Shown here: in pieces, positions 1 to 55,758 of the stretch
Position numbering within the stretch: position 1 is the stretch's first letter
Layout: each line of letters opens with the position of its first letter
From: Hormoscilla sp.
GTDB taxonomy: Bacteria > Cyanobacteriota > Cyanobacteriia > Cyanobacteriales > Desertifilaceae
Assembly (NCBI GenBank): GCA_051439505.1
Contig: JBFRWI010000198.1
Coordinates: forward strand, 1 to 55,758
Reading direction: 5' to 3'
DNA: 55,758 nucleotides
The notes under the pieces: generated by a model
The model's input: the letters and a program-made list of their open reading frames with translations, nothing else
Database searches by the model: none
What the model was told of the DNA's origin: nothing
Position numbers and translations under genes: made by a program

Positions 1-105
1 ATGATATTTGATATGGCTCATATGATATTTGATATGGCCCATATGATATTTGATATGCCCCAGAGCAAATATCATATGTCGCAAAGCAATTATCCCACCA
101 AGTCA
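1..105. repeat. 21-bp tandem repeat array (ATGATATTTGATATGGCYCAT), degenerating rightwards, cut by the window start
   Basis: Three near-perfect 21-mers at 1-63, then two degenerate units. + frame 1 is open to TGA at 142-144 (MIFDMAH repeats). Confidence 0.85.
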
Positions 106-397
106 AACCGACCCGAGGGCGATCGTCGAGTAAGTCATCCGTGATATCCCATAGCGCCGAGGCCCACCTAGAATGAGTAATATAATTTTCAATTGGCAAT
201 TTTCAATTAGCGATGAAGGGGAGAACTCTTTTGGTACAGCGGTAGGAATTGCGGGTTCCCATCTATGATAGCAACAATTTTCCCAAATGGGTAAGGTTAT
301 GTGACAATTGTGAATCTGTCACATCGCCTTGCAGACATCGGGGGTAAGCAGTCAATAATATAAGTAACGAGACAAAGATGAATTGAGGTGAGCGAAA

Positions 398-1030
398 ATG
401 GCAAGCTTCCCTAACACTGAAATGGAAATTGCCACCTTGGCAGAAAACATGATCTCGGGCTTGACCGCAAATACCGACGTATATCCCGCCCCGATCGTTC
501 CGGTCGATCAACTCCAAAACGCCCTGAACGAATTAAAATCAGCACAGCATCAGGTGCTGGCCACCAAATCAGCAGCTGAACAAGCGGTGACGGCGAAAAA
601 CGAAGTGCTGAAAAAATTGACTGGCCTGCTCAAGTCCGACATCCACTATGCTGAAGCCGTGACCGAAAGAGACGACGATAAACTGAAACTCCTAGGTTGG
701 GCGGGACGTTCCGCACCCAGGAGGATAGAAGTTCCCGGGGCGATCGAGCAATTCCAAGTCATTCGCACGGAGCCCGGTACAATTAAATTAACATGGCAGC
801 GACCCAGTAAAGGGGGAAGAGTTGCTGCCTATAAAGTGCAAGAATTAAATCGCACCTTGGGAATTTGGCAAACCGTGGAAACAGCGATCAATACTGCTGC
901 CCAGTCCCTGCGGGATCTGGAAGTTGTCTTATTTCATCGCCAGTTAGGAGAAACCTTAGCCTATCGGATCGTCCCCTGCAACCAAGCAGGAGAAGGAACC
1001 CCCAGCAACACATTAGAAGTGCTTGCCTAA
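398..1030 (+). CDS. Helical-bundle + C-terminal fibronectin type III domain protein
   Basis: GAGGTG SD before the ATG. C-terminal half has FN3 pattern (IKLTW..P..GG...AYKV...W...Y.I...N.AGEGTPSN). N-terminal half is an amphipathic helix region. Confidence 0.75.
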   Translation: MASFPNTEMEIATLAENMISGLTANTDVYPAPIVPVDQLQNALNELKSAQHQVLATKSAAEQAVTAKNEVLKKLTGLLKSDIHYAEAVTERDDDKLKLLGWAGRSAPRRIEVPGAIEQFQVIRTEPGTIKLTWQRPSKGGRVAAYKVQELNRTLGIWQTVETAINTAAQSLRDLEVVLFHRQLGETLAYRIVPCNQAGEGTPSNTLEVLA

Positions 1031-1073
1031 AGGGCGAACTGGACGCATTTAGGGCCTAATTTTGATGGGCATT

Positions 1074-1108
1074 CAGAAACCCGGTTTTGTGGAAAAACCG
1101 GGTTTCTG
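1074..1108. repeat. REP-like hairpin AGAAACCCGGTTT..AAACCGGGTTTCT (related copies at ~1813, 7581, 20842, 35480, 41330-41395, 55387-55452)
   Basis: Inverted repeat seen directly; multiple intergenic copies in the window. Confidence 0.85.
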
Positions 1109-1216
1109 GGTCACTGGTGAAACCGCCCGGGCCAAACCGGGATGCGTTCGGGGCGGATACCCACCCGACTTTTTGTTTATAATATTAGCAGCGTTTCACT
1201 GCCAGAGGGCAAGTCA

Positions 1217-1783
1217 ATGACAGCGGCTAAACGGAAAAAAAAGAAGACTGTCTCCCAGCGCTTGTGGTCTCTACATTGGTGGATGGCGGCGATCTACATA
1301 CCGATCTTTGTGCTTGGCACTTACATGGCTGGCCTGTCCGGGGATGTCTCTTACAGAGGGATGTTATATGATTTCCACAAGTCCCTCGGAGTTTTAACCA
1401 TGATCTTGCTCGCAGTCAGGATCTTTATGCTGTTGCTCAAACTCCAGCGCAAAGCACCCCCAACCCGCCCCAAACAGAAGTTCGATCGCATGCGGAGGGT
1501 CGGGCTGCACGCCTTATTGTACATTTTCATGCTAGGAGTTCCCCTGAGCGGTTGGTTCTTTTCCAACTCCTTTGACAAAGACGTAGCATTCTTCGGCATT
1601 GTTTTGCCCCGCCTGTTTGTCGCGAATAAGGAAATAGCCGAATTTGGCAGAGATATGCATTTTTGGCTATCATACAGCTTTCTGGCATTTATCGTCTTAC
1701 ACGCCATAGACCAATGGAAATTCTTGCGGGCTACGGTCCGGCGTTACTATAAAGCTGTGGAGAAAAAATTCGCCTCATCATAA
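1217..1783 (+). CDS. Cytochrome b (b561/CybB-like, 4 TM di-heme)
   Basis: LHWWMA, FHKSLG, LHALLY..PLSGW, MHFWL..LHA heme-ligand His pattern. Start at ATG 1217 preferred over 1142. Confidence 0.85.
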   Translation: MTAAKRKKKKTVSQRLWSLHWWMAAIYIPIFVLGTYMAGLSGDVSYRGMLYDFHKSLGVLTMILLAVRIFMLLLKLQRKAPPTRPKQKFDRMRRVGLHALLYIFMLGVPLSGWFFSNSFDKDVAFFGIVLPRLFVANKEIAEFGRDMHFWLSYSFLAFIVLHAIDQWKFLRATVRRYYKAVEKKFASS

Positions 1784-1934
1784 AGGAGAACTTTCATCTA
1801 TACTTGGGATTAAGAAACCCGGTTTTTCCAAAAAACCGGGTTTCTGGGCTACTGGCAAATACGATCGCAGTTGGTGCGGTTGAGTTTTGTGCGGAAACTC
1901 AACCTACAGTATTATAACTCAAATTAGATCCTTT

Positions 1935-2624
1935 TTAGATAAGGGATTCTATTTTCTCTAACCAACGCCGAAATCCCGGACATTCTGTGCGAAAAGTCTC
2001 AAGTCCAATATCAATCGCTGCCAAGTTACCATGTAGAGGCTTTTCGTACTCTGGCATCAAGGTTTTAATTCTTTGAGATGGATGAGTTTCGGGAGAATCA
2101 TTAATCTCTTCTGGAGAGGAGTAGAGATCGCGAATGTTTTGAAACTTAGTGGCCAAGTCCTCCCGATCGATACTCCTGGCCAACTGCAAGCAGTTACTAA
2201 ACAGCAATCCCTCAAATTCATGCATAATGATATAGGGAATAAATCGTTCTGTATTCGTTGTGCTTTGAGCGGCAATATCTTGCTGTAGTTCTGCTTCAAT
2301 ATGTTGAGCCTTATTGTCAAAGTCTAAACAACTCGCTTGAAATCGCCCTGGCCATGCATTTGGATTATTTTCTCCTCCTGGTAAAGCATAGTAATCTACC
2401 ATTGTTGACACATATAGGGATCTATCTGTATTGAGATGTCGGATAATTTCTGCACGCACTCCGGGCCACCCTTTAATTCCACCCCTTCGATCGCGCTTGC
2501 GGGCATTACCCATCAACTTAGCGCTAACTGCAAGAAATCCTTTGTTATAAAGATGCGGGGCCAAAACTTCCCTAACAAAAGTTTCTTCTGTTTCTCCTTC
2601 TACGACTACCAACAATCTAACCAT
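1935..2624 (-). CDS. DUF4276-family (TOPRIM-like) protein, partner of the upstream ATPase
   Basis: VVVEGETEETF N-terminus, TMVDYYALP, HEFEGLLFS, PEEIND.PETHPS.RI, CPGF..WL. Start lies 1 nt after the ATPase stop. Confidence 0.85.
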   Translation of the reverse strand: MVRLLVVVEGETEETFVREVLAPHLYNKGFLAVSAKLMGNARKRDRRGGIKGWPGVRAEIIRHLNTDRSLYVSTMVDYYALPGGENNPNAWPGRFQASCLDFDNKAQHIEAELQQDIAAQSTTNTERFIPYIIMHEFEGLLFSNCLQLARSIDREDLATKFQNIRDLYSSPEEINDSPETHPSQRIKTLMPEYEKPLHGNLAAIDIGLETFRTECPGFRRWLEKIESLI

Positions 2625-2625
2625 G

Positions 2626-3723
2626 TTAAGGTCTGCCACCAAATTGATTTTTTTCCCAAAGTTGTCCCAAACTATAGTCTTCCAGCCATGATTCTAACTC
2701 ACTAGATTGCAAGCGGGTGAGAGTTGTGGCCCCATCTTCTAATTCTGTTACCAAAATATCTTCTGGTTCAAAATGATCTAGAAGCAGGGGTGATTGTGTA
2801 GAAATAATAATCTGAGTTTCTGTAGCAGCAGCTTTGACCATACTTGCCAACATTGTAATGGCATAAGGATGTAAACCCAGTTCTGGCTCATCTAAAATGA
2901 TCGGAGAAGGGCGTTCTTGGGCGGGTTGTAGTAATAAGGTCGCCAGACAAATGAAGCGTAATGTCCCATCAGATAGAGACGAAACATCAAAGTATTGGTC
3001 GGAGAGTTTGTGCATCCATTCTAGGCGAATTTTATTTTGATTGCGACGCAAGGTAACTAATTGAAAGTCATCGAAAAAAGCGGCTACCCTTCGCACTGTA
3101 TTGCGGATTAAACGATACTTAGACGGATGTTGTTCTCTTAATAGAAGTAGATAGGCAGGAAGATTTGAGCCATCCGATCGCAAAAAATGATTATCATTAA
3201 CATCTGCAATTCGTTTCATGGGTGACTGTTCGCTCGTATCGTGAAAGTGATAAATTCGCCAATCATCAAGACTTGACTGTACCCAACTAACATTCCCTTC
3301 ACAAAGTTGACTAATGCCAGCTTCACCGTTCGCTGCCTTTAAGGACTCATAGTCTGGTTCTGGGTGGCCTTGTTTATCCCAAAACCAACAGCTTTCATCT
3401 TTGATATAAAGTTCATCGATATCTGTCGATCCTAACAATATTTTATACCCGTTTACCTCGGAAATAAACGATATTTCGATCTCGATTTCTGGTGTAACTT
3501 TCGAGCCAAAGTGCAAGATTGTATCTGCTCCACCTCTTTGGGCTGTATAATTTCTTAACTTACCACGGCGAATAGCATTTAAGAAGGAAAATACTTCCAC
3601 AAAGTTAGATTTTCCCGACCCGTTAGCCCCGATCGATATATTGATGGGGCGTAGTTCTAGCTTCTCGATCGCCCGGATACTCCGGAAGCCCTTGATGGAA
3701 ATATAATCTAGGTAATGTTGCAT
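2626..3723 (-). CDS. AAA_21/AbiEii-like ABC-type ATPase
   Basis: IKGFRSI, Walker A GANGSGKSN, signature LSDGTLRF, Walker B ILDEPELGLHP, STQS. Start could also be 3750. Confidence 0.9.
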   Translation of the reverse strand: MQHYLDYISIKGFRSIRAIEKLELRPINISIGANGSGKSNFVEVFSFLNAIRRGKLRNYTAQRGGADTILHFGSKVTPEIEIEISFISEVNGYKILLGSTDIDELYIKDESCWFWDKQGHPEPDYESLKAANGEAGISQLCEGNVSWVQSSLDDWRIYHFHDTSEQSPMKRIADVNDNHFLRSDGSNLPAYLLLLREQHPSKYRLIRNTVRRVAAFFDDFQLVTLRRNQNKIRLEWMHKLSDQYFDVSSLSDGTLRFICLATLLLQPAQERPSPIILDEPELGLHPYAITMLASMVKAAATETQIIISTQSPLLLDHFEPEDILVTELEDGATTLTRLQSSELESWLEDYSLGQLWEKNQFGGRP

Positions 3724-3912
3724 AGTGTTAGTTTTAGCTGATGCTGGCATTTATTGGGAGTGGAAATTTGCAGCCGGGTCCTCAATACTTGCGATCGCGA
3801 CACGTTGCTGCTATTCTACGATATAACGGATCGGGCTTTGGTTAAGGCATTTTCTTCAAAGAGGCCCGGATAAATCCAGACCTCTCCTATAATCATAGCA
3901 CCTAAGTGAGCG

Positions 3913-5352
3913 CTATATTGAATGCGATCGGGATTTCCAAACCATCTTCATCAACAGCTCATGCAGTAACAATCCTACCACAAAACCAGGAACAATTTCG
4001 TTAAGGATGTCGCTGTATCCTAAAACTCGCCAGATGATAGTAGTCGTTAATCCAGCTAGCATCGTCGCGCTTAAGGCGATGTGGTTCGTGCGTCTTTTGA
4101 GTAATGCAATGAGCATGGCTGGACCAATAGAACCTGCTACTGCACCGACAGCAAATAGAACTAAAGAAAACACGGTGGCGGAAATAGCCAGAGTTGCTAT
4201 TACGGCGGCGAAGCCAACTAATAGAGTCGAAGCTTGCTCGTATTTCAACCCATATTTACGAGACATCTTGTGATAAAAAGAAGGCACAATGTCTCTGGCT
4301 AACGCGCTCGCGCAAACCAGGAGTTGGGAATCTGCCGTCGAGGCAATAACTGAAAACACGCCTGCTAGCACAATTCCTACTAAAACTGGAGGAAAATTCT
4401 GCATTGCATAAAGGGGCAAGGCTTGTTCGGGGTCGTCAAGACCGGGAATCAATACTCGACAAGCAATGCCAAATATTAGCATGGCAATCCAGGTAGAATA
4501 GCCATAAGCCAGGTATAGCCACTGAGCTTGTTTGGTCTCCTCTGGACTGCGACCCGCTAGTAACCTGACTAGGAGTTGGGGCTGAGAGAGACTAAATCCA
4601 AAGCCATAAAAGAAAAACCCCACCATCAGAGCAAGTAATGTCCAGGGGGTAAATCCGGCTGTCAAATTAGTTAGGTTCGGGTCGATTTCATGAAGTTTTG
4701 AGAAAATTGCAGGTATCCCGCCTCCAGCAATAACGGCTACTGTCAGCATCCCATAGCAAACAAACATCACGACAAATGCCTGTACTATGTCGGTCCAGAT
4801 GGAGGCTCGCAGTCCTCCAGTCACGCAGTAGACCATAATTGCGATCGCGGCACCGAGAGCACCAATCTTGGGGTCAACGCCAAAAAACACGTCCAGAGTC
4901 TTAGCAGCAGCAGCAAATTGCGCAGCGGTATAGGCTCCAATAAAGATGATTGTGATCAGCGCAACGATGAGGGTAATGAGGCGTTGGCCTTGAGGCTTTT
5001 TGACCGTGGCACCGATAAATTCTGGCACTGTTTGGGAGCCTTGCTCGACAGAAAACTGGTTTATTTTATCTGGAAAAAATCTCCAAAAGAGCAATTCCCC
5101 CAATAACATGGGAAGAACGATCAGAAAAGATGAAACACCTGTGGTGTAGGCTATTCCTACCGCTCCAACCATAATCCAACCGCTATTGGCGGTAGCGCCA
5201 ACACTGAGCCCGATAAAGAATTTGCCAAAGGAGCGATTTCCCAGCAGGTAGTCAGTCTCTGTATTGTTGGAGACTTTGGCTGCTAGGGCACCAATCCACA
5301 AAAAAATAGCGACGAAAACGGTGAAAGTCCCAATTGTAATGATAGAGTTCAT
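3913..5352 (-). CDS. Sodium:solute symporter (PutP-like)
   Basis: About 13 hydrophobic segments; DYLLGNRS, GGLRASIWTD.VQ, STADSQLL motifs. Confidence 0.9.
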   Translation of the reverse strand: MNSIITIGTFTVFVAIFLWIGALAAKVSNNTETDYLLGNRSFGKFFIGLSVGATANSGWIMVGAVGIAYTTGVSSFLIVLPMLLGELLFWRFFPDKINQFSVEQGSQTVPEFIGATVKKPQGQRLITLIVALITIIFIGAYTAAQFAAAAKTLDVFFGVDPKIGALGAAIAIMVYCVTGGLRASIWTDIVQAFVVMFVCYGMLTVAVIAGGGIPAIFSKLHEIDPNLTNLTAGFTPWTLLALMVGFFFYGFGFSLSQPQLLVRLLAGRSPEETKQAQWLYLAYGYSTWIAMLIFGIACRVLIPGLDDPEQALPLYAMQNFPPVLVGIVLAGVFSVIASTADSQLLVCASALARDIVPSFYHKMSRKYGLKYEQASTLLVGFAAVIATLAISATVFSLVLFAVGAVAGSIGPAMLIALLKRRTNHIALSATMLAGLTTTIIWRVLGYSDILNEIVPGFVVGLLLHELLMKMVWKSRSHSI

Positions 5353-5439
5353 TCGGTAGTTTTCTTTGGTAATAGGTTACTGGACTAGAGTATAAACCGG
5401 GATGGGATAATGCCTCTATCTTAGAGAGAGCGATACTCT

Positions 5440-5861
5440 CAATACTTCTCGGTTAATAATCTGTCATTGCGAGGGGGAAACCCAAACCGATATTTTAGGG
5501 ATCGCAGCGAAGGATCCCCCCGAAGCAATCTCACCGCGCTGTATCCTGGGTAGTGCGAGTAGCGCTCCCTCCGATACAGCCAGACGCAATTCGTGCTATT
5601 CATATTAAGTAGGTGTGCATTGGTCAACTGACTTATGTAAAATTTTGTAACAGATTACAAAATAGCTGAAAGCCTCTCCCAGAAATAAGTTCAGCCATTT
5701 TACATTCCAATTCAACAAACTACGAACTACGAACTACGAACTACGAACTACTTATACGGGGCGGGGGGATTGCTTCGGGGGGTTAACTCAATAAAAACAT
5801 AACTTAATCGCTACGTACCCCCCTCGCAATGACAACCTATATCCTTAACCTTGAGGTATTG
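5440..5861. mobile_element. MITE with imperfect 17-bp TIRs and 10-bp target duplication, carrying nested elements
   Basis: CAATACTTCTCGGTTAA (5440) / TTAACCTTGAGGTATTG (ends 5861). GCGATACTCT is duplicated at 5430-5439 and 5862-5871. Confidence 0.85.
5606..5754. mobile_element. TAAGTAG..CTACTTA mini-element with (ACTACGA)n tail; second copy at 31497-31580
   Basis: Both copies start TAAGTAGGTGTGCATTGGT and end (AACTACG)nAACTACTTA. Confidence 0.8.
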
Positions 5862-5911
5862 GCGATACTCTGACCAGAGTTACCCGGTTTCTCGATCGAC
5901 TAGGATTATTC

Positions 5912-6064
5912 GGGTGTGGTCAAAAGTAGTTGATCGCCCGATCCCCCCCAAACCCCCCCTTCCAAAAGGGGGGGCTCCGGAAGCCCCCCCTTTTTAAGGG
6001 GGGTTTGGGGGGATCCCGGCGACTGGGAGGGCCCCAGAACTATCAACGGGTTTTGACCACACCC
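5912..6064. mobile_element. MITE with GGGTGTGGTCAAAA TIRs and 9-bp TSD
   Basis: Perfect 14-bp TIRs. GGATTATTC at 5903-5911 and 6065-6073. Internal C-rich/G-rich hairpin. Confidence 0.92.
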
Positions 6065-6067
6065 GGA

Positions 6068-6598
6068 TTATTCTACTCGATTCAGGCAAGTTTCCAGCTC
6101 TTGAGCCAGAACCCGGACCTGGGGCTCCCGCATCATAGCATAATGGTCCCCAGGAATCCTATAGGTTTCCAACTCCCCGGCGACTAAAGAATTCCAGCCT
6201 CGCTCTCCGACTTCATCCCTCGCACAAAACAGAACTGTCCGACCAGAATAAGGCTGAGGTTGATAATCGTACATGGCTTTGAGATTAGCTTTGAAGACCT
6301 CGAACAACCGACGGATCTGTTCGATGCCGATTTCTGGCGGCAAGATCCCAAGGCGTTTGGCTTCTTGCCAGATGCGTACCAATTGCTCCTCGTATGGAAG
6401 TTGCTGGAGTTCCTGGGCAGAAATTGATAACTGCTTACCAAAGATACTCCCAAGATCGGTAAAGAGAGAATTTGCCAGCATTGCCTCATCTATCTGTTGA
6501 AGAGAAGTGCTTGGTGCATAACTATCGATTAAAGCCAGCAGCGCCACTTCCTGCCGGGATGCTTGCAACTGCTGTGCCATTTCCCAAGCAACGACACC
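6068..6598 (-). pseudogene. Truncated NRPS thioesterase C-terminal fragment (paralogue of the TE at ~7711-8240)
   Basis: GVVAWEMAQQLQAS..IPGDHY aligns by eye with the end of the adjacent NRPS. It begins just after the GWSLG catalytic motif, at a MITE boundary. Confidence 0.88.
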
Positions 6599-6789
6599 GG
6601 GAGCATCTCAGATTTGCAAATTGACAAACAATCAAATATTTTTGATTGACATTTATGATTGGAGACGATAGCATAGATTGAGCAAAACATCCTCTGTGCG
6701 GTACTTTCCCCAATTGCCATTAGCAATTAGCAATTAGCAATTAGCAATTAGCGAAATTTATTGCAAAAGTGCAAAAGTGAGATGCACCC
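6599..6789. mobile_element. MITE with GGGWGCATCTCA / TGAGATGCACCC ends carrying (TAGCAAT)n; related copy at 51839-51980, partial ends at ~20172, 31891, 40788
   Basis: Terminal inverted repeats visible. No TSD at this copy. Confidence 0.75.
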
Positions 6790-6863
6790 GGATTAAATTT
6801 TGCTAATTTAACCGATTTGCTGTATAGTAGTTAGGGTCGTCTTATTATGTCTAAAAAACTGCT

Positions 6864-7145
6864 ATGCTTCAAGAGCAAAGGTTCCATTTAGATGAGAAGC
6901 AAGTTCAATTTTTGGCTCGCTATCGAGAATACGGGTTTAAAGATAAAAGCCAACTGGTGGTGACAGCTTTGCAGCGCCTCCAGTTAGCGCTCGAAGGCAG
7001 AGACTTGCCAGAGGAAGCATTAGAAGAATCTTCTAGGGTTGAGGTGGGAGAGTTATCTGGGATGCTGTACCGAGCAGATAGAAAAACCGTTTCTTTAGAA
7101 GAAATGGAGGAAGCGATCGCTAAGTGTGCGGGAGAGTCGGCGTGA
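6864..7145 (+). CDS. Putative antitoxin (VapB-like)
   Basis: Small gene whose TGA overlaps the GTG start of a PIN toxin. C-terminus LSGMLYRADRKTVSLEEMEEAI is typical of such antitoxins. Confidence 0.7.
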   Translation: MLQEQRFHLDEKQVQFLARYREYGFKDKSQLVVTALQRLQLALEGRDLPEEALEESSRVEVGELSGMLYRADRKTVSLEEMEEAIAKCAGESA

Positions 7146-7519
7146 AAGGATTAGATACCAATGTTATCGTGCGCTTTTTGGTGCGGGATGACGAAGAGCA
7201 GTGGGAAATTGCCGATCGCTATCTCAATGAGGCTATGCTTGCTAAGGAACGGTGTTTTGTTAACAATATTGTTCTGTGCGAGGTGGTTTGGGTTTTGCGA
7301 ACCAGTTATAAACTAAGTCGAGAAAAGCTCGTTGAAACTTTGGAAAAGATGTTAAAGGCGAATCTTTTTGCTTTTGAAAATCGAGAAGCTATAGAGTGGG
7401 CAATAGGGCAAATTAAATCTGGCAGCGCCGATTTTTCCGATTATTTAATTGCTCGATTAAACCAATTAGCCGGATGTCAGGAAACTGCATCTTTTGATGT
7501 CAAACTATGTCAGTTATAA
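7142..7519 (+). CDS. vapC: VapC PIN-domain toxin
   Basis: GLDTNVIVRFL, VLCEVVWVL, ADFSDYLI, ASFD. GTGA overlap with the antitoxin. Confidence 0.88.
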   Translation: MKGLDTNVIVRFLVRDDEEQWEIADRYLNEAMLAKERCFVNNIVLCEVVWVLRTSYKLSREKLVETLEKMLKANLFAFENREAIEWAIGQIKSGSADFSDYLIARLNQLAGCQETASFDVKLCQL

Positions 7520-7710
7520 GGAATAAAGCAACTCCGCTCCGAGTAGAATAGCAGAGCGATCGCCCTTTCCACCGCCATTAAGAAGCCAGGTTTTTCTGTC
7601 CGAAAAACCTGGCTTCTGCGTTAAAGACTTAACTCGTCATCCCGCCCCCTCGCTGTGGACGGGATGATGCTATTCCTCATTCCCCACTCTAACCAAGATT
7701 CTCCTACAGA

Positions 7711-10700
7711 CTACTTTTCGAGGCAAGCATCTAACTGCTTTGCCAAAACTCCGACATCGGGTTCGCGCAAAATCTCATAATGGTTTCCAGGAATGGTATA
7801 AGTTTCCAGCGTCCCCGCAGCTAGAGAACTCCAACCACGATCTGCGGCTTCGTTGCGAGCACAAAATAAAACTGTCCGACCCGAATATGGTTGAGGTCGA
7901 TAGTCGTACATCGCTTTCAGGTTAGCTTTGAAAACCTCGAACAACCGACCCATCTGTTCGATACCGATATCTGGCGGCAAGATATTTAGACGTTTGGCTT
8001 CAGCGAGAACGCGATCTAATCGTTCCTCCGGTTGGAGTTGCTGGAGTTCCTGGGCTGAAATTGATAACTCTTTGCCAAATATCCCGCCGAGATCGGTTAC
8101 TAGAGAATTAGTCCCAAAAGCCTCATCGATTTGTTCAGAAGAAGTGGTTGGTGCATAACTATCGATTAAAGCCAGCAGCGCTACTTCCTGCCCCGATGCT
8201 TGCAACTGCTGTGCCATTTCCCAAGCAACGACACCACCTAATGACCAACCCCCCAGATAATACGGTCCTTGGGGTTGAACCCCTTGCAAGGCTTCAATAT
8301 AGCATGTTGCCATCTCCTCGATCCGAGTTAAAGGCACCGAGTCTCCATATAAACCAGGCGACTGCAAACCGTAAAATGGTCGATCGCTTCCGAGATGACG
8401 GGCTAAGGCAGCGTAGCACAGAACGTTCCCTCCCACTGGATGCACGCACCAAAAAGGCGGCAAATCACCTGCCTTCTGAATTGGGACTAAGGGGGAAAAA
8501 GGTTGCCCATCGGTGGCAGTATTCAATAAACTGGCTTGGCGTTCGATGGTAGGTTCGGTAAACAGAGTTGCCAAGGGCAGCCGAGTTCCCAACTGTTGTT
8601 CTATACGAGCCATCAACCTTGTGGCTAATAGGGAATGACCGCCCAAATCAAAGAAGTTGTCTCCCACTCCCACCCCAGGAATATTGAGAACTTCCGACCA
8701 GATTTGTACCAGTTGCAGTTCTGTGGTGGTGCGGGGGGCTGTTGCTTCTGCTTCCCGAGTAGAAGCATCCGGTGCGGGGAGGGCGCGGCGATCGCACTTT
8801 CCGTTGGGAGTTAGAGGTATTGCGTCTAAAAAGACGAAAGCACTCGGTACCATGTAGTCGGGTAGCTTGGTTTTCACGAAACCGCGCAGATCGGAGGATG
8901 TCACTTCTTCTGTAGTAACGATATAGGCTACGAGGCGCTTATCCCCGGGGGTGTCTTCTCGTACAATAACGACTGCTTCTCGTAGATCTGGGTTTTGAGT
9001 TAAGGTAGCTTCAATTTCTCCGAGTTCGATGCGGAAGCCTCGAATTTTCACCTGGTTGTCGATGCGTCCGATAAATTCAATGTTGCCATCTCGGAGGTAG
9101 CGTGCCTTATCCCCGGTTTTGTAAAGGCGATCGCCCGGTTCGTCGCTAAAGGGGTTGTCGATAAATTTTTGCTCGGTTAATTCCGGGCGGTTGAGATAAC
9201 CTCGGGCTAACCCTGCGCCGCCGATATGCAGTTCGCCGGGTACGCCGATGGGGACGGGTTGGAGATGCTTGTCCAGAATATAGATTTGGGTGTTGGAAAT
9301 GGGACGACCGATCGACACTGACACATCTTCGTTGCTCTCTATCGACTCCGAAGCACTTACCGGGCAAGCCGTTGACCAAACTGTAGCTTCCGTAGGACCA
9401 TATAGATTCCAGAGGGAAGAGCCTTTTCCTAGCAGGTTAGCGGCGAGTTGCCCGGATAAGGCTTCGCCACCACAGATAATTTTCAACTGCGGGCTACCTT
9501 GCCAACCTCCGGCCAGCAGCATCTGCCAGGTTGCCGGGGTAGCTTGCATGGCGGTCGCACCAGAATGCTCTAATTTTGATAACAGCCGTTTGCCATCAGC
9601 AGCTTCCTCTCGACTGGCTAAGACAATTTTTGCTCCCACTATCAAGGGTAAGTAAATCTCTAGGGCCGCAATATCAAAACTGATGGTCGTGACGGCTAAG
9701 ATAACGTCAGCATCCGTTAACCCTGGCGCTATTGCCATCGAACAGAGAAAGTTGACTAGAGATTGATGGCAAATTTGCACTCCTTTGGGTTTTCCTGTAG
9801 AGCCGGAGGTGTAAATGACATAAACTAAGTTGTCAGGTTCTGCTAGAACCAGGGGATTGCCAGTGCTGTGGGTAGAGATCGATTCCCAGTCACTATCTAA
9901 ACATACGACGCGATCGGGTAAGGACGGCAATCGGACGGCCAATTCCTTCGTGGTTACTAATGCCGCTGCTTGGGAGTCAGAAAGTATGTATCCTAAGCGA
10001 TCGCTCGGATAATCTGGGTCTAATGGCAGGTATGCTCCACCGGCTAAGAGGATGCCCAACAGTCCTACGATCATCTCAATAGAGCGATGGACGCAAATAC
10101 CGACCAGCACCTCTGGCCCCACTCCCAAGCTTTGCAGGTAATGGGCCAATTGATTCGCGCGATCGTTTAGATCCCGATAGGTCAGTTGTTCCTTATCAAA
10201 AACCACTGCCACCGCATCCGGACTGCGTTCCACTTGCTCTGCAAATAACTGATGAATGCACTGGGTCTGAGGATATTCCGCTTGGGTATCGTTCAACTCT
10301 ACTAACAACCGATCGCGTTCCGATCGCGTCAGCAAGGGTAGTTCGCCAACTCGCCCTTGGGGGTTGGCGACGATCGCTTCCAGCAAGGTTTGGAAATGGC
10401 CAAGCATCCGCCGGATAGTTCCTGCTTCAAACAAATCGCGATTGTATTCCCAAAATCCACTCAACCCTGCTTCCGTTTCCTCCATCGACAGGAAAAAATC
10501 AAATTTAGCTATCTCGCTTTCGAGGGGCAGCCAATTAAACTTCACGTCTGGTAACTCCAGAGGTGCCATCGGTGCGTTTTGTAGGGCAAACAGTCCCTGA
10601 AAAATCGGCGAGTGACTCAGACTGCGTTCCGGTTGCAATGCCTCCACCAACTGCTCGAAGGGCAAATCTTGATGGGCGTAAGCATCCAAAGCGGTCTGCC

Positions 10701-13700
10701 GAGCTTGTTCCAACAATTCCGAGAATTTATGATTCCCTTCCAAGGGCGATCGCAGGACCAGAGTATTGACAAAGAAGCCGATCTGAGACTCCATTTCACT
10801 GCGGTTGCGGTTGGCAATAGGCGTTCCCACTACAATATCCTCTTGACCGCTATAGCGATAAAGTAAGGTGCTAAAGGCGGCAAATAGGGTCATAAACAGC
10901 GTGACTCCCGAATCTTGACTGAGGCGCTTTAGCCGTTCTGTGAGTTCGACCCCAAGTCCAAAAAACTCTTTGCCACCTCGGGATGTTTGTATCTTTGGAC
11001 GGGGATAGTCCGTCGGCAGTTCTAATAGGGGTGGCACTCCTGCTAACTGTTGCTTCCAGTAATCCAGTTGTGAGGCTAGGGTTTGGGGAGTTAACCATTG
11101 CCGTTGCCAGGAAGCAAAGTCTGCATATTGGATCGGCAGTGGCGGTAAAGGTGACGGTTTCCCCAGCACATAAGCCCGATAGAGTGCTTCCAACTCGTGG
11201 TAAAAGACCCCCATCGACCAGCCATCGGTAACGATGTGGTGCATCGTCAGCAACAGCACGCAATCATCTGCTGCCAACTGCAATAGGGTAACTCGCACTA
11301 AGGGATCTGTGGCTAGGTCAAAAGGTTCTCGAACTTCTTCTAAACCCAAGCGCTGCACTTCTTTGAGTTTTCGGCCTGTTGGCAAATGCTGTAAGTCAAC
11401 AACGGGGATTTTTAGAGTGAGTTCTGGGTGAATTACTCCCAGGGGAGAACCATCTACCGCCTGATAATTGGTCCGCAAGCTTTCGTGACGGCGGACGATT
11501 TCTTGCACCGCCCTCTGCAAGACTTCTACTTGCAGCTCACCCGATAGGCGCACCCCTTCAAGCTCGTTATAGGTTAAACTGCCCTCCTGCAATTGGTCTA
11601 GGAACCAGAGTCGTTGCTCGGCAAAAGACAGGGCCCGGTCTCCATCTCGCCCAATAGCTTCTATGGGGGGCAGTTGCTGAGAGACGCGATCGCCACTGAC
11701 CCTCAATATCTCCTGGCTAAATTCTGCCACCGTAGGGGATTCAAATAACCGATGCAGGGACAGTTCGATTTTGAACGTATCGCGCACTCGCGACATCAGT
11801 TTAGTCGCATCTATCGAGTCCCCTCCCAAGAGAAAGAAGTTGTCTAATACCCCAACCTCTTCCGATCCCAATACTTCAGTCCAAATACTGAGGAGAATTT
11901 CTTCTGTGGGGGTTCGCGGTGCCACCAGTTCTACATCCAGAAGCATGCGAGATGTTTTATCTGGTGCCGGTAGGGCCCGTCGATCTACTTTGCCGTTTGC
12001 GGTCAGGGGCAGTGCCTCCAAAACGACAAATGCTGAGGGCATCATATAGTTCGGTAGTTTTTTCTGGAGGAACCTGCGCAACTGAGGCACTAATCGATCG
12101 CCTTTTCCGGTATAGGGCTGATTTGCATAAGCACTCCAAGGTTTGATACCGTTTTCTTGACTCCCAAGGGTCGCGCGATCGACAATGATGTTGGCGTCAT
12201 GCCGGACAAATACCACATCATAGTAACCGTCCGCACCGTCTCCCAACCAGGTCGTCCGCACCTCATAAGGAATCTCTGATTCCAGATCGTACCAGTCTTG
12301 GGGTTCTATGCCCCCTTGGGAAATGCTAGCCCGTAGTTCCTCCACGGTTTGAGGACAGTCGGGACTTGCTAACCGTTCTATTGCTTTTATATCTGCCCAA
12401 ATTTTGCCATTGGGAATGCCAGTAACGACGAGCATTTCTGGTGAGGTTTCTCGCAGTTGCTTTTGCACGTCAGCGATGCTCAGACTATCGGGTTGCCATT
12501 TCAGATATAACGGATCTGTTGCGTTCGTGGCTGCTTTCTTGCCGATATGAAGAACCACATCATAACGAAAACGAGTCAGTTCGTTTTGGTAGCGCCCGGG
12601 TTTCAGTTGCATTTCTACATGACTGATTTGGGGGAAATGCTGCTTCAGTGCCAGGAAGAACTGAGGATCGATATTGATTTTCTTGTCTTTGGTAATGCGT
12701 TCTTTGATGCGGTGTCGCAGTTCCACCGTAGAGAGATCCTTGGGCGCTTGGTACAACTCCACCGAAGTATGGAATGCTTCCAGTAAGGGCAAACTCAGGG
12801 AATCACCTATCCAGATCGCGCCTCCAGGTTCCACCCGCTTCACCAAATTTTCTAACACCCGCACCAGGTAATCCATGCTGGGAAACATGGAGATAACTGA
12901 GTTGATGATTATGGTATCAAAGGTACCATCTATCCCTTCTAAGTTGTCTGCTGGGGTTGGGCGAAGGGCCACCACAGACTCTAAACTGCTGCCCCTCACC
13001 TGTTCCTCGATATAACGGACTCCCTCTGCGGCAATGTCCGTACCATAGTAATGCTGACAGTAGGGCGCGATGCGAAATAACATCATCCCCGACCCACAAC
13101 CGATTTCCAGCACTCGTTTTGGCTGCAAAGCCAGAATGCGTTTTACCGTCTCTTCCACCCACTCCTGTACTTGGATTGCCGGGATAGTCTTGCCCGTATA
13201 GCTGTCGTTCCAGCCGCCAATGTGGAGGGCCGCATCCCATTCCTGGGCTGGCTTTTTGTAGGATTCATCCCATAGCTTACCCCATTTTTGAACGTGATCC
13301 TCCTCGTTGGTTTCTTCCGACCTTGATTTGTCAGGCACTACATAAGCTACCAAGCGCTTGTTTTTCCCGAGTTCTTCCCGGGCGATCGCCACCGCTTGTC
13401 CCACTTCTGGGTGTTGACCGATCGCGGATTCAATTTCTCCGAGTTCGATGCGGAAGCCCCGCACCTTCACCTGATTATCGATGCGACCGATAAATTCAAT
13501 CTTTCCATCTGGCAAGTAGCGAGCCAAGTCCCCTGTTTTGTAAAGGCGATCGCCCGATTTCTGGGAAAATGGGTTGGGAATAAATTTTTCCTTGGTGAGT
13601 TCCGGTCGGTTGAGATAACCTCGCGCTAAACCCGCCCCACCGATATGGAGTTCCCCTGTAGATCCGATCTCGACTGGTTGGAGATGGTCGTCAAGGAGAT

Positions 13701-14742
13701 ATACTTGGGTGTTACTGATGGGACGACCGATCGGGATCGACTGTACCGAATCCTTAAGAGGAGGAATTGGATAGCAACAAGTAAAAGTCGTGCCTTCTGT
13801 CGGTCCATATCCATTGATAATTTGCACCGATGGCAATGCTGACTGAGCTTTGAGAATGTGGCTAACGGAAAGGGCTTCACCTCCCACGAGTAGTTGTCGG
13901 ATGCCCGACAATGCCAATGGGCGATCGTCAATTATGGAATTGAATAATGCTGCTGTGAGCCATAAAGTTGTAATCCCATGTTTTTGGATTGCATCGCTCA
14001 AATCTTTGCTTGTCGGAACTTTTGCCGGTAAAAGAACGCACTGGGCACCATGTAATAAAGCACCCCATATCTCAAAAGTGGAAGCATCAAAGGAAATTGG
14101 AGCCGCATTCAATAATTTTTCTGACGCGCTCAGACTAACGTAGTTGACTCCAAATAACAGGCGGACAACGCCTCGGTGGATAACTGCGACTCCTTTCGGT
14201 TGGCCTGTCGAGCCGGAAGTGTAGTTAATGTATGCTAAGTTATCTGGAGTGACATCTGCAAATATTTTTTCGGAATTGGACGCTGCGATCGTCCCCCAAT
14301 CCCTATCCAAACAAACTACCTTTGCCGCACTTGCAGGCAGTTTCTCTAAATATTTCTCCTGGGTCAACAGCACCGGGACAGCCGCATCTTCAAGCATGAA
14401 GGCCAGACGCTCTATCGGATAGGCTGGGTCTAAGGGTACATAAGCACCACCCGCTTTGAGAATACCCAGAAGAGCAACAACCATTTCCAAGGAACGCTCG
14501 ACGCAAAGGCCCACTAGCACCTCTGGTCCTACTCCCAACCCTTGCAAGTAGTGGGCCAGTTGATTTGCCCGGGAGTTCAACTCGCGGTAGGTCAGGTGTT
14601 GGTCTGAAAACACCACCGCCACTGCATCGGGCGTCCGTTCTACTTGCTCTTCAAACAACTGGTGTATGCACGAATGCGGATACTCTGCGGTAGTATCGTT
14701 CCAGGATTTCAATATGCGATCGCGTTCTTTTTCTGTCAACAT
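7711..14742 (-). CDS. Two-module NRPS: A(Val, embedded N-methyltransferase)-PCP-C-A(Gly)-PCP-TE
   Basis: A cores YTSGSTGxPKG twice; MT VLEIGCGSG between A8 and A9; PCP GGDS and GGHS; C HHIVTDGWS; TE GWSLGG. Hand-read specificity codes are DAFWLGGTF(K) and DILQIGLVW(K). Confidence 0.95.
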   Translation of the reverse strand: MLTEKERDRILKSWNDTTAEYPHSCIHQLFEEQVERTPDAVAVVFSDQHLTYRELNSRANQLAHYLQGLGVGPEVLVGLCVERSLEMVVALLGILKAGGAYVPLDPAYPIERLAFMLEDAAVPVLLTQEKYLEKLPASAAKVVCLDRDWGTIAASNSEKIFADVTPDNLAYINYTSGSTGQPKGVAVIHRGVVRLLFGVNYVSLSASEKLLNAAPISFDASTFEIWGALLHGAQCVLLPAKVPTSKDLSDAIQKHGITTLWLTAALFNSIIDDRPLALSGIRQLLVGGEALSVSHILKAQSALPSVQIINGYGPTEGTTFTCCYPIPPLKDSVQSIPIGRPISNTQVYLLDDHLQPVEIGSTGELHIGGAGLARGYLNRPELTKEKFIPNPFSQKSGDRLYKTGDLARYLPDGKIEFIGRIDNQVKVRGFRIELGEIESAIGQHPEVGQAVAIAREELGKNKRLVAYVVPDKSRSEETNEEDHVQKWGKLWDESYKKPAQEWDAALHIGGWNDSYTGKTIPAIQVQEWVEETVKRILALQPKRVLEIGCGSGMMLFRIAPYCQHYYGTDIAAEGVRYIEEQVRGSSLESVVALRPTPADNLEGIDGTFDTIIINSVISMFPSMDYLVRVLENLVKRVEPGGAIWIGDSLSLPLLEAFHTSVELYQAPKDLSTVELRHRIKERITKDKKINIDPQFFLALKQHFPQISHVEMQLKPGRYQNELTRFRYDVVLHIGKKAATNATDPLYLKWQPDSLSIADVQKQLRETSPEMLVVTGIPNGKIWADIKAIERLASPDCPQTVEELRASISQGGIEPQDWYDLESEIPYEVRTTWLGDGADGYYDVVFVRHDANIIVDRATLGSQENGIKPWSAYANQPYTGKGDRLVPQLRRFLQKKLPNYMMPSAFVVLEALPLTANGKVDRRALPAPDKTSRMLLDVELVAPRTPTEEILLSIWTEVLGSEEVGVLDNFFLLGGDSIDATKLMSRVRDTFKIELSLHRLFESPTVAEFSQEILRVSGDRVSQQLPPIEAIGRDGDRALSFAEQRLWFLDQLQEGSLTYNELEGVRLSGELQVEVLQRAVQEIVRRHESLRTNYQAVDGSPLGVIHPELTLKIPVVDLQHLPTGRKLKEVQRLGLEEVREPFDLATDPLVRVTLLQLAADDCVLLLTMHHIVTDGWSMGVFYHELEALYRAYVLGKPSPLPPLPIQYADFASWQRQWLTPQTLASQLDYWKQQLAGVPPLLELPTDYPRPKIQTSRGGKEFFGLGVELTERLKRLSQDSGVTLFMTLFAAFSTLLYRYSGQEDIVVGTPIANRNRSEMESQIGFFVNTLVLRSPLEGNHKFSELLEQARQTALDAYAHQDLPFEQLVEALQPERSLSHSPIFQGLFALQNAPMAPLELPDVKFNWLPLESEIAKFDFFLSMEETEAGLSGFWEYNRDLFEAGTIRRMLGHFQTLLEAIVANPQGRVGELPLLTRSERDRLLVELNDTQAEYPQTQCIHQLFAEQVERSPDAVAVVFDKEQLTYRDLNDRANQLAHYLQSLGVGPEVLVGICVHRSIEMIVGLLGILLAGGAYLPLDPDYPSDRLGYILSDSQAAALVTTKELAVRLPSLPDRVVCLDSDWESISTHSTGNPLVLAEPDNLVYVIYTSGSTGKPKGVQICHQSLVNFLCSMAIAPGLTDADVILAVTTISFDIAALEIYLPLIVGAKIVLASREEAADGKRLLSKLEHSGATAMQATPATWQMLLAGGWQGSPQLKIICGGEALSGQLAANLLGKGSSLWNLYGPTEATVWSTACPVSASESIESNEDVSVSIGRPISNTQIYILDKHLQPVPIGVPGELHIGGAGLARGYLNRPELTEQKFIDNPFSDEPGDRLYKTGDKARYLRDGNIEFIGRIDNQVKIRGFRIELGEIEATLTQNPDLREAVVIVREDTPGDKRLVAYIVTTEEVTSSDLRGFVKTKLPDYMVPSAFVFLDAIPLTPNGKCDRRALPAPDASTREAEATAPRTTTELQLVQIWSEVLNIPGVGVGDNFFDLGGHSLLATRLMARIEQQLGTRLPLATLFTEPTIERQASLLNTATDGQPFSPLVPIQKAGDLPPFWCVHPVGGNVLCYAALARHLGSDRPFYGLQSPGLYGDSVPLTRIEEMATCYIEALQGVQPQGPYYLGGWSLGGVVAWEMAQQLQASGQEVALLALIDSYAPTTSSEQIDEAFGTNSLVTDLGGIFGKELSISAQELQQLQPEERLDRVLAEAKRLNILPPDIGIEQMGRLFEVFKANLKAMYDYRPQPYSGRTVLFCARNEAADRGWSSLAAGTLETYTIPGNHYEILREPDVGVLAKQLDACLEK

Positions 14743-14776
14743 CTGTACTTTTTATTTTTTTTCGCAATGGCCGCAA

Positions 14777-14896
14777 CTACTTTCGTTGCAGGCACTTTCC
14801 CACTATAACGGGCGATCTAGCTTTTGTCAACCCTGCTGTTTTATTTTTGTTGAAAATCTTCACATAGTCTAAAATTATTACTTTCGGCTTATTCAT
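14777..14896 (-). pseudogene. Probable stub of the ATPase partner gene (MNKPKVIIL...)
   Basis: ATG overlaps the 3' end of the ATPase. A beta-strand-like start is followed by sequence that contains the NRPS promoter. Only 39 aa. Confidence 0.45.
14802..14830 (-). promoter_or_regulatory. Sigma70-type promoter for the NRPS
   Basis: TTGACA (14830-14825), 17-nt spacer, TATAGT (14807-14802), about 60 nt upstream of the NRPS ATG. Confidence 0.7.
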
Positions 14897-15998
14897 GGAT
14901 CCACCCCCGCGCCACCAACTCGGAAATGGGCAGTCCCGTATCGTTATCCTTGCTGATGCGTTTAACCCGAACGGGACTGTTTTGCTGGCGATCGAACCAA
15001 TAGCCCACGGGCGATGCCAAAAGATAGTCAATCAATATAGGATGATGAGAAATCAGCAAAGCTTGGGTTTTTCCTTCGCTACAGAAGTCATAAAGTTGCA
15101 TCAACCAAGGTTGGATCTCTGGTAAAGCCAAAAAGTTTTCTGGTTCGTCAATGCACAGGGTATAATCCTCAGACTGGGTGCAGTAAATTAACGTGTAGAG
15201 AGCGATCAGTACCCGCTGACCATCAGAAAGTTTTCCAAATCGATATGCAATGTAATTTTGCCGATCGCCTGCTCTAGAAAAATACAACTTGAGAATCTTG
15301 TTTGGTAGACCGGCATCAGCAAATTCAAAATAGGAGAATCCATCGAAAATCTCTTTTAACTCATGGGTGAGTTGAATAATTTTGCCCTGATTCTGAGACA
15401 GATAGCGATACCAAGAAACGAAGTTTTCCATACTTACCGATAAATGCGTTTCTTCTCCTTCGCTATTATCGACCATCAGAGTCGGGTTAATTTGTACAAT
15501 GATGAAACGATCTATTCTTTCTTTGAACCCATTCAGTTTAATCGTCTCCTTTGTAGAATTTAGTAATGGCAGCACTGACTGAACCCCGTTCAAGGAAAAC
15601 TGCTGAAGTATATTGCTATTTTCATGGTACAATGTCACCTCTCCAGATTCAAACTTGAGCAAAGGTTGCTTGTCAAACCACAAGCGTTCCTGTTGGACAA
15701 AAGCAGAGTTTTTTTTCAGATGTTCGATAAAAAGCTCATATTTGTAAATGCCCTCATTTACGGCAATTTCTAACTCGAAGCTTTGGATAGGAGATGTCTG
15801 CCAGCAGGTACAATCATCGGCATTAAAAATAGCATTAACCTTGCCCTCACCACTTACAAATGATTGGATTTTTCGCAGCACATCGAAAAGGGCAGATTTC
15901 CCAGTCCCATTAGGTCCGAGAAACAAATTAATCCCGTCAACAGATAGTTCAAAATTGACAAGACATCGGAAATTATCGATATAGATTCGTTTCAGCAT
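14889..15998 (-). CDS. AAA_21-family ABC-type ATPase
   Basis: IDNFRCL, GPNGTGKS, LSDGQR, IDEPENFL, ISHHP. Confidence 0.9.
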   Translation of the reverse strand: MLKRIYIDNFRCLVNFELSVDGINLFLGPNGTGKSALFDVLRKIQSFVSGEGKVNAIFNADDCTCWQTSPIQSFELEIAVNEGIYKYELFIEHLKKNSAFVQQERLWFDKQPLLKFESGEVTLYHENSNILQQFSLNGVQSVLPLLNSTKETIKLNGFKERIDRFIIVQINPTLMVDNSEGEETHLSVSMENFVSWYRYLSQNQGKIIQLTHELKEIFDGFSYFEFADAGLPNKILKLYFSRAGDRQNYIAYRFGKLSDGQRVLIALYTLIYCTQSEDYTLCIDEPENFLALPEIQPWLMQLYDFCSEGKTQALLISHHPILIDYLLASPVGYWFDRQQNSPVRVKRISKDNDTGLPISELVARGWIHE

Positions 15999-16054
15999 TC
16001 TTTTTCTCCGGTGGGCGGTGCCTTTTTCTCCGGTGGGCGGTGCCCACCCTACTT

Positions 16055-16795
16055 TTACTTACCTGATAGGATACTATGCAGGTTAACGATATTACCAATC
16101 ACCGCGATCGCGGGGGCAGTAAATCCCGTTGATTCCACTTGCGCCACCACATTCTCCAGAGTAGTAATTAACTCTTCTCGATCGGGTCTGGTCCCCCAGC
16201 GCACTAAGGCGATCGGGGTTTGTCCACTCAACCCAGCAGCCATCAGTTTAGCAACAATTTGGGGCAAATTGTGAATTCCCATGTAGATGACAATGGTTTC
16301 CGAACCCTGGGCGATCGCCTGCCAATTCACTTCCGGTCGATACTTGCCTGCCGCCTCGTGACCCGTAACAAAAGTTACTGAAGAACTATAATGGCGATGG
16401 GTCAGAGGAATGCCCGCATAGGCAGGGGCCGCAATGCCAGAAGTCACTCCCGGCACCACTTCCACGGGCACCCCAGCAGCAATTAAATCTTCCATCTCCT
16501 CCCCGCCCCGCCCAAACACGAAGGGATCGCCTCCTTTCAGGCGCACCACTACGCTGTGATTCTGTGCTTTGGCAATTAATAGCTGATTCGTCTGAGACTG
16601 TAATAAAGAATGTCGTCCCCGACGCTTACCCCCATGAATTTTTTCCGCCGAGGGATTGATCATTTCCAAGATCGGGTCGCTAACCAAGGCATCATAGATT
16701 ACCACATCCGCACATTGCAGCAGTCCCTTCCCCTTCAGAGTCATTAATCCCGGATCCCCGGGCCCAGCGCCCACCAAATATACCTTACCCACCAT
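16055..16795 (-). CDS. cobA: Uroporphyrinogen-III C-methyltransferase
   Basis: [35 protein letters not shown]. True start at 16795 overlaps the upstream stop (TAATG). Confidence 0.95.
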
Positions 16796-17499
16796 TAAAT
16801 TAGCTCCCAAATCAAATCTGCTAATTCTACACTCGCCTCTATCGGTTTGCCCAGCTTTAGTTCCACTCTCGGAAACTTTATTTGTAGTTCTCTCACCCGC
16901 CTGGCGATCGCCTCTGTAATTCCTCCAGCAAACAAAAAGTAAGGCAAAATCCCAATTGATGCTGTCCCAGTTGCGGCTAATTCTGCTATGCTCGATTCTA
17001 GAGTGGGTTCCACCGACCAGTAAGCAGCCATTGCCGACAGGTTCCTGGCCATCTCCTCTACTGGTTGATTGCCACCCACCCGGCGAGTACCATGAGACAT
17101 CAAAATCCAGGCATCTGCCAGTAGTTCCTGCTGCTGGGTTGCTAGCAACTGTTCCAGTCCACCATGACTTCCCAAGTAGGGGCGGATCTCGATCGCCATT
17201 GAGTTCCCCAAAGCTTCCCGGGCCAGTGCCACTTCTGCCGGAATATCTGCCATCACGTGAACTCCCGGTAACAGAAACAACGGCAACAGCTTTAAATGCT
17301 GGCATCCCACCGCGATCGCGCTGTGACTAAATTGACAAATTTGGGCGTGCAAAGGCAGGGGTGCCAGTTCCAAGGTCGCCGTACCCACCTCTGTACCCAG
17401 CTTCTGAGATAGTAGCTGACCTAGTTTTGCCACAGCCAGCCCGGGACGTCGATCGCGACTCCCGTGAGATACTAATAGATAAGCCGATCTAACTTTCAA
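16795..17499 (-). CDS. Sirohydrochlorin chelatase (CbiX/SirB)
   Basis: LVSHGSRD, PLFLLPGVHV..DIP, duplicated SHGTR half-domain. Confidence 0.9.
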   Translation of the reverse strand: MKVRSAYLLVSHGSRDRRPGLAVAKLGQLLSQKLGTEVGTATLELAPLPLHAQICQFSHSAIAVGCQHLKLLPLFLLPGVHVMADIPAEVALAREALGNSMAIEIRPYLGSHGGLEQLLATQQQELLADAWILMSHGTRRVGGNQPVEEMARNLSAMAAYWSVEPTLESSIAELAATGTASIGILPYFLFAGGITEAIARRVRELQIKFPRVELKLGKPIEASVELADLIWELI

Positions 17500-17676
17500 T
17501 TCCCATTATTTTAAACTTTTATTTATCTTACCCATCTTTATTAAAATTTCTGCTTGCCCAATTATATATTTTCCATATTACCTATGCATAAATTCATTCC
17601 TTTAGGATTATGAAGCCCGCGCAGGCGGGCTTCGTTCCTGTAGCCCCACCCTTTAGGGTGGGGGTGCTGATGGGTC

Positions 17677-18243
17677 TTAGTTTTTACCGTTAGCAGCTTG
17701 GACAAAAGCCAAAGTGAGGCTATCGGAGGCCAGGAAGTGATCCAGATGAAATGCCCGATCTTCGGTTTCCACCAGGATTTCTTCATACAGGTGACGAGTC
17801 GCCCGATCGCCCATACTTTCGGCCTGAGATGCCATGCGGCGAATCATTTGGATAATCGCTTGTTCTGCTTGCAGGTCATGTTCCACCATTCCCCGGCAAC
17901 TATAGATGCCATCTGCTTCCGGTTCAAAGCAACATAATTCTGCTAACTTACTAAAGCTTGCTGCGGGAACGCCCCCCAGTCCATTCAAGCGTTCTGCGAG
18001 ATCGTGGACATGTCCCTGCACTTCTTCATAGCTTTCATTAAAGAACTGGTGTAGGGAGTAGAATTCGGCACCGTCCACTACAAAATGATGCTTTTGATAT
18101 TGCAGGTAAAGCGCTTGCAAACTCGACAGGGCTACGTTTAATCCTTCACAGACGGGCACTGTCACTGATTTATCCAGTGACACAGGATTGTCACCCACTT
18201 GATCGAAAGCGCGGATTGGGGCTTGGGTTTGAGTTGCTGGCAT
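17677..18243 (-). CDS. dps: Dps family DNA-protection/ferritin-like protein
   Basis: QKHHFVV.G.EFYSLH.FF, HDLAERL..LGG.P. GAGGAG SD before ATG 18243. Confidence 0.92.
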
Positions 18244-18305
18244 GGTGTTCTCCTCTTTTGCTGTCGGACCGACCCCTTTTGCGGGTCTCAATCCCTTGTT
18301 TCTTC

Positions 18306-18334
18306 AACTTAATACTTTCTTTTCCATACGTCAA
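18306..18334 (-). promoter_or_regulatory. Putative sigma70 promoter of dps
   Basis: TTGACG, 17-nt spacer, TAAGTT. Confidence 0.45.
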
Positions 18335-18549
18335 CCCTATTTTTTTGTAAGCTGGGAATTAATGGCAATAATACTTCAACCTGATTCTTCTTTAGGTAGG
18401 AATTGATAGCAATAAACTGCAAAACTTTTCCCCAGGCAGGCGATCGGCCATGAAATATCGCGCTTCTGATGCCCCGTTTATCGGAACAACTGAAATTAAT
18501 TCCTAGAATAAAAAATATTTAATATAGGAATATATACTCATGTATGGCC

Positions 18550-19992
18550 TCAGACAATCCCGCATTTTGTCAATTTGGCTACCATTGCCTCCGCATGATT
18601 CCAGCGTTTCACGCCCCCCACCCAAACTCGCGAGGGCAGATGTCCTGGGGGCGCTTTCAGGTTAAATCGCAGCCCCTTGTGAGAGTTGTGAGGCTGGTAG
18701 ACCGGCCAACCCACGCGATCGCAAAAACTCAGGTAGTCCTCGCCAACCTGCCAATAAATCTGTGCTTGCACGGTGAAGCCAAACCGCCCGCCGCTACGTT
18801 CCACCCACAAGCGATCGATCGCCTGCAAGTCCTCACAGGGAATCTTGTCAATATCTCCAGCCAAGAGATAGCCCTTCAATCCCTTACCAGACGCCTGAGA
18901 CAACAGACTCCAGGTTTCCAGATCGGCAGCTTGCCATCGCTTCCATACCAGTAATGAAGCTAACTTACTGTAGTCCAGCTCGGACTCGGCAGGCAAAACC
19001 TGATTTTCTAGAGGTTTCAGCAAGCTTTTGACATAGGTAACCGTCGTCAACAGGTGATTAGGGTGTACCGGTTTTTGGGAGACTTTGGGGATTGCAGCTA
19101 TTGTTTGTGGTGGCTTCAGCACTTCCTCTACTTCTGAAGCAGTTTGATAGCGCTTTGTGAGGGAATCTTGTAACAGCTTATCCAGAATGCGACCCAGGGC
19201 ATCGCTGACTTGGTTGTCTGGCAGTAAATAATCCCGCCACGCCCACTTAGCTTCCACTATATCATACAGATCCAGAGGAGAGGATATATTCGTGAGCAGA
19301 TGAACGCAGGTGACGCCCAAACTGTAGAGGTCGCTAGCAGGTCTAGCTTTGCCCCGCAGTTGTTCGGGGGCCACATAGGCAGGCGTACCCACCATAGTCC
19401 CAGTCTGTTGGAGAGAAGTGGCGGTAATTAATTTCGCAATCCCAAAGTCGATCAGCAGCAGTTGACCATTGCTGTGGCGTCGCATAATATTAGAAGGCTT
19501 AATATCCCGGTGAATCACCCGACGCTGATGCACGAACTGCAACAGGGGCAGCATACTTTGCAGCAATTCCCATATTTGCTCTTCCCTAAAGGTCCCGTTT
19601 TGTTCTAATTCCTGGGCGAGGTCATGCCCCTCAATCAATTCCTGCACCAGATATAGCTGCTGATTTTGTTCAAAATGTGCTAGCAATGTCGGTATTTGAG
19701 GATGCTTCCCCAATTGGTCCAACCTCACCGCTTCCTTTCTAAACAGTTCGATCTTTTTGTCCCTGCTTTGACCGCGATCGGACTCCAAATAGAGTTGCTT
19801 GACAACACAACCAGGTTGAGAAGGAATATCTTCATCAATAGCCAAAAAAGTGCGGCCAAATCCCCCTTCACCGATCTTTTGTATAGGACGATACCGTTCC
19901 TTGAGCAATAGGGGCGACCCACAACTGACACAAAATCTGCTAGTTGGGGAGTTTTGGGGGCTAGGGCATTCGGGATTTACACAGATAGTCAT
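18550..19992 (-). CDS. Ser/Thr protein kinase with N-terminal 4-Cys motif and C-terminal GUN4 domain
   Basis: GEGGFG, HRDIKPSN, IDFG, APE. C-terminal WQAADLET..IDRLW..SGGRFGF.VQ..APPGHLP. Confidence 0.92.
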   Translation of the reverse strand: MTICVNPECPSPQNSPTSRFCVSCGSPLLLKERYRPIQKIGEGGFGRTFLAIDEDIPSQPGCVVKQLYLESDRGQSRDKKIELFRKEAVRLDQLGKHPQIPTLLAHFEQNQQLYLVQELIEGHDLAQELEQNGTFREEQIWELLQSMLPLLQFVHQRRVIHRDIKPSNIMRRHSNGQLLLIDFGIAKLITATSLQQTGTMVGTPAYVAPEQLRGKARPASDLYSLGVTCVHLLTNISSPLDLYDIVEAKWAWRDYLLPDNQVSDALGRILDKLLQDSLTKRYQTASEVEEVLKPPQTIAAIPKVSQKPVHPNHLLTTVTYVKSLLKPLENQVLPAESELDYSKLASLLVWKRWQAADLETWSLLSQASGKGLKGYLLAGDIDKIPCEDLQAIDRLWVERSGGRFGFTVQAQIYWQVGEDYLSFCDRVGWPVYQPHNSHKGLRFNLKAPPGHLPSRVWVGGVKRWNHAEAMVAKLTKCGIV

Positions 19993-20319
19993 GGCGATCG
20001 ACGACTGCTATAGGACTCTGTCTTTAGCAGTATATCACGGGAACGGATAGATGCTTAAATAACGACGCACTCTCGCTAATGGCTAATAGCTAATGGCTAA
20101 TAGCTAATTGTAAATTGTTCGACGTTTACTCGTAAGGGTCGATTCAAGTCGTCCTGGTCTATTTCCAAATATGAGATGCACTTATGTCGCGCATTTCAAT
20201 TACATATACAAAAACGCCGAAACCCTTGCTATCAATATTTTCCGGAATTTTGAATTTCGAATTTTGAATTTTGAATTTTTTATGGTGGGCGGTGCCCACC
20301 CTACTCGTCGTGCAACTTT

Positions 20320-20718
20320 TTATTGACTTTTCTTTTCCTCGGCCTTGTAGATGTATAAATTTCCCAAAACTCCGACAGTGCCAAATTCATAGCTGGGCAA
20401 GAAATCCGCCAAGTATAATTCAGTTTTATAGATGCTGAACAGCCCCAAATTATTCCGCTCAGTATTTTCAGCGATAATTGTATTTAACTGCGGCTCTAGG
20501 GACTTCACCACTTTTTTGCATGGACCCTGTAAAATGTCCCCAAAGGTTGATTCTCCCTGGGTACAAACATTTTCCTGCACGTAGGCCGACAACTCCTGAG
20601 TTGCAAATTCCTCATAGGCAGTCCGGCCAGGATTATTCATCGCCATCGCTGCCCCCAGTCCTATTAAAGCCGCACCGCCTGCTATGCCAACAACTTGCAA
20701 AGATTTCATCTCAATCAC
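20320..20718 (-). CDS. Conserved cyanobacterial protein (DUF4359-like) with N-terminal TM/signal
   Basis: AM.NP...YEEFA...L, T.R.N..LFSIYKT, TVGVLGN pattern. Confidence 0.7.
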   Translation of the reverse strand: MIEMKSLQVVGIAGGAALIGLGAAMAMNNPGRTAYEEFATQELSAYVQENVCTQGESTFGDILQGPCKKVVKSLEPQLNTIIAENTERNNLGLFSIYKTELYLADFLPSYEFGTVGVLGNLYIYKAEEKKSQ

Positions 20719-20886
20719 CTATTGGCTACTACTTCTAGAATACACCTTGCTCGGGGCCAGCAGCGGAATCAGGATTATTCTCTCCTTTCTCTTGGCCTGT
20801 CCGGGCCAGGGTCGGTCCGGAGGTCCATCTGCTTGCGTTGCAGAAACCCGGTTTTTACTCCATACCGGGTTTCTGGCATCTACCAT

Positions 20887-22155
20887 CTACAATGTCAGGG
20901 ATTGCGGATCGCTTTCAATCAACTTCGCCAAATCTTGCAGAAAAGCTGCTGCATGGGCACCGTAGATAATGCGATGGTCGCTGGTCATGTTCACCTGCAT
21001 CTGTCGCCGCACTCCCATTAATCCCTCTTCTGTGGCCACTACTTGCGCGCGGGAAGCCCCGATCGCCAGAATTGCCCCCTGACCGGGCGGTAAAATGGCA
21101 TCAAATCGGTCTACCCCAAACATGCCCAAATTAGATAGAGTAAAGGTGCCGCTATTGTACTCCTCTGGTTGCAACTGCTTTGCCCTGGACCTTTCCACCA
21201 AATCCTTCCAACTGCGAGACAAGGAATAGATATCCATCGCGTCAGCATTTTGCAGCACTGGCGTAATTAAACCCCCATCGGGCATCGCTACAGCTACGGC
21301 AATGTTAATCGCACCATTATATTGAATTCCTTTGTCTGTATAGCGAGCATTGACGAGGGGATGTTTCTGTAAGGTCACTGCTACCGCTTTTGCTAGCAGG
21401 GCCGTCATGGTCACTCCCTTGGACTTGATCTGCTTGTAGAGTTTGTCCAAATTATCAGTTGTGATGGTGTAACCTACCCGATAAGTAGGCACCTCCAGAC
21501 TCACCATCATATTGCGCACCACGGCATTTTGCAGCGTGTTTAAGGGGACTACCTCTCCAGCAGTTGCTATCGGCATTGCTGGAGTTGGTGCGGGTGCGGG
21601 TGCGGGTGCAACTTTAGGTGCGGGGGCAACAGTCACTGCTGGGGTGGAGGGTTTGAGAGTACCTGCTGCTGCTTGCACGTCGGATGCCACAATGCGCCCG
21701 TGGGGACCGCTACCCTGGAGGGTACTCAAGTCTACTTTCAGTTCCTTTGCTAGCTTCCGGGCCCGAGGAGAAACGATCGCCCTCCCATTTGAGCGACTAA
21801 CTGTTGACGCTGACGGCGCTGTTGCTATGGGGGGACTGGGGGCAACCGAGGTAGCTGCTGGTTGGGGACTAGACTCTTTGCTAGACCCCTGCTGCTTTGC
21901 CGTTTCTATTTCCGCTTGAGTTTCGGCAATTAGGGCGATCGCATCTCCGACCGGAGCTGATGCACCTGCTTCTACAATGATAGTAGCCAGATAACCCTCA
22001 TAAAAGGATTCCACATCCATATCGGCCTTATCCGACTCTACTATTACCACCGTTTCCCCTTTTTCTATCTTGTCCCCTGCCGATTTTACCCAGGAAACAA
22101 TCTTCCCTTCTGTCATAGTAGAACTGAGGGCTGGCATAAATACTTCATGAATCAT
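20887..22155 (-). CDS. pdhC: Pyruvate dehydrogenase E2, dihydrolipoamide acetyltransferase
   Basis: Lipoyl VESDKADM, E3-binding SPRARKLA..GSGPHGRI, catalytic DHRIIYGA. Confidence 0.97.
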   Translation of the reverse strand: MIHEVFMPALSSTMTEGKIVSWVKSAGDKIEKGETVVIVESDKADMDVESFYEGYLATIIVEAGASAPVGDAIALIAETQAEIETAKQQGSSKESSPQPAATSVAPSPPIATAPSASTVSRSNGRAIVSPRARKLAKELKVDLSTLQGSGPHGRIVASDVQAAAGTLKPSTPAVTVAPAPKVAPAPAPAPTPAMPIATAGEVVPLNTLQNAVVRNMMVSLEVPTYRVGYTITTDNLDKLYKQIKSKGVTMTALLAKAVAVTLQKHPLVNARYTDKGIQYNGAINIAVAVAMPDGGLITPVLQNADAMDIYSLSRSWKDLVERSRAKQLQPEEYNSGTFTLSNLGMFGVDRFDAILPPGQGAILAIGASRAQVVATEEGLMGVRRQMQVNMTSDHRIIYGAHAAAFLQDLAKLIESDPQSLTL

Positions 22156-22180
22156 AAGCTGCTGTTGTCAGTTGTCAGTT

Positions 22181-22230
22181 AGTAGGGTGGGCAATGCCCA
22201 CCATCTCAGTAGGGTGGGCATTGCCCACCA
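22181..22230. repeat. GTAG-type REP-like hairpins GTAGGGTGGGCA..GCCCACC (other copies at ~16010, 20283, 34772, 34801, 53925)
   Basis: Repeated palindromes with a GTAG foot, often in pairs. Confidence 0.8.
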
Positions 22231-22392
22231 TGTCAGTTGTCAGTCATGTCGGTTGGGCCCTGGGACCGCAAACCCCAACAGCAGCAAGTCTTCATGAATC
22301 ATCATCTGCTGTTGTCATAAGAGCGAGTAATGTTAGGTTGAGTAGATCGCGAGCGCTTTACCCAACCTATGAATATCCCTTGAATGCTGACT

Positions 22393-22842
22393 CTAGATTT
22401 CGCCGCGAATTTCTTCGACTACTCCATCCCGCAGCACTATTTCTACCCGCATTTTTTCGATCAGATTTTGCCCTTTCTCGATCGGGAAGAAGCTGTCTAT
22501 TTGACCTTGAGATACCTCTTGTTCCAACTCCAGGGTCTGCAATTGATTTAGCTGTTGCAGACTTTGGTTTTTCTGCTGTAGCAGTTGATTTTTCCTTTGA
22601 TTCACCTGCCCTTGAATGCTTTGAATTTGTTGGTTCGCTTGCTGACTCAGAGGTTGCAGGTTTTGCTGCTGCACTTGCTCGATCGCCTGCTGTCCTTGCA
22701 TTTCCAACTGTTGCAGTTGGGTATCACTCTGGTTGATTTGATTTTGCAGTTGCTGCTGCACTTCTTCCTTCCAGCGAGGAGTGACGATCGCCTTAACTTG
22801 GACTTGACGTTTCAGGGTCAGACTTGTTTTGGACTCTTCCAT
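22393..22842 (-). CDS. YlqD-family protein (Gln-rich coiled coil)
   Basis: LKRQVQVKAIVTPRWKEE..EIVLRDGVVEEIRG; located next to aas. Confidence 0.85.
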   Translation of the reverse strand: MEESKTSLTLKRQVQVKAIVTPRWKEEVQQQLQNQINQSDTQLQQLEMQGQQAIEQVQQQNLQPLSQQANQQIQSIQGQVNQRKNQLLQQKNQSLQQLNQLQTLELEQEVSQGQIDSFFPIEKGQNLIEKMRVEIVLRDGVVEEIRGEI

Positions 22843-22924
22843 ACTTCGTGATTCTCTTTTACTTTGCTAATAGTCATTATTCTCTAAGCATTCAGCAATG
22901 CTGCCGACTAATGACTGCCATCAT

Positions 22925-24853
22925 CTAGGTAAACATCCCGTCGATTATATCGCGATAGCGTTCTGTAACTACGGGACGCTTGATTTTCATGGTTTGGGTC
23001 ATCATGCCATTATCGATGGAAAATGGATCCCCAATCAGACGGAACGGACCGATCCGATCGTCCGGGCGGTAACCGGGGCGGTTTTTCACCTCCCGGGCCA
23101 GTTCTTGCCGGATTAAATCTTCTACTGCTTTGCTCTCCATGTCAATAGCACCCACTGGATTTGTCTGCTGGGCCCATTTGGCCAGGGCGTCGCTGTTGGG
23201 GACAATTAAGGCCCCCAGAACTTTTTGGTCTTGGCCCACTAGCATAATTTGGTCAATATAGGAACTGCGGGCGCAGGCGTCTTCAATGGGCTGGGGCTCG
23301 ATGTTTTCCCCATTTGTGAGTACGATGGTATCTTTGGCCCGGCCAGTCAGTACCAGGTGATTTTTGCCTGTCAGCCAGCCTATGTCACCGGTATTAAACC
23401 AGCCTTCTTGGTTAATGGCCTTGGCTGTGGCTGCCGGATTTTGATAATATCCCTGCATGAGTTGCGGTCCTTTAACGAGGACTAAGCCCCGGGATCCCGA
23501 CGGCAGGGGTTTGCCAGTATCGAGGTCGGCGATCGTAATTTCGGTGCCGGGTATGAGTTGTCCCGCCGAACCCCGCAGGTTCTCCCAACTGCGCCTGGCG
23601 GTCAGCACCGGTGCGGTTTCGGTTAAGCCATAGCCTACCAGAATCTCCACGCCGATAATTTCAAAGAAGTTATCCAGGTGCATGGCCAGGGAACCGCCGC
23701 CGCTGAGCACCTGGTATAAATCACCTATGCCCCCACGCACTTTCTGATAGACTAGCTTGTCTGCTAGGGCATGGAGTGGGAACAGTGCCGCTGTTTGCAC
23801 CAGTGCTAGCAAACGTCTCATAAGTCCGGGAGTCAAATTATTGATGTCTAACCCCTGGATAATCCGACGGGCAGCGATGTAGCGGCCAGAGATGTTGAGG
23901 AAGTTGTTGACTAGCTTTTGCTTGCTGGCCGGTTGTTCTCGGAACTGCTTTTGGATCCCTTCATAGATGGATTCCCACAAGCGGGGGACGCCGACCATGT
24001 AACGGGGCTTGTACTTTTTCAGGTCATTTTTGAAATGGCGGCGGTTGGTGTAGATCTGGGTGGCACCTTGGGAGAGAAATAAATATTCGGCAGTGCGTTC
24101 GTATACATGCCAGGAGGGCAGGATGCTGAGTGCCCGATCGCCCTCTTGGGGTTGCACTGCGACTCCCAGGGTTGCCACCTGATGCAGTAAGTTGCCATGG
24201 GATAGCATGGCCCCTTTGGGTTTCCCGGTGGTGCCTGATGTATAGATCAGGGTTGCCAGGGTCTGGTGATTTTGGCTGACTGGTTGCAGTTGCCGATCTG
24301 CACCCATCTCCATCAGTCGGGAAAAGTTCCGCACTGGCAACCTTTCATCGTCGGGGGGTGTTTCATCACTCAGCAAGAGGACGGACTCGATGGGCAGATC
24401 CTCCAGGCCAGCACGCAGTTTTTTCAGGGTTGCGAGATCTTCTACTACTATAGCTGTGGACCCGCTATTTTCGATGATGTATAGCAGTTCGGAGGGATCT
24501 GCTCCCGAACTGCGCACGGCGTTCACCGCCCCCGCCCTCATCATCCCCTGGTCGGCAATGAACCAGCGGGGACTGTTATCGGCAATGAGAGAGATGCGTG
24601 AGCCCGGTTTTACTCCCAATGCTTGCAACCCACAGGCAAACTGCTGGATCTGGGAGTTTAACTCTTGATAGGTTAACTGCACTGCTGGTTGGGAGTGGGT
24701 ATCCCAGAGGGCGAGGGTGTCTTTGAATCTTTCTGCGGCCAGGGGCCAGATTTCCGGTAGAGACTGTAATGAGGAGTAATCTACCAGAGTTGCCAGACAG
24801 GCACGCTCTTTATCTGTGAGTCGATAAGCACGGGACTTGATGGATGCATTCAT
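22925..24853 (-). CDS. aas: Long-chain acyl-CoA/acyl-ACP synthetase
   Basis: IYTSGTTGKPKG, GYGLTET, FNTGDIG, GRAKDTIVLTNGENIEP. Confidence 0.9.
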   Translation of the reverse strand: MNASIKSRAYRLTDKERACLATLVDYSSLQSLPEIWPLAAERFKDTLALWDTHSQPAVQLTYQELNSQIQQFACGLQALGVKPGSRISLIADNSPRWFIADQGMMRAGAVNAVRSSGADPSELLYIIENSGSTAIVVEDLATLKKLRAGLEDLPIESVLLLSDETPPDDERLPVRNFSRLMEMGADRQLQPVSQNHQTLATLIYTSGTTGKPKGAMLSHGNLLHQVATLGVAVQPQEGDRALSILPSWHVYERTAEYLFLSQGATQIYTNRRHFKNDLKKYKPRYMVGVPRLWESIYEGIQKQFREQPASKQKLVNNFLNISGRYIAARRIIQGLDINNLTPGLMRRLLALVQTAALFPLHALADKLVYQKVRGGIGDLYQVLSGGGSLAMHLDNFFEIIGVEILVGYGLTETAPVLTARRSWENLRGSAGQLIPGTEITIADLDTGKPLPSGSRGLVLVKGPQLMQGYYQNPAATAKAINQEGWFNTGDIGWLTGKNHLVLTGRAKDTIVLTNGENIEPQPIEDACARSSYIDQIMLVGQDQKVLGALIVPNSDALAKWAQQTNPVGAIDMESKAVEDLIRQELAREVKNRPGYRPDDRIGPFRLIGDPFSIDNGMMTQTMKIKRPVVTERYRDIIDGMFT

Positions 24854-25403
24854 AGGCTTGCTCAAACGATATACTACCAGGTTTGTAGTGAGCACGAAGC
24901 GTGCTCACCGAAGGACTAAAGTCCGCCACGATCGAACCTTAATTATATCTCCATCAATGCTGTCCGCGCCCAAAAACCGGGTTTTGTGCTAAGATATAAA
25001 CCCGGTTCTTCATTTCCGAGGAGAAAGTCAAATGGAAATCAGCATCTCCAACATGAGGGCCATGCCCCTAAATTCAGTCCCATCAACGCCCGATCGCGCG
25101 TCTATGACTGCTTGCTGCTTTATTCCCCACCAACGCGATCGCAGGAGGTAGTCAGGAAGGGCAATGGCATCCACGCGAACCAATGAACTTCAGAAATATT
25201 ACAAAGCTTACTGCCTGATCGATACTGCAAGAGAATAATATAGCTTCTGGCCGTGGCCGATTACCGACTGCTAGCATAAATATATGCTATAATCGAGTCT
25301 GCATTAGTTCTCAGTAACGCTGTAGGGCGTCCCGCCTGCCAGTCAGTTGACATAAGAGCAGGTAATAAAGATAAAAAAAATCTATGAGAATGAAAAATTA
25401 ACA

Positions 25404-26471
25404 ATGCAGATCGATCGCATTCACTTCTATGTAGAAGATGCCCGCAAATGGCGTGACTGGTTTGCGGACATACTCGGATTTCAACCGGTTGCTAGCGGTA
25501 CGGGCGATCGCACTCGTACAGAAGTCGTCGCCAGTGGTGAAATCTACTTTGCCCTGTCGGCACCCCTTTCGACAAGCAGCAGAGTTGCTAGCTATCTCCA
25601 GCAGCATCCAGAGGGCGTGGCGGATGTGGCTTTGCGCGTGGCGGATGCGAATATGGCGATGAAAAATGCGATCGCCCGTGGTGCTAAAGTAATCCAGGCT
25701 ACTAGGTGCGATCGCCACTCGCAGTGGGGCACTATTGGGGCAGTAGGGGGGCTTTGTCATACATTAATCCAGCGCAGAGTCCCCAGTCTGCCCCTACCAC
25801 CTGGCATCAACTGGGACAGTATCGATCGGCAGACAACAAATCCCCAGGACCACTTTACTGGCATCGATCATGTGGTGATCAATGTTCCCGCTGGTGAGTT
25901 AAATCCTACTGCTAGGTGGTATGAAGAGATGCTGGGGTTTTCTGGGCAACAGCAATTTATCATTGAAACCGGGCGATCGGGGTTGCGATCGGTAGTGATG
26001 AAGCATCCAGTTTCCGGGGTGCAGATGCCCTTGAACGAACCCACATCAGCCAATTCCCAAATTCAGGAATTTCTCGATTATAATCGGGGTGCGGGGGTCC
26101 AGCATATTGCCTTGAAGACTAGCAACATCATCAAAACCGTGGGGCAGCTAAAGGCAGGGGGATTAGAATTTTTGTCAGTACCTGGCAGCTATTACCGCCA
26201 GCTACAGCAGCGGTGTGAATCCTATTTATCTCCTGGGGAGTTAGAGTCCATAGAGAGTTTGCAAATATTGGTCGATTTGCCAGATGCTAATTCTGGATCG
26301 TTGCTGCTGCAAATATTTACCCAGCCAATTTTCGGTGAGCCCACTTTTTTCTGGGAAATAATTGAGCGTCAGGCCAGCGCCAAAGGCTTTGGAGAGGGCA
26401 ACTTTCGGGCCTTATTCCAAGCTATAGAACAGCAGCAGCAGCAACGGGGTGTGGTCAAAACCAGTTGGTAG
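25404..26471 (+). CDS. hppD: 4-hydroxyphenylpyruvate dioxygenase
   Basis: IDHVVIN, PLNEP..SQIQEFL..GAGVQHIAL, LLQIFT.P, FFWEIIER, GFGEGNFRALF. Confidence 0.95.
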   Translation: MQIDRIHFYVEDARKWRDWFADILGFQPVASGTGDRTRTEVVASGEIYFALSAPLSTSSRVASYLQQHPEGVADVALRVADANMAMKNAIARGAKVIQATRCDRHSQWGTIGAVGGLCHTLIQRRVPSLPLPPGINWDSIDRQTTNPQDHFTGIDHVVINVPAGELNPTARWYEEMLGFSGQQQFIIETGRSGLRSVVMKHPVSGVQMPLNEPTSANSQIQEFLDYNRGAGVQHIALKTSNIIKTVGQLKAGGLEFLSVPGSYYRQLQQRCESYLSPGELESIESLQILVDLPDANSGSLLLQIFTQPIFGEPTFFWEIIERQASAKGFGEGNFRALFQAIEQQQQQRGVVKTSW

Positions 26472-26638
26472 GAGACCTCGCCGCCCGAACCGGTCAGGGC
26501 CCGGCTACATGAACAAAGCCCGCCTGCGCGGGCTATATCATCGATGCCGGTGGTGCAGATGTTCTTTGGCGGGAATGACGGGGCACGAAAAGGCGATCGC
26601 ATTTTTACAGGAATCTCCATTAGTTTTCAACGATTTGT

Positions 26639-26962
26639 CTAGCTTCTGGAAGTTGGTAGCTTATCCCATTGCTGGAGTTCGGACTCTGGTAGGGGTTTAA
26701 AGAATGCGTCTCCAAGCTGTCCGGTGAGGAGTCCGGGGGTGCGCGGTGCGACTGCGATCGCCTCTTGGGGTTGGGTGGGGGCTGGGATCGGTTTTCCTTC
26801 TGCTTGCGCGGCTTCAGTCCAGGCTTGTTTGGCCAGCATGAGTTCCTGAATGGCCTCAACGGGGGTTTCTCCAAAAGCAGAGCAATATTTGAGGTCAGGG
26901 ATATCGGCAATGTAGCCTTCATCCTCTTCGCTGTAGAAAACATTAATGTGATAGTCTTTCAT
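26639..26962 (-). CDS. Orphan HicB-family antitoxin with extra C-terminal segment
   Basis: YHINVFYSEEDEGYIADIPDL..CSAFGETP.EA..E..LAK.AW. Tail RTPGLL.GQLGDAFF.PLP..EL..W. Confidence 0.8.
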   Translation of the reverse strand: MKDYHINVFYSEEDEGYIADIPDLKYCSAFGETPVEAIQELMLAKQAWTEAAQAEGKPIPAPTQPQEAIAVAPRTPGLLTGQLGDAFFKPLPESELQQWDKLPTSRS

Positions 26963-27253
26963 GGTTTATTCCATTTTGGAAAAACAATGTTACAATTACT
27001 TGAAGATTAAATTCTTAGTCTGTTTTCACTCATATCTTGCATCATTGTCAACTAGAGGCAGAGCCTCTAAAACTCGTTCCCAGGGGTCGCCTGTAGGAAC
27101 TAGGGGAAAACGCTTTCTCGACAAGGCTTCCAGTGGGTTTTAACCCACTTAAGCTATTAGCCGTGGGTTTTAACCAACGGCGGGCCACGAGACTAATCTA
27201 GAATGCTACAATTACCTCAGAATAAGCTTTCGTCATCTTCCCTATCCTATCAA

Positions 27254-28201
27254 TTAAACTGGGATATCTTCCCAGGGTCTGATTGGGGAATATTGGCGGC
27301 GAAATGCAGCGATCGCATCGTACAAGTCCCAATAATGTTCCGTTTCTTTCACCCCCTCCAGGTAGAGAACCCTGCGGGCGACGCCGTCCAACTGAAAGCA
27401 CCAATATACGGGCATGAGGGGATTAATCCATAATTTGCTACCCTTAGTTCTGGGGGTCGCGTGATAATCTCCATAATGTCCCGCTAAGGCCGACAAAATC
27501 GAGCTAGAGACAATGCTAATTTGGTAGGGCATTTTCTGAAAGACCGCCTCAGTAGCAGTGCGATACTTTTTCACCTCCGGCATTTCCTCTAGAAGAGAAA
27601 ACATTCCCAGATAGTTGCCATTTTGGGTTAACTGCGCGATCGCCTCCAGAAAATGAGCGTGGCATACCCCGTGATAGCGGTCAACTCCAAAGCCCAAACA
27701 AACCATCATTTTTCGCGCCACGTCCAATTCGTCAACTGCGGCAATGCTAGCAATATCCTCATGGGGGGTGCCCAGTCCCACTTCATCCCCCCGCATCAGG
27801 CTATCGGTGCCGCCATCCACCAGAATAACAGTATCCACAGCCAGCTGTTCTACCAAAGTTTGATAGCTGGCTAACAGGGGTTTTACTCCAGTACGCTCGA
27901 AGCAGTAAATTGGTATTTCTTCTCCTTCCCGTTCCCGAAACCACTGGCATAGATATTTTTCGGGAAAATAACTTCGATGGCCTGGCGTATCGGCGGTGAC
28001 TTTGAGCAAGGAAGGAGATAATCTTTCTTCCCCCGGGGGGAGGACCGAAAAAGATAAATTGGCCAGATATGCCTTTTTCCCCTGCGATCGCAAGCCAAAA
28101 TACAGAGGCAAGCCGCTAAAAATATCATATCCTCCCCCAGCCCCCGCTAAGAGAACCCTTTGCGATCGCTCCAGTTCGGAAAAAAACGGTAAGTTCAGCA
28201 T
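27254..28201 (-). CDS. DUF1152-family protein
   Basis: LLAGAGGGYDIFSGLPL, VDGGTDSLMRGDE..LGTP.ED, LWINPLM. Confidence 0.8.
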   Translation of the reverse strand: MLNLPFFSELERSQRVLLAGAGGGYDIFSGLPLYFGLRSQGKKAYLANLSFSVLPPGEERLSPSLLKVTADTPGHRSYFPEKYLCQWFREREGEEIPIYCFERTGVKPLLASYQTLVEQLAVDTVILVDGGTDSLMRGDEVGLGTPHEDIASIAAVDELDVARKMMVCLGFGVDRYHGVCHAHFLEAIAQLTQNGNYLGMFSLLEEMPEVKKYRTATEAVFQKMPYQISIVSSSILSALAGHYGDYHATPRTKGSKLWINPLMPVYWCFQLDGVARRVLYLEGVKETEHYWDLYDAIAAFRRQYSPIRPWEDIPV

Positions 28202-28208
28202 TGTCCCT

Positions 28209-28349
28209 CTACAGATAACTTTTCAACAGAACCCGATCTTTCCCCAAGCGCTGTTGTCGTTCGCGTTGGGGGCGTTTAGCCTTGGATAAGTCTAGCAGTT
28301 GGCTGATGTCTTCACCAGCGTCAAACTTTCGATCTAATTCCCGAGTCAT
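28209..28349 (-). pseudogene. Truncated BrnA/CopG-type antitoxin
   Basis: Translated by hand: MTRELDRKFDAGEDISQLLDLSKAKRP, then diverges and stops at 46 aa with no RHH half. Confidence 0.6.
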
Positions 28350-28905
28350 ACAGTACCACCTCTTCGCGCGCTTAATCGGAAGAAAGAACTTGAACCGGTT
28401 GAGGTCTAGTCAAGCAGAGATTAAGAAATCCTGAAGATATCTATCCCAACCAAATTAGAGGGAAAATTAATGGCGTAAAATTATAAAAGACTCAGAGATT
28501 ACATTTAAACTTCTTTATTATTTTTTTATGCTCGCATATACTTGAGTGCGGTCCCCACCATCGCTCTCAGGATTTTTTTAGGCATAGCTACTCAGAGATG
28601 GACATTCATTTTCTTTCTGAAAAAAATATTAAGAAATGTAAAAAGAGGTTGAGAAATATTCAAAATCTCAATAAAGTTTATTAAAAGACGCCGCTAAAAG
28701 TAACAAGGAATACAACGAGAGGAAGGGAGTTAATGTTAAAACGGTGATAATCATAAAAAACCTAATTGAGCGCTCTGTCCCAACCTGGGAAAAACAGCAA
28801 TATTGGCGGTCTAGCCAGCTGTAAGAAAACCCATTGCCTGGGGCAATGTCTAGTTAATCAGGCAATAAGCACTGATAACTGATAACTGATAACTGATACT
28901 AGGGT

Positions 28906-31431
28906 ATGGCCATGAACAACAACCTCCAGATATTACCAACCTCTAAGTACGCTAATTCGCAAACGGCCCGAACCTTCGCATCCTTAGAGGACCGCCGCCG
29001 GGAAGGAAGCGAAAGTAAATGTCACAAATGTAAAGATAAACTGGAAAAAACTCTCGAAGAGTTAACCAATATCAAGTATGCCCTGGAGCAAGCGGCAATA
29101 GTGGCGATCGCGGACCCGAGCGGAATAATAAACTACGTCAACGACAAGTTATGCGAAATCTCGGGATACGAGCGATCGGAACTGCTCGGTCAGAACTACC
29201 GGTTGCTGAATTCGGGCTACCATCCTCCCGAATTTTTCTCCCAGATGTGGTCAAGCATCAGTGCCGGGAAGATTTGGCGAGGGGAAATGAGAGACCGGGC
29301 CAAGAACGGGGAAATCTATTGGGTGAGCACCACCATCGTCCCCTTTTTAGACGCCGAGCAAAAACCTTGGCAATACCTCAGCATTCAATTTGACATCACC
29401 GAACGCAAACAGATCTCCTCAGCACTGCGAGAAAGCCAAAATCAATATCAAACCATCGTTAACCTCTCTCCGGTAGGCATATTTCGTACCGATAGACGAG
29501 GACAGTATTTAGATGTCAACGATCGCTGGTGCGAGTTGGCAGGAATGACTGCTGAAGAAGCCTTGGGAGACGGTTGGATCTTAACTATCCATCCAGACGA
29601 TCGCCCGCGCATTCTGGCCGACTGGTATCTAGCGATCGATCGCCAACTACCCTTCAAATCAGCCGAATATCGCCTACAGCGTGCGGACGGTCACACCATC
29701 TGGGTATTCGCTCAAGCGGTAGCCCAAACGGCAGTAACCGATGGCAGCATAATTGGTTACATCGGCACGCTCACCGACATTACCGAACGAAAGGAAGCGG
29801 AGGAAAAACTGCGCTACCATGCGTGGCACGATCGCCTCACTGGCTTGGCCAACCGAGCCATGTTTCTCCAACGTTTGGAAGTAGCACTCCAGCAGTCGAG
29901 AATTTCTCACCAGCTATTTGCCGTACTGTTCCTGGACTTAAATCGTTTCCAGGTGATCAACGACAGTCTGGGGCATCTCGTAGGGGACCAGTTGCTGGAA
30001 GCTGTTGCCCGTCGTCTAGAAAGTTGTCTGCGTCAGGGCGATACCGTTGCCCGCTTGGGAGGGGACGAATTTACCATTCTGTTAGAAAATCTCAGCAACC
30101 TTGCCGATGTCCTGCAGGTAGCGAACCGCATCCAAAAAGAACTAGAACAGCCCTTTCATCTGAAAGAACATCAAATTTTTACCAATGCGAGCATGGGCAT
30201 AGTCCTCTGCGGTTCCCAACAGCAGGCTGCTGATTTTTCCGACATGCTAGAAACAGCCAACTCTCTAGACGGGGTGGCTCCCCCAGATACCTTCCCTAAA
30301 TGTACCCTGCCCAACCCCATTACTTTCCATGAAAAACCAGAAGACATCCTGCGGGCTGCGGACACTGCTATGTATCGATCTAAGAAACTAGGAGGAGTTG
30401 CTCGGTATGTGCTATTCAACCCGCGCATGTACCAAAACGCTCTGGCGCTGTGGCAGTTGGAAAATGACCTCAGACGCGCTGTCGAGACTTGCACGGAATT
30501 CGTCCTGCACTACCAACCAATTTTCTCTCCCGAAACTGGGAAAATAACGGGCTTTGAAGCCTTAGTGCGCTGGCAACATCCCACCCGGGGACTGATTTCG
30601 CCCAACGAGTTTATTCCCCTAGCAGAAGAAACTGGACTGATTATTCCCCTAGGATATCACATTCTCTCCCAAGCAGCAGCACAGCTGCGAATTTGGCAGA
30701 CCGCTTTTCCCCAAGCAGAACCGCTAACAATGAATGTCAATCTCTCTGGGAAGCAGTTCTCCCAACCCGGACTGGTAGAACAAATTGACCAAATTATCCA
30801 CTCAATTGGCTTGCAGGAGAATAGCTTAAACCTGGAGATTACCGAAAGCACTCTGATGGAGAACCCAGAAGCTGCCATGAGCATGCTTTCAGAGTTGAGA
30901 AAGCGGGGGATGAAACTCTCGATCGATGACTTTGGCACCGGTTACTCTTCCCTTTCTCACCTGATCGACTTTCCCTTAAACACCCTGAAAATAGATCGTT
31001 CTTTCATTCAACAGATGGGGGAAGAGGGGGAGAATAGTTCCATGGTTTGGACGATCGTCACCTTGGCACATAATCTGGGTTTAGATGTGGTAGCTGAGGG
31101 GGTAGAGACAGGGTTTCAGCTGGAGCAATTGAAAAAGCTGAAATGCGAAAAGGTCCAGGGATACTTTTTCTCGATTCCGTTGGCAGTTGAGGCCGCAACG
31201 GCACTGCTAGCTTCGTCAAGCAGCAATTCGCAGCAGTTGCCCGAAAAAAATAATTCTCTGGTACAGACGAAACATCCGCCACAAATTAAAGAAAAATTGC
31301 TGAAGCGCAGGTTGCCGAGTCAAATCCGCAACTCTCTGGATTTTAATACGATCGTCAAGACGGCAACTAATGAAATTCGGCACATGTGCAGATTGATTGT
31401 TGCCAGTTTTTATGGTAGAGAGGCGATTTAA
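28906..31431 (+). CDS. PAS-PAS-GGDEF-EAL c-di-GMP signalling protein with decayed C-terminal GAF
   Basis: Two PAS/PAC (DITERK), HDRLTGLANR, RLGGDEF, FEALVRW, IDDFGTGYSSL, VAEGVE. Confidence 0.93.
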   Translation: MAMNNNLQILPTSKYANSQTARTFASLEDRRREGSESKCHKCKDKLEKTLEELTNIKYALEQAAIVAIADPSGIINYVNDKLCEISGYERSELLGQNYRLLNSGYHPPEFFSQMWSSISAGKIWRGEMRDRAKNGEIYWVSTTIVPFLDAEQKPWQYLSIQFDITERKQISSALRESQNQYQTIVNLSPVGIFRTDRRGQYLDVNDRWCELAGMTAEEALGDGWILTIHPDDRPRILADWYLAIDRQLPFKSAEYRLQRADGHTIWVFAQAVAQTAVTDGSIIGYIGTLTDITERKEAEEKLRYHAWHDRLTGLANRAMFLQRLEVALQQSRISHQLFAVLFLDLNRFQVINDSLGHLVGDQLLEAVARRLESCLRQGDTVARLGGDEFTILLENLSNLADVLQVANRIQKELEQPFHLKEHQIFTNASMGIVLCGSQQQAADFSDMLETANSLDGVAPPDTFPKCTLPNPITFHEKPEDILRAADTAMYRSKKLGGVARYVLFNPRMYQNALALWQLENDLRRAVETCTEFVLHYQPIFSPETGKITGFEALVRWQHPTRGLISPNEFIPLAEETGLIIPLGYHILSQAAAQLRIWQTAFPQAEPLTMNVNLSGKQFSQPGLVEQIDQIIHSIGLQENSLNLEITESTLMENPEAAMSMLSELRKRGMKLSIDDFGTGYSSLSHLIDFPLNTLKIDRSFIQQMGEEGENSSMVWTIVTLAHNLGLDVVAEGVETGFQLEQLKKLKCEKVQGYFFSIPLAVEAATALLASSSSNSQQLPEKNNSLVQTKHPPQIKEKLLKRRLPSQIRNSLDFNTIVKTATNEIRHMCRLIVASFYGREAI

Positions 31432-32050
31432 ATGTACCCACTTTTAAGCAGTCATGGTTGTGTCAGCAGCTGGCAATCAGGTGGATCGCAACCTGTTAAG
31501 TAGGTGTGCATTGGTAAACTGAATAATGTAAAATTTTGTAACTATTTACGAACTACGAACTACGAACTACGAACTACTTAACCGCCCCTGGGACACTGGA
31601 ACTGCTACGGAGCTATTTGGGTTCTCGACCGGTGCCAGAGTGGTTCAATGCTTCCGCGCCTCAAATCAAATCCAAGTCGTACTCAGTCAGCTGGATGAGG
31701 CAACTGCCTTAGCTTTGATGGTGGCAGACCCCCCGCTCCGGGTTGGAGATGCTTGCCAAGTCGGGTGCGATCGTGATACTATCGATGCTTGGATAGGTTT
31801 AAACCCCGCAGCGCCCGGCCCTTGGGGATTTGGAAAACTGGAAAACGCTCTCACGAAATAGCCCCTTGCCAACTGAAGATCATGAAAAACGGGTGCATCA
31901 CAATTTTGAAGAAAACCAAGAATAGCAATTAGCCATTAGCCATTAGCAATTAGCAATTAACAATTAGCCATGGCTTCCAAAGCTAAGATATGATAAGATA
32001 TGATAGGTGAGATAAATGGATTGCGAGTGTAAGACATGAGGCAGTAAGGT

Positions 32051-33040
32051 ATGGAAAAAGACAAGGAGAAGGTTCCCAGTTCGCTATTAACCCTAACGGC
32101 GGGGGTGGCAATCACGCTAGTCAGCCTTTGGTATGGGAAAAATCACGGTCTCATGCCAGAGCAAGTATCGGAACAAGCACCGCTAGTAGACAATTTCTTC
32201 GACGTCATGATGACCATCGGCACTGCCCTGTTTTTGGTGGTGGAGGGGGCCATCTTGATAGCGGTGATTAAGTTTCGTCACCGTAAAGGAGATGACACTG
32301 ATGCTGCGCCGATCAAAGGAAACTTGCCCTTAGAAGCATTTTGGACGGCGATTCCCGCCATCTTAGTTATTGGCCTGGGAATCTACAGCGTGCAAGTTTA
32401 CGAAGAAATGGGCGGATTTGAGGTTGCTAGTCATCACCATATGATGGCTAGTGAGAGCGCGATCGCGGCCCCAATAGCTGCGGACACCGAAGGAATGATC
32501 GCAGAAAGCGAGTATGGCTTTGGCGCTAGCCCAGAAAGGGTAGGGAAGGATGCGGATCTGGTAGTTAATGTCACGGGTTTGCAGTTTGCGTGGCTCTTTA
32601 ACTATCCCGATAATGAGATAGATGCTGGGGAACTGCACGTGCCCTTGGGCAAAGACGTGTTACTGAACATCTCCGCAATGGACGTGATCCACTCCTTCTG
32701 GATCCCGCAGTTGCGCCTCAAGCAAGATGCAATTCCCGGCAGCGATACGCAACTGCGGTTTGTAGCTACCAAGACAGGAACCTACCCCATAGTCTGTGCT
32801 GAACTTTGTGGCAGCTATCACGGTATGATGCGGGCGGAAATGGTGGTAGAAACAGAAGAGGAGTACGAGGCTTGGTTGGCCGAAGAATCAGAAGAAAGCG
32901 TTGGTCAACAGCAAGATAGTATTCAAACAGTTGCTGTTAACCCAGGTGATTTGTCTCCATCAGAATTCCTGGCTCCTTACGCGGAAGAAATGGGGATTGA
33001 TGCCAACATCATAGCTCAAATTCATCACCACAAGCAATAA
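32051..33040 (+). CDS. ctaC: Cytochrome c oxidase subunit II
   Basis: CuA motif DVIHSFW..CAELCGSYHGMM. Confidence 0.96.
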   Translation: MEKDKEKVPSSLLTLTAGVAITLVSLWYGKNHGLMPEQVSEQAPLVDNFFDVMMTIGTALFLVVEGAILIAVIKFRHRKGDDTDAAPIKGNLPLEAFWTAIPAILVIGLGIYSVQVYEEMGGFEVASHHHMMASESAIAAPIAADTEGMIAESEYGFGASPERVGKDADLVVNVTGLQFAWLFNYPDNEIDAGELHVPLGKDVLLNISAMDVIHSFWIPQLRLKQDAIPGSDTQLRFVATKTGTYPIVCAELCGSYHGMMRAEMVVETEEEYEAWLAEESEESVGQQQDSIQTVAVNPGDLSPSEFLAPYAEEMGIDANIIAQIHHHKQ

Positions 33041-33065
33041 TCAATCTTGGCAGTGACAAAAAGAT

Positions 33066-34757
33066 ATGACAGAAGCGCAGATTAAATCAGAAACTCCCGA
33101 AAAGCAGCCATTAGCTGCCCACAAGGGACATCCGGAAGCATGGAAGTGGTATCACTACTTCACCTTCAATACGGACCACAAAGTTATTGGCATCCAATAT
33201 CTGGTCACCTCCTTCATCTTCTATCTGATCGGCGGTTTGATGGCGATGGCTATGCGTACCGAACTGTATACCGCAGATTCAGATTTCATAGATCCGGCAC
33301 TATACAATGCTTTCCTGACTAACCACGGGACGATCATGATCTTTCTGTGGATCGTCCCTAGCGCGATCGGGGGCTTTGGCAATTTCCTGGTGCCCCTGAT
33401 GATCGGTGCCAAGGACATGGCGTTTCCGAAGCTGAACGCGATCGCATTTTGGCTGAACCCGCCAGCAGGGGCATTGCTATTGGGCAGTTTCTTCTTCGGC
33501 GGGGCCCAAAGTGGGTGGACTTCTTATCCTCCCCTCAGCCTGATCACGGCCAACGAGGCCCAGTCGATGTGGATCCTTAGCATCGTGCTAGTGGGAACTT
33601 CCTCGATTTTGGGGGCCCTGAACTTTATCATTACCACTTGGAAAATGCGGGTTCCCACCATGAAGTGGGACCAGCTACCCTTGTTCTGCTGGGCGATATT
33701 TGCGACCTCCTTGTTGGCATTGGTTTCCACGCCAGTGCTAGCAGCAGGCTTAATTCTGCTGCTGTTTGATATCAACTTCGGTACGAGTTTCTTTCGACCC
33801 GACGAGGGAGGTAATGTAATAATTTACCAGCATCTGTTCTGGTTCTATTCTCACCCAGCCGTCTATCTGATGATTCTGCCGATCTTCGGGATCATGTCGG
33901 AAGTGATTCCCGTTCACGCCCGCAAGCCGATCTTTGGTTATAAGGCGATCGCCTATTCCAGCATGGCCATTTGCCTTGTAGGTTTGTTCGTCTGGGTTCA
34001 CCACATGTTTACCAGCGGCACACCTGCTTGGATGCGGATGTTCTTCACCATCTCCACCCTGATCGTGGCAGTACCCACGGGGGTGAAGATCTTTAGCTGG
34101 GTAGCTACCCTTTGGGGCGGCAAAATCCGCCTTAACAGTGCCATGCTATTCGCCGTTGGACTATTGGCAATGTTTGTCCTGGGGGGACTCAGCGGCGTCA
34201 CCTTGGGAAATGCGCCCTTCGACATACACGTCCACGACACCTACTATGTAGTGGCCCACTTCCACTACGTTCTGTTTGGCGGATCGGTATTTGGCATTTA
34301 CGCTGGCATTTACCACTGGTTCCCCAAAATGACGGGGCGGATGATGAACGAAACTTGGGGTAGAATTCACTTTGCCCTCACCTTCATCGGCACCAATCTC
34401 ACTTTCTTGCCCATGCACCAACTGGGTTTGCAAGGAATGCCTCGGCGGGTAGCCATGTATGACCCCCAATTTGTCAGCCTGAATCAGATTTGTACTTACG
34501 GGGCCTTTTTACTGGGCTTTTCGGTAATCCCCTTCTTCATCAACGTCATCTGGAGTTGGAGTAAAGGTCCGGTGGCAGGTGACAATCCTTGGCGGGCCTT
34601 GACCTTGGAGTGGCAAACCACTTCGCCCCCTGCCATTGAAAACTTTGAGGGCATCCCCACACTCTCCTGGGGTCCATACGATTACGGCATGAACCACTTG
34701 AATGGCAATCAGCCAGCTAGCCAAACCTTAGCTGAAGCAAGTGCCGAAGCGCAATAA
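33066..34757 (+). CDS. ctaD: Cytochrome c oxidase subunit I
   Basis: WFYSHPAVY, WVHHMF, VVAHFHYV, GMPRR. Confidence 0.98.
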   Translation: MTEAQIKSETPEKQPLAAHKGHPEAWKWYHYFTFNTDHKVIGIQYLVTSFIFYLIGGLMAMAMRTELYTADSDFIDPALYNAFLTNHGTIMIFLWIVPSAIGGFGNFLVPLMIGAKDMAFPKLNAIAFWLNPPAGALLLGSFFFGGAQSGWTSYPPLSLITANEAQSMWILSIVLVGTSSILGALNFIITTWKMRVPTMKWDQLPLFCWAIFATSLLALVSTPVLAAGLILLLFDINFGTSFFRPDEGGNVIIYQHLFWFYSHPAVYLMILPIFGIMSEVIPVHARKPIFGYKAIAYSSMAICLVGLFVWVHHMFTSGTPAWMRMFFTISTLIVAVPTGVKIFSWVATLWGGKIRLNSAMLFAVGLLAMFVLGGLSGVTLGNAPFDIHVHDTYYVVAHFHYVLFGGSVFGIYAGIYHWFPKMTGRMMNETWGRIHFALTFIGTNLTFLPMHQLGLQGMPRRVAMYDPQFVSLNQICTYGAFLLGFSVIPFFINVIWSWSKGPVAGDNPWRALTLEWQTTSPPAIENFEGIPTLSWGPYDYGMNHLNGNQPASQTLAEASAEAQ

Positions 34758-34860
34758 TCGATCGCGGTTGTCGTAGGGTGGGCACCGCCCACCTGAAGCG
34801 GTAGGGTGGGCACCGCCCACCTGACGCTATTGGTATTAATTGGAGGAAAGACAAGAAATC

Positions 34861-35475
34861 ATGCAAGGTTCAACGGTAGACAATCCTCAAACACTGCTAG
34901 ACTCAACAGCAAGCCATCACGAGGAACATCCAGATTACCGGGTTTTAGGATTGCTAGTATTCCTGGTTTCGGAATCTCTCATGTTCGGGGGACTGTTTGC
35001 CTGCTATTTGCTATTGAGAGGCGGTGCCGCAACTTGGCCTCCTGAAGGCACGGAGGTAGAACTATTAGTGCCTACTATTAACACGATCGTTCTGGTTTCC
35101 AGCAGTTTTGTCATTCACAATGGCGATACGGCGATCAAGAAGAATGATGTTTCCCGGATGCGACTTTGGTATGTTGCTACAGCAATTATGGGCATCATTT
35201 TCCTCGGCGGTCAGCTTTACGAGTATCTAACTCTCGGTTATGGTTTGACTGAAAATGTATTCTCCAACTGCTTCTACCTGATGACTGGTTTCCATGGGTT
35301 GCACGTGACGGTGGGGGTTTTGCTGATTCTGGGAGTCCTGTGGCGATCGCGCCGTGATGGTCACTATAGCGAGACCAAGCATGTGGGCGTGGAAATGGCG
35401 GAAATCTACTGGCACTTTGTAGATATCATCTGGATTATCCTGTTCGGACTCCTGTACATTCTCACCATGTTTTAG
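34861..35475 (+). CDS. ctaE: Cytochrome c oxidase subunit III
   Basis: FLVSESLMF, TGFHGLHV, YWHFVD. Confidence 0.96.
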   Translation: MQGSTVDNPQTLLDSTASHHEEHPDYRVLGLLVFLVSESLMFGGLFACYLLLRGGAATWPPEGTEVELLVPTINTIVLVSSSFVIHNGDTAIKKNDVSRMRLWYVATAIMGIIFLGGQLYEYLTLGYGLTENVFSNCFYLMTGFHGLHVTVGVLLILGVLWRSRRDGHYSETKHVGVEMAEIYWHFVDIIWIILFGLLYILTMF

Positions 35476-35754
35476 AATTAAGAAACCAGGTTTTTTGTCA
35501 AAACCTGGTTTCTGCGCATTCCGATGTAAATACCCTCGGGTGGTTAATAGATCCAGAAGAACGATGGGTCTTAGTTTTTTTCCCGGGACTAAGCCTCAGA
35601 ATATTTGACAATAACGAAGAAGTGCTGCCAACACCATACTTTTTAGAACAACTATCCCTCACGAGCGATCGCCTGTTTGATTGTCTAAAATTATAGGTGC
35701 AACGCCAAAATATCTTGGGTGGGCAACAATACACGAGAGATTGTACCATCCTCA

Positions 35755-38700
35755 TCAGTCCCCCAAGCGATCGCATACAGCTGGGGATTTCTCTGTTTGC
35801 AGGTAATCTCGTAGCCACGAACATCCCTCTTTCTGTAAATTATTTTGTGGCTGTAAAACTTTTTCTACATTCCACCAAATCACCTTATTGTCGCTCCCAA
35901 CGGACACAAATGACTTGCCATCAGGACTGAAAGCGACACCCTTGACTGCATCGCTATGTTCGTAAAGAGCGATCGCCTCTTTCCAGCCTAGGTTCTCATC
36001 GCGCGTCCAGATTTTGACAGTGTCGTCCGCACTAACAGAAGCCATCATTTCACCATCGGGACTAAAAACAACTTCATTCACCGACTCAGCGTGTTCTGAA
36101 AAGCTATGTACAATTTTGAGCAGAATCCCATCCCGTGTCCAGAGTTTAATCCTGTTGTCTACACCGGCTGAGACAATCATCTGACCATCGGGGCTAAACG
36201 ACACATCGTTCACTGGACCATGATGCGCTGTCAGAGTTGACAGCAACGTACCGCTCTCGTTCCAAATTTTTATACTCTTGTCCGAACTCCCCGATACAAT
36301 TAGTTTGCCATCAGGGCTAAAGTGAACGCTTTTGACCTTATCGCTATGTCCTTCCAGGGTTGCTACTAAGCTGCCATCTCGCCGCCAAAGTTTAACAGTA
36401 TTGTCGTGACTTGCCGTAGCAATGAGCTGACTGTTTGGGCTAAAGGACACCCTATTGACCTTATCCCTCTCGAAAATGGTCGTTCGCAAAGTGCCATCTA
36501 GGTTCCAGACCTTAACTTCCTTGTTTCGACTTGCCGTAGCAATCAGCTGACCATCCGGGCTAAAAGCTATATCCCAGACCTGGTCAGTTTCAGGAAGGGT
36601 CATCAGCAATTTCGAGTCTCGCTTTCGCCAAACTTTAACAGTATTGTCGTCACTTGCCGAGGCAATATACTCCCCATCAGGACTGAAAGCAACTGCCCTC
36701 ACGTCATCTTGATGCTCGTAGAGTATATTCAGGAAGCTGTTGGAGTCAAATTTATTTAGTTTCCAGAGTCTCACTGTGTTGTCTTCGCTGGCAGAGGCGA
36801 TCGTCTCACCATCGGAACTAAACGAAACGCTGTTGACTTTATTTCCATGTCCAGAAAGAGTATCTAGTAAGGTGCCATCTGGCCACCACAGCTTCACGGT
36901 TCCGTCATTACTAGCCGTTGCGATCGCTGAGCTGTCGGGGCTGAACGCGACTGCGTTCACATGATTGCTGTGCCCTTCCAGGGTTGTGACCGAGGTGCCG
37001 TCGAGATTCCACAGTTTCACTGTTTTATCATCACTAGCCGTTGCAATCAGTTTCCCATCGGGACTGAAGGCGACGGCGTTCACCTCATCTGTGTGTCCAT
37101 CAAGAGAATATAGAAAGGTGCCATCTCGATTCCACAGCTTTACAGTTCTGTCATCACTAGCCGTCGCAATTACTTCCCCGTCGGGACTGAACGCAACTGC
37201 TTTGACCTCATCTGTGTGTCCATAAAGAGTATCTAGTAAGGTGCCATCTCGATTCCACAGTTTCAAGGTAAAGTCATTACTAGCTGTTGCAATCACTTCC
37301 CCGTCGGGACTGAACGCGACGGCTTTGACTTCATCTGTGTGCCCTTCCAGGGTTGTGAGCAAGGTGCCGTCTCGCTGCCACAGTTTCACGGTGTTGTCCA
37401 CACTAGCTGAGGCTATCAGTTCTCCATCGGGGCTGAAGGCTATATCGTTGACCGATCCTTGATGCCCCTTCAACATCTGCCGTTGTTGACCGTCCCTATC
37501 CCAGAGTATGACATTGTTGTCTGCGCCACCCGAAGCAATCATTTTACCGTCGGGACTAATGGCAACGGCGATCGCCCCTGCTTTATGTCCTGAGAGGCGA
37601 TTATACTCCCGAACCCCGAAAACCGCTTGCTGAAGTGCTCCGTCAACAGCAGATTTAGTTTTTTGACTTGGATCTTCGAGCCTTTGCAGTGCTTCCTTTG
37701 CCTGGAGTGCTTTCAGCAGGGCCTCGAAATTTTTATCGAAGGCATCGAACGCTTCTGAAGATTTAGCCTCTGCGGTAGCTTCGGCAGCTAATGCCTCCTT
37801 CTTGCGAGCTAGGGCTTCCTTCCTCTGCTCCTCTGCTTCGATATACTGATTCCTAGCTTCCAATCCCAAGGCCGCAGAAACTACACCGGCTAATAACACC
37901 ACACCCAGCAAAATTTTTAGTCGTCTGGCACTTTTTTTCTCTTCTACCAGCCTCCCTTCGGCTTCTTTGCTCTTTTCCTCCTGCAACCGCAGCAGTTTTG
38001 CTTGTCGTTCTTTTTCTGCTTCGTCCGCAGAGATGATGGCTTGGTGACTTGACTCGATAAATGTCTGCTGCAAAGCTGTAGGGACCGGTTGTTTGCTTTC
38101 GGCTAAAGCGGTTGACAACCAGTTTTCGGCAACGGCAAACTCACTCCCCCGCAACAGCAAGTCAGCAGTTTTATCCCTCCGATCCCAGTCCAAGGCCCGC
38201 TGCAACCATTTAGTATGACTGCGCAGGTGTTCCCGGTCCGTATCTAGCGTCCTCACCAATTGGTTAAAATTTACATTAAAATCCCCCTGATGCCGATTAA
38301 AATCAAGCCACTGCACCTTCGCCAACTCAGGATGCAAGTCCCCAGTATTTACCTCCCGATGCAGCACCGTCACAAAGCGTTTATTCAAGGAAGCAGCATA
38401 TTCCACCTCATCCGCGCAATAGGGCGAATTCACCGATCGCGGTGAGATAATAAACAGGAAATTGTCACAGGCTTTAATCCCCTTCTTAATTTCCTGCTGA
38501 AAATCTGTCCCCTCCGCAATACTTTCCTGGTCAAACCAAGTCATCTTGCCCTGCATCTGTAAAGCATCATTCAGCTTCCTCGCCAAGTCCGAGTCCGATC
38601 GGGAATAGGAAATAAACACATCCAGGCTCTCTAATGGCGGTTGCCGCAGACTTTCAGTAATGAATTCTTCCTGTAATGGCGTGGGTGGATGTTGTCTCCT

Positions 38701-39942
38701 TTTTTGCGCCACTTTCAACCAACTTTCAGCACTCCGCAAGTTATAACCCCGCAGCAGAATGCTAGGATTATTTTGCTGCCGCTGCCACTTCAGGGCTTTT
38801 GTCAACATAATTTTATGCTCCTTGTAATAAGCTGCCTCAGTATGCAAAATCTTCAACAGTTGGCTTTCATCAAGCAGGTAATCTTCTTCTTTGACATTAT
38901 CCGTCAGGTCAATATACTGCAAATCTCGCAGGACCGTCAGTTCCTGGGTCGGGTCAGTCGATCGCACCAGTACGGGAATTATCCGCTTATTCAGCTCCAC
39001 AGCTAAGTCTAATTCTTGCTGACAGTAAGTCGAGTTGATTGAGTCAGGGGACAGTAGATAAACCAGATTATCCGCTTGTTCGATCCCTCGGTTAATCGCT
39101 TCGGTAAACGCTTCCCCCGTTTGAATATCCGTTGTATTCGTCCACACCGTAATCCCTTCTCGCCTCAGACTGTTGCGAATCTTCTCCATTGTCGCCCTAT
39201 CTTCATCGGCATAGGACAGAAATACCTGGGTCATCAAGTTGTTGGCATTCTTGATGCTTTCGGTGATGAACTCACAATGGATGTCTGCGGGAGTACAAGG
39301 AGGTTGTTCGTTTTTAAACCTGATTTTTAACCAAGCTTCCCCCTGCTGTCTCTCTTCCCCAGTTAACAAGTAGCTCGTTTGCTTTTGATGCCGCTCCCAC
39401 TCTAAAGCTTTAACTAAAAACTGGGTATGCTGTTCTACATAATCTGTATGAGAGCGGAGTAAATCGATTAATGAGGCTAATGATTTCTCAAAATCGTTTA
39501 CCCCCTCTTGGAAATACAGCGAGTTGAGCTTGCTAATTATCGGGTGCATCTTCGGATTATTGTACGTATGATGCGACCCTTCCGCTTTATAAGCTTCCCA
39601 CTGGGACGCCGTGCCCGCCGGGTTTCTTTGCTGCCATGTTTCCCGGCTAATTTCCATCACGTGTAACAGTGGGATAATGCGTTTCTTTAGTTGGCACGCG
39701 AGCTGGATTTCTTTGCGACAATAGGCAGAATTTACCGAATGAGGACTAATGATGAACAGGAAGTTCTGTGATTTTTCAATCCCATCATCTATTTGATTCT
39801 GGAAATCGACTGCCAGGGGAATGTCATTGAAGTCAAACCAGACTCGGAACCCCTGTTCTGACAAGCGAGCCTGAAGTTTTATAGCAAAGGCTTTACTATC
39901 AGCTCGTCCGTAAGATATAAAAGCATCGAACATTTCAGTCAT
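35755..39942 (-). CDS. Triple TIR - TM - WD40 repeat protein
   Basis: Three TIR units (AFISYGRAD..YCRKEI; VFLSYADED..YCQQEL; VFISYSRSD..YCADEV), hydrophobic helix LKILLGVVLLAGVVSAALGL, about 14 GH..V..VAFSPDG..D..VKLW repeats. GGAGG SD. Confidence 0.93.
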   Translation of the reverse strand: MTEMFDAFISYGRADSKAFAIKLQARLSEQGFRVWFDFNDIPLAVDFQNQIDDGIEKSQNFLFIISPHSVNSAYCRKEIQLACQLKKRIIPLLHVMEISRETWQQRNPAGTASQWEAYKAEGSHHTYNNPKMHPIISKLNSLYFQEGVNDFEKSLASLIDLLRSHTDYVEQHTQFLVKALEWERHQKQTSYLLTGEERQQGEAWLKIRFKNEQPPCTPADIHCEFITESIKNANNLMTQVFLSYADEDRATMEKIRNSLRREGITVWTNTTDIQTGEAFTEAINRGIEQADNLVYLLSPDSINSTYCQQELDLAVELNKRIIPVLVRSTDPTQELTVLRDLQYIDLTDNVKEEDYLLDESQLLKILHTEAAYYKEHKIMLTKALKWQRQQNNPSILLRGYNLRSAESWLKVAQKRRQHPPTPLQEEFITESLRQPPLESLDVFISYSRSDSDLARKLNDALQMQGKMTWFDQESIAEGTDFQQEIKKGIKACDNFLFIISPRSVNSPYCADEVEYAASLNKRFVTVLHREVNTGDLHPELAKVQWLDFNRHQGDFNVNFNQLVRTLDTDREHLRSHTKWLQRALDWDRRDKTADLLLRGSEFAVAENWLSTALAESKQPVPTALQQTFIESSHQAIISADEAEKERQAKLLRLQEEKSKEAEGRLVEEKKSARRLKILLGVVLLAGVVSAALGLEARNQYIEAEEQRKEALARKKEALAAEATAEAKSSEAFDAFDKNFEALLKALQAKEALQRLEDPSQKTKSAVDGALQQAVFGVREYNRLSGHKAGAIAVAISPDGKMIASGGADNNVILWDRDGQQRQMLKGHQGSVNDIAFSPDGELIASASVDNTVKLWQRDGTLLTTLEGHTDEVKAVAFSPDGEVIATASNDFTLKLWNRDGTLLDTLYGHTDEVKAVAFSPDGEVIATASDDRTVKLWNRDGTFLYSLDGHTDEVNAVAFSPDGKLIATASDDKTVKLWNLDGTSVTTLEGHSNHVNAVAFSPDSSAIATASNDGTVKLWWPDGTLLDTLSGHGNKVNSVSFSSDGETIASASEDNTVRLWKLNKFDSNSFLNILYEHQDDVRAVAFSPDGEYIASASDDNTVKVWRKRDSKLLMTLPETDQVWDIAFSPDGQLIATASRNKEVKVWNLDGTLRTTIFERDKVNRVSFSPNSQLIATASHDNTVKLWRRDGSLVATLEGHSDKVKSVHFSPDGKLIVSGSSDKSIKIWNESGTLLSTLTAHHGPVNDVSFSPDGQMIVSAGVDNRIKLWTRDGILLKIVHSFSEHAESVNEVVFSPDGEMMASVSADDTVKIWTRDENLGWKEAIALYEHSDAVKGVAFSPDGKSFVSVGSDNKVIWWNVEKVLQPQNNLQKEGCSWLRDYLQTEKSPAVCDRLGD

Positions 39943-40025
39943 TATGGTACCTCCACAAATATCTGGCTAAAACCATTATAGAGCGAGAGTTGCTCCGATT
40001 TGCGATCGCGCCTTATGGCCCCAAG

Positions 40026-40661
40026 CTATGCTGTTTCCTTCTTCCTCATAGGAGATGGGAGATTTGGGGTTCCCGACGCACTTACCGGGCGAGACAAAGA
40101 GGAAGGAGTTCGCCCCTGGTTTTCTTGCTGTTGTTTTTCTTTGTTGGCCTTTTCATCGAGTAGATCCATGAATGCTTGCACATCTTCTTGGATGAACTTT
40201 TCAATTCGGAAAGCGAAGGTAGAATAGGCTTGCATGTGGTCGGGGTAGTCTTGATAAGAGCCACTTAATTGCAAGAATTTCCACGCCTCGCTTTTTAAGG
40301 ACTCGGCTGTTTTCCGGTATGTAGTGTATTTGTCGCCAAAATGAAAATACTCCTCGACTGCGGCGCAGATCGCCACCATCTGGCTGAGGAAAAAGGTAAT
40401 CCAGCCAATATATACTCCGAATTGGTTATCATTGAAGTTCAGACTTACCAAGGCGGGAATCATCACGCCGCCAACAATGGTCATCAGGCGGAGGCGGGTT
40501 GACCATTTACTCGCCCGATCGGCCTTACCTTCCAACCACAATAGCTGATCCAGCCAGCGGGATTTCATAAACCGCTTTTGTGCATCTGGGAGTTCCAGCT
40601 CATCTATGATCTCCGTAAATTCCTTTTTTAAGTATTCTCGATAAGGATTTTTACTTGCCAT
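40026..40661 (-). CDS. SLATT/DUF4231-family two-TM protein
   Basis: RWLDQL.W.E.KA, TM1 LRLMTIVGGVMIPALVSL, TM2 WITFFLSQMVAICAAVEEYF, YRKTAESLKSE.W.F.QLSG.Y. AAAGGAGG SD before ATG 40661. Confidence 0.85.
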   Translation of the reverse strand: MASKNPYREYLKKEFTEIIDELELPDAQKRFMKSRWLDQLLWLEGKADRASKWSTRLRLMTIVGGVMIPALVSLNFNDNQFGVYIGWITFFLSQMVAICAAVEEYFHFGDKYTTYRKTAESLKSEAWKFLQLSGSYQDYPDHMQAYSTFAFRIEKFIQEDVQAFMDLLDEKANKEKQQQENQGRTPSSLSRPVSASGTPNLPSPMRKKETA

Positions 40662-40892
40662 CTTGCTAGCCTCCTTTCTCTCTATTGCTCTGGCGATGGC
40701 CTTGCACAATTTTTCAGCCCCAATTCCTGGCTGCTGATTTTTCCCCAGCTTAGCATATTTCGCTCGTTCGTCTTTCGCTTAAATCTGGAGATGCACCCGG
40801 CTATCAACTACTTATCACCACACCCCGCTCGACGGGTGTGGTCAAAACCCGTATATTGAGATTTGGGACAAGCAATTGTCAATTACTATTAC

Positions 40893-41093
40893 TTAATAGG
40901 AAATTCTTGAATGCTTCCAGAGCCTAGAAGGCAATGGGGGCAAGGATCTCAGCCGATGAAGAGGATCGAATTCCCCAGACCCAGGAACGACGAAACTGGG
41001 TCCAGGCTCGACGAAACTGGGTCCAGGCTCGACGAAACCAGAGCCAGGCTCGACGAAACTGGGTCGGTGGATCTGCAATACTCGATCGACCAT
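40893..41093 (-). CDS. 66-aa micropeptide with four PSFVEPG-type heptads (21-bp repeats at 40981-41064)
   Basis: Perfect TAAGGAGGT SD 7 nt before ATG 41093; same strand as its neighbours. Confidence 0.55.
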   Translation of the reverse strand: MVDRVLQIHRPSFVEPGSGFVEPGPSFVEPGPSFVVPGSGEFDPLHRLRSLPPLPSRLWKHSRISY

Positions 41094-41428
41094 AAGCATT
41101 ACCTCCTTAAGTTATGCTGCGGGTTTTGTCAAGGAGGGGACTTCCCTGGCCAGGATAGTACGGAACCCCAGAGGGAGCAGGGAGCAGGGAGCAGGGAGCA
41201 GGGAGAGGGGAGCGTTCTTGAGGGGTCCGAAACACCAAGAGCGTGAGTCCGAGAGTCGATTTTATGCATGATGCACATATCTTTTAAGATGTCGGCGTAT
41301 TATTAATGGACCGACGCTCTAGAACTTGCGAAACCTGGTTTCTGTGGTCAAAGCATTGATATCTCGTTGATAGCGACATGAGAAACCCGGTTTCTAGCCA
41401 TCACGCGACCGATGTCCTAGGCGGCGAC

Positions 41429-41554
41429 GGGTGTGGTCAAAACCCGTCGATCATTCATTGGCCCTCCCAGTCGCCGGATCCCCCCAAACCCCCCCTTCCG
41501 TTACAAGGGGGGGTTTGGGGGGGATCGGGCGATCAACTACTTTTGACCACACCC
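41429..41554. mobile_element. GGGTGTGGTCAAAA-family MITE, opposite orientation to the 5912 copy
   Basis: Both TIRs and the same C/G-rich internal hairpin; no TSD visible. Confidence 0.85.
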
Positions 41555-41595
41555 GCACAAAGTGGACAGCCTAGGCACTGCCCACCCGGAGGCGT

Positions 41596-43188
41596 TTACC
41601 GAACATCAACAAACCTGACAACCGTCTTGGTTAAACCCCGAAGGGGTTGCCTCTTCTCACCTTTGCGATTGAGAGGTTGTTTGATGGATTTAACCTTAGC
41701 ACCATAAAGGTAAGGACGAATTTGAGTCTTCTCGGGAATTTCCTTAAAGGCAAAGTACAATTTTACAGGCTTCTTGTGAATTGCTTGTCCAGTTATATAG
41801 CCAACGAGATCGTGCTCGAAGCTGTGGAAGGCATTTTTCCAAGAATGTTGCTTGGGTAAGCTCATATCTGGGGTCTTGTCTGACGCCTTAACTTTGTGCC
41901 AAATGCCTCCATGTTCGTGGTCTACCATATACTCAAACCAGTAAGCATAGGTGGTAGGCAGATATTTGGCGTAGGAAGGATCCCGCAAGCTGAACGTGGC
42001 GGCGGTTTGATCTAGTTCTGCTAAAATCCACCACTCTTTATCCCGGTCGATCGATCCGTCTTTCTTGGGTTTCAGTCCCCATGTTCCATCTGATAGAAAG
42101 GCTTCTTCAAGGATTAAAGGAGCTTTTTCTTGGGCGAAGGCCGTGAGTTCGTAATGTCCAGTCAGCTTGCCAATTTCATAGATCAGCCACAGGGTTTTAA
42201 TGGAGTGACCGAAGTCAGTATGATCCGTTTCTAACTGTTGGTTGACCGGATCTGTAATCGCACCGAAGAAAATATTATTCTCTGGCGTATAGAACTGCTC
42301 GCTCATAATCGTGGCCAGATGCACTAAGTCATCTTCCCATTGCGAGCGGAGGGTTTTGCCATTAAATGTTTCTGGCAAGGTGGGAGTCAGCAACAACATA
42401 TAGCCATAAACTTGGTCGAGTTGAGCGACTAATTCCCGTTGCTTGGTGCTAACTTTTTCTTTCGTACCGTCTGGATTAACGTAATCTACGTAATCTTCGT
42501 GCGCCCAGGCTAGTAAGCCCCATTCTTCGTCATAATAGGTGTCAAAAATGTAATCTTTGAGGGCGACGATATCTGCCAATACCTCGGGGTCACGGGTGAG
42601 ATAGTAGTAAAATCCCAAACCGGAAACAGCATAAGCCATGTCTTGACTGATGCGTCGAGCTTCACTCGGTAGGCCGACCCCATCTTCAAAGTAGGTGTAG
42701 GCTCCACCTTCTAGGGCTAAAGCATGTTCCCGCAAATAGTCTACTCCAGCTTTAGCCAGTTTCAGGTATTTGCCCTTTCCGGTGAGATTGTAAGCGACAC
42801 CGTAGGCAAAGATTTGTCGGGACTTGGCGCGGACGTACTCCCGTTCGGGCTTGACGATGTAGGGAATGGGACCGGCAAGTTCTGGGCAGGGATCTTCCGG
42901 ATCGCGCAAGGAACCGTCATTGCAGCGATAGGTTGGGTAGTTGCCAATAGGATCGCCGTATGCCGCTTTCATATCCCAGAAGGGCAGCAAGTCTTCTTCC
43001 AGGTGCTGGAGCCAGCGATCGCCTGTAGGAACATCGGCGATAATTGCCTCGATATTATCGTCAGCATATTGACGAGCCTCCGAAACGAATGCGGAAGCCG
43101 GTGTAACGCCATATACAAACAGAAGTGCGAAACTCAGCAATAGGCTGGCTGCCATCTTGAATAGACGATGGCGATAAGGGTCGAACAT
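41596..43188 (-). CDS. AGE/cellobiose-2-epimerase superfamily (alpha/alpha)6-barrel protein with N-terminal signal peptide
   Basis: LEEDLLPFW, SRQIFAY..AY..TG...YL.LAKAGVDYL, DFGHSIK..W, KEWWILAE, D.EHGG.W, WKNAFHS. Hydrophobic leader ending ASA. Start uncertain (43188 or upstream). Confidence 0.75.
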   Translation of the reverse strand: MFDPYRHRLFKMAASLLLSFALLFVYGVTPASAFVSEARQYADDNIEAIIADVPTGDRWLQHLEEDLLPFWDMKAAYGDPIGNYPTYRCNDGSLRDPEDPCPELAGPIPYIVKPEREYVRAKSRQIFAYGVAYNLTGKGKYLKLAKAGVDYLREHALALEGGAYTYFEDGVGLPSEARRISQDMAYAVSGLGFYYYLTRDPEVLADIVALKDYIFDTYYDEEWGLLAWAHEDYVDYVNPDGTKEKVSTKQRELVAQLDQVYGYMLLLTPTLPETFNGKTLRSQWEDDLVHLATIMSEQFYTPENNIFFGAITDPVNQQLETDHTDFGHSIKTLWLIYEIGKLTGHYELTAFAQEKAPLILEEAFLSDGTWGLKPKKDGSIDRDKEWWILAELDQTAATFSLRDPSYAKYLPTTYAYWFEYMVDHEHGGIWHKVKASDKTPDMSLPKQHSWKNAFHSFEHDLVGYITGQAIHKKPVKLYFAFKEIPEKTQIRPYLYGAKVKSIKQPLNRKGEKRQPLRGLTKTVVRFVDVR

Positions 43189-43485
43189 GAGAACTCTTCT
43201 TTTCTTTTGAGGTTGCCAAAAAAACACAAAGCCTTTCTGGTGGGCTTGGTTCTGATCCACTATATCCCCCTTGTTTGTCAATGTCAAGCCCCTATCTCTA
43301 CTTTTTTTAGTCCCGTTCTCCACCTTTTTGGGCCTATATGCACAAACTCAATAATTTGTCAAGTCCCCCTTATCCACCTTTTTGGAAGGTAGGGCAGAGA
43401 TAGCCGACAACCGGTTGGGGAAAATACTATCCATACAACTTGATCGCGATTGTCTTCGTGGCGCAACAGCTTAATACCGAATAGC

Positions 43486-43743
43486 TTACCACTTCAGGAA
43501 CGCTGCATCCACTCCCCGATCGCGCCTAATTTTCCCATCTTTTTCAAACCAGTAAATCACCTGCTGATGGGTGAGTTCTTCCATAGGAACCTCTGTATCT
43601 GCAGCGATCTGCTTCAATAGTCTTAGAGATGAAATCGTCAATCTAGTCAAAAACTTCTCAGAACTAGAGAGTAAAGCTTTGTCTACATCTGCTGACTCTT
43701 CTGGGGTTAAAAATTGCGCTGATGGTTGTTGTCCTGCTTCCAT
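43486..43743 (-). CDS. Conserved cyanobacterial hypothetical protein
   Basis: FLTPEESA.VD.ALLSS.EKFLTRLTISSL..WFEKD..FLKW; gene-like ORF. Confidence 0.7.
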   Translation of the reverse strand: MEAGQQPSAQFLTPEESADVDKALLSSSEKFLTRLTISSLRLLKQIAADTEVPMEELTHQQVIYWFEKDGKIRRDRGVDAAFLKW

Positions 43744-43943
43744 GAAATTTATCCTACTGATATTTACAATTGCTAAACTTCGCTGTTAGCGCTGTTAGCC
43801 CGCCGTGGGTTCAAACCCCGCGTTCCCAGGCGGGAGCCAGGGAACGAGGCTAAAGTCTGTTAAAACAGACTAAGAGAATAATACCGAACCAGAGAATAAT
43901 TGTAGCATTTTTTTCTAAGATGGTATAACTCAATAGCCGTAAT

Positions 43944-44564
43944 TTATTTACTTGTCCCTACCTGCAATACCTGCCTTGCCGTCAAAGGTAACTCTTGAGC
44001 AAATTCTGACAGCAGAACAGAGGCGATCGCATCATCTCCGGCAAACACTGCTTCTTCATAAAGTCCATCCACCAGAGTCAATACTGTAATCTGCTCCTGT
44101 ATCGGATCGACGATCCAATATTCGGCAATTCCTCGGGCTTGGTATTGCGATCGCTTGTAGCGATAATCTCGGTCTGCATTTTCCCGTCCGGGGCTGACTA
44201 CCTCCACCACTAACTGCGGCGGTGGCATATCAGGCTTCACCATGGAACGACTTGCCCCTTCCAATGCTTGCACCAATTCCTCTGTCAGCACCATCAAATC
44301 TGGGAGTCGCACTGATGATCGCCTCCCGGTAACCGCCACTTCTGTCTTCATGGTCAACCGAGAAAAGGAAATCCCCAGTCCGATAAAATACGCCAACAAA
44401 AACATTGCAATACGTCGATTTAAGTCGCTCTCGCTTGACATAAACAGTAATCTCCCATCTTCTAGCTCATAACGAGCATCTGTACCATCATCATGGTTGA
44501 GAAAGTCCTCCAAGGACATGACATCCGATGTCACATCTTCCCTTATACTGACTGCATTCGTCAT
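43944..44564 (-). CDS. Uma2-family (DUF820) endonuclease-fold protein
   Basis: YELEDG.L, R.PDLMV, PPQLVVEVVSPG..RDYRYKR.QY..RGIAEYWIVDP. Confidence 0.92.
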   Translation of the reverse strand: MTNAVSIREDVTSDVMSLEDFLNHDDGTDARYELEDGRLLFMSSESDLNRRIAMFLLAYFIGLGISFSRLTMKTEVAVTGRRSSVRLPDLMVLTEELVQALEGASRSMVKPDMPPPQLVVEVVSPGRENADRDYRYKRSQYQARGIAEYWIVDPIQEQITVLTLVDGLYEEAVFAGDDAIASVLLSEFAQELPLTARQVLQVGTSK

Positions 44565-44723
44565 GCTATCATTCCTCCCATAACCACAGTTTGGCGATCT
44601 TTTTCAATCATAACCTGCCTCCCGTAGCGCAGCGATCGCTACCGCCCTATTGCTTGGTAGCGAATATTTCTTGTGCTGCTTCCCTGTAATTTATACTACC
44701 GATACATTTACACTAGCCAAATC

Positions 44724-45425
44724 CTAAGCTGACTCAGCTTGCTCTTCTAAGCGCGGGGAGATTAAATAACCGCACCTATGTTCGCCATCAATAATCCACT
44801 GGGTGCGTTCCACCTGGCAATCTGGCAGTACATCTGCAAACATCTCCAACTCGTGGCCGCAGACCGTGGGAAAGGATGAGGCCACGTCGGCAATGGCACA
44901 ATTATGCTCTATTAAGATGAACCGGCTGCTAGGAGCATCTTCTGTGCCATCTGTTTCCACAGGATGCCACTCGGCCATGTAGCCTTCCGCTTTTCTCAGT
45001 TCGACTAAAGTGGCCACCCGTTCCCGCAATGAACCGGCGCTCAGGCGCTCGCGATAGACCTTCGCCTTCCGTTCCCACTGCTTGCGCAGGATCGAACTTA
45101 CCTGGTCTTTTCCTACTGTCTCCGCCAGGGTATCCAGCAGGGACACCGCAAACTCGGCGTGGCTATCACCGAAGCGATCGCGTCCCTGGCGACTGAGTTG
45201 ATAGAGGTACTGGGGGCGTCCCATAGTCTGACCGGTCCGGACCGGCCACCCTTTCGCTACTTGCTGGTCGATCGATCCGGCAGCCTGCAAGTCCTTGAGG
45301 TGACGGCGGATCCCTTGGGGGCTAATCCCCAGATATTGGGCCATTTCCTGAGCCGTTGCTTGACCTTGCTTGAGCAAATATTGTAGAATGCCTTGTTTGG
45401 TGGAGGATTGCTGGGTGGTTGTCAT
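44724..45425 (-). CDS. sufR: Fe-S cluster biosynthesis repressor SufR
   Basis: wHTH (ISPQGIRRHLKDL, MGRP), EHNCAI..VC.HELEMF, GEHRCGY. Divergent from the suf operon. Confidence 0.95.
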   Translation of the reverse strand: MTTTQQSSTKQGILQYLLKQGQATAQEMAQYLGISPQGIRRHLKDLQAAGSIDQQVAKGWPVRTGQTMGRPQYLYQLSRQGRDRFGDSHAEFAVSLLDTLAETVGKDQVSSILRKQWERKAKVYRERLSAGSLRERVATLVELRKAEGYMAEWHPVETDGTEDAPSSRFILIEHNCAIADVASSFPTVCGHELEMFADVLPDCQVERTQWIIDGEHRCGYLISPRLEEQAESA

Positions 45426-45476
45426 CGTCTTCGCAAAACTTTACTTGGCGAACGGCAAAAAAAATTTTTACTTAAA

Positions 45477-45531
45477 CAACACATATGTTGCTAAACTATC
45501 CTAAGATAGGAGTTAAGCAACAAATAGGTTG
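45477..45531. promoter_or_regulatory. Two SufR operators CAAC-N6-GTTG
   Basis: CAACACATATGTTG at 45477-45490 and CAACAAATAGGTTG at 45518-45531, between sufR and ftrC/sufB. Confidence 0.85.
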
Positions 45532-45571
45532 TTTAACTCATTATACTCAGATCCTTAGACAGGTCACCTAT

Positions 45572-45931
45572 ATGAACTCAGCAAACGGCACCAAGCAAGC
45601 AACAGAGAAGAGCCTGGAGGCGATGCGGCACTTCTCAGAGACATACGCCCAGCGAACTGGCACCTACTTCTGCTCGGATATCAGCGTCACAGCTGTGGTG
45701 GTGGAAGGACTAGCGAAGCACAAGGATGAGTTGGGTGCGCCCTTATGTCCTTGCCGTCACTACGAGGACAAACAGGCCGAAGCGGCAGCTGCATACTGGA
45801 ATTGCCCCTGCGTGCCCATGCGGGAACGTAAAGAATGCCACTGCATGCTGTTCCTGACGCCAGACAACGACTTTGCTGGCGATAAGCAAAACATTACAAC
45901 AGAGGAAATTCGCTCCTATACCAGTCAGTGA
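45572..45931 (+). CDS. ftrC: Ferredoxin-thioredoxin reductase catalytic subunit
   Basis: CPCRHY, WNCPCVPMRERKECHCMLF. Confidence 0.96.
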   Translation: MNSANGTKQATEKSLEAMRHFSETYAQRTGTYFCSDISVTAVVVEGLAKHKDELGAPLCPCRHYEDKQAEAAAAYWNCPCVPMRERKECHCMLFLTPDNDFAGDKQNITTEEIRSYTSQ

Positions 45932-46025
45932 TGACAGTCGGGGAATTTTAGCTAGCAACTGCCCCCCCGACTGTGTCATAGTTTACCCCATTCCCAGTCC
46001 CTGGCAAGATTAAGAGAACACCAAA

Positions 46026-47465
46026 ATGGCTACCAGCGTTAAAACTTTAGTAAATCAACCCTACAAGTACGGCTTCGTCACTGATATTGAAACGGATACT
46101 ATCCCTCGCGGTTTGAGTGAGGATGTGGTGCGCCTGATATCGGCTAAAAAAGAGGAACCCTCATTCATGCTGGAATTCCGCCTCAAAGCTTACCGCAAGT
46201 GGCTGACGATGACAGAACCTACTTGGCCCCATGTCAGCTATCCCCCGATCGACTATCAAGACGTTATCTATTATTCAGCGCCGAAACAGAAAAAGGAAAA
46301 GCTGAATTCTCTCGATGACGTGGACCCGGCCCTGCTAGAAACCTTCGAGAAGCTGGGTATCCCTTTATCCGAACAAAAGCGGCTCTCTAATGTTGCCGTA
46401 GATGCGGTCTTCGATAGCGTCTCGATCGCCACCACCTTCAGAGAGAAACTGGCGAAGGAGGGAGTAATCTTTTGCTCGATCTCGGAAGCGGTAAAGGAAT
46501 ATCCCGAATTGGTAGAAAAGTATTTGGGCAGCGTGGTGCCAGTGGGAGATAATTACTTTGCAGCTCTCAACTCAGCCGTGTTCAGCGATGGCTCCTTTGT
46601 ATATATTCCCAAAAATACGAAATGCCCGATGGAGTTGTCCACCTACTTCCGGATCAACAGCGGCGACACGGGACAGTTCGAGCGTACATTGATTATTGCA
46701 GAGGAAGGCAGTGAAGTCTCCTATCTAGAAGGCTGCACCGCCCCCATGTTCGACACCAACCAGTTGCACGCCGCAGTAGTAGAACTGGTCGCCCTGGATA
46801 ATGCGGACATCAAATACTCCACAGTGCAAAACTGGTACGCTGGGGATGCCAACGGCAAGGGTGGGATATACAACTTTGTCACCAAGCGGGGATTGTGTAA
46901 AGGGGTGAATTCCAAGATTTCCTGGACCCAGGTAGAAACGGGTTCGGCGATCACCTGGAAATATCCCAGTTGCGTATTAGTGGGGGATAACTCGGTGGGC
47001 GAGTTTTACTCGGTGGCCCTGACCAATAATAAGCAGCAAGCTGACACGGGCACCAAGATGGTGCATATCGGTAAAAACACTCGCAGCACGATTATTTCCA
47101 AGGGGATATCTGCGGGCAACTCCCAGAATAGCTATCGGGGTTTGGTGAAAGTTGGTCCGAAGGCAAAGGGGGCACGTAACTATTCTCAATGCGACTCGAT
47201 GCTAATAGGCGATAACGCTGAGGCGAACACTTTTCCTTATATCCAGGTGCAAGAGAATACTGGTAAGGTAGAACATGAAGCTTCAACCTCGAAGATTGGA
47301 GAAGACCAACTGTTCTATTTCGCCCAGCGGGGCATTTCGGCAGAAGACGCGATCTCGATGATGATTAGTGGTTTCTGTAAGGATGTCTTCAATCAGTTGC
47401 CGATGGAATTTGCTGTGGAAGCTGACCGGTTGTTGAGCCTGAAGTTAGAAGGTTCGGTTGGGTAA
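46026..47465 (+). CDS. sufB: Fe-S assembly protein SufB
   Basis: [38 protein letters not shown] end. Confidence 0.98.
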
Positions 47466-47541
47466 AGATTAACTTATTCGTAGGTGGGGTTTTGTGAGAC
47501 AACCCCCACCTACAACATGCAGAGAGGAGAAAAGGTAAGGA

Positions 47542-48336
47542 ATGATCGTTGAAAGCAGCGAAGTTATTTTATCTGTCCGGAATTTAACGGCGGATGTGGA
47601 TGGTACCCAGATTCTTAAGGGTTTGAATCTGGAAATTAAGGCTGGCGAAATCCATGCTATCATGGGACCGAATGGATCGGGAAAGAGTACCTTTTCTAAG
47701 GTATTAGCAGGTCATCCAGCTTATGAAGTAACTGGCGGAGAGGTCCTCTTCAAAGGAGAAAATCTGCTGGAGATGGAACCGGAAGACAGGTCTCTGGCAG
47801 GGGTGTTTCTGGCTTTTCAGTATCCGATGGAAATTCCCGGTGTCAGTAATCTAGATTTCTTGCGGGTGGCTTACAATTCCCGCCGCAAGCAACAGGGACT
47901 GGAAGAGTTAGATTCTTTTGATTTTCAAGATTTGGTAGAAGAAAAGCTGGAAGTGGTGAAGATGAATCCGGCTTTTTTGAACCGGAGTCTGAATGAAGGC
48001 TTTTCTGGTGGAGAGAAGAAGCGGAATGAGATTCTGCAAATGGCTTTGCTGGAACCGACCTTGGCAATTCTGGATGAGACGGATTCGGGTTTGGATATTG
48101 ATGCTTTGAAGATTGTCGCTTCCGGGGTGAACCAGTTGGCAAAAGCAGAAAATGCTACTCTCATGATTACCCATTACCAACGGTTACTCGATTATATTGT
48201 CCCCGACTACGTTCACGTGATGGTAGGTGGAAAGATTCTGACTACTGGTGGTAAGGAATTGGCCCTGGAACTGGAGTCCCGTGGTTATGATTGGGCGATC
48301 GCAGAAGATGCAGTAGAGGTAGGTGCAGCAGTATGA
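47542..48336 (+). CDS. sufC: Fe-S assembly ATPase SufC
   Basis: [33 protein letters not shown]. Confidence 0.98.
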
Positions 48337-49694
48337 GTATAGCTTCTGTTGAGAGGATTTTGGAAAAGGAAAAGGAGGCGATCGATCGCGATCGCTATCT
48401 GATCGAGTTGCTGCAAGAACGTCCCTCACTGGATCCGCAAGCAATGGACGCGCAAATGACGGCGTGGTTGCAAGCAATTCGGGAACATGCGGCGGTGTTA
48501 GTCACTGAAAGTATCTTTCCCACTAAGCGGGATGAAGAATGGCGGTTTACAGACTTGTCGCCCTTGTTGGAGGTGAAGTTTGCAGGAGTTAGCAGCGACA
48601 AGGTATCCTCGGTCAGGGAATTGAGTCTGGCGGAAGCGGATAGTAGCTGCTTGGTATTTGTCAATGGCATTTATGCACCGCAACTGTCGGATGTAAGTGG
48701 GTTGCCAGACAATGTGTTTGTGGGTAATTTGCTGGCAGACAATATCCCGCAAGCAGAGTTGAAAAAATATCTGGCCAAACAACAGGGGGCTGAGGAGGTA
48801 TTTACATTACTTAACTCGGCCAGTATGACGGATGCGGCTATAGTTTGGGTGCCGAAAAATCAGGTAGTTTCGCAACCTATTCATCTGCTGTTTATCTCAA
48901 CTAGGGGCGAGGTGGCGACTATTTCTCAGCCTCGCTGTCTGGTGGTAGCGGAAGCGGGTAGTAGTTTAACTATAGTTGAAGATTACACCGCAGATGTGAA
49001 TTGCCCAGAGGCCCTGCTTCCTAACCCCTATTTCACTAATGGGGTGACGGAAATTTGGGTGGGACTCAATGCTGAGGTCAACCATACCAGACTGCAACGA
49101 GAAGCAGGCGTGGCTTTTCATATTGGCAAAAGCGCGATCGCCCAAGCCCGGGATAGCCGCTATACTTGTAATGCCATTAGCTTGGGGGCAAAGTTATCTC
49201 GGCATCATCTGGAAGTCTGCCAAAATGGTGAGGGTACTTACACGACTCTCAATTGCTTAACGCAAATTTCTGGCGAACAACTGGCAGATACCCATAGCGC
49301 GATCGGGTACAATCATGCCAATGGGACTAGCAAGCAGTTGCATAAGTGCATTGTGGATGGCAAAGCCCATGCAGTCTTTAACGGTAAAATCTTTGTCCCC
49401 AAACCCGCCCAACTGACAGATGCGGCACAGTTAAATCGTAACTTATTACTGTCGCCCCAAGCCCGAGTGGACACTAAACCTCAGTTGGAGATTACTGCTG
49501 ATAATGTTAAATGCGCCCACGGTGCTACTGTCGGTCAGCTTGACCCCGAGGAGCTATTTTATCTGCAAAGTCGCGGTTTAGACCGGGAAACTAGCTGCAA
49601 TTTGCTAGTTGATGCCTTTGCTGGCGAAATCCTCGATCGCATTCCCGTGGCTTCCTTAAAGCAAATGCTATCACGCTGTGTAGCTTGCCGATAA
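48333..49694 (+). CDS. sufD: Fe-S assembly protein SufD
   Basis: [37 protein letters not shown] overlap with sufC. Confidence 0.95.
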
Positions 49695-49806
49695 TTTTGG
49701 CTGCTGGCTAATTGCTAATTGTCAATTGTTAATTGTAATTAGCCATTAGCCATTAGCCATTCACAATTAGCCATTCGCAATTCACAATTCACCATTCGCA
49801 AAGATT

Positions 49807-51072
49807 ATGATGACTCTCACTCAGGAAATAACGCTTGCGGCCTTAACTCGCGCTGACTTCCCTATTTTGCAGCAGGAAGTTAATGGCAAACCTCTGGTTT
49901 ATCTGGATAATGCTGCTACTTCCCAAAAGCCGATCGCTGTTTTAAATACTTTGCGGGATTATTACTCGGAGTATAATTCTAACGTGCATCGGGGGATTCA
50001 TACCCTCAGCGGTAAAGCAACAGATGCTTATGAGGGGACGCGGGATAAAATTGCCAGTTTTATTAATGCTGCGGTGCGGGAAGAAATTGTTTACACCCGC
50101 AATGCTAGTGAAGCGATTAATTTAGTCGCCTACAGTTGGGGCTTGAATAATTTACAACAGGGAGATGAAATTATTCTCTCGGTGATGGAACATCACAGTA
50201 ATTTGATTCCCTGGCAGATGGTTGCTCAAAAAACTGGTGCGGTGCTCAAGTTTGTGGAACTGACTGCTAATGAGGAATTCGATCTAGATCATTTTAAGTC
50301 TCTGGTTTCCGATAAGACTAAACTGGTGGCTGTGGTGCATGTTTCTAATACGATCGGTTGTATTAACCCCGTACATGAAATTTGCGCGATCGCCCACCAA
50401 CATGGGGCAAAAGTGTTAATTGATGCTTGCCAAAGTGTCCCCCATATGGTAATAGACGTGCAGGCGATGGACTGTGACTGGCTGGTGGCTTCGGGACATA
50501 AGATGTGCGGTCCCACGGGCATTGGGTTCCTGTATGGGAAGCGGGAATTACTGCGATCGATGCCGCCATTTTTGGGCGGTGGCGAAATGATTAAAGACGT
50601 GTTTCTGGAACATGCTACCTATGCAGATATTCCCAATAAGTTTGAGGCGGGAACTCCGGCCATTGGAGAGGCGATCGGGCTAGGTGCAGCAGTCGATTAC
50701 CTGACGAACATTGGCATGGAGAAAATTCATGCTTATGAAGCAGAATTGACAGCTTATATATGCGAGCAATTGGGTAAAATACCGGAAGTGCAAGTTTACG
50801 GACCGCAACCGAAAGCGAATGGGGAAGGAAGGGCAGCATTAGCATCATTTACTGCCGGAGAAGTTCACCCCCACGACCTATCTACAATGTTAGACGAAGC
50901 GGGGGTAGCAATTCGGGCGGGGCATCATTGCACGCAGCCATTACATCGGGCCTTGGGGGTGCAGTCAACTGCCAGGGCGAGTTTGTATTTCTACAACACC
51001 CGGGAAGAAATTGACCTGTTTATAGCGGCCTTGCAGGAAGCTGTAGAGTTTTTTGGCAGCATTTTCGGTTAA
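49807..51072 (+). CDS. sufS: Cysteine desulfurase SufS
   Basis: [32 protein letters not shown]. Confidence 0.98.
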
Positions 51073-51361
51073 TACTCGCATTTTGCATCTTTCCCGATGA
51101 CCCGCCGGGGGTTCAAACCCCCGGCTAATAGCTTAAGTGGGTTAAAACCCACTGGAATTCTTGTCTCTACGGGATTAAGGTTATACCAATTTATTTGCCG
51201 TTGTGAGAGAGAAAAAATGGCCACCCTCTCGTCCCCTCTCGTTCCCAGGTTCTACCTGGGAACGGTCTTCTGAGGCTGTTTAAGTCTATCAGATCTTTAA
51301 CAAAATGGTATTAATTATCCGGATATGATATAAGATATGTTCGGTGGATGAAAGTGGTAAA

Positions 51362-51616
51362 ATGCAGATTATCTACAACACCAAGTCAGATTTACTTTAC
51401 CTGCGCCTAGACGATCGCAAGCAGCAGGTGACTAACCAGCGACGATCCCCCCTAACCCCCCTTCCTCTAAGGGGGGAACCGCTCTCGGAAGAAGTTGTCT
51501 TAGATATTGCCGAAGATGATAAGATTGTGGGCATTGAGATTCTGGATGCTTCCCAGAATGTGAATTTGTCAAGTCTGTTGCCTGTTAACCAGCAAGTTGT
51601 TTCATCAGCAGGATAA
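51362..51616 (+). CDS. DUF2283-family protein with a 13-aa in-frame repeat insertion
   Basis: I.YN...DLLYLRL..VVLDI.EDDKIVGIEILDAS. Confidence 0.75.
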   Translation: MQIIYNTKSDLLYLRLDDRKQQVTNQRRSPLTPLPLRGEPLSEEVVLDIAEDDKIVGIEILDASQNVNLSSLLPVNQQVVSSAG

Positions 51617-51987
51617 ATACTCCTGCGATCCAATTAACTTCACTGCTGTATCCTCCTTCCAACAGGGGCGATCGCATCCGGGAAGTGCGATCGGGCAAAA
51701 TAGTTGGCTTAGTTGGAGCCAGCGGATATAATTTACCCGATCGCGACTGGCTTGCCCAGCAAATCGCTAACATGTAAATGGTTCATGGTGCGATGGTGCG
51801 ATCGGGCGGATAAAATCATTGATTGAGGATGGGATGTTGGGTGCATCTCACTTTCGCAAATGTAAATTGATAATAAATGTGATTTAGCCCGCGCAGGCGG
51901 GCTTTGGAAGTGTAGCCGGACCCTTTAGGGTTCGGGCGGCGGCGACGCAAATATGAAATGCACCCAAGTGAGATGCACCGGAAAGCA

Positions 51988-53859
51988 TCACTCACACCGC
52001 CAAATTTTCACCGTGTTATCTTGACTGCCACTGATAATTGTTTCTCCATCTGGAGAGAAAATGACAGAAGTAACTGGACCTGAATGCCCCCTGAGTGTGG
52101 CTCTCAGTTCGCTGTCGCTGAGATTATACAACTGAATTGTATTGTTAGTATTGCCACTAGCAATGGTTTTACCATCGGGACTAATTGTCACGGAATTAAT
52201 TAAACCTGAATGGCTATAAATAATGATACATTGCCCAGTGCCTGCATTCCACAACCGAACAGTCTTATCATGACTGCCACTGACAATAATTTTTCCATCG
52301 GGACTGAACGCGAGAGAAGTGACTGGGTCGGAATGATCTTGGATGGCGTACAGCAGTTTTCCATTGACTATTTTCCACAGCTTGAGCGCTCGATCGGCAC
52401 CACAGCTAGCAAGGGTTTGCCCGTCAGGGCTGATAGCTACAGAATTAACTCCGCCTGCATGGACAATTGCTAAGAACCCCTGGGTAGATATCCCAATTAA
52501 TGATAATTGATGGACTATTTTCCCTGCACGCATATCGTGAATAAAAATATATCCCCCTTTTTTACCATCTCTCATGTTTGCGCTACCACTGGCAATAGTT
52601 TGTCCGTCAGGACTGATAGCGACAGTCTTAACCTCAGGACGCACATCAAGAGTGCGGATCTCTTTGCCAGAACTCAGATGCCACAGTTTGATTGTCTTGT
52701 ACCGACCCCACCGAGAAAAAGGACCGCCCCCTGCAACCAGAATCTTTTCCGGACTGATGGCGACAGTATTGACCCAAGCGCCCGATCGATCGGAGAATGG
52801 GAAGCTGTGAAGCTGTTTACCATCTTCCAAACGCCAAACCTTAATCATGTTGTCATTACCACCACTAGCAATAGTTTCCCCATCGGCACTAATGGCAACA
52901 GAATTAACCGCGCCTGTATGTCCCGTCAGGGTGCGTACACATTGCCAGTTTTTAGTTGATGGTGTAGGATTCAATCTCCGCTGTTGTGGATTAAACGCTT
53001 CCAGGATCTCAGGGGCAGATTTATAGCGACGACTCGTTCCCCGTTCCAGCATCTTATCGATGATTTGACCCAACTTACTGCTGACCGGATTATTCTGTAA
53101 ATAATCCCGCCACACCCAGGCATCTTCACTATCGCTGAACAGATCGAAGGGGTCAAGTTGGGTCAACAAATGGATGCAAGTGACCCCCAAACCGTACAGA
53201 TCGCTAGCAAAAGTTGCCTTACCTCTGGCCTGTTCTGGGGCCGTATAGCCCGCCGAACCAATTACCGTTCCCGTTACAGACAGAGTAGTTCTAGATGCAA
53301 ACTTAGCCGCGCCAAAATCCACCAGCACCAACTGCCCATCCGGACGACGAATGATGTTTTCGGGCTTGATGTCCCGGTGAATCACCTGATGGCTGTGGAT
53401 AAATTCCAGCAGGGGCAGGGCATCATTCAGTAATCGCCAAATTTTGCTTTCGTCGAACACCCCTTCCCGATCGAGTTCTTGGGCTAAGTTTTGCCCATCG
53501 ATAAACTCTTGTACCAAATACTGCTGTCCGTCTTGACTACAGTGGGCTAGCAGTTCGGGAATTTGGTGATGTTTGCCCAGATCGTCCAGCCTGACTGCTT
53601 CTTGCTCAAATAACTCAGCGGCTTTCTGGACCGTGTTGGTCCCTTGCGCTTGGGGGTAAAACTGCTTGATGACGCAGCTTGGTTTCGATGGTTTGTCCTC
53701 ATCGATCGCTAAAAAAGTCCTGCCAAAGCCACCTTGACCAATTAGTTTAATGGCCCGGTAGCGGTCTTTGAGCAGCAACTTAGTGCCGCAAGTTTGGCAG
53801 AACTTGTGAGCCGATGGGTTCTGGGGTTTCTGACAAGTGGGGTTTAGACAATAACTCAT
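51988..53859 (-). CDS. Ser/Thr kinase (4-Cys prefix) with C-terminal WD40 repeats
   Basis: MSYCLNP.C..N..FC..CG, GQGGFG, HRDIKPEN, DFG, about 7 WD repeats. True start at 53859, not 54090. Confidence 0.93.
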   Translation of the reverse strand: MSYCLNPTCQKPQNPSAHKFCQTCGTKLLLKDRYRAIKLIGQGGFGRTFLAIDEDKPSKPSCVIKQFYPQAQGTNTVQKAAELFEQEAVRLDDLGKHHQIPELLAHCSQDGQQYLVQEFIDGQNLAQELDREGVFDESKIWRLLNDALPLLEFIHSHQVIHRDIKPENIIRRPDGQLVLVDFGAAKFASRTTLSVTGTVIGSAGYTAPEQARGKATFASDLYGLGVTCIHLLTQLDPFDLFSDSEDAWVWRDYLQNNPVSSKLGQIIDKMLERGTSRRYKSAPEILEAFNPQQRRLNPTPSTKNWQCVRTLTGHTGAVNSVAISADGETIASGGNDNMIKVWRLEDGKQLHSFPFSDRSGAWVNTVAISPEKILVAGGGPFSRWGRYKTIKLWHLSSGKEIRTLDVRPEVKTVAISPDGQTIASGSANMRDGKKGGYIFIHDMRAGKIVHQLSLIGISTQGFLAIVHAGGVNSVAISPDGQTLASCGADRALKLWKIVNGKLLYAIQDHSDPVTSLAFSPDGKIIVSGSHDKTVRLWNAGTGQCIIIYSHSGLINSVTISPDGKTIASGNTNNTIQLYNLSDSELRATLRGHSGPVTSVIFSPDGETIISGSQDNTVKIWRCE

Positions 53860-54019
53860 ATACCTAACCAGTTGAGGATCTTTATCTATTTTAGTGGGTG
53901 TGGTCATGCATAGTTGCATTGGTATCGCCCACCCTACGGTCGCCGATGGTGGGCACCGGCCACCCGGAGCCCGATCGCCACCCCAGTAGCGGATGGTGGC
54001 GGTGCCCACCCGGAGCCCG

Positions 54020-54355
54020 ATCGCCCAAATTGCCCCCAGCGAAGCCCCCTTAGCTATCAAAGCTTTGGTCTCATCAGTTGATATTAGCAAAGTCGCAACC
54101 GGACAAACAGTGCAAATGCGCGTCTCAGCCTGTCCCTATCCAGATTTTGGCACCCTCCCAGGCACCTTTGCCGCTATTTCTCCAGATGCGATCGCCCCTG
54201 AAACTCAAGACCAGAATGCTGCTGCTGGCAACTTCCAAGTGACGATCGCCCTTGAAAGCCTGAAATTGACTGCCCCGGGACGAGAATATAAAATTAAATC
54301 TGGGATGGAAGGCCGGGCTGATATAATTTCCCGAGAAGAAACCGTGCTCACCTTT
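54020..54355 (+). pseudogene. C-terminal fragment of an HlyD-family secretion adaptor
   Basis: IAQIAP..APL.IKA.V...DI.KV..GQ.VQMRVSACPYPDFGTL.G..ISPD..GMEGRADII.REETVLTF. N-terminal TM and coiled coil absent. Confidence 0.8.
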
Positions 54356-54390
54356 AACAGACTGTTAAAGTCAGGGGCGATGTCAAATTA

Positions 54391-54711
54391 TTATTCTATG
54401 TCACCGAAAGCCATAAAAGTGAAAGCACAATCAATTGGCAATTCCGGCGTTGTGGTGAAGCAGATAAATTTTTTCAGATCGATCTGGGCAATAGCGATCG
54501 ATAGATCGACGGTCTTCCACGCCCGTCCAAAAATTGTACAGACTACTCCTGGTTCTTTGGCAAACGCTTGCTCAAATTTAACCTCGTAGGATCCCACAGA
54601 AACTCTCGCGCTTTTGAACCCTTCTCCAAATATTATATTGCCTTCCTCATCGACGGCACCGTAGACATACTGGTGTTTGCCTTCACCCGTTGCACTCCTG
54701 ACAATTGCCAT
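54391..54711 (-). CDS. Small all-beta protein resembling phage tail-fibre/H-type-lectin-like C-terminal domains
   Basis: AGGAG SD; G.Y.V.F...F...P.VV.T ... FTFMAFG pattern. Confidence 0.55.
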   Translation of the reverse strand: MAIVRSATGEGKHQYVYGAVDEEGNIIFGEGFKSARVSVGSYEVKFEQAFAKEPGVVCTIFGRAWKTVDLSIAIAQIDLKKFICFTTTPELPIDCAFTFMAFGDIE

Positions 54712-54990
54712 TCTTTGACTCCTGTGATCTAGAATCGATTCGGTTTTTACTTATCTATAATAACATTAAGCGGACCGCTGCGATCGCCTTTCGTTCGTAG
54801 TAAGGACTTCAGTCCTTTTCCGTTCGTAGTAAGGACTGAAGTCTTTTTCTCTGGATATGCCGGTGATTGTTTTGGACCTCGTCTTGTCGGGCCAGATCCT
54901 CGATCGGGACGAGGGCCAAACAAAATATTTGTTGTTGACATGAGCAATGTTAAGGAGTTATATTAGAGAAGTATATTCCTCGATAAAACA

Positions 54991-55260
54991 ATGAACATCA
55001 CCCTCAAGCCACAACAGGAAAAGTTCCTTAGAGAAAAACTATACATCTGCAAATATGGTACGATCGATGAAGTCATCGCCGAAGCGTTTAAACTGCCGGA
55101 GGAACGCGACAAAAATTACCAACAATGGTTAGATGAAAACAGAAAAAAAGTGGCGATCGGTAGAGAACAAGCAAACCGGGGGCGGCTAACTGATGGTAAA
55201 ATTGCGATGGCGAGACTGCGAGAAAAACTAAGTCAAGCAAGGGAGTCCCAGAAAGGATGA
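54991..55260 (+). CDS. ParD-like antitoxin
   Basis: MNITLKPQQEKF....L..KY.T.DEVI.EA..L ... G.EQA.RG.L.DG. TTGACA-18-TATATT upstream (54935-54964). Confidence 0.8.
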   Translation: MNITLKPQQEKFLREKLYICKYGTIDEVIAEAFKLPEERDKNYQQWLDENRKKVAIGREQANRGRLTDGKIAMARLREKLSQARESQKG

Positions 55261-55544
55261 GTACCTATAAGTTAACAGATGAAGCTCTACAGGACTTGGA
55301 TGATATTTTTAGCTATTTGTCCAGTTACAGTCTAGATGGGGCGTGGTCAAAAACCGTTGGTACGGGGAGACCTCGCGTGGGGGTTCAGAAACCGGGTTTC
55401 TATGGAAATGGCTGCTTTTTGCCCCTAAATTGATCTGAGAAACCCGGTTTCTTGTCTGTCGGCTATCAACTACTTTTGACCACACCCGTCTAGATGCTGT
55501 CAATCGCTTTTTGGATGCCTTGGAAAAAAATACCAAAATTTGGT
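55257..55544 (+). pseudogene. ParE/RelE toxin gene interrupted by a MITE and truncated
   Basis: ATGA overlap with the antitoxin. Removing 55339-55496 restores MSTYKLTDEALQDLDDIFSYLSSYSLDAVNRFLDALEKKYQNLV. Confidence 0.85.
55339..55487. mobile_element. GGGTGTGGTCAAAA-family MITE with 9-bp TSD
   Basis: GGGCGTGGTCAAAA..TTTTGACCACACCC. GTCTAGATG at 55330-55338 and 55488-55496. Confidence 0.92.
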
Positions 55545-55623
55545 GGGTGCGGCTCACAATAAGCTTCCTTCCAAAGGGGGGCAACTGGCCGTAAGACCAC
55601 ACCCGTAATCGACTAATGTTGAG

Positions 55624-55758
55624 CAGCGGCGCAACGGTTGCAGACAGCGGCACCACGGTTGCAGACAGCGGCGCAACGGTTGCAGACAGCGGCACCACGG
55701 TTGCAGACAGCGGCGCAACGGTTGCAGACAGCGGCGCAACGGTTGCAGACAGCGGCGC
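55624..55758. repeat. 21-bp tandem array CAGCGGC(GCA/ACC)ACGGTTGCAGA, cut by the window end
   Basis: Six full units in order A-B-A-B-A-A plus a partial unit; no spacers. Confidence 0.95.

Follow-up and report, generated by a model that had tools for sequence, protein, structure and literature searches.

Within the window, the 55,758-nucleotide stretch of Hormoscilla DNA analysed here, two genes lie in tandem on the minus strand: one encoding P0002, a 211-aa two-TM protein of the SLATT_1/DUF4231 type (40026..40661), and, 83 nt downstream, one encoding P0001, a 1395-aa candidate receptor with three tandem TIR domains (35755..39942). Each start codon is preceded by a strong GGAGG ribosome-binding site, located 8 nt 5' of the ATG for the SLATT gene (40670..40674, minus strand) and 7 nt 5' of the ATG for the TIR gene (39950..39954, minus strand), matching the co-oriented, closely spaced arrangement that an earlier note on this DNA had described. 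A scan of the pair for promoters and terminators returned nothing decisive on co-transcription. Around the pair lie cox and suf genes and an epimerase-like gene, not known defence genes, the setting by which Thoeris type VII was discovered. The stretch that bears it (35693..41593) has no counterpart at this site in 4 of 4 genomes of the same genus, where the gene for cytochrome oxidase subunit III and a gene for a 575-aa protein bound the site; among these congeners the pair comes or goes as one unit. We found no insertion-sequence ends and no clear target duplication at the cassette borders. A 14-nt repeat present at 35501 and 41331 resembles a dispersed palindromic repeat.

P0002 matches Pfam DUF4231 (E 7e-29) and exceeds the cut-off of the NCBIfam SLATT_1 model (101 bits vs 41), and its two hydrophobic helices fall at about residues 56-77 and 81-103, bearing out its initial assignment as a two-TM SLATT protein. 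Residues R35, Q39, R58, Y115, R116, E120 and K123 are conserved in all 24 aligned sequences, and the low-complexity C-terminal tail carries no fused enzyme. We predict that P0002 acts as the membrane effector of the pair, although the PADLOC 2TM effector model reached only E 0.009 and was not passed. The structure model is of modest quality (pLDDT 65) and its fold search gave only generic helical bundles, while the SLATT profile found no real relative in the PDB. Among phage sequences, weak matches (23-28%) were seen to 8 streptococcal phage or satellite records.

The larger protein consists of three units, each a TIR domain plus a helical module, followed by a coiled coil, a TM helix, a helical cap and 14 WD40 repeats. 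Pfam TIR_2 (PF13676) matches three stretches (E 1.6e-84, 280.9 bits vs a cut-off of 28), which together with a TIR fold predicted with confidence and matched by TIR structures, and a Glu at the catalytic position, mark the domains as enzyme-type TIRs. Unit 1 (aa 1-236; 39235..39942, minus strand) carries E78 in the motif YCRKE, unit 2 (aa 237-438; 38629..39234, minus strand) E310 in YCQQE, and unit 3 (aa 439-636; 38035..38628, minus strand) E512 in YCADE. The helical module of about 70-95 aa that completes each repeat was overlooked in the earlier note, which had presented the three TIRs as a trio, each with its Glu. That description holds for P0001 itself, but across three-TIR anchor sequences the domains are not equivalent: the Glu is kept in 99/99 first TIRs, 91/99 second TIRs and 94/99 third TIRs. 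TIR1, which has invariant residues S10, Y11, W35, D37, C75 and E78 and a family-specific insert of about 35 aa in the alignment, is judging from its conservation the likeliest catalytic TIR. TIR2 is the least conserved (mean majority frequency 0.63), and single-TIR relatives match unit 3 best, covering residues ~440-635 of the query. A fold search with the three-unit model matched single TIR domains only, the best structural match of the TIR model being the TIR of Hydra TRR-2. The family is large, with 1718 clusters at 50% identity matching one TIR unit at E values up to 1e-30.

Between the TIR units and the WD40 repeats, the coiled coil (aa 637-674) leads into one hydrophobic helix (about 675-695, hydropathy peak 2.3), the two together spanning 37858..38034 on the minus strand, and the structure model shows a continuous helix over residues 623-697. 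This helix and the WD40 repeats beyond it, counted as 14 Pfam stretches (E 8e-166) that lie in register over aa 776-1356 (35875..37617, minus strand), agree with what had first been read from the sequence. The TM segment is basic on its N-terminal side. A TM segment is present in 93/95 anchors and 139/150 distant representatives, and an excess of K/R on the TIR side was found in 83 of the 93 anchors that have one. Across the family the C-terminus is swapped among WD40, CHASE2, Cache and FGS domains, and because these swaps bring in known extracytoplasmic sensors, they support a topology with the TIRs inside and the sensor outside. We thus predict that the TIRs are cytoplasmic and that the WD40 part lies outside the membrane, where the 14 repeats would form two 7-bladed propellers. 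The WD40 part is also the variable one, sharing 48% identity with that of a paralogue in the same genome, compared with 81% for the TIR part.

We found no Pfam NTPase family and no Walker A string in P0001, ruling out membership of the STAND/NLR class; a GxxxxGK[ST] string occurs in 1 of 119 other homologues. The claim that the protein has no P-loop and is no STAND receptor is therefore correct as far as the NTPase goes, but the protein does share a membrane chassis with nSTAND1 proteins. By hhalign, module 3 with the TM and cap aligns to the segment that follows nSTAND1 (probability 98.2%, E 4.7e-14), while helical modules 1 and 2 taken alone reach only 16-22%. The same genome encodes NLR-like membrane nSTAND1-TM proteins whose helical module, coiled coil, TM and cap can be aligned with those of P0001; where P0001 has TIR units, they carry an NTPase. 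This homology to the post-NTPase part of nSTAND1 makes the receptor an NTPase-less cousin.

Using domain-only profiles, we found a SLATT gene within 5 kb of 30/106 multi-TIR loci (24/54 genomes), or 29/105 with the window's own locus set aside. Linked genes span 10 of 15 families and lie upstream, downstream or divergently. Chance is about 0.3-0.7%, and we accordingly reject the idea that the two genes are chance neighbours. The earlier note had held that a lack of linkage in other genomes would count against its proposal, and the homologues are indeed linked. The link is real but partial: SLATT is lacking from the surrounding 5 kb in 76/106 multi-TIR loci, and in 46 of the 69 for which 5 kb of sequence is available in both directions. 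Seen from the other partner, 38/83 genes like P0002 have a listed TIR match no more than 10 kb away, and 64/83 lie near a TIR or an LSDAT SLOG gene. Among 301 genomes of the cyanobacterial order, the TIR module occurs in 81, LSDAT in 67 and SLATT in 71, with all three in 54 and none in 211. TIR and SLATT co-occur in 62 genomes vs 19 expected (related genomes not being independent), and with the queries used, 11 of the 81 TIR genomes have neither a P0002-type SLATT nor LSDAT.

The neighbours that recur across receptor loci are SLATT, SLOG, patatin and hydrolases, so that the SLATT-TIR operon originally proposed, though upheld as a linkage, is a subset of a wider module that adds an LSDAT SLOG protein, a patatin and wall hydrolases that lack signal peptides and are often fused to SLATT. 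C39 and GH19 domains occur in such SLATT fusion proteins. The linked SLOG proteins that we scanned were all LSDAT_prok (4/4), with no SIR2 match, and the LSDAT protein matched none of the NCBIfam and PADLOC models. Its closest solved relative is the N-terminal region of TRPM2 (E 2e-17), a region that binds ADP-ribose. The linked patatins keep the GGGxRG, GTSTG and DGG motifs in 8/8 and match PADLOC phospholipase effector models. None of 16 SLOG-SLATT loci away from known TIR matches (7-18 kb each) contained a TIR, suggesting that this effector pair also lives independently. A complex prediction for the cognate SLATT and LSDAT proteins of genome G268 scored 0.00 and is not weighed either way.

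The reading we favour, with moderate confidence, is that the receptor gates a TIR whose product, an ADP-ribose-type signal, opens SLATT. A ligand outside the membrane would bind the WD40 propellers, and the ligand-bound receptor would switch on TIR1 inside the cell. From NAD+, TIR1 is predicted to produce a messenger of the ADP-ribose type; this messenger would likely open the neighbouring SLATT protein, and cell arrest or death would follow, presumably as a form of defence. For most relatives, the subunit that binds the messenger may be the LSDAT SLOG protein. Neither it nor a patatin of the linked type was detected in the window's genome (93% complete, 232 contigs), so here SLATT itself would bind the messenger, as has been proposed for ThsH in the available text on Thoeris type VII (bioRxiv 10.64898/2025.12.03.692087), or else the SLOG gene would sit in unassembled DNA. 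Several receptor paralogues that differ in their outer domains could share one effector module.

A non-lethal role, in which an environmental or developmental cue sensed by the receptor triggers a nucleotide messenger that tunes SLOG-SLATT ion conductance along with local wall remodelling such as filament breakage, with no part in defence, would suit several of our observations. CHASE2 and Cache ectodomains are small-molecule sensors of ordinary signalling proteins, CHASE2-type receptors adjoin DUF928, CHAT and two-partner-secretion genes as ordinary signalling proteins do, LSDAT is well conserved and single-copy in 64/67 genomes, and the neighbours of the pair in the window are housekeeping genes. 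We nonetheless consider it unlikely. The receptor is patchily distributed (81/301 genomes) and the pair is missing at this site from all four congeners, genomes carry several receptor paralogues with a fast-changing WD40 part, and plasmid copies of the family adjoin transposases, a methyltransferase or AbiEii genes. Moreover, SLATT, patatin and lysin-type enzymes are typical conflict-system effectors.

It is less probable still that the receptor is itself the effector, with a clustered TIR array depleting NAD+ and SLATT acting in parallel, having no more than the island in common with it. Such an array would be in keeping with the number of TIRs in each chain across the family (three to seven), the ordered three-unit model (pTM 0.81), the majority of receptor loci that stand without SLATT, and the presence of the NADases SARM1, SPARTA TIR-APAZ and AbTir among the structural neighbours. 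Linkage and co-occurrence with SLATT and a nucleotide-binding SLOG domain fit a messenger, and only TIR1 is invariant, the Glu being lost in 8/99 TIR2 and 5/99 TIR3 domains. Similarly improbable is the idea that the copy in the window is what is left of a reduced SLOG-patatin-TIR-SLATT operon, having lost its SLOG and with it the ability to function as a pair. In its favour, the SLATT relatives closest to P0002 (73%, 70%, 67% and 65%) all lie in SLOG-patatin-3xTIR-WD40-SLATT clusters, and gene order differs, SLATT being upstream in the window. Against it, neither reading frame is broken, the SD sites are strong and every conserved residue is retained, LSDAT is also missing from 8/62 genomes with TIR and SLATT, and the assembly is incomplete, with contig C155, which carries the receptor paralogue that the earlier note overlooked, ending 311 nt upstream of that gene.

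Returning to the messenger-gated reading, we put forward a broader proposal that is tentative, and possible rather than probable: many cyanobacteria of this order may have a complete outside-in innate-immune pathway running from a set of transmembrane TIR receptors with exchangeable ectodomains through an ADP-ribose messenger and a free-standing TRPM2-domain homologue to a SLATT pore. In many lineages this pore would serve as the holin for fused or neighbouring lysins without signal peptides, sacrificing one cell and cutting the filament, and the window would hold the minimal two-gene form. If the transmembrane TIR receptor is what it appears to be, it would let events beyond the inner membrane, such as phage adsorption, predator attack or wall damage, give rise to a TIR messenger, in functional terms a counterpart of Toll signalling; in the available text on the Thoeris-type systems compared, TIR proteins are described without a membrane-spanning sensor. 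The linked LSDAT protein, a bacterial homologue of the N-terminal domain of TRPM2 that is small and soluble, comes with a candidate upstream enzyme, making its ligand directly testable, and the SLATT-lysin fusions point to a mechanism, likewise open to testing, by which filaments could lose cells in a programmed way.

Burroughs et al. in 2015 reportedly predicted SLATT to be a nucleotide-responsive pore and noted SLOG-SLATT-TIR neighbourhoods, and a SLOG-SLATT link seems to have been recognized already, judging from two Pfam names, 'SLOG in TRPM, prokaryote' and 'SMODS and SLOG-associating 2TM'. TRPM2 shares with the linked LSDAT protein the homologous N-terminal region, whereas its TRP pore is unrelated to SLATT by our searches. 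Toll-like receptors are likewise single-pass proteins with a repeat ectodomain and a cytoplasmic TIR. The Toll-like arrangement first suggested for P0001 stands in its layout, given the TM, the K/R bias and the ectodomain swapping, but its order is reversed: Toll-like receptors run from an N-terminal LRR through a TM to a C-terminal TIR, whereas P0001 is TIR-TM-WD40, with WD40 in place of LRR and enzyme-type TIRs, making this an analogy and not membership.

None of the curated NCBIfam and PADLOC defence models was passed by the pair. Thoeris types I and III likewise link a TIR to a SLOG-domain protein, and type III is described, in the portion available, as having multiple TIR proteins (Yirmiya preprint); the SLOG here is LSDAT_prok, stand-alone or SLATT-fused, and lacks SIR2. 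P0001 is not a type III member (ThcB4, 113.8 bits vs a cut-off of 220), nor is the locus type I, which requires a SIR2-SLOG effector ThsA beside the TIR gene, and none adjoins the pair in the window. By analogy, the pathway likely works like Thoeris type VII or Shaseng. As far as its available text goes, type VII combines the TIR protein ThsB with the SLATT protein ThsH, signals through canonical cADPR and is reported also from Cyanobacteriota (bioRxiv 10.64898/2025.12.03.692087). There, as in the window with its co-oriented genes 83 nt apart, the TIR gene adjoins that of a SLATT protein to which neither a SLOG nor a Macro domain is fused, a comparison made by description since that text gives no SLATT subfamily for ThsH; no ThsH model appeared among the profile hits of the pair. 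The same text mentions no WD40, patatin, LSDAT or transmembrane multi-TIR sensor, whereas the TIR protein here is a single-pass chain of 1395 aa that has paralogues, and genomes carrying such proteins usually encode LSDAT too. Shaseng, in the part of its report available, pairs the TIRs SasA and SasB with a SLATT protein, and catalytic mutation of only one TIR abolishes immunity (bioRxiv 10.1101/2024.12.27.630466), so that it resembles our system in having more than one TIR with SLATT and a single needed TIR that parallels the invariant TIR1; it differs in having separate TIR genes under CRISPR repression, with no TM or WD40 sensor mentioned in that part. A TIR-TM-WD40 receptor with SLATT was not described in the literature we searched, including the available text of PMC7159879, PMC8195603 and PMC7075850. 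The view that no system of this architecture had been characterised therefore needs narrowing, as TIR and SLATT pairing is already characterised in type VII and Shaseng, and it is the transmembrane multi-TIR receptor alone that is new.

The gene arrangement described in the earlier note, two co-oriented genes 83 nt apart with strong Shine-Dalgarno sequences, is borne out: both lie on the minus strand, with the P0002 gene (40026-40661) first and the P0001 gene (35755-39942) starting 83 nt further on, and GGAGG stands 7-8 nt ahead of the ATG in each. By profile matches and hydropathy, P0002 belongs to DUF4231/SLATT_1 and has a pair of hydrophobic helices, which makes it the SLATT partner that had been claimed. 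P0001 is a receptor-like protein in which the proposed three TIR_2 domains are followed by a single hydrophobic helix and then by 14 WD40 repeats; the glutamates of its YCRKE, YCQQE, and YCADE motifs are located at E78, E310, and E512. Gene content and named relatives mark the host as a cyanobacterium. Elsewhere, the window encodes an NRPS with an adjoining thioesterase (6068-14742; A-methyltransferase-T-C-A-T-TE, 2343 aa) and candidate defense or toxin-antitoxin genes, namely an AAA_21 ATPase and DUF4276 pair (1935-3750) and a second AAA_21 ATPase (14889-15998).

On one side of the pair is a cytochrome oxidase operon, on the other an epimerase-like gene of 575 aa. In 4/4 same-genus genomes these flanks are separated by 1.9-2.8 kb containing other small genes. 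Because neither SLATT nor TIR lies at this site in any of the four, and TIR-module, SLATT, and LSDAT matches are absent from all four genomes, the pair was either gained here or lost in the congeners as one unit, at a variable site. A search for element ends around the cassette found none. The cassette abuts a 158-nt remnant (35535-35692) of a ~200-aa gene, presumably Uma2-like, whose 3′ end it matches; all four congeners have this gene intact at the same site. Upstream of the SLATT gene there are short tandem repeats with units of 21 nt and 7 nt (40960-41064 and 41172-41206), along with several dispersed inverted repeats.

P0001 is built from a TIR domain plus a helical module (W..LLRG..AE.WL type), repeated three times. 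A confident AlphaFold2 model of residues 1-700 (20 sequences; pLDDT 87, pTM 0.81) has fold matches to the TIR domains of Hydra TRR-2, SARM1, SPARTA, and AbTir, and its C-terminal end is predicted to be one long helix continuing into the TM segment. P0001 had been described as not a STAND/NLR, and it is indeed no STAND NTPase, yet it has the same membrane chassis as nSTAND1 proteins, because module 3 with the coiled coil, TM, and cap aligns at 98.2% probability (E 4.7e-14) with the post-nSTAND1 segment of five proteins from the window's own genome; for modules 1 and 2 on their own the figure is only 16-22%. Among 99 three-TIR homologues, the catalytic-position Glu is retained in TIR1 of 99, TIR2 of 91, and TIR3 of 94, and TIR1 residues S10, Y11, W35, D37, and C75 are likewise invariant. 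In 93 of the 95 homologues long enough to test, the last module leads into a TM, and K/R is richer on its TIR side in 83 of those 93; a TM is also present at this position in 139 of the best 150 representatives (50% clustering). Some relatives carry five to seven TIR units per chain (P0003, P0018, P0022, P0023, L082, L103), and some distant ones add an N-terminal nucleoside deoxyribosyltransferase-like domain (P0186, P0229, P0239).

The outer part of this receptor family is interchangeable: the C-termini of the same 150 representatives comprise 78 WD40 (own profile), 10 CHASE2, and 62 others. Among the 28 of these 62 that were scanned for families, with two proteins counted in two classes, we found Cache-type (5, two below the curated cut-off), divergent propellers (4), FGE-sulfatase (3), WG repeats (2), and DM9, CHASE2, and pentapeptide + FHA (1 each); 13 matched no family. 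CHASE2 and Cache are extracytoplasmic sensor domains, and their replacement of WD40 supports a topology with the TIR domains inside and the C-terminus outside. The only TIR_2 genes found in the window's genome are P0001 and a 3xTIR-TM-WD40 paralogue (contig C155, 312-4604) that shares 81% identity with it in the TIR part and 48% in the WD40 part; the sequence around its RBS is the same as that of P0001, and its contig ends 311 nt upstream of the gene.

The N-terminal part of P0001 was matched, frequently multiple times, in 81/301 genomes of the order (E up to 1e-20; single-TIR relatives included), and homologues also occur in Cytophagales and Beggiatoa-like bacteria. To survey neighborhoods, we took ~20 kb around 120 matches and included six further loci plus the two of the window's own genome; after removal of duplicates (L001, L004), the set contains 106 multi-TIR loci from 54 genomes. 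The joint operon claimed in the earlier note holds as linkage: a SLATT gene lies within 5 kb of 30/106 loci (20 immediately adjacent), compared with 0.3-0.7% expected by chance. These represent 24 genomes, the safer count since three locus pairs are tandem receptors with common SLATT genes. Linkage extends to 10/15 families in upstream, downstream, and divergent layouts. Other neighbors are LSDAT_prok SLOG (19), wall-hydrolase-type domains (15), and patatin (6); 20 single-TIR loci had SLATT at 6, SLOG at 5, and hydrolases at 11. P0002-like genes occur in 71/301 and LSDAT in 67/301 genomes, with TIR and SLATT together in 62 (19 expected), TIR and LSDAT together in 62 (18 expected), all three in 54, and none in 211, figures that are descriptions rather than P values because kin are not independent. 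At least 38 of 83 SLATT matches lie within 10 kb of a TIR match among the matches listed, 46 have LSDAT within the same distance, and 19 are close to neither.

A dedicated two-gene pair, the other side of that claim, is less well supported, as 76/106 receptor loci have no SLATT nearby. With the queries used, 11/81 TIR genomes have neither a SLATT nor an LSDAT partner. Sixteen of 24 SLOG-SLATT stretches away from a listed TIR match were examined (7-18 kb each) and all lacked TIR; in three of them its place upstream is taken by a SLATT-TPR-S protein, one domain of which is weakly TIR-like. Such ~1060-1090 aa proteins (L151:10191-13457, L183:10715-13897, L186:4673-7924, L188:10666-13827), directly upstream of SLOG-SLATT, contain two SLATT, a domain with a weak PADLOC TIR match that we take to be TIR/deoxyribohydrolase-like, TPR-S, and a C-terminal FSGHMID, and are a possible alternative signal maker; FSGHMID also stands alone immediately after two receptors (L089, L104). 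Five genomes have SLOG and SLATT and no receptor match; three have other TIR_2 genes, two none. CHASE2 receptor versions adjoin mostly DUF928, CHAT, and secretion genes: at L081, L083, L084, L086, L094, L098, L130, and L134, DUF928 comes next after 3xTIR-TM-CHASE2, and CHAT-TPR and ShlB-type secretion genes are usually close by. Because most receptor loci are without SLATT, SLOG-SLATT occurs without TIR, CHASE2 versions have this different context, and the window is not a defense island, a shared effector module fed by several signal makers fits better than a dedicated pair. In one family, SLOG-SLATT is followed by ~720-aa TM-dCache proteins (L177:10050, L178:5398 and 7683, L179:6444, L145:16016-18238), and L175 contains a YPFD string, to us reminiscent of pentameric ligand-gated channels. 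The window's genome also encodes, unlinked to TIR, a tandem pair of DUF4231 proteins that have an additional hydrophobic hairpin at the N-terminus (contig C174, 55974-58041; L159, L160).

The closest relatives of P0002 (L223, 73%; G268, 70%; G288, 67%; G111, 65%) are all in SLOG-patatin-3xTIR-WD40-SLATT clusters, and in a FastTree phylogeny the P0001 TIR part clusters with G268 and G111. Among solved structures, the LSDAT profile best matches the N-terminal region of TRPM2 (E 2e-17), and SLOG is fused to SLATT in two loci (L072, L148). Catalytic motifs are retained in 8/8 linked patatins, which resemble CBASS-type phospholipase effectors with scores below the equivalog cut-off. In 15/41 listed SLATT-domain ORFs, a count in which tandem loci enter twice, SLATT is extended at its C-terminus by GH19, by phage-lysozyme, or by C39_2 + GH19, and Pfam confirmed these assignments on representatives. 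Such fusions (L098:11943-13352, L065:1000-2439, L073:12978-15176, L117:11147-12751, L181:8657-10054), from several cyanobacterial families, are like holin and endolysin in a single protein. Separate C39/GH19/M15 neighbors showed no clear N-terminal hydrophobic stretch (25/26 under 1.5) and in this resemble phage lysins, which require a hole.

We consider it somewhat better than an even bet, and the likeliest reading, that a receptor-gated TIR1 messenger opens SLATT. Binding of an outside ligand would cluster or twist the receptor, TIR1, partnered by TIR2 and TIR3, would make an ADP-ribose-type messenger, and this would open SLATT, via LSDAT where present and directly in the window's genome (93% complete), where LSDAT and the SLOG-cluster-type patatin were not found. 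Signaling with a non-lethal outcome is the best of the alternatives and still improbable, at perhaps one chance in several. Plain NAD+ depletion by the TIR domains is more doubtful again. That the window pair is a remnant copy seems the least probable, if by little.

P0001 scores below the cut-off of the curated model for Thoeris type III, and assignment to that type was rejected. In the part of the literature covered here, we found no description of a transmembrane multi-TIR receptor with SLATT. The combination of TIR and SLATT is itself established in Thoeris type VII, where it operates with canonical cADPR (bioRxiv 10.64898/2025.12.03.692087), and in Shaseng, which has two TIRs, one of them essential, and SLATT (bioRxiv 10.1101/2024.12.27.630466). 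The window pair may work like these two systems; the gene pair is real, and it is a variant on known TIR + SLATT systems.
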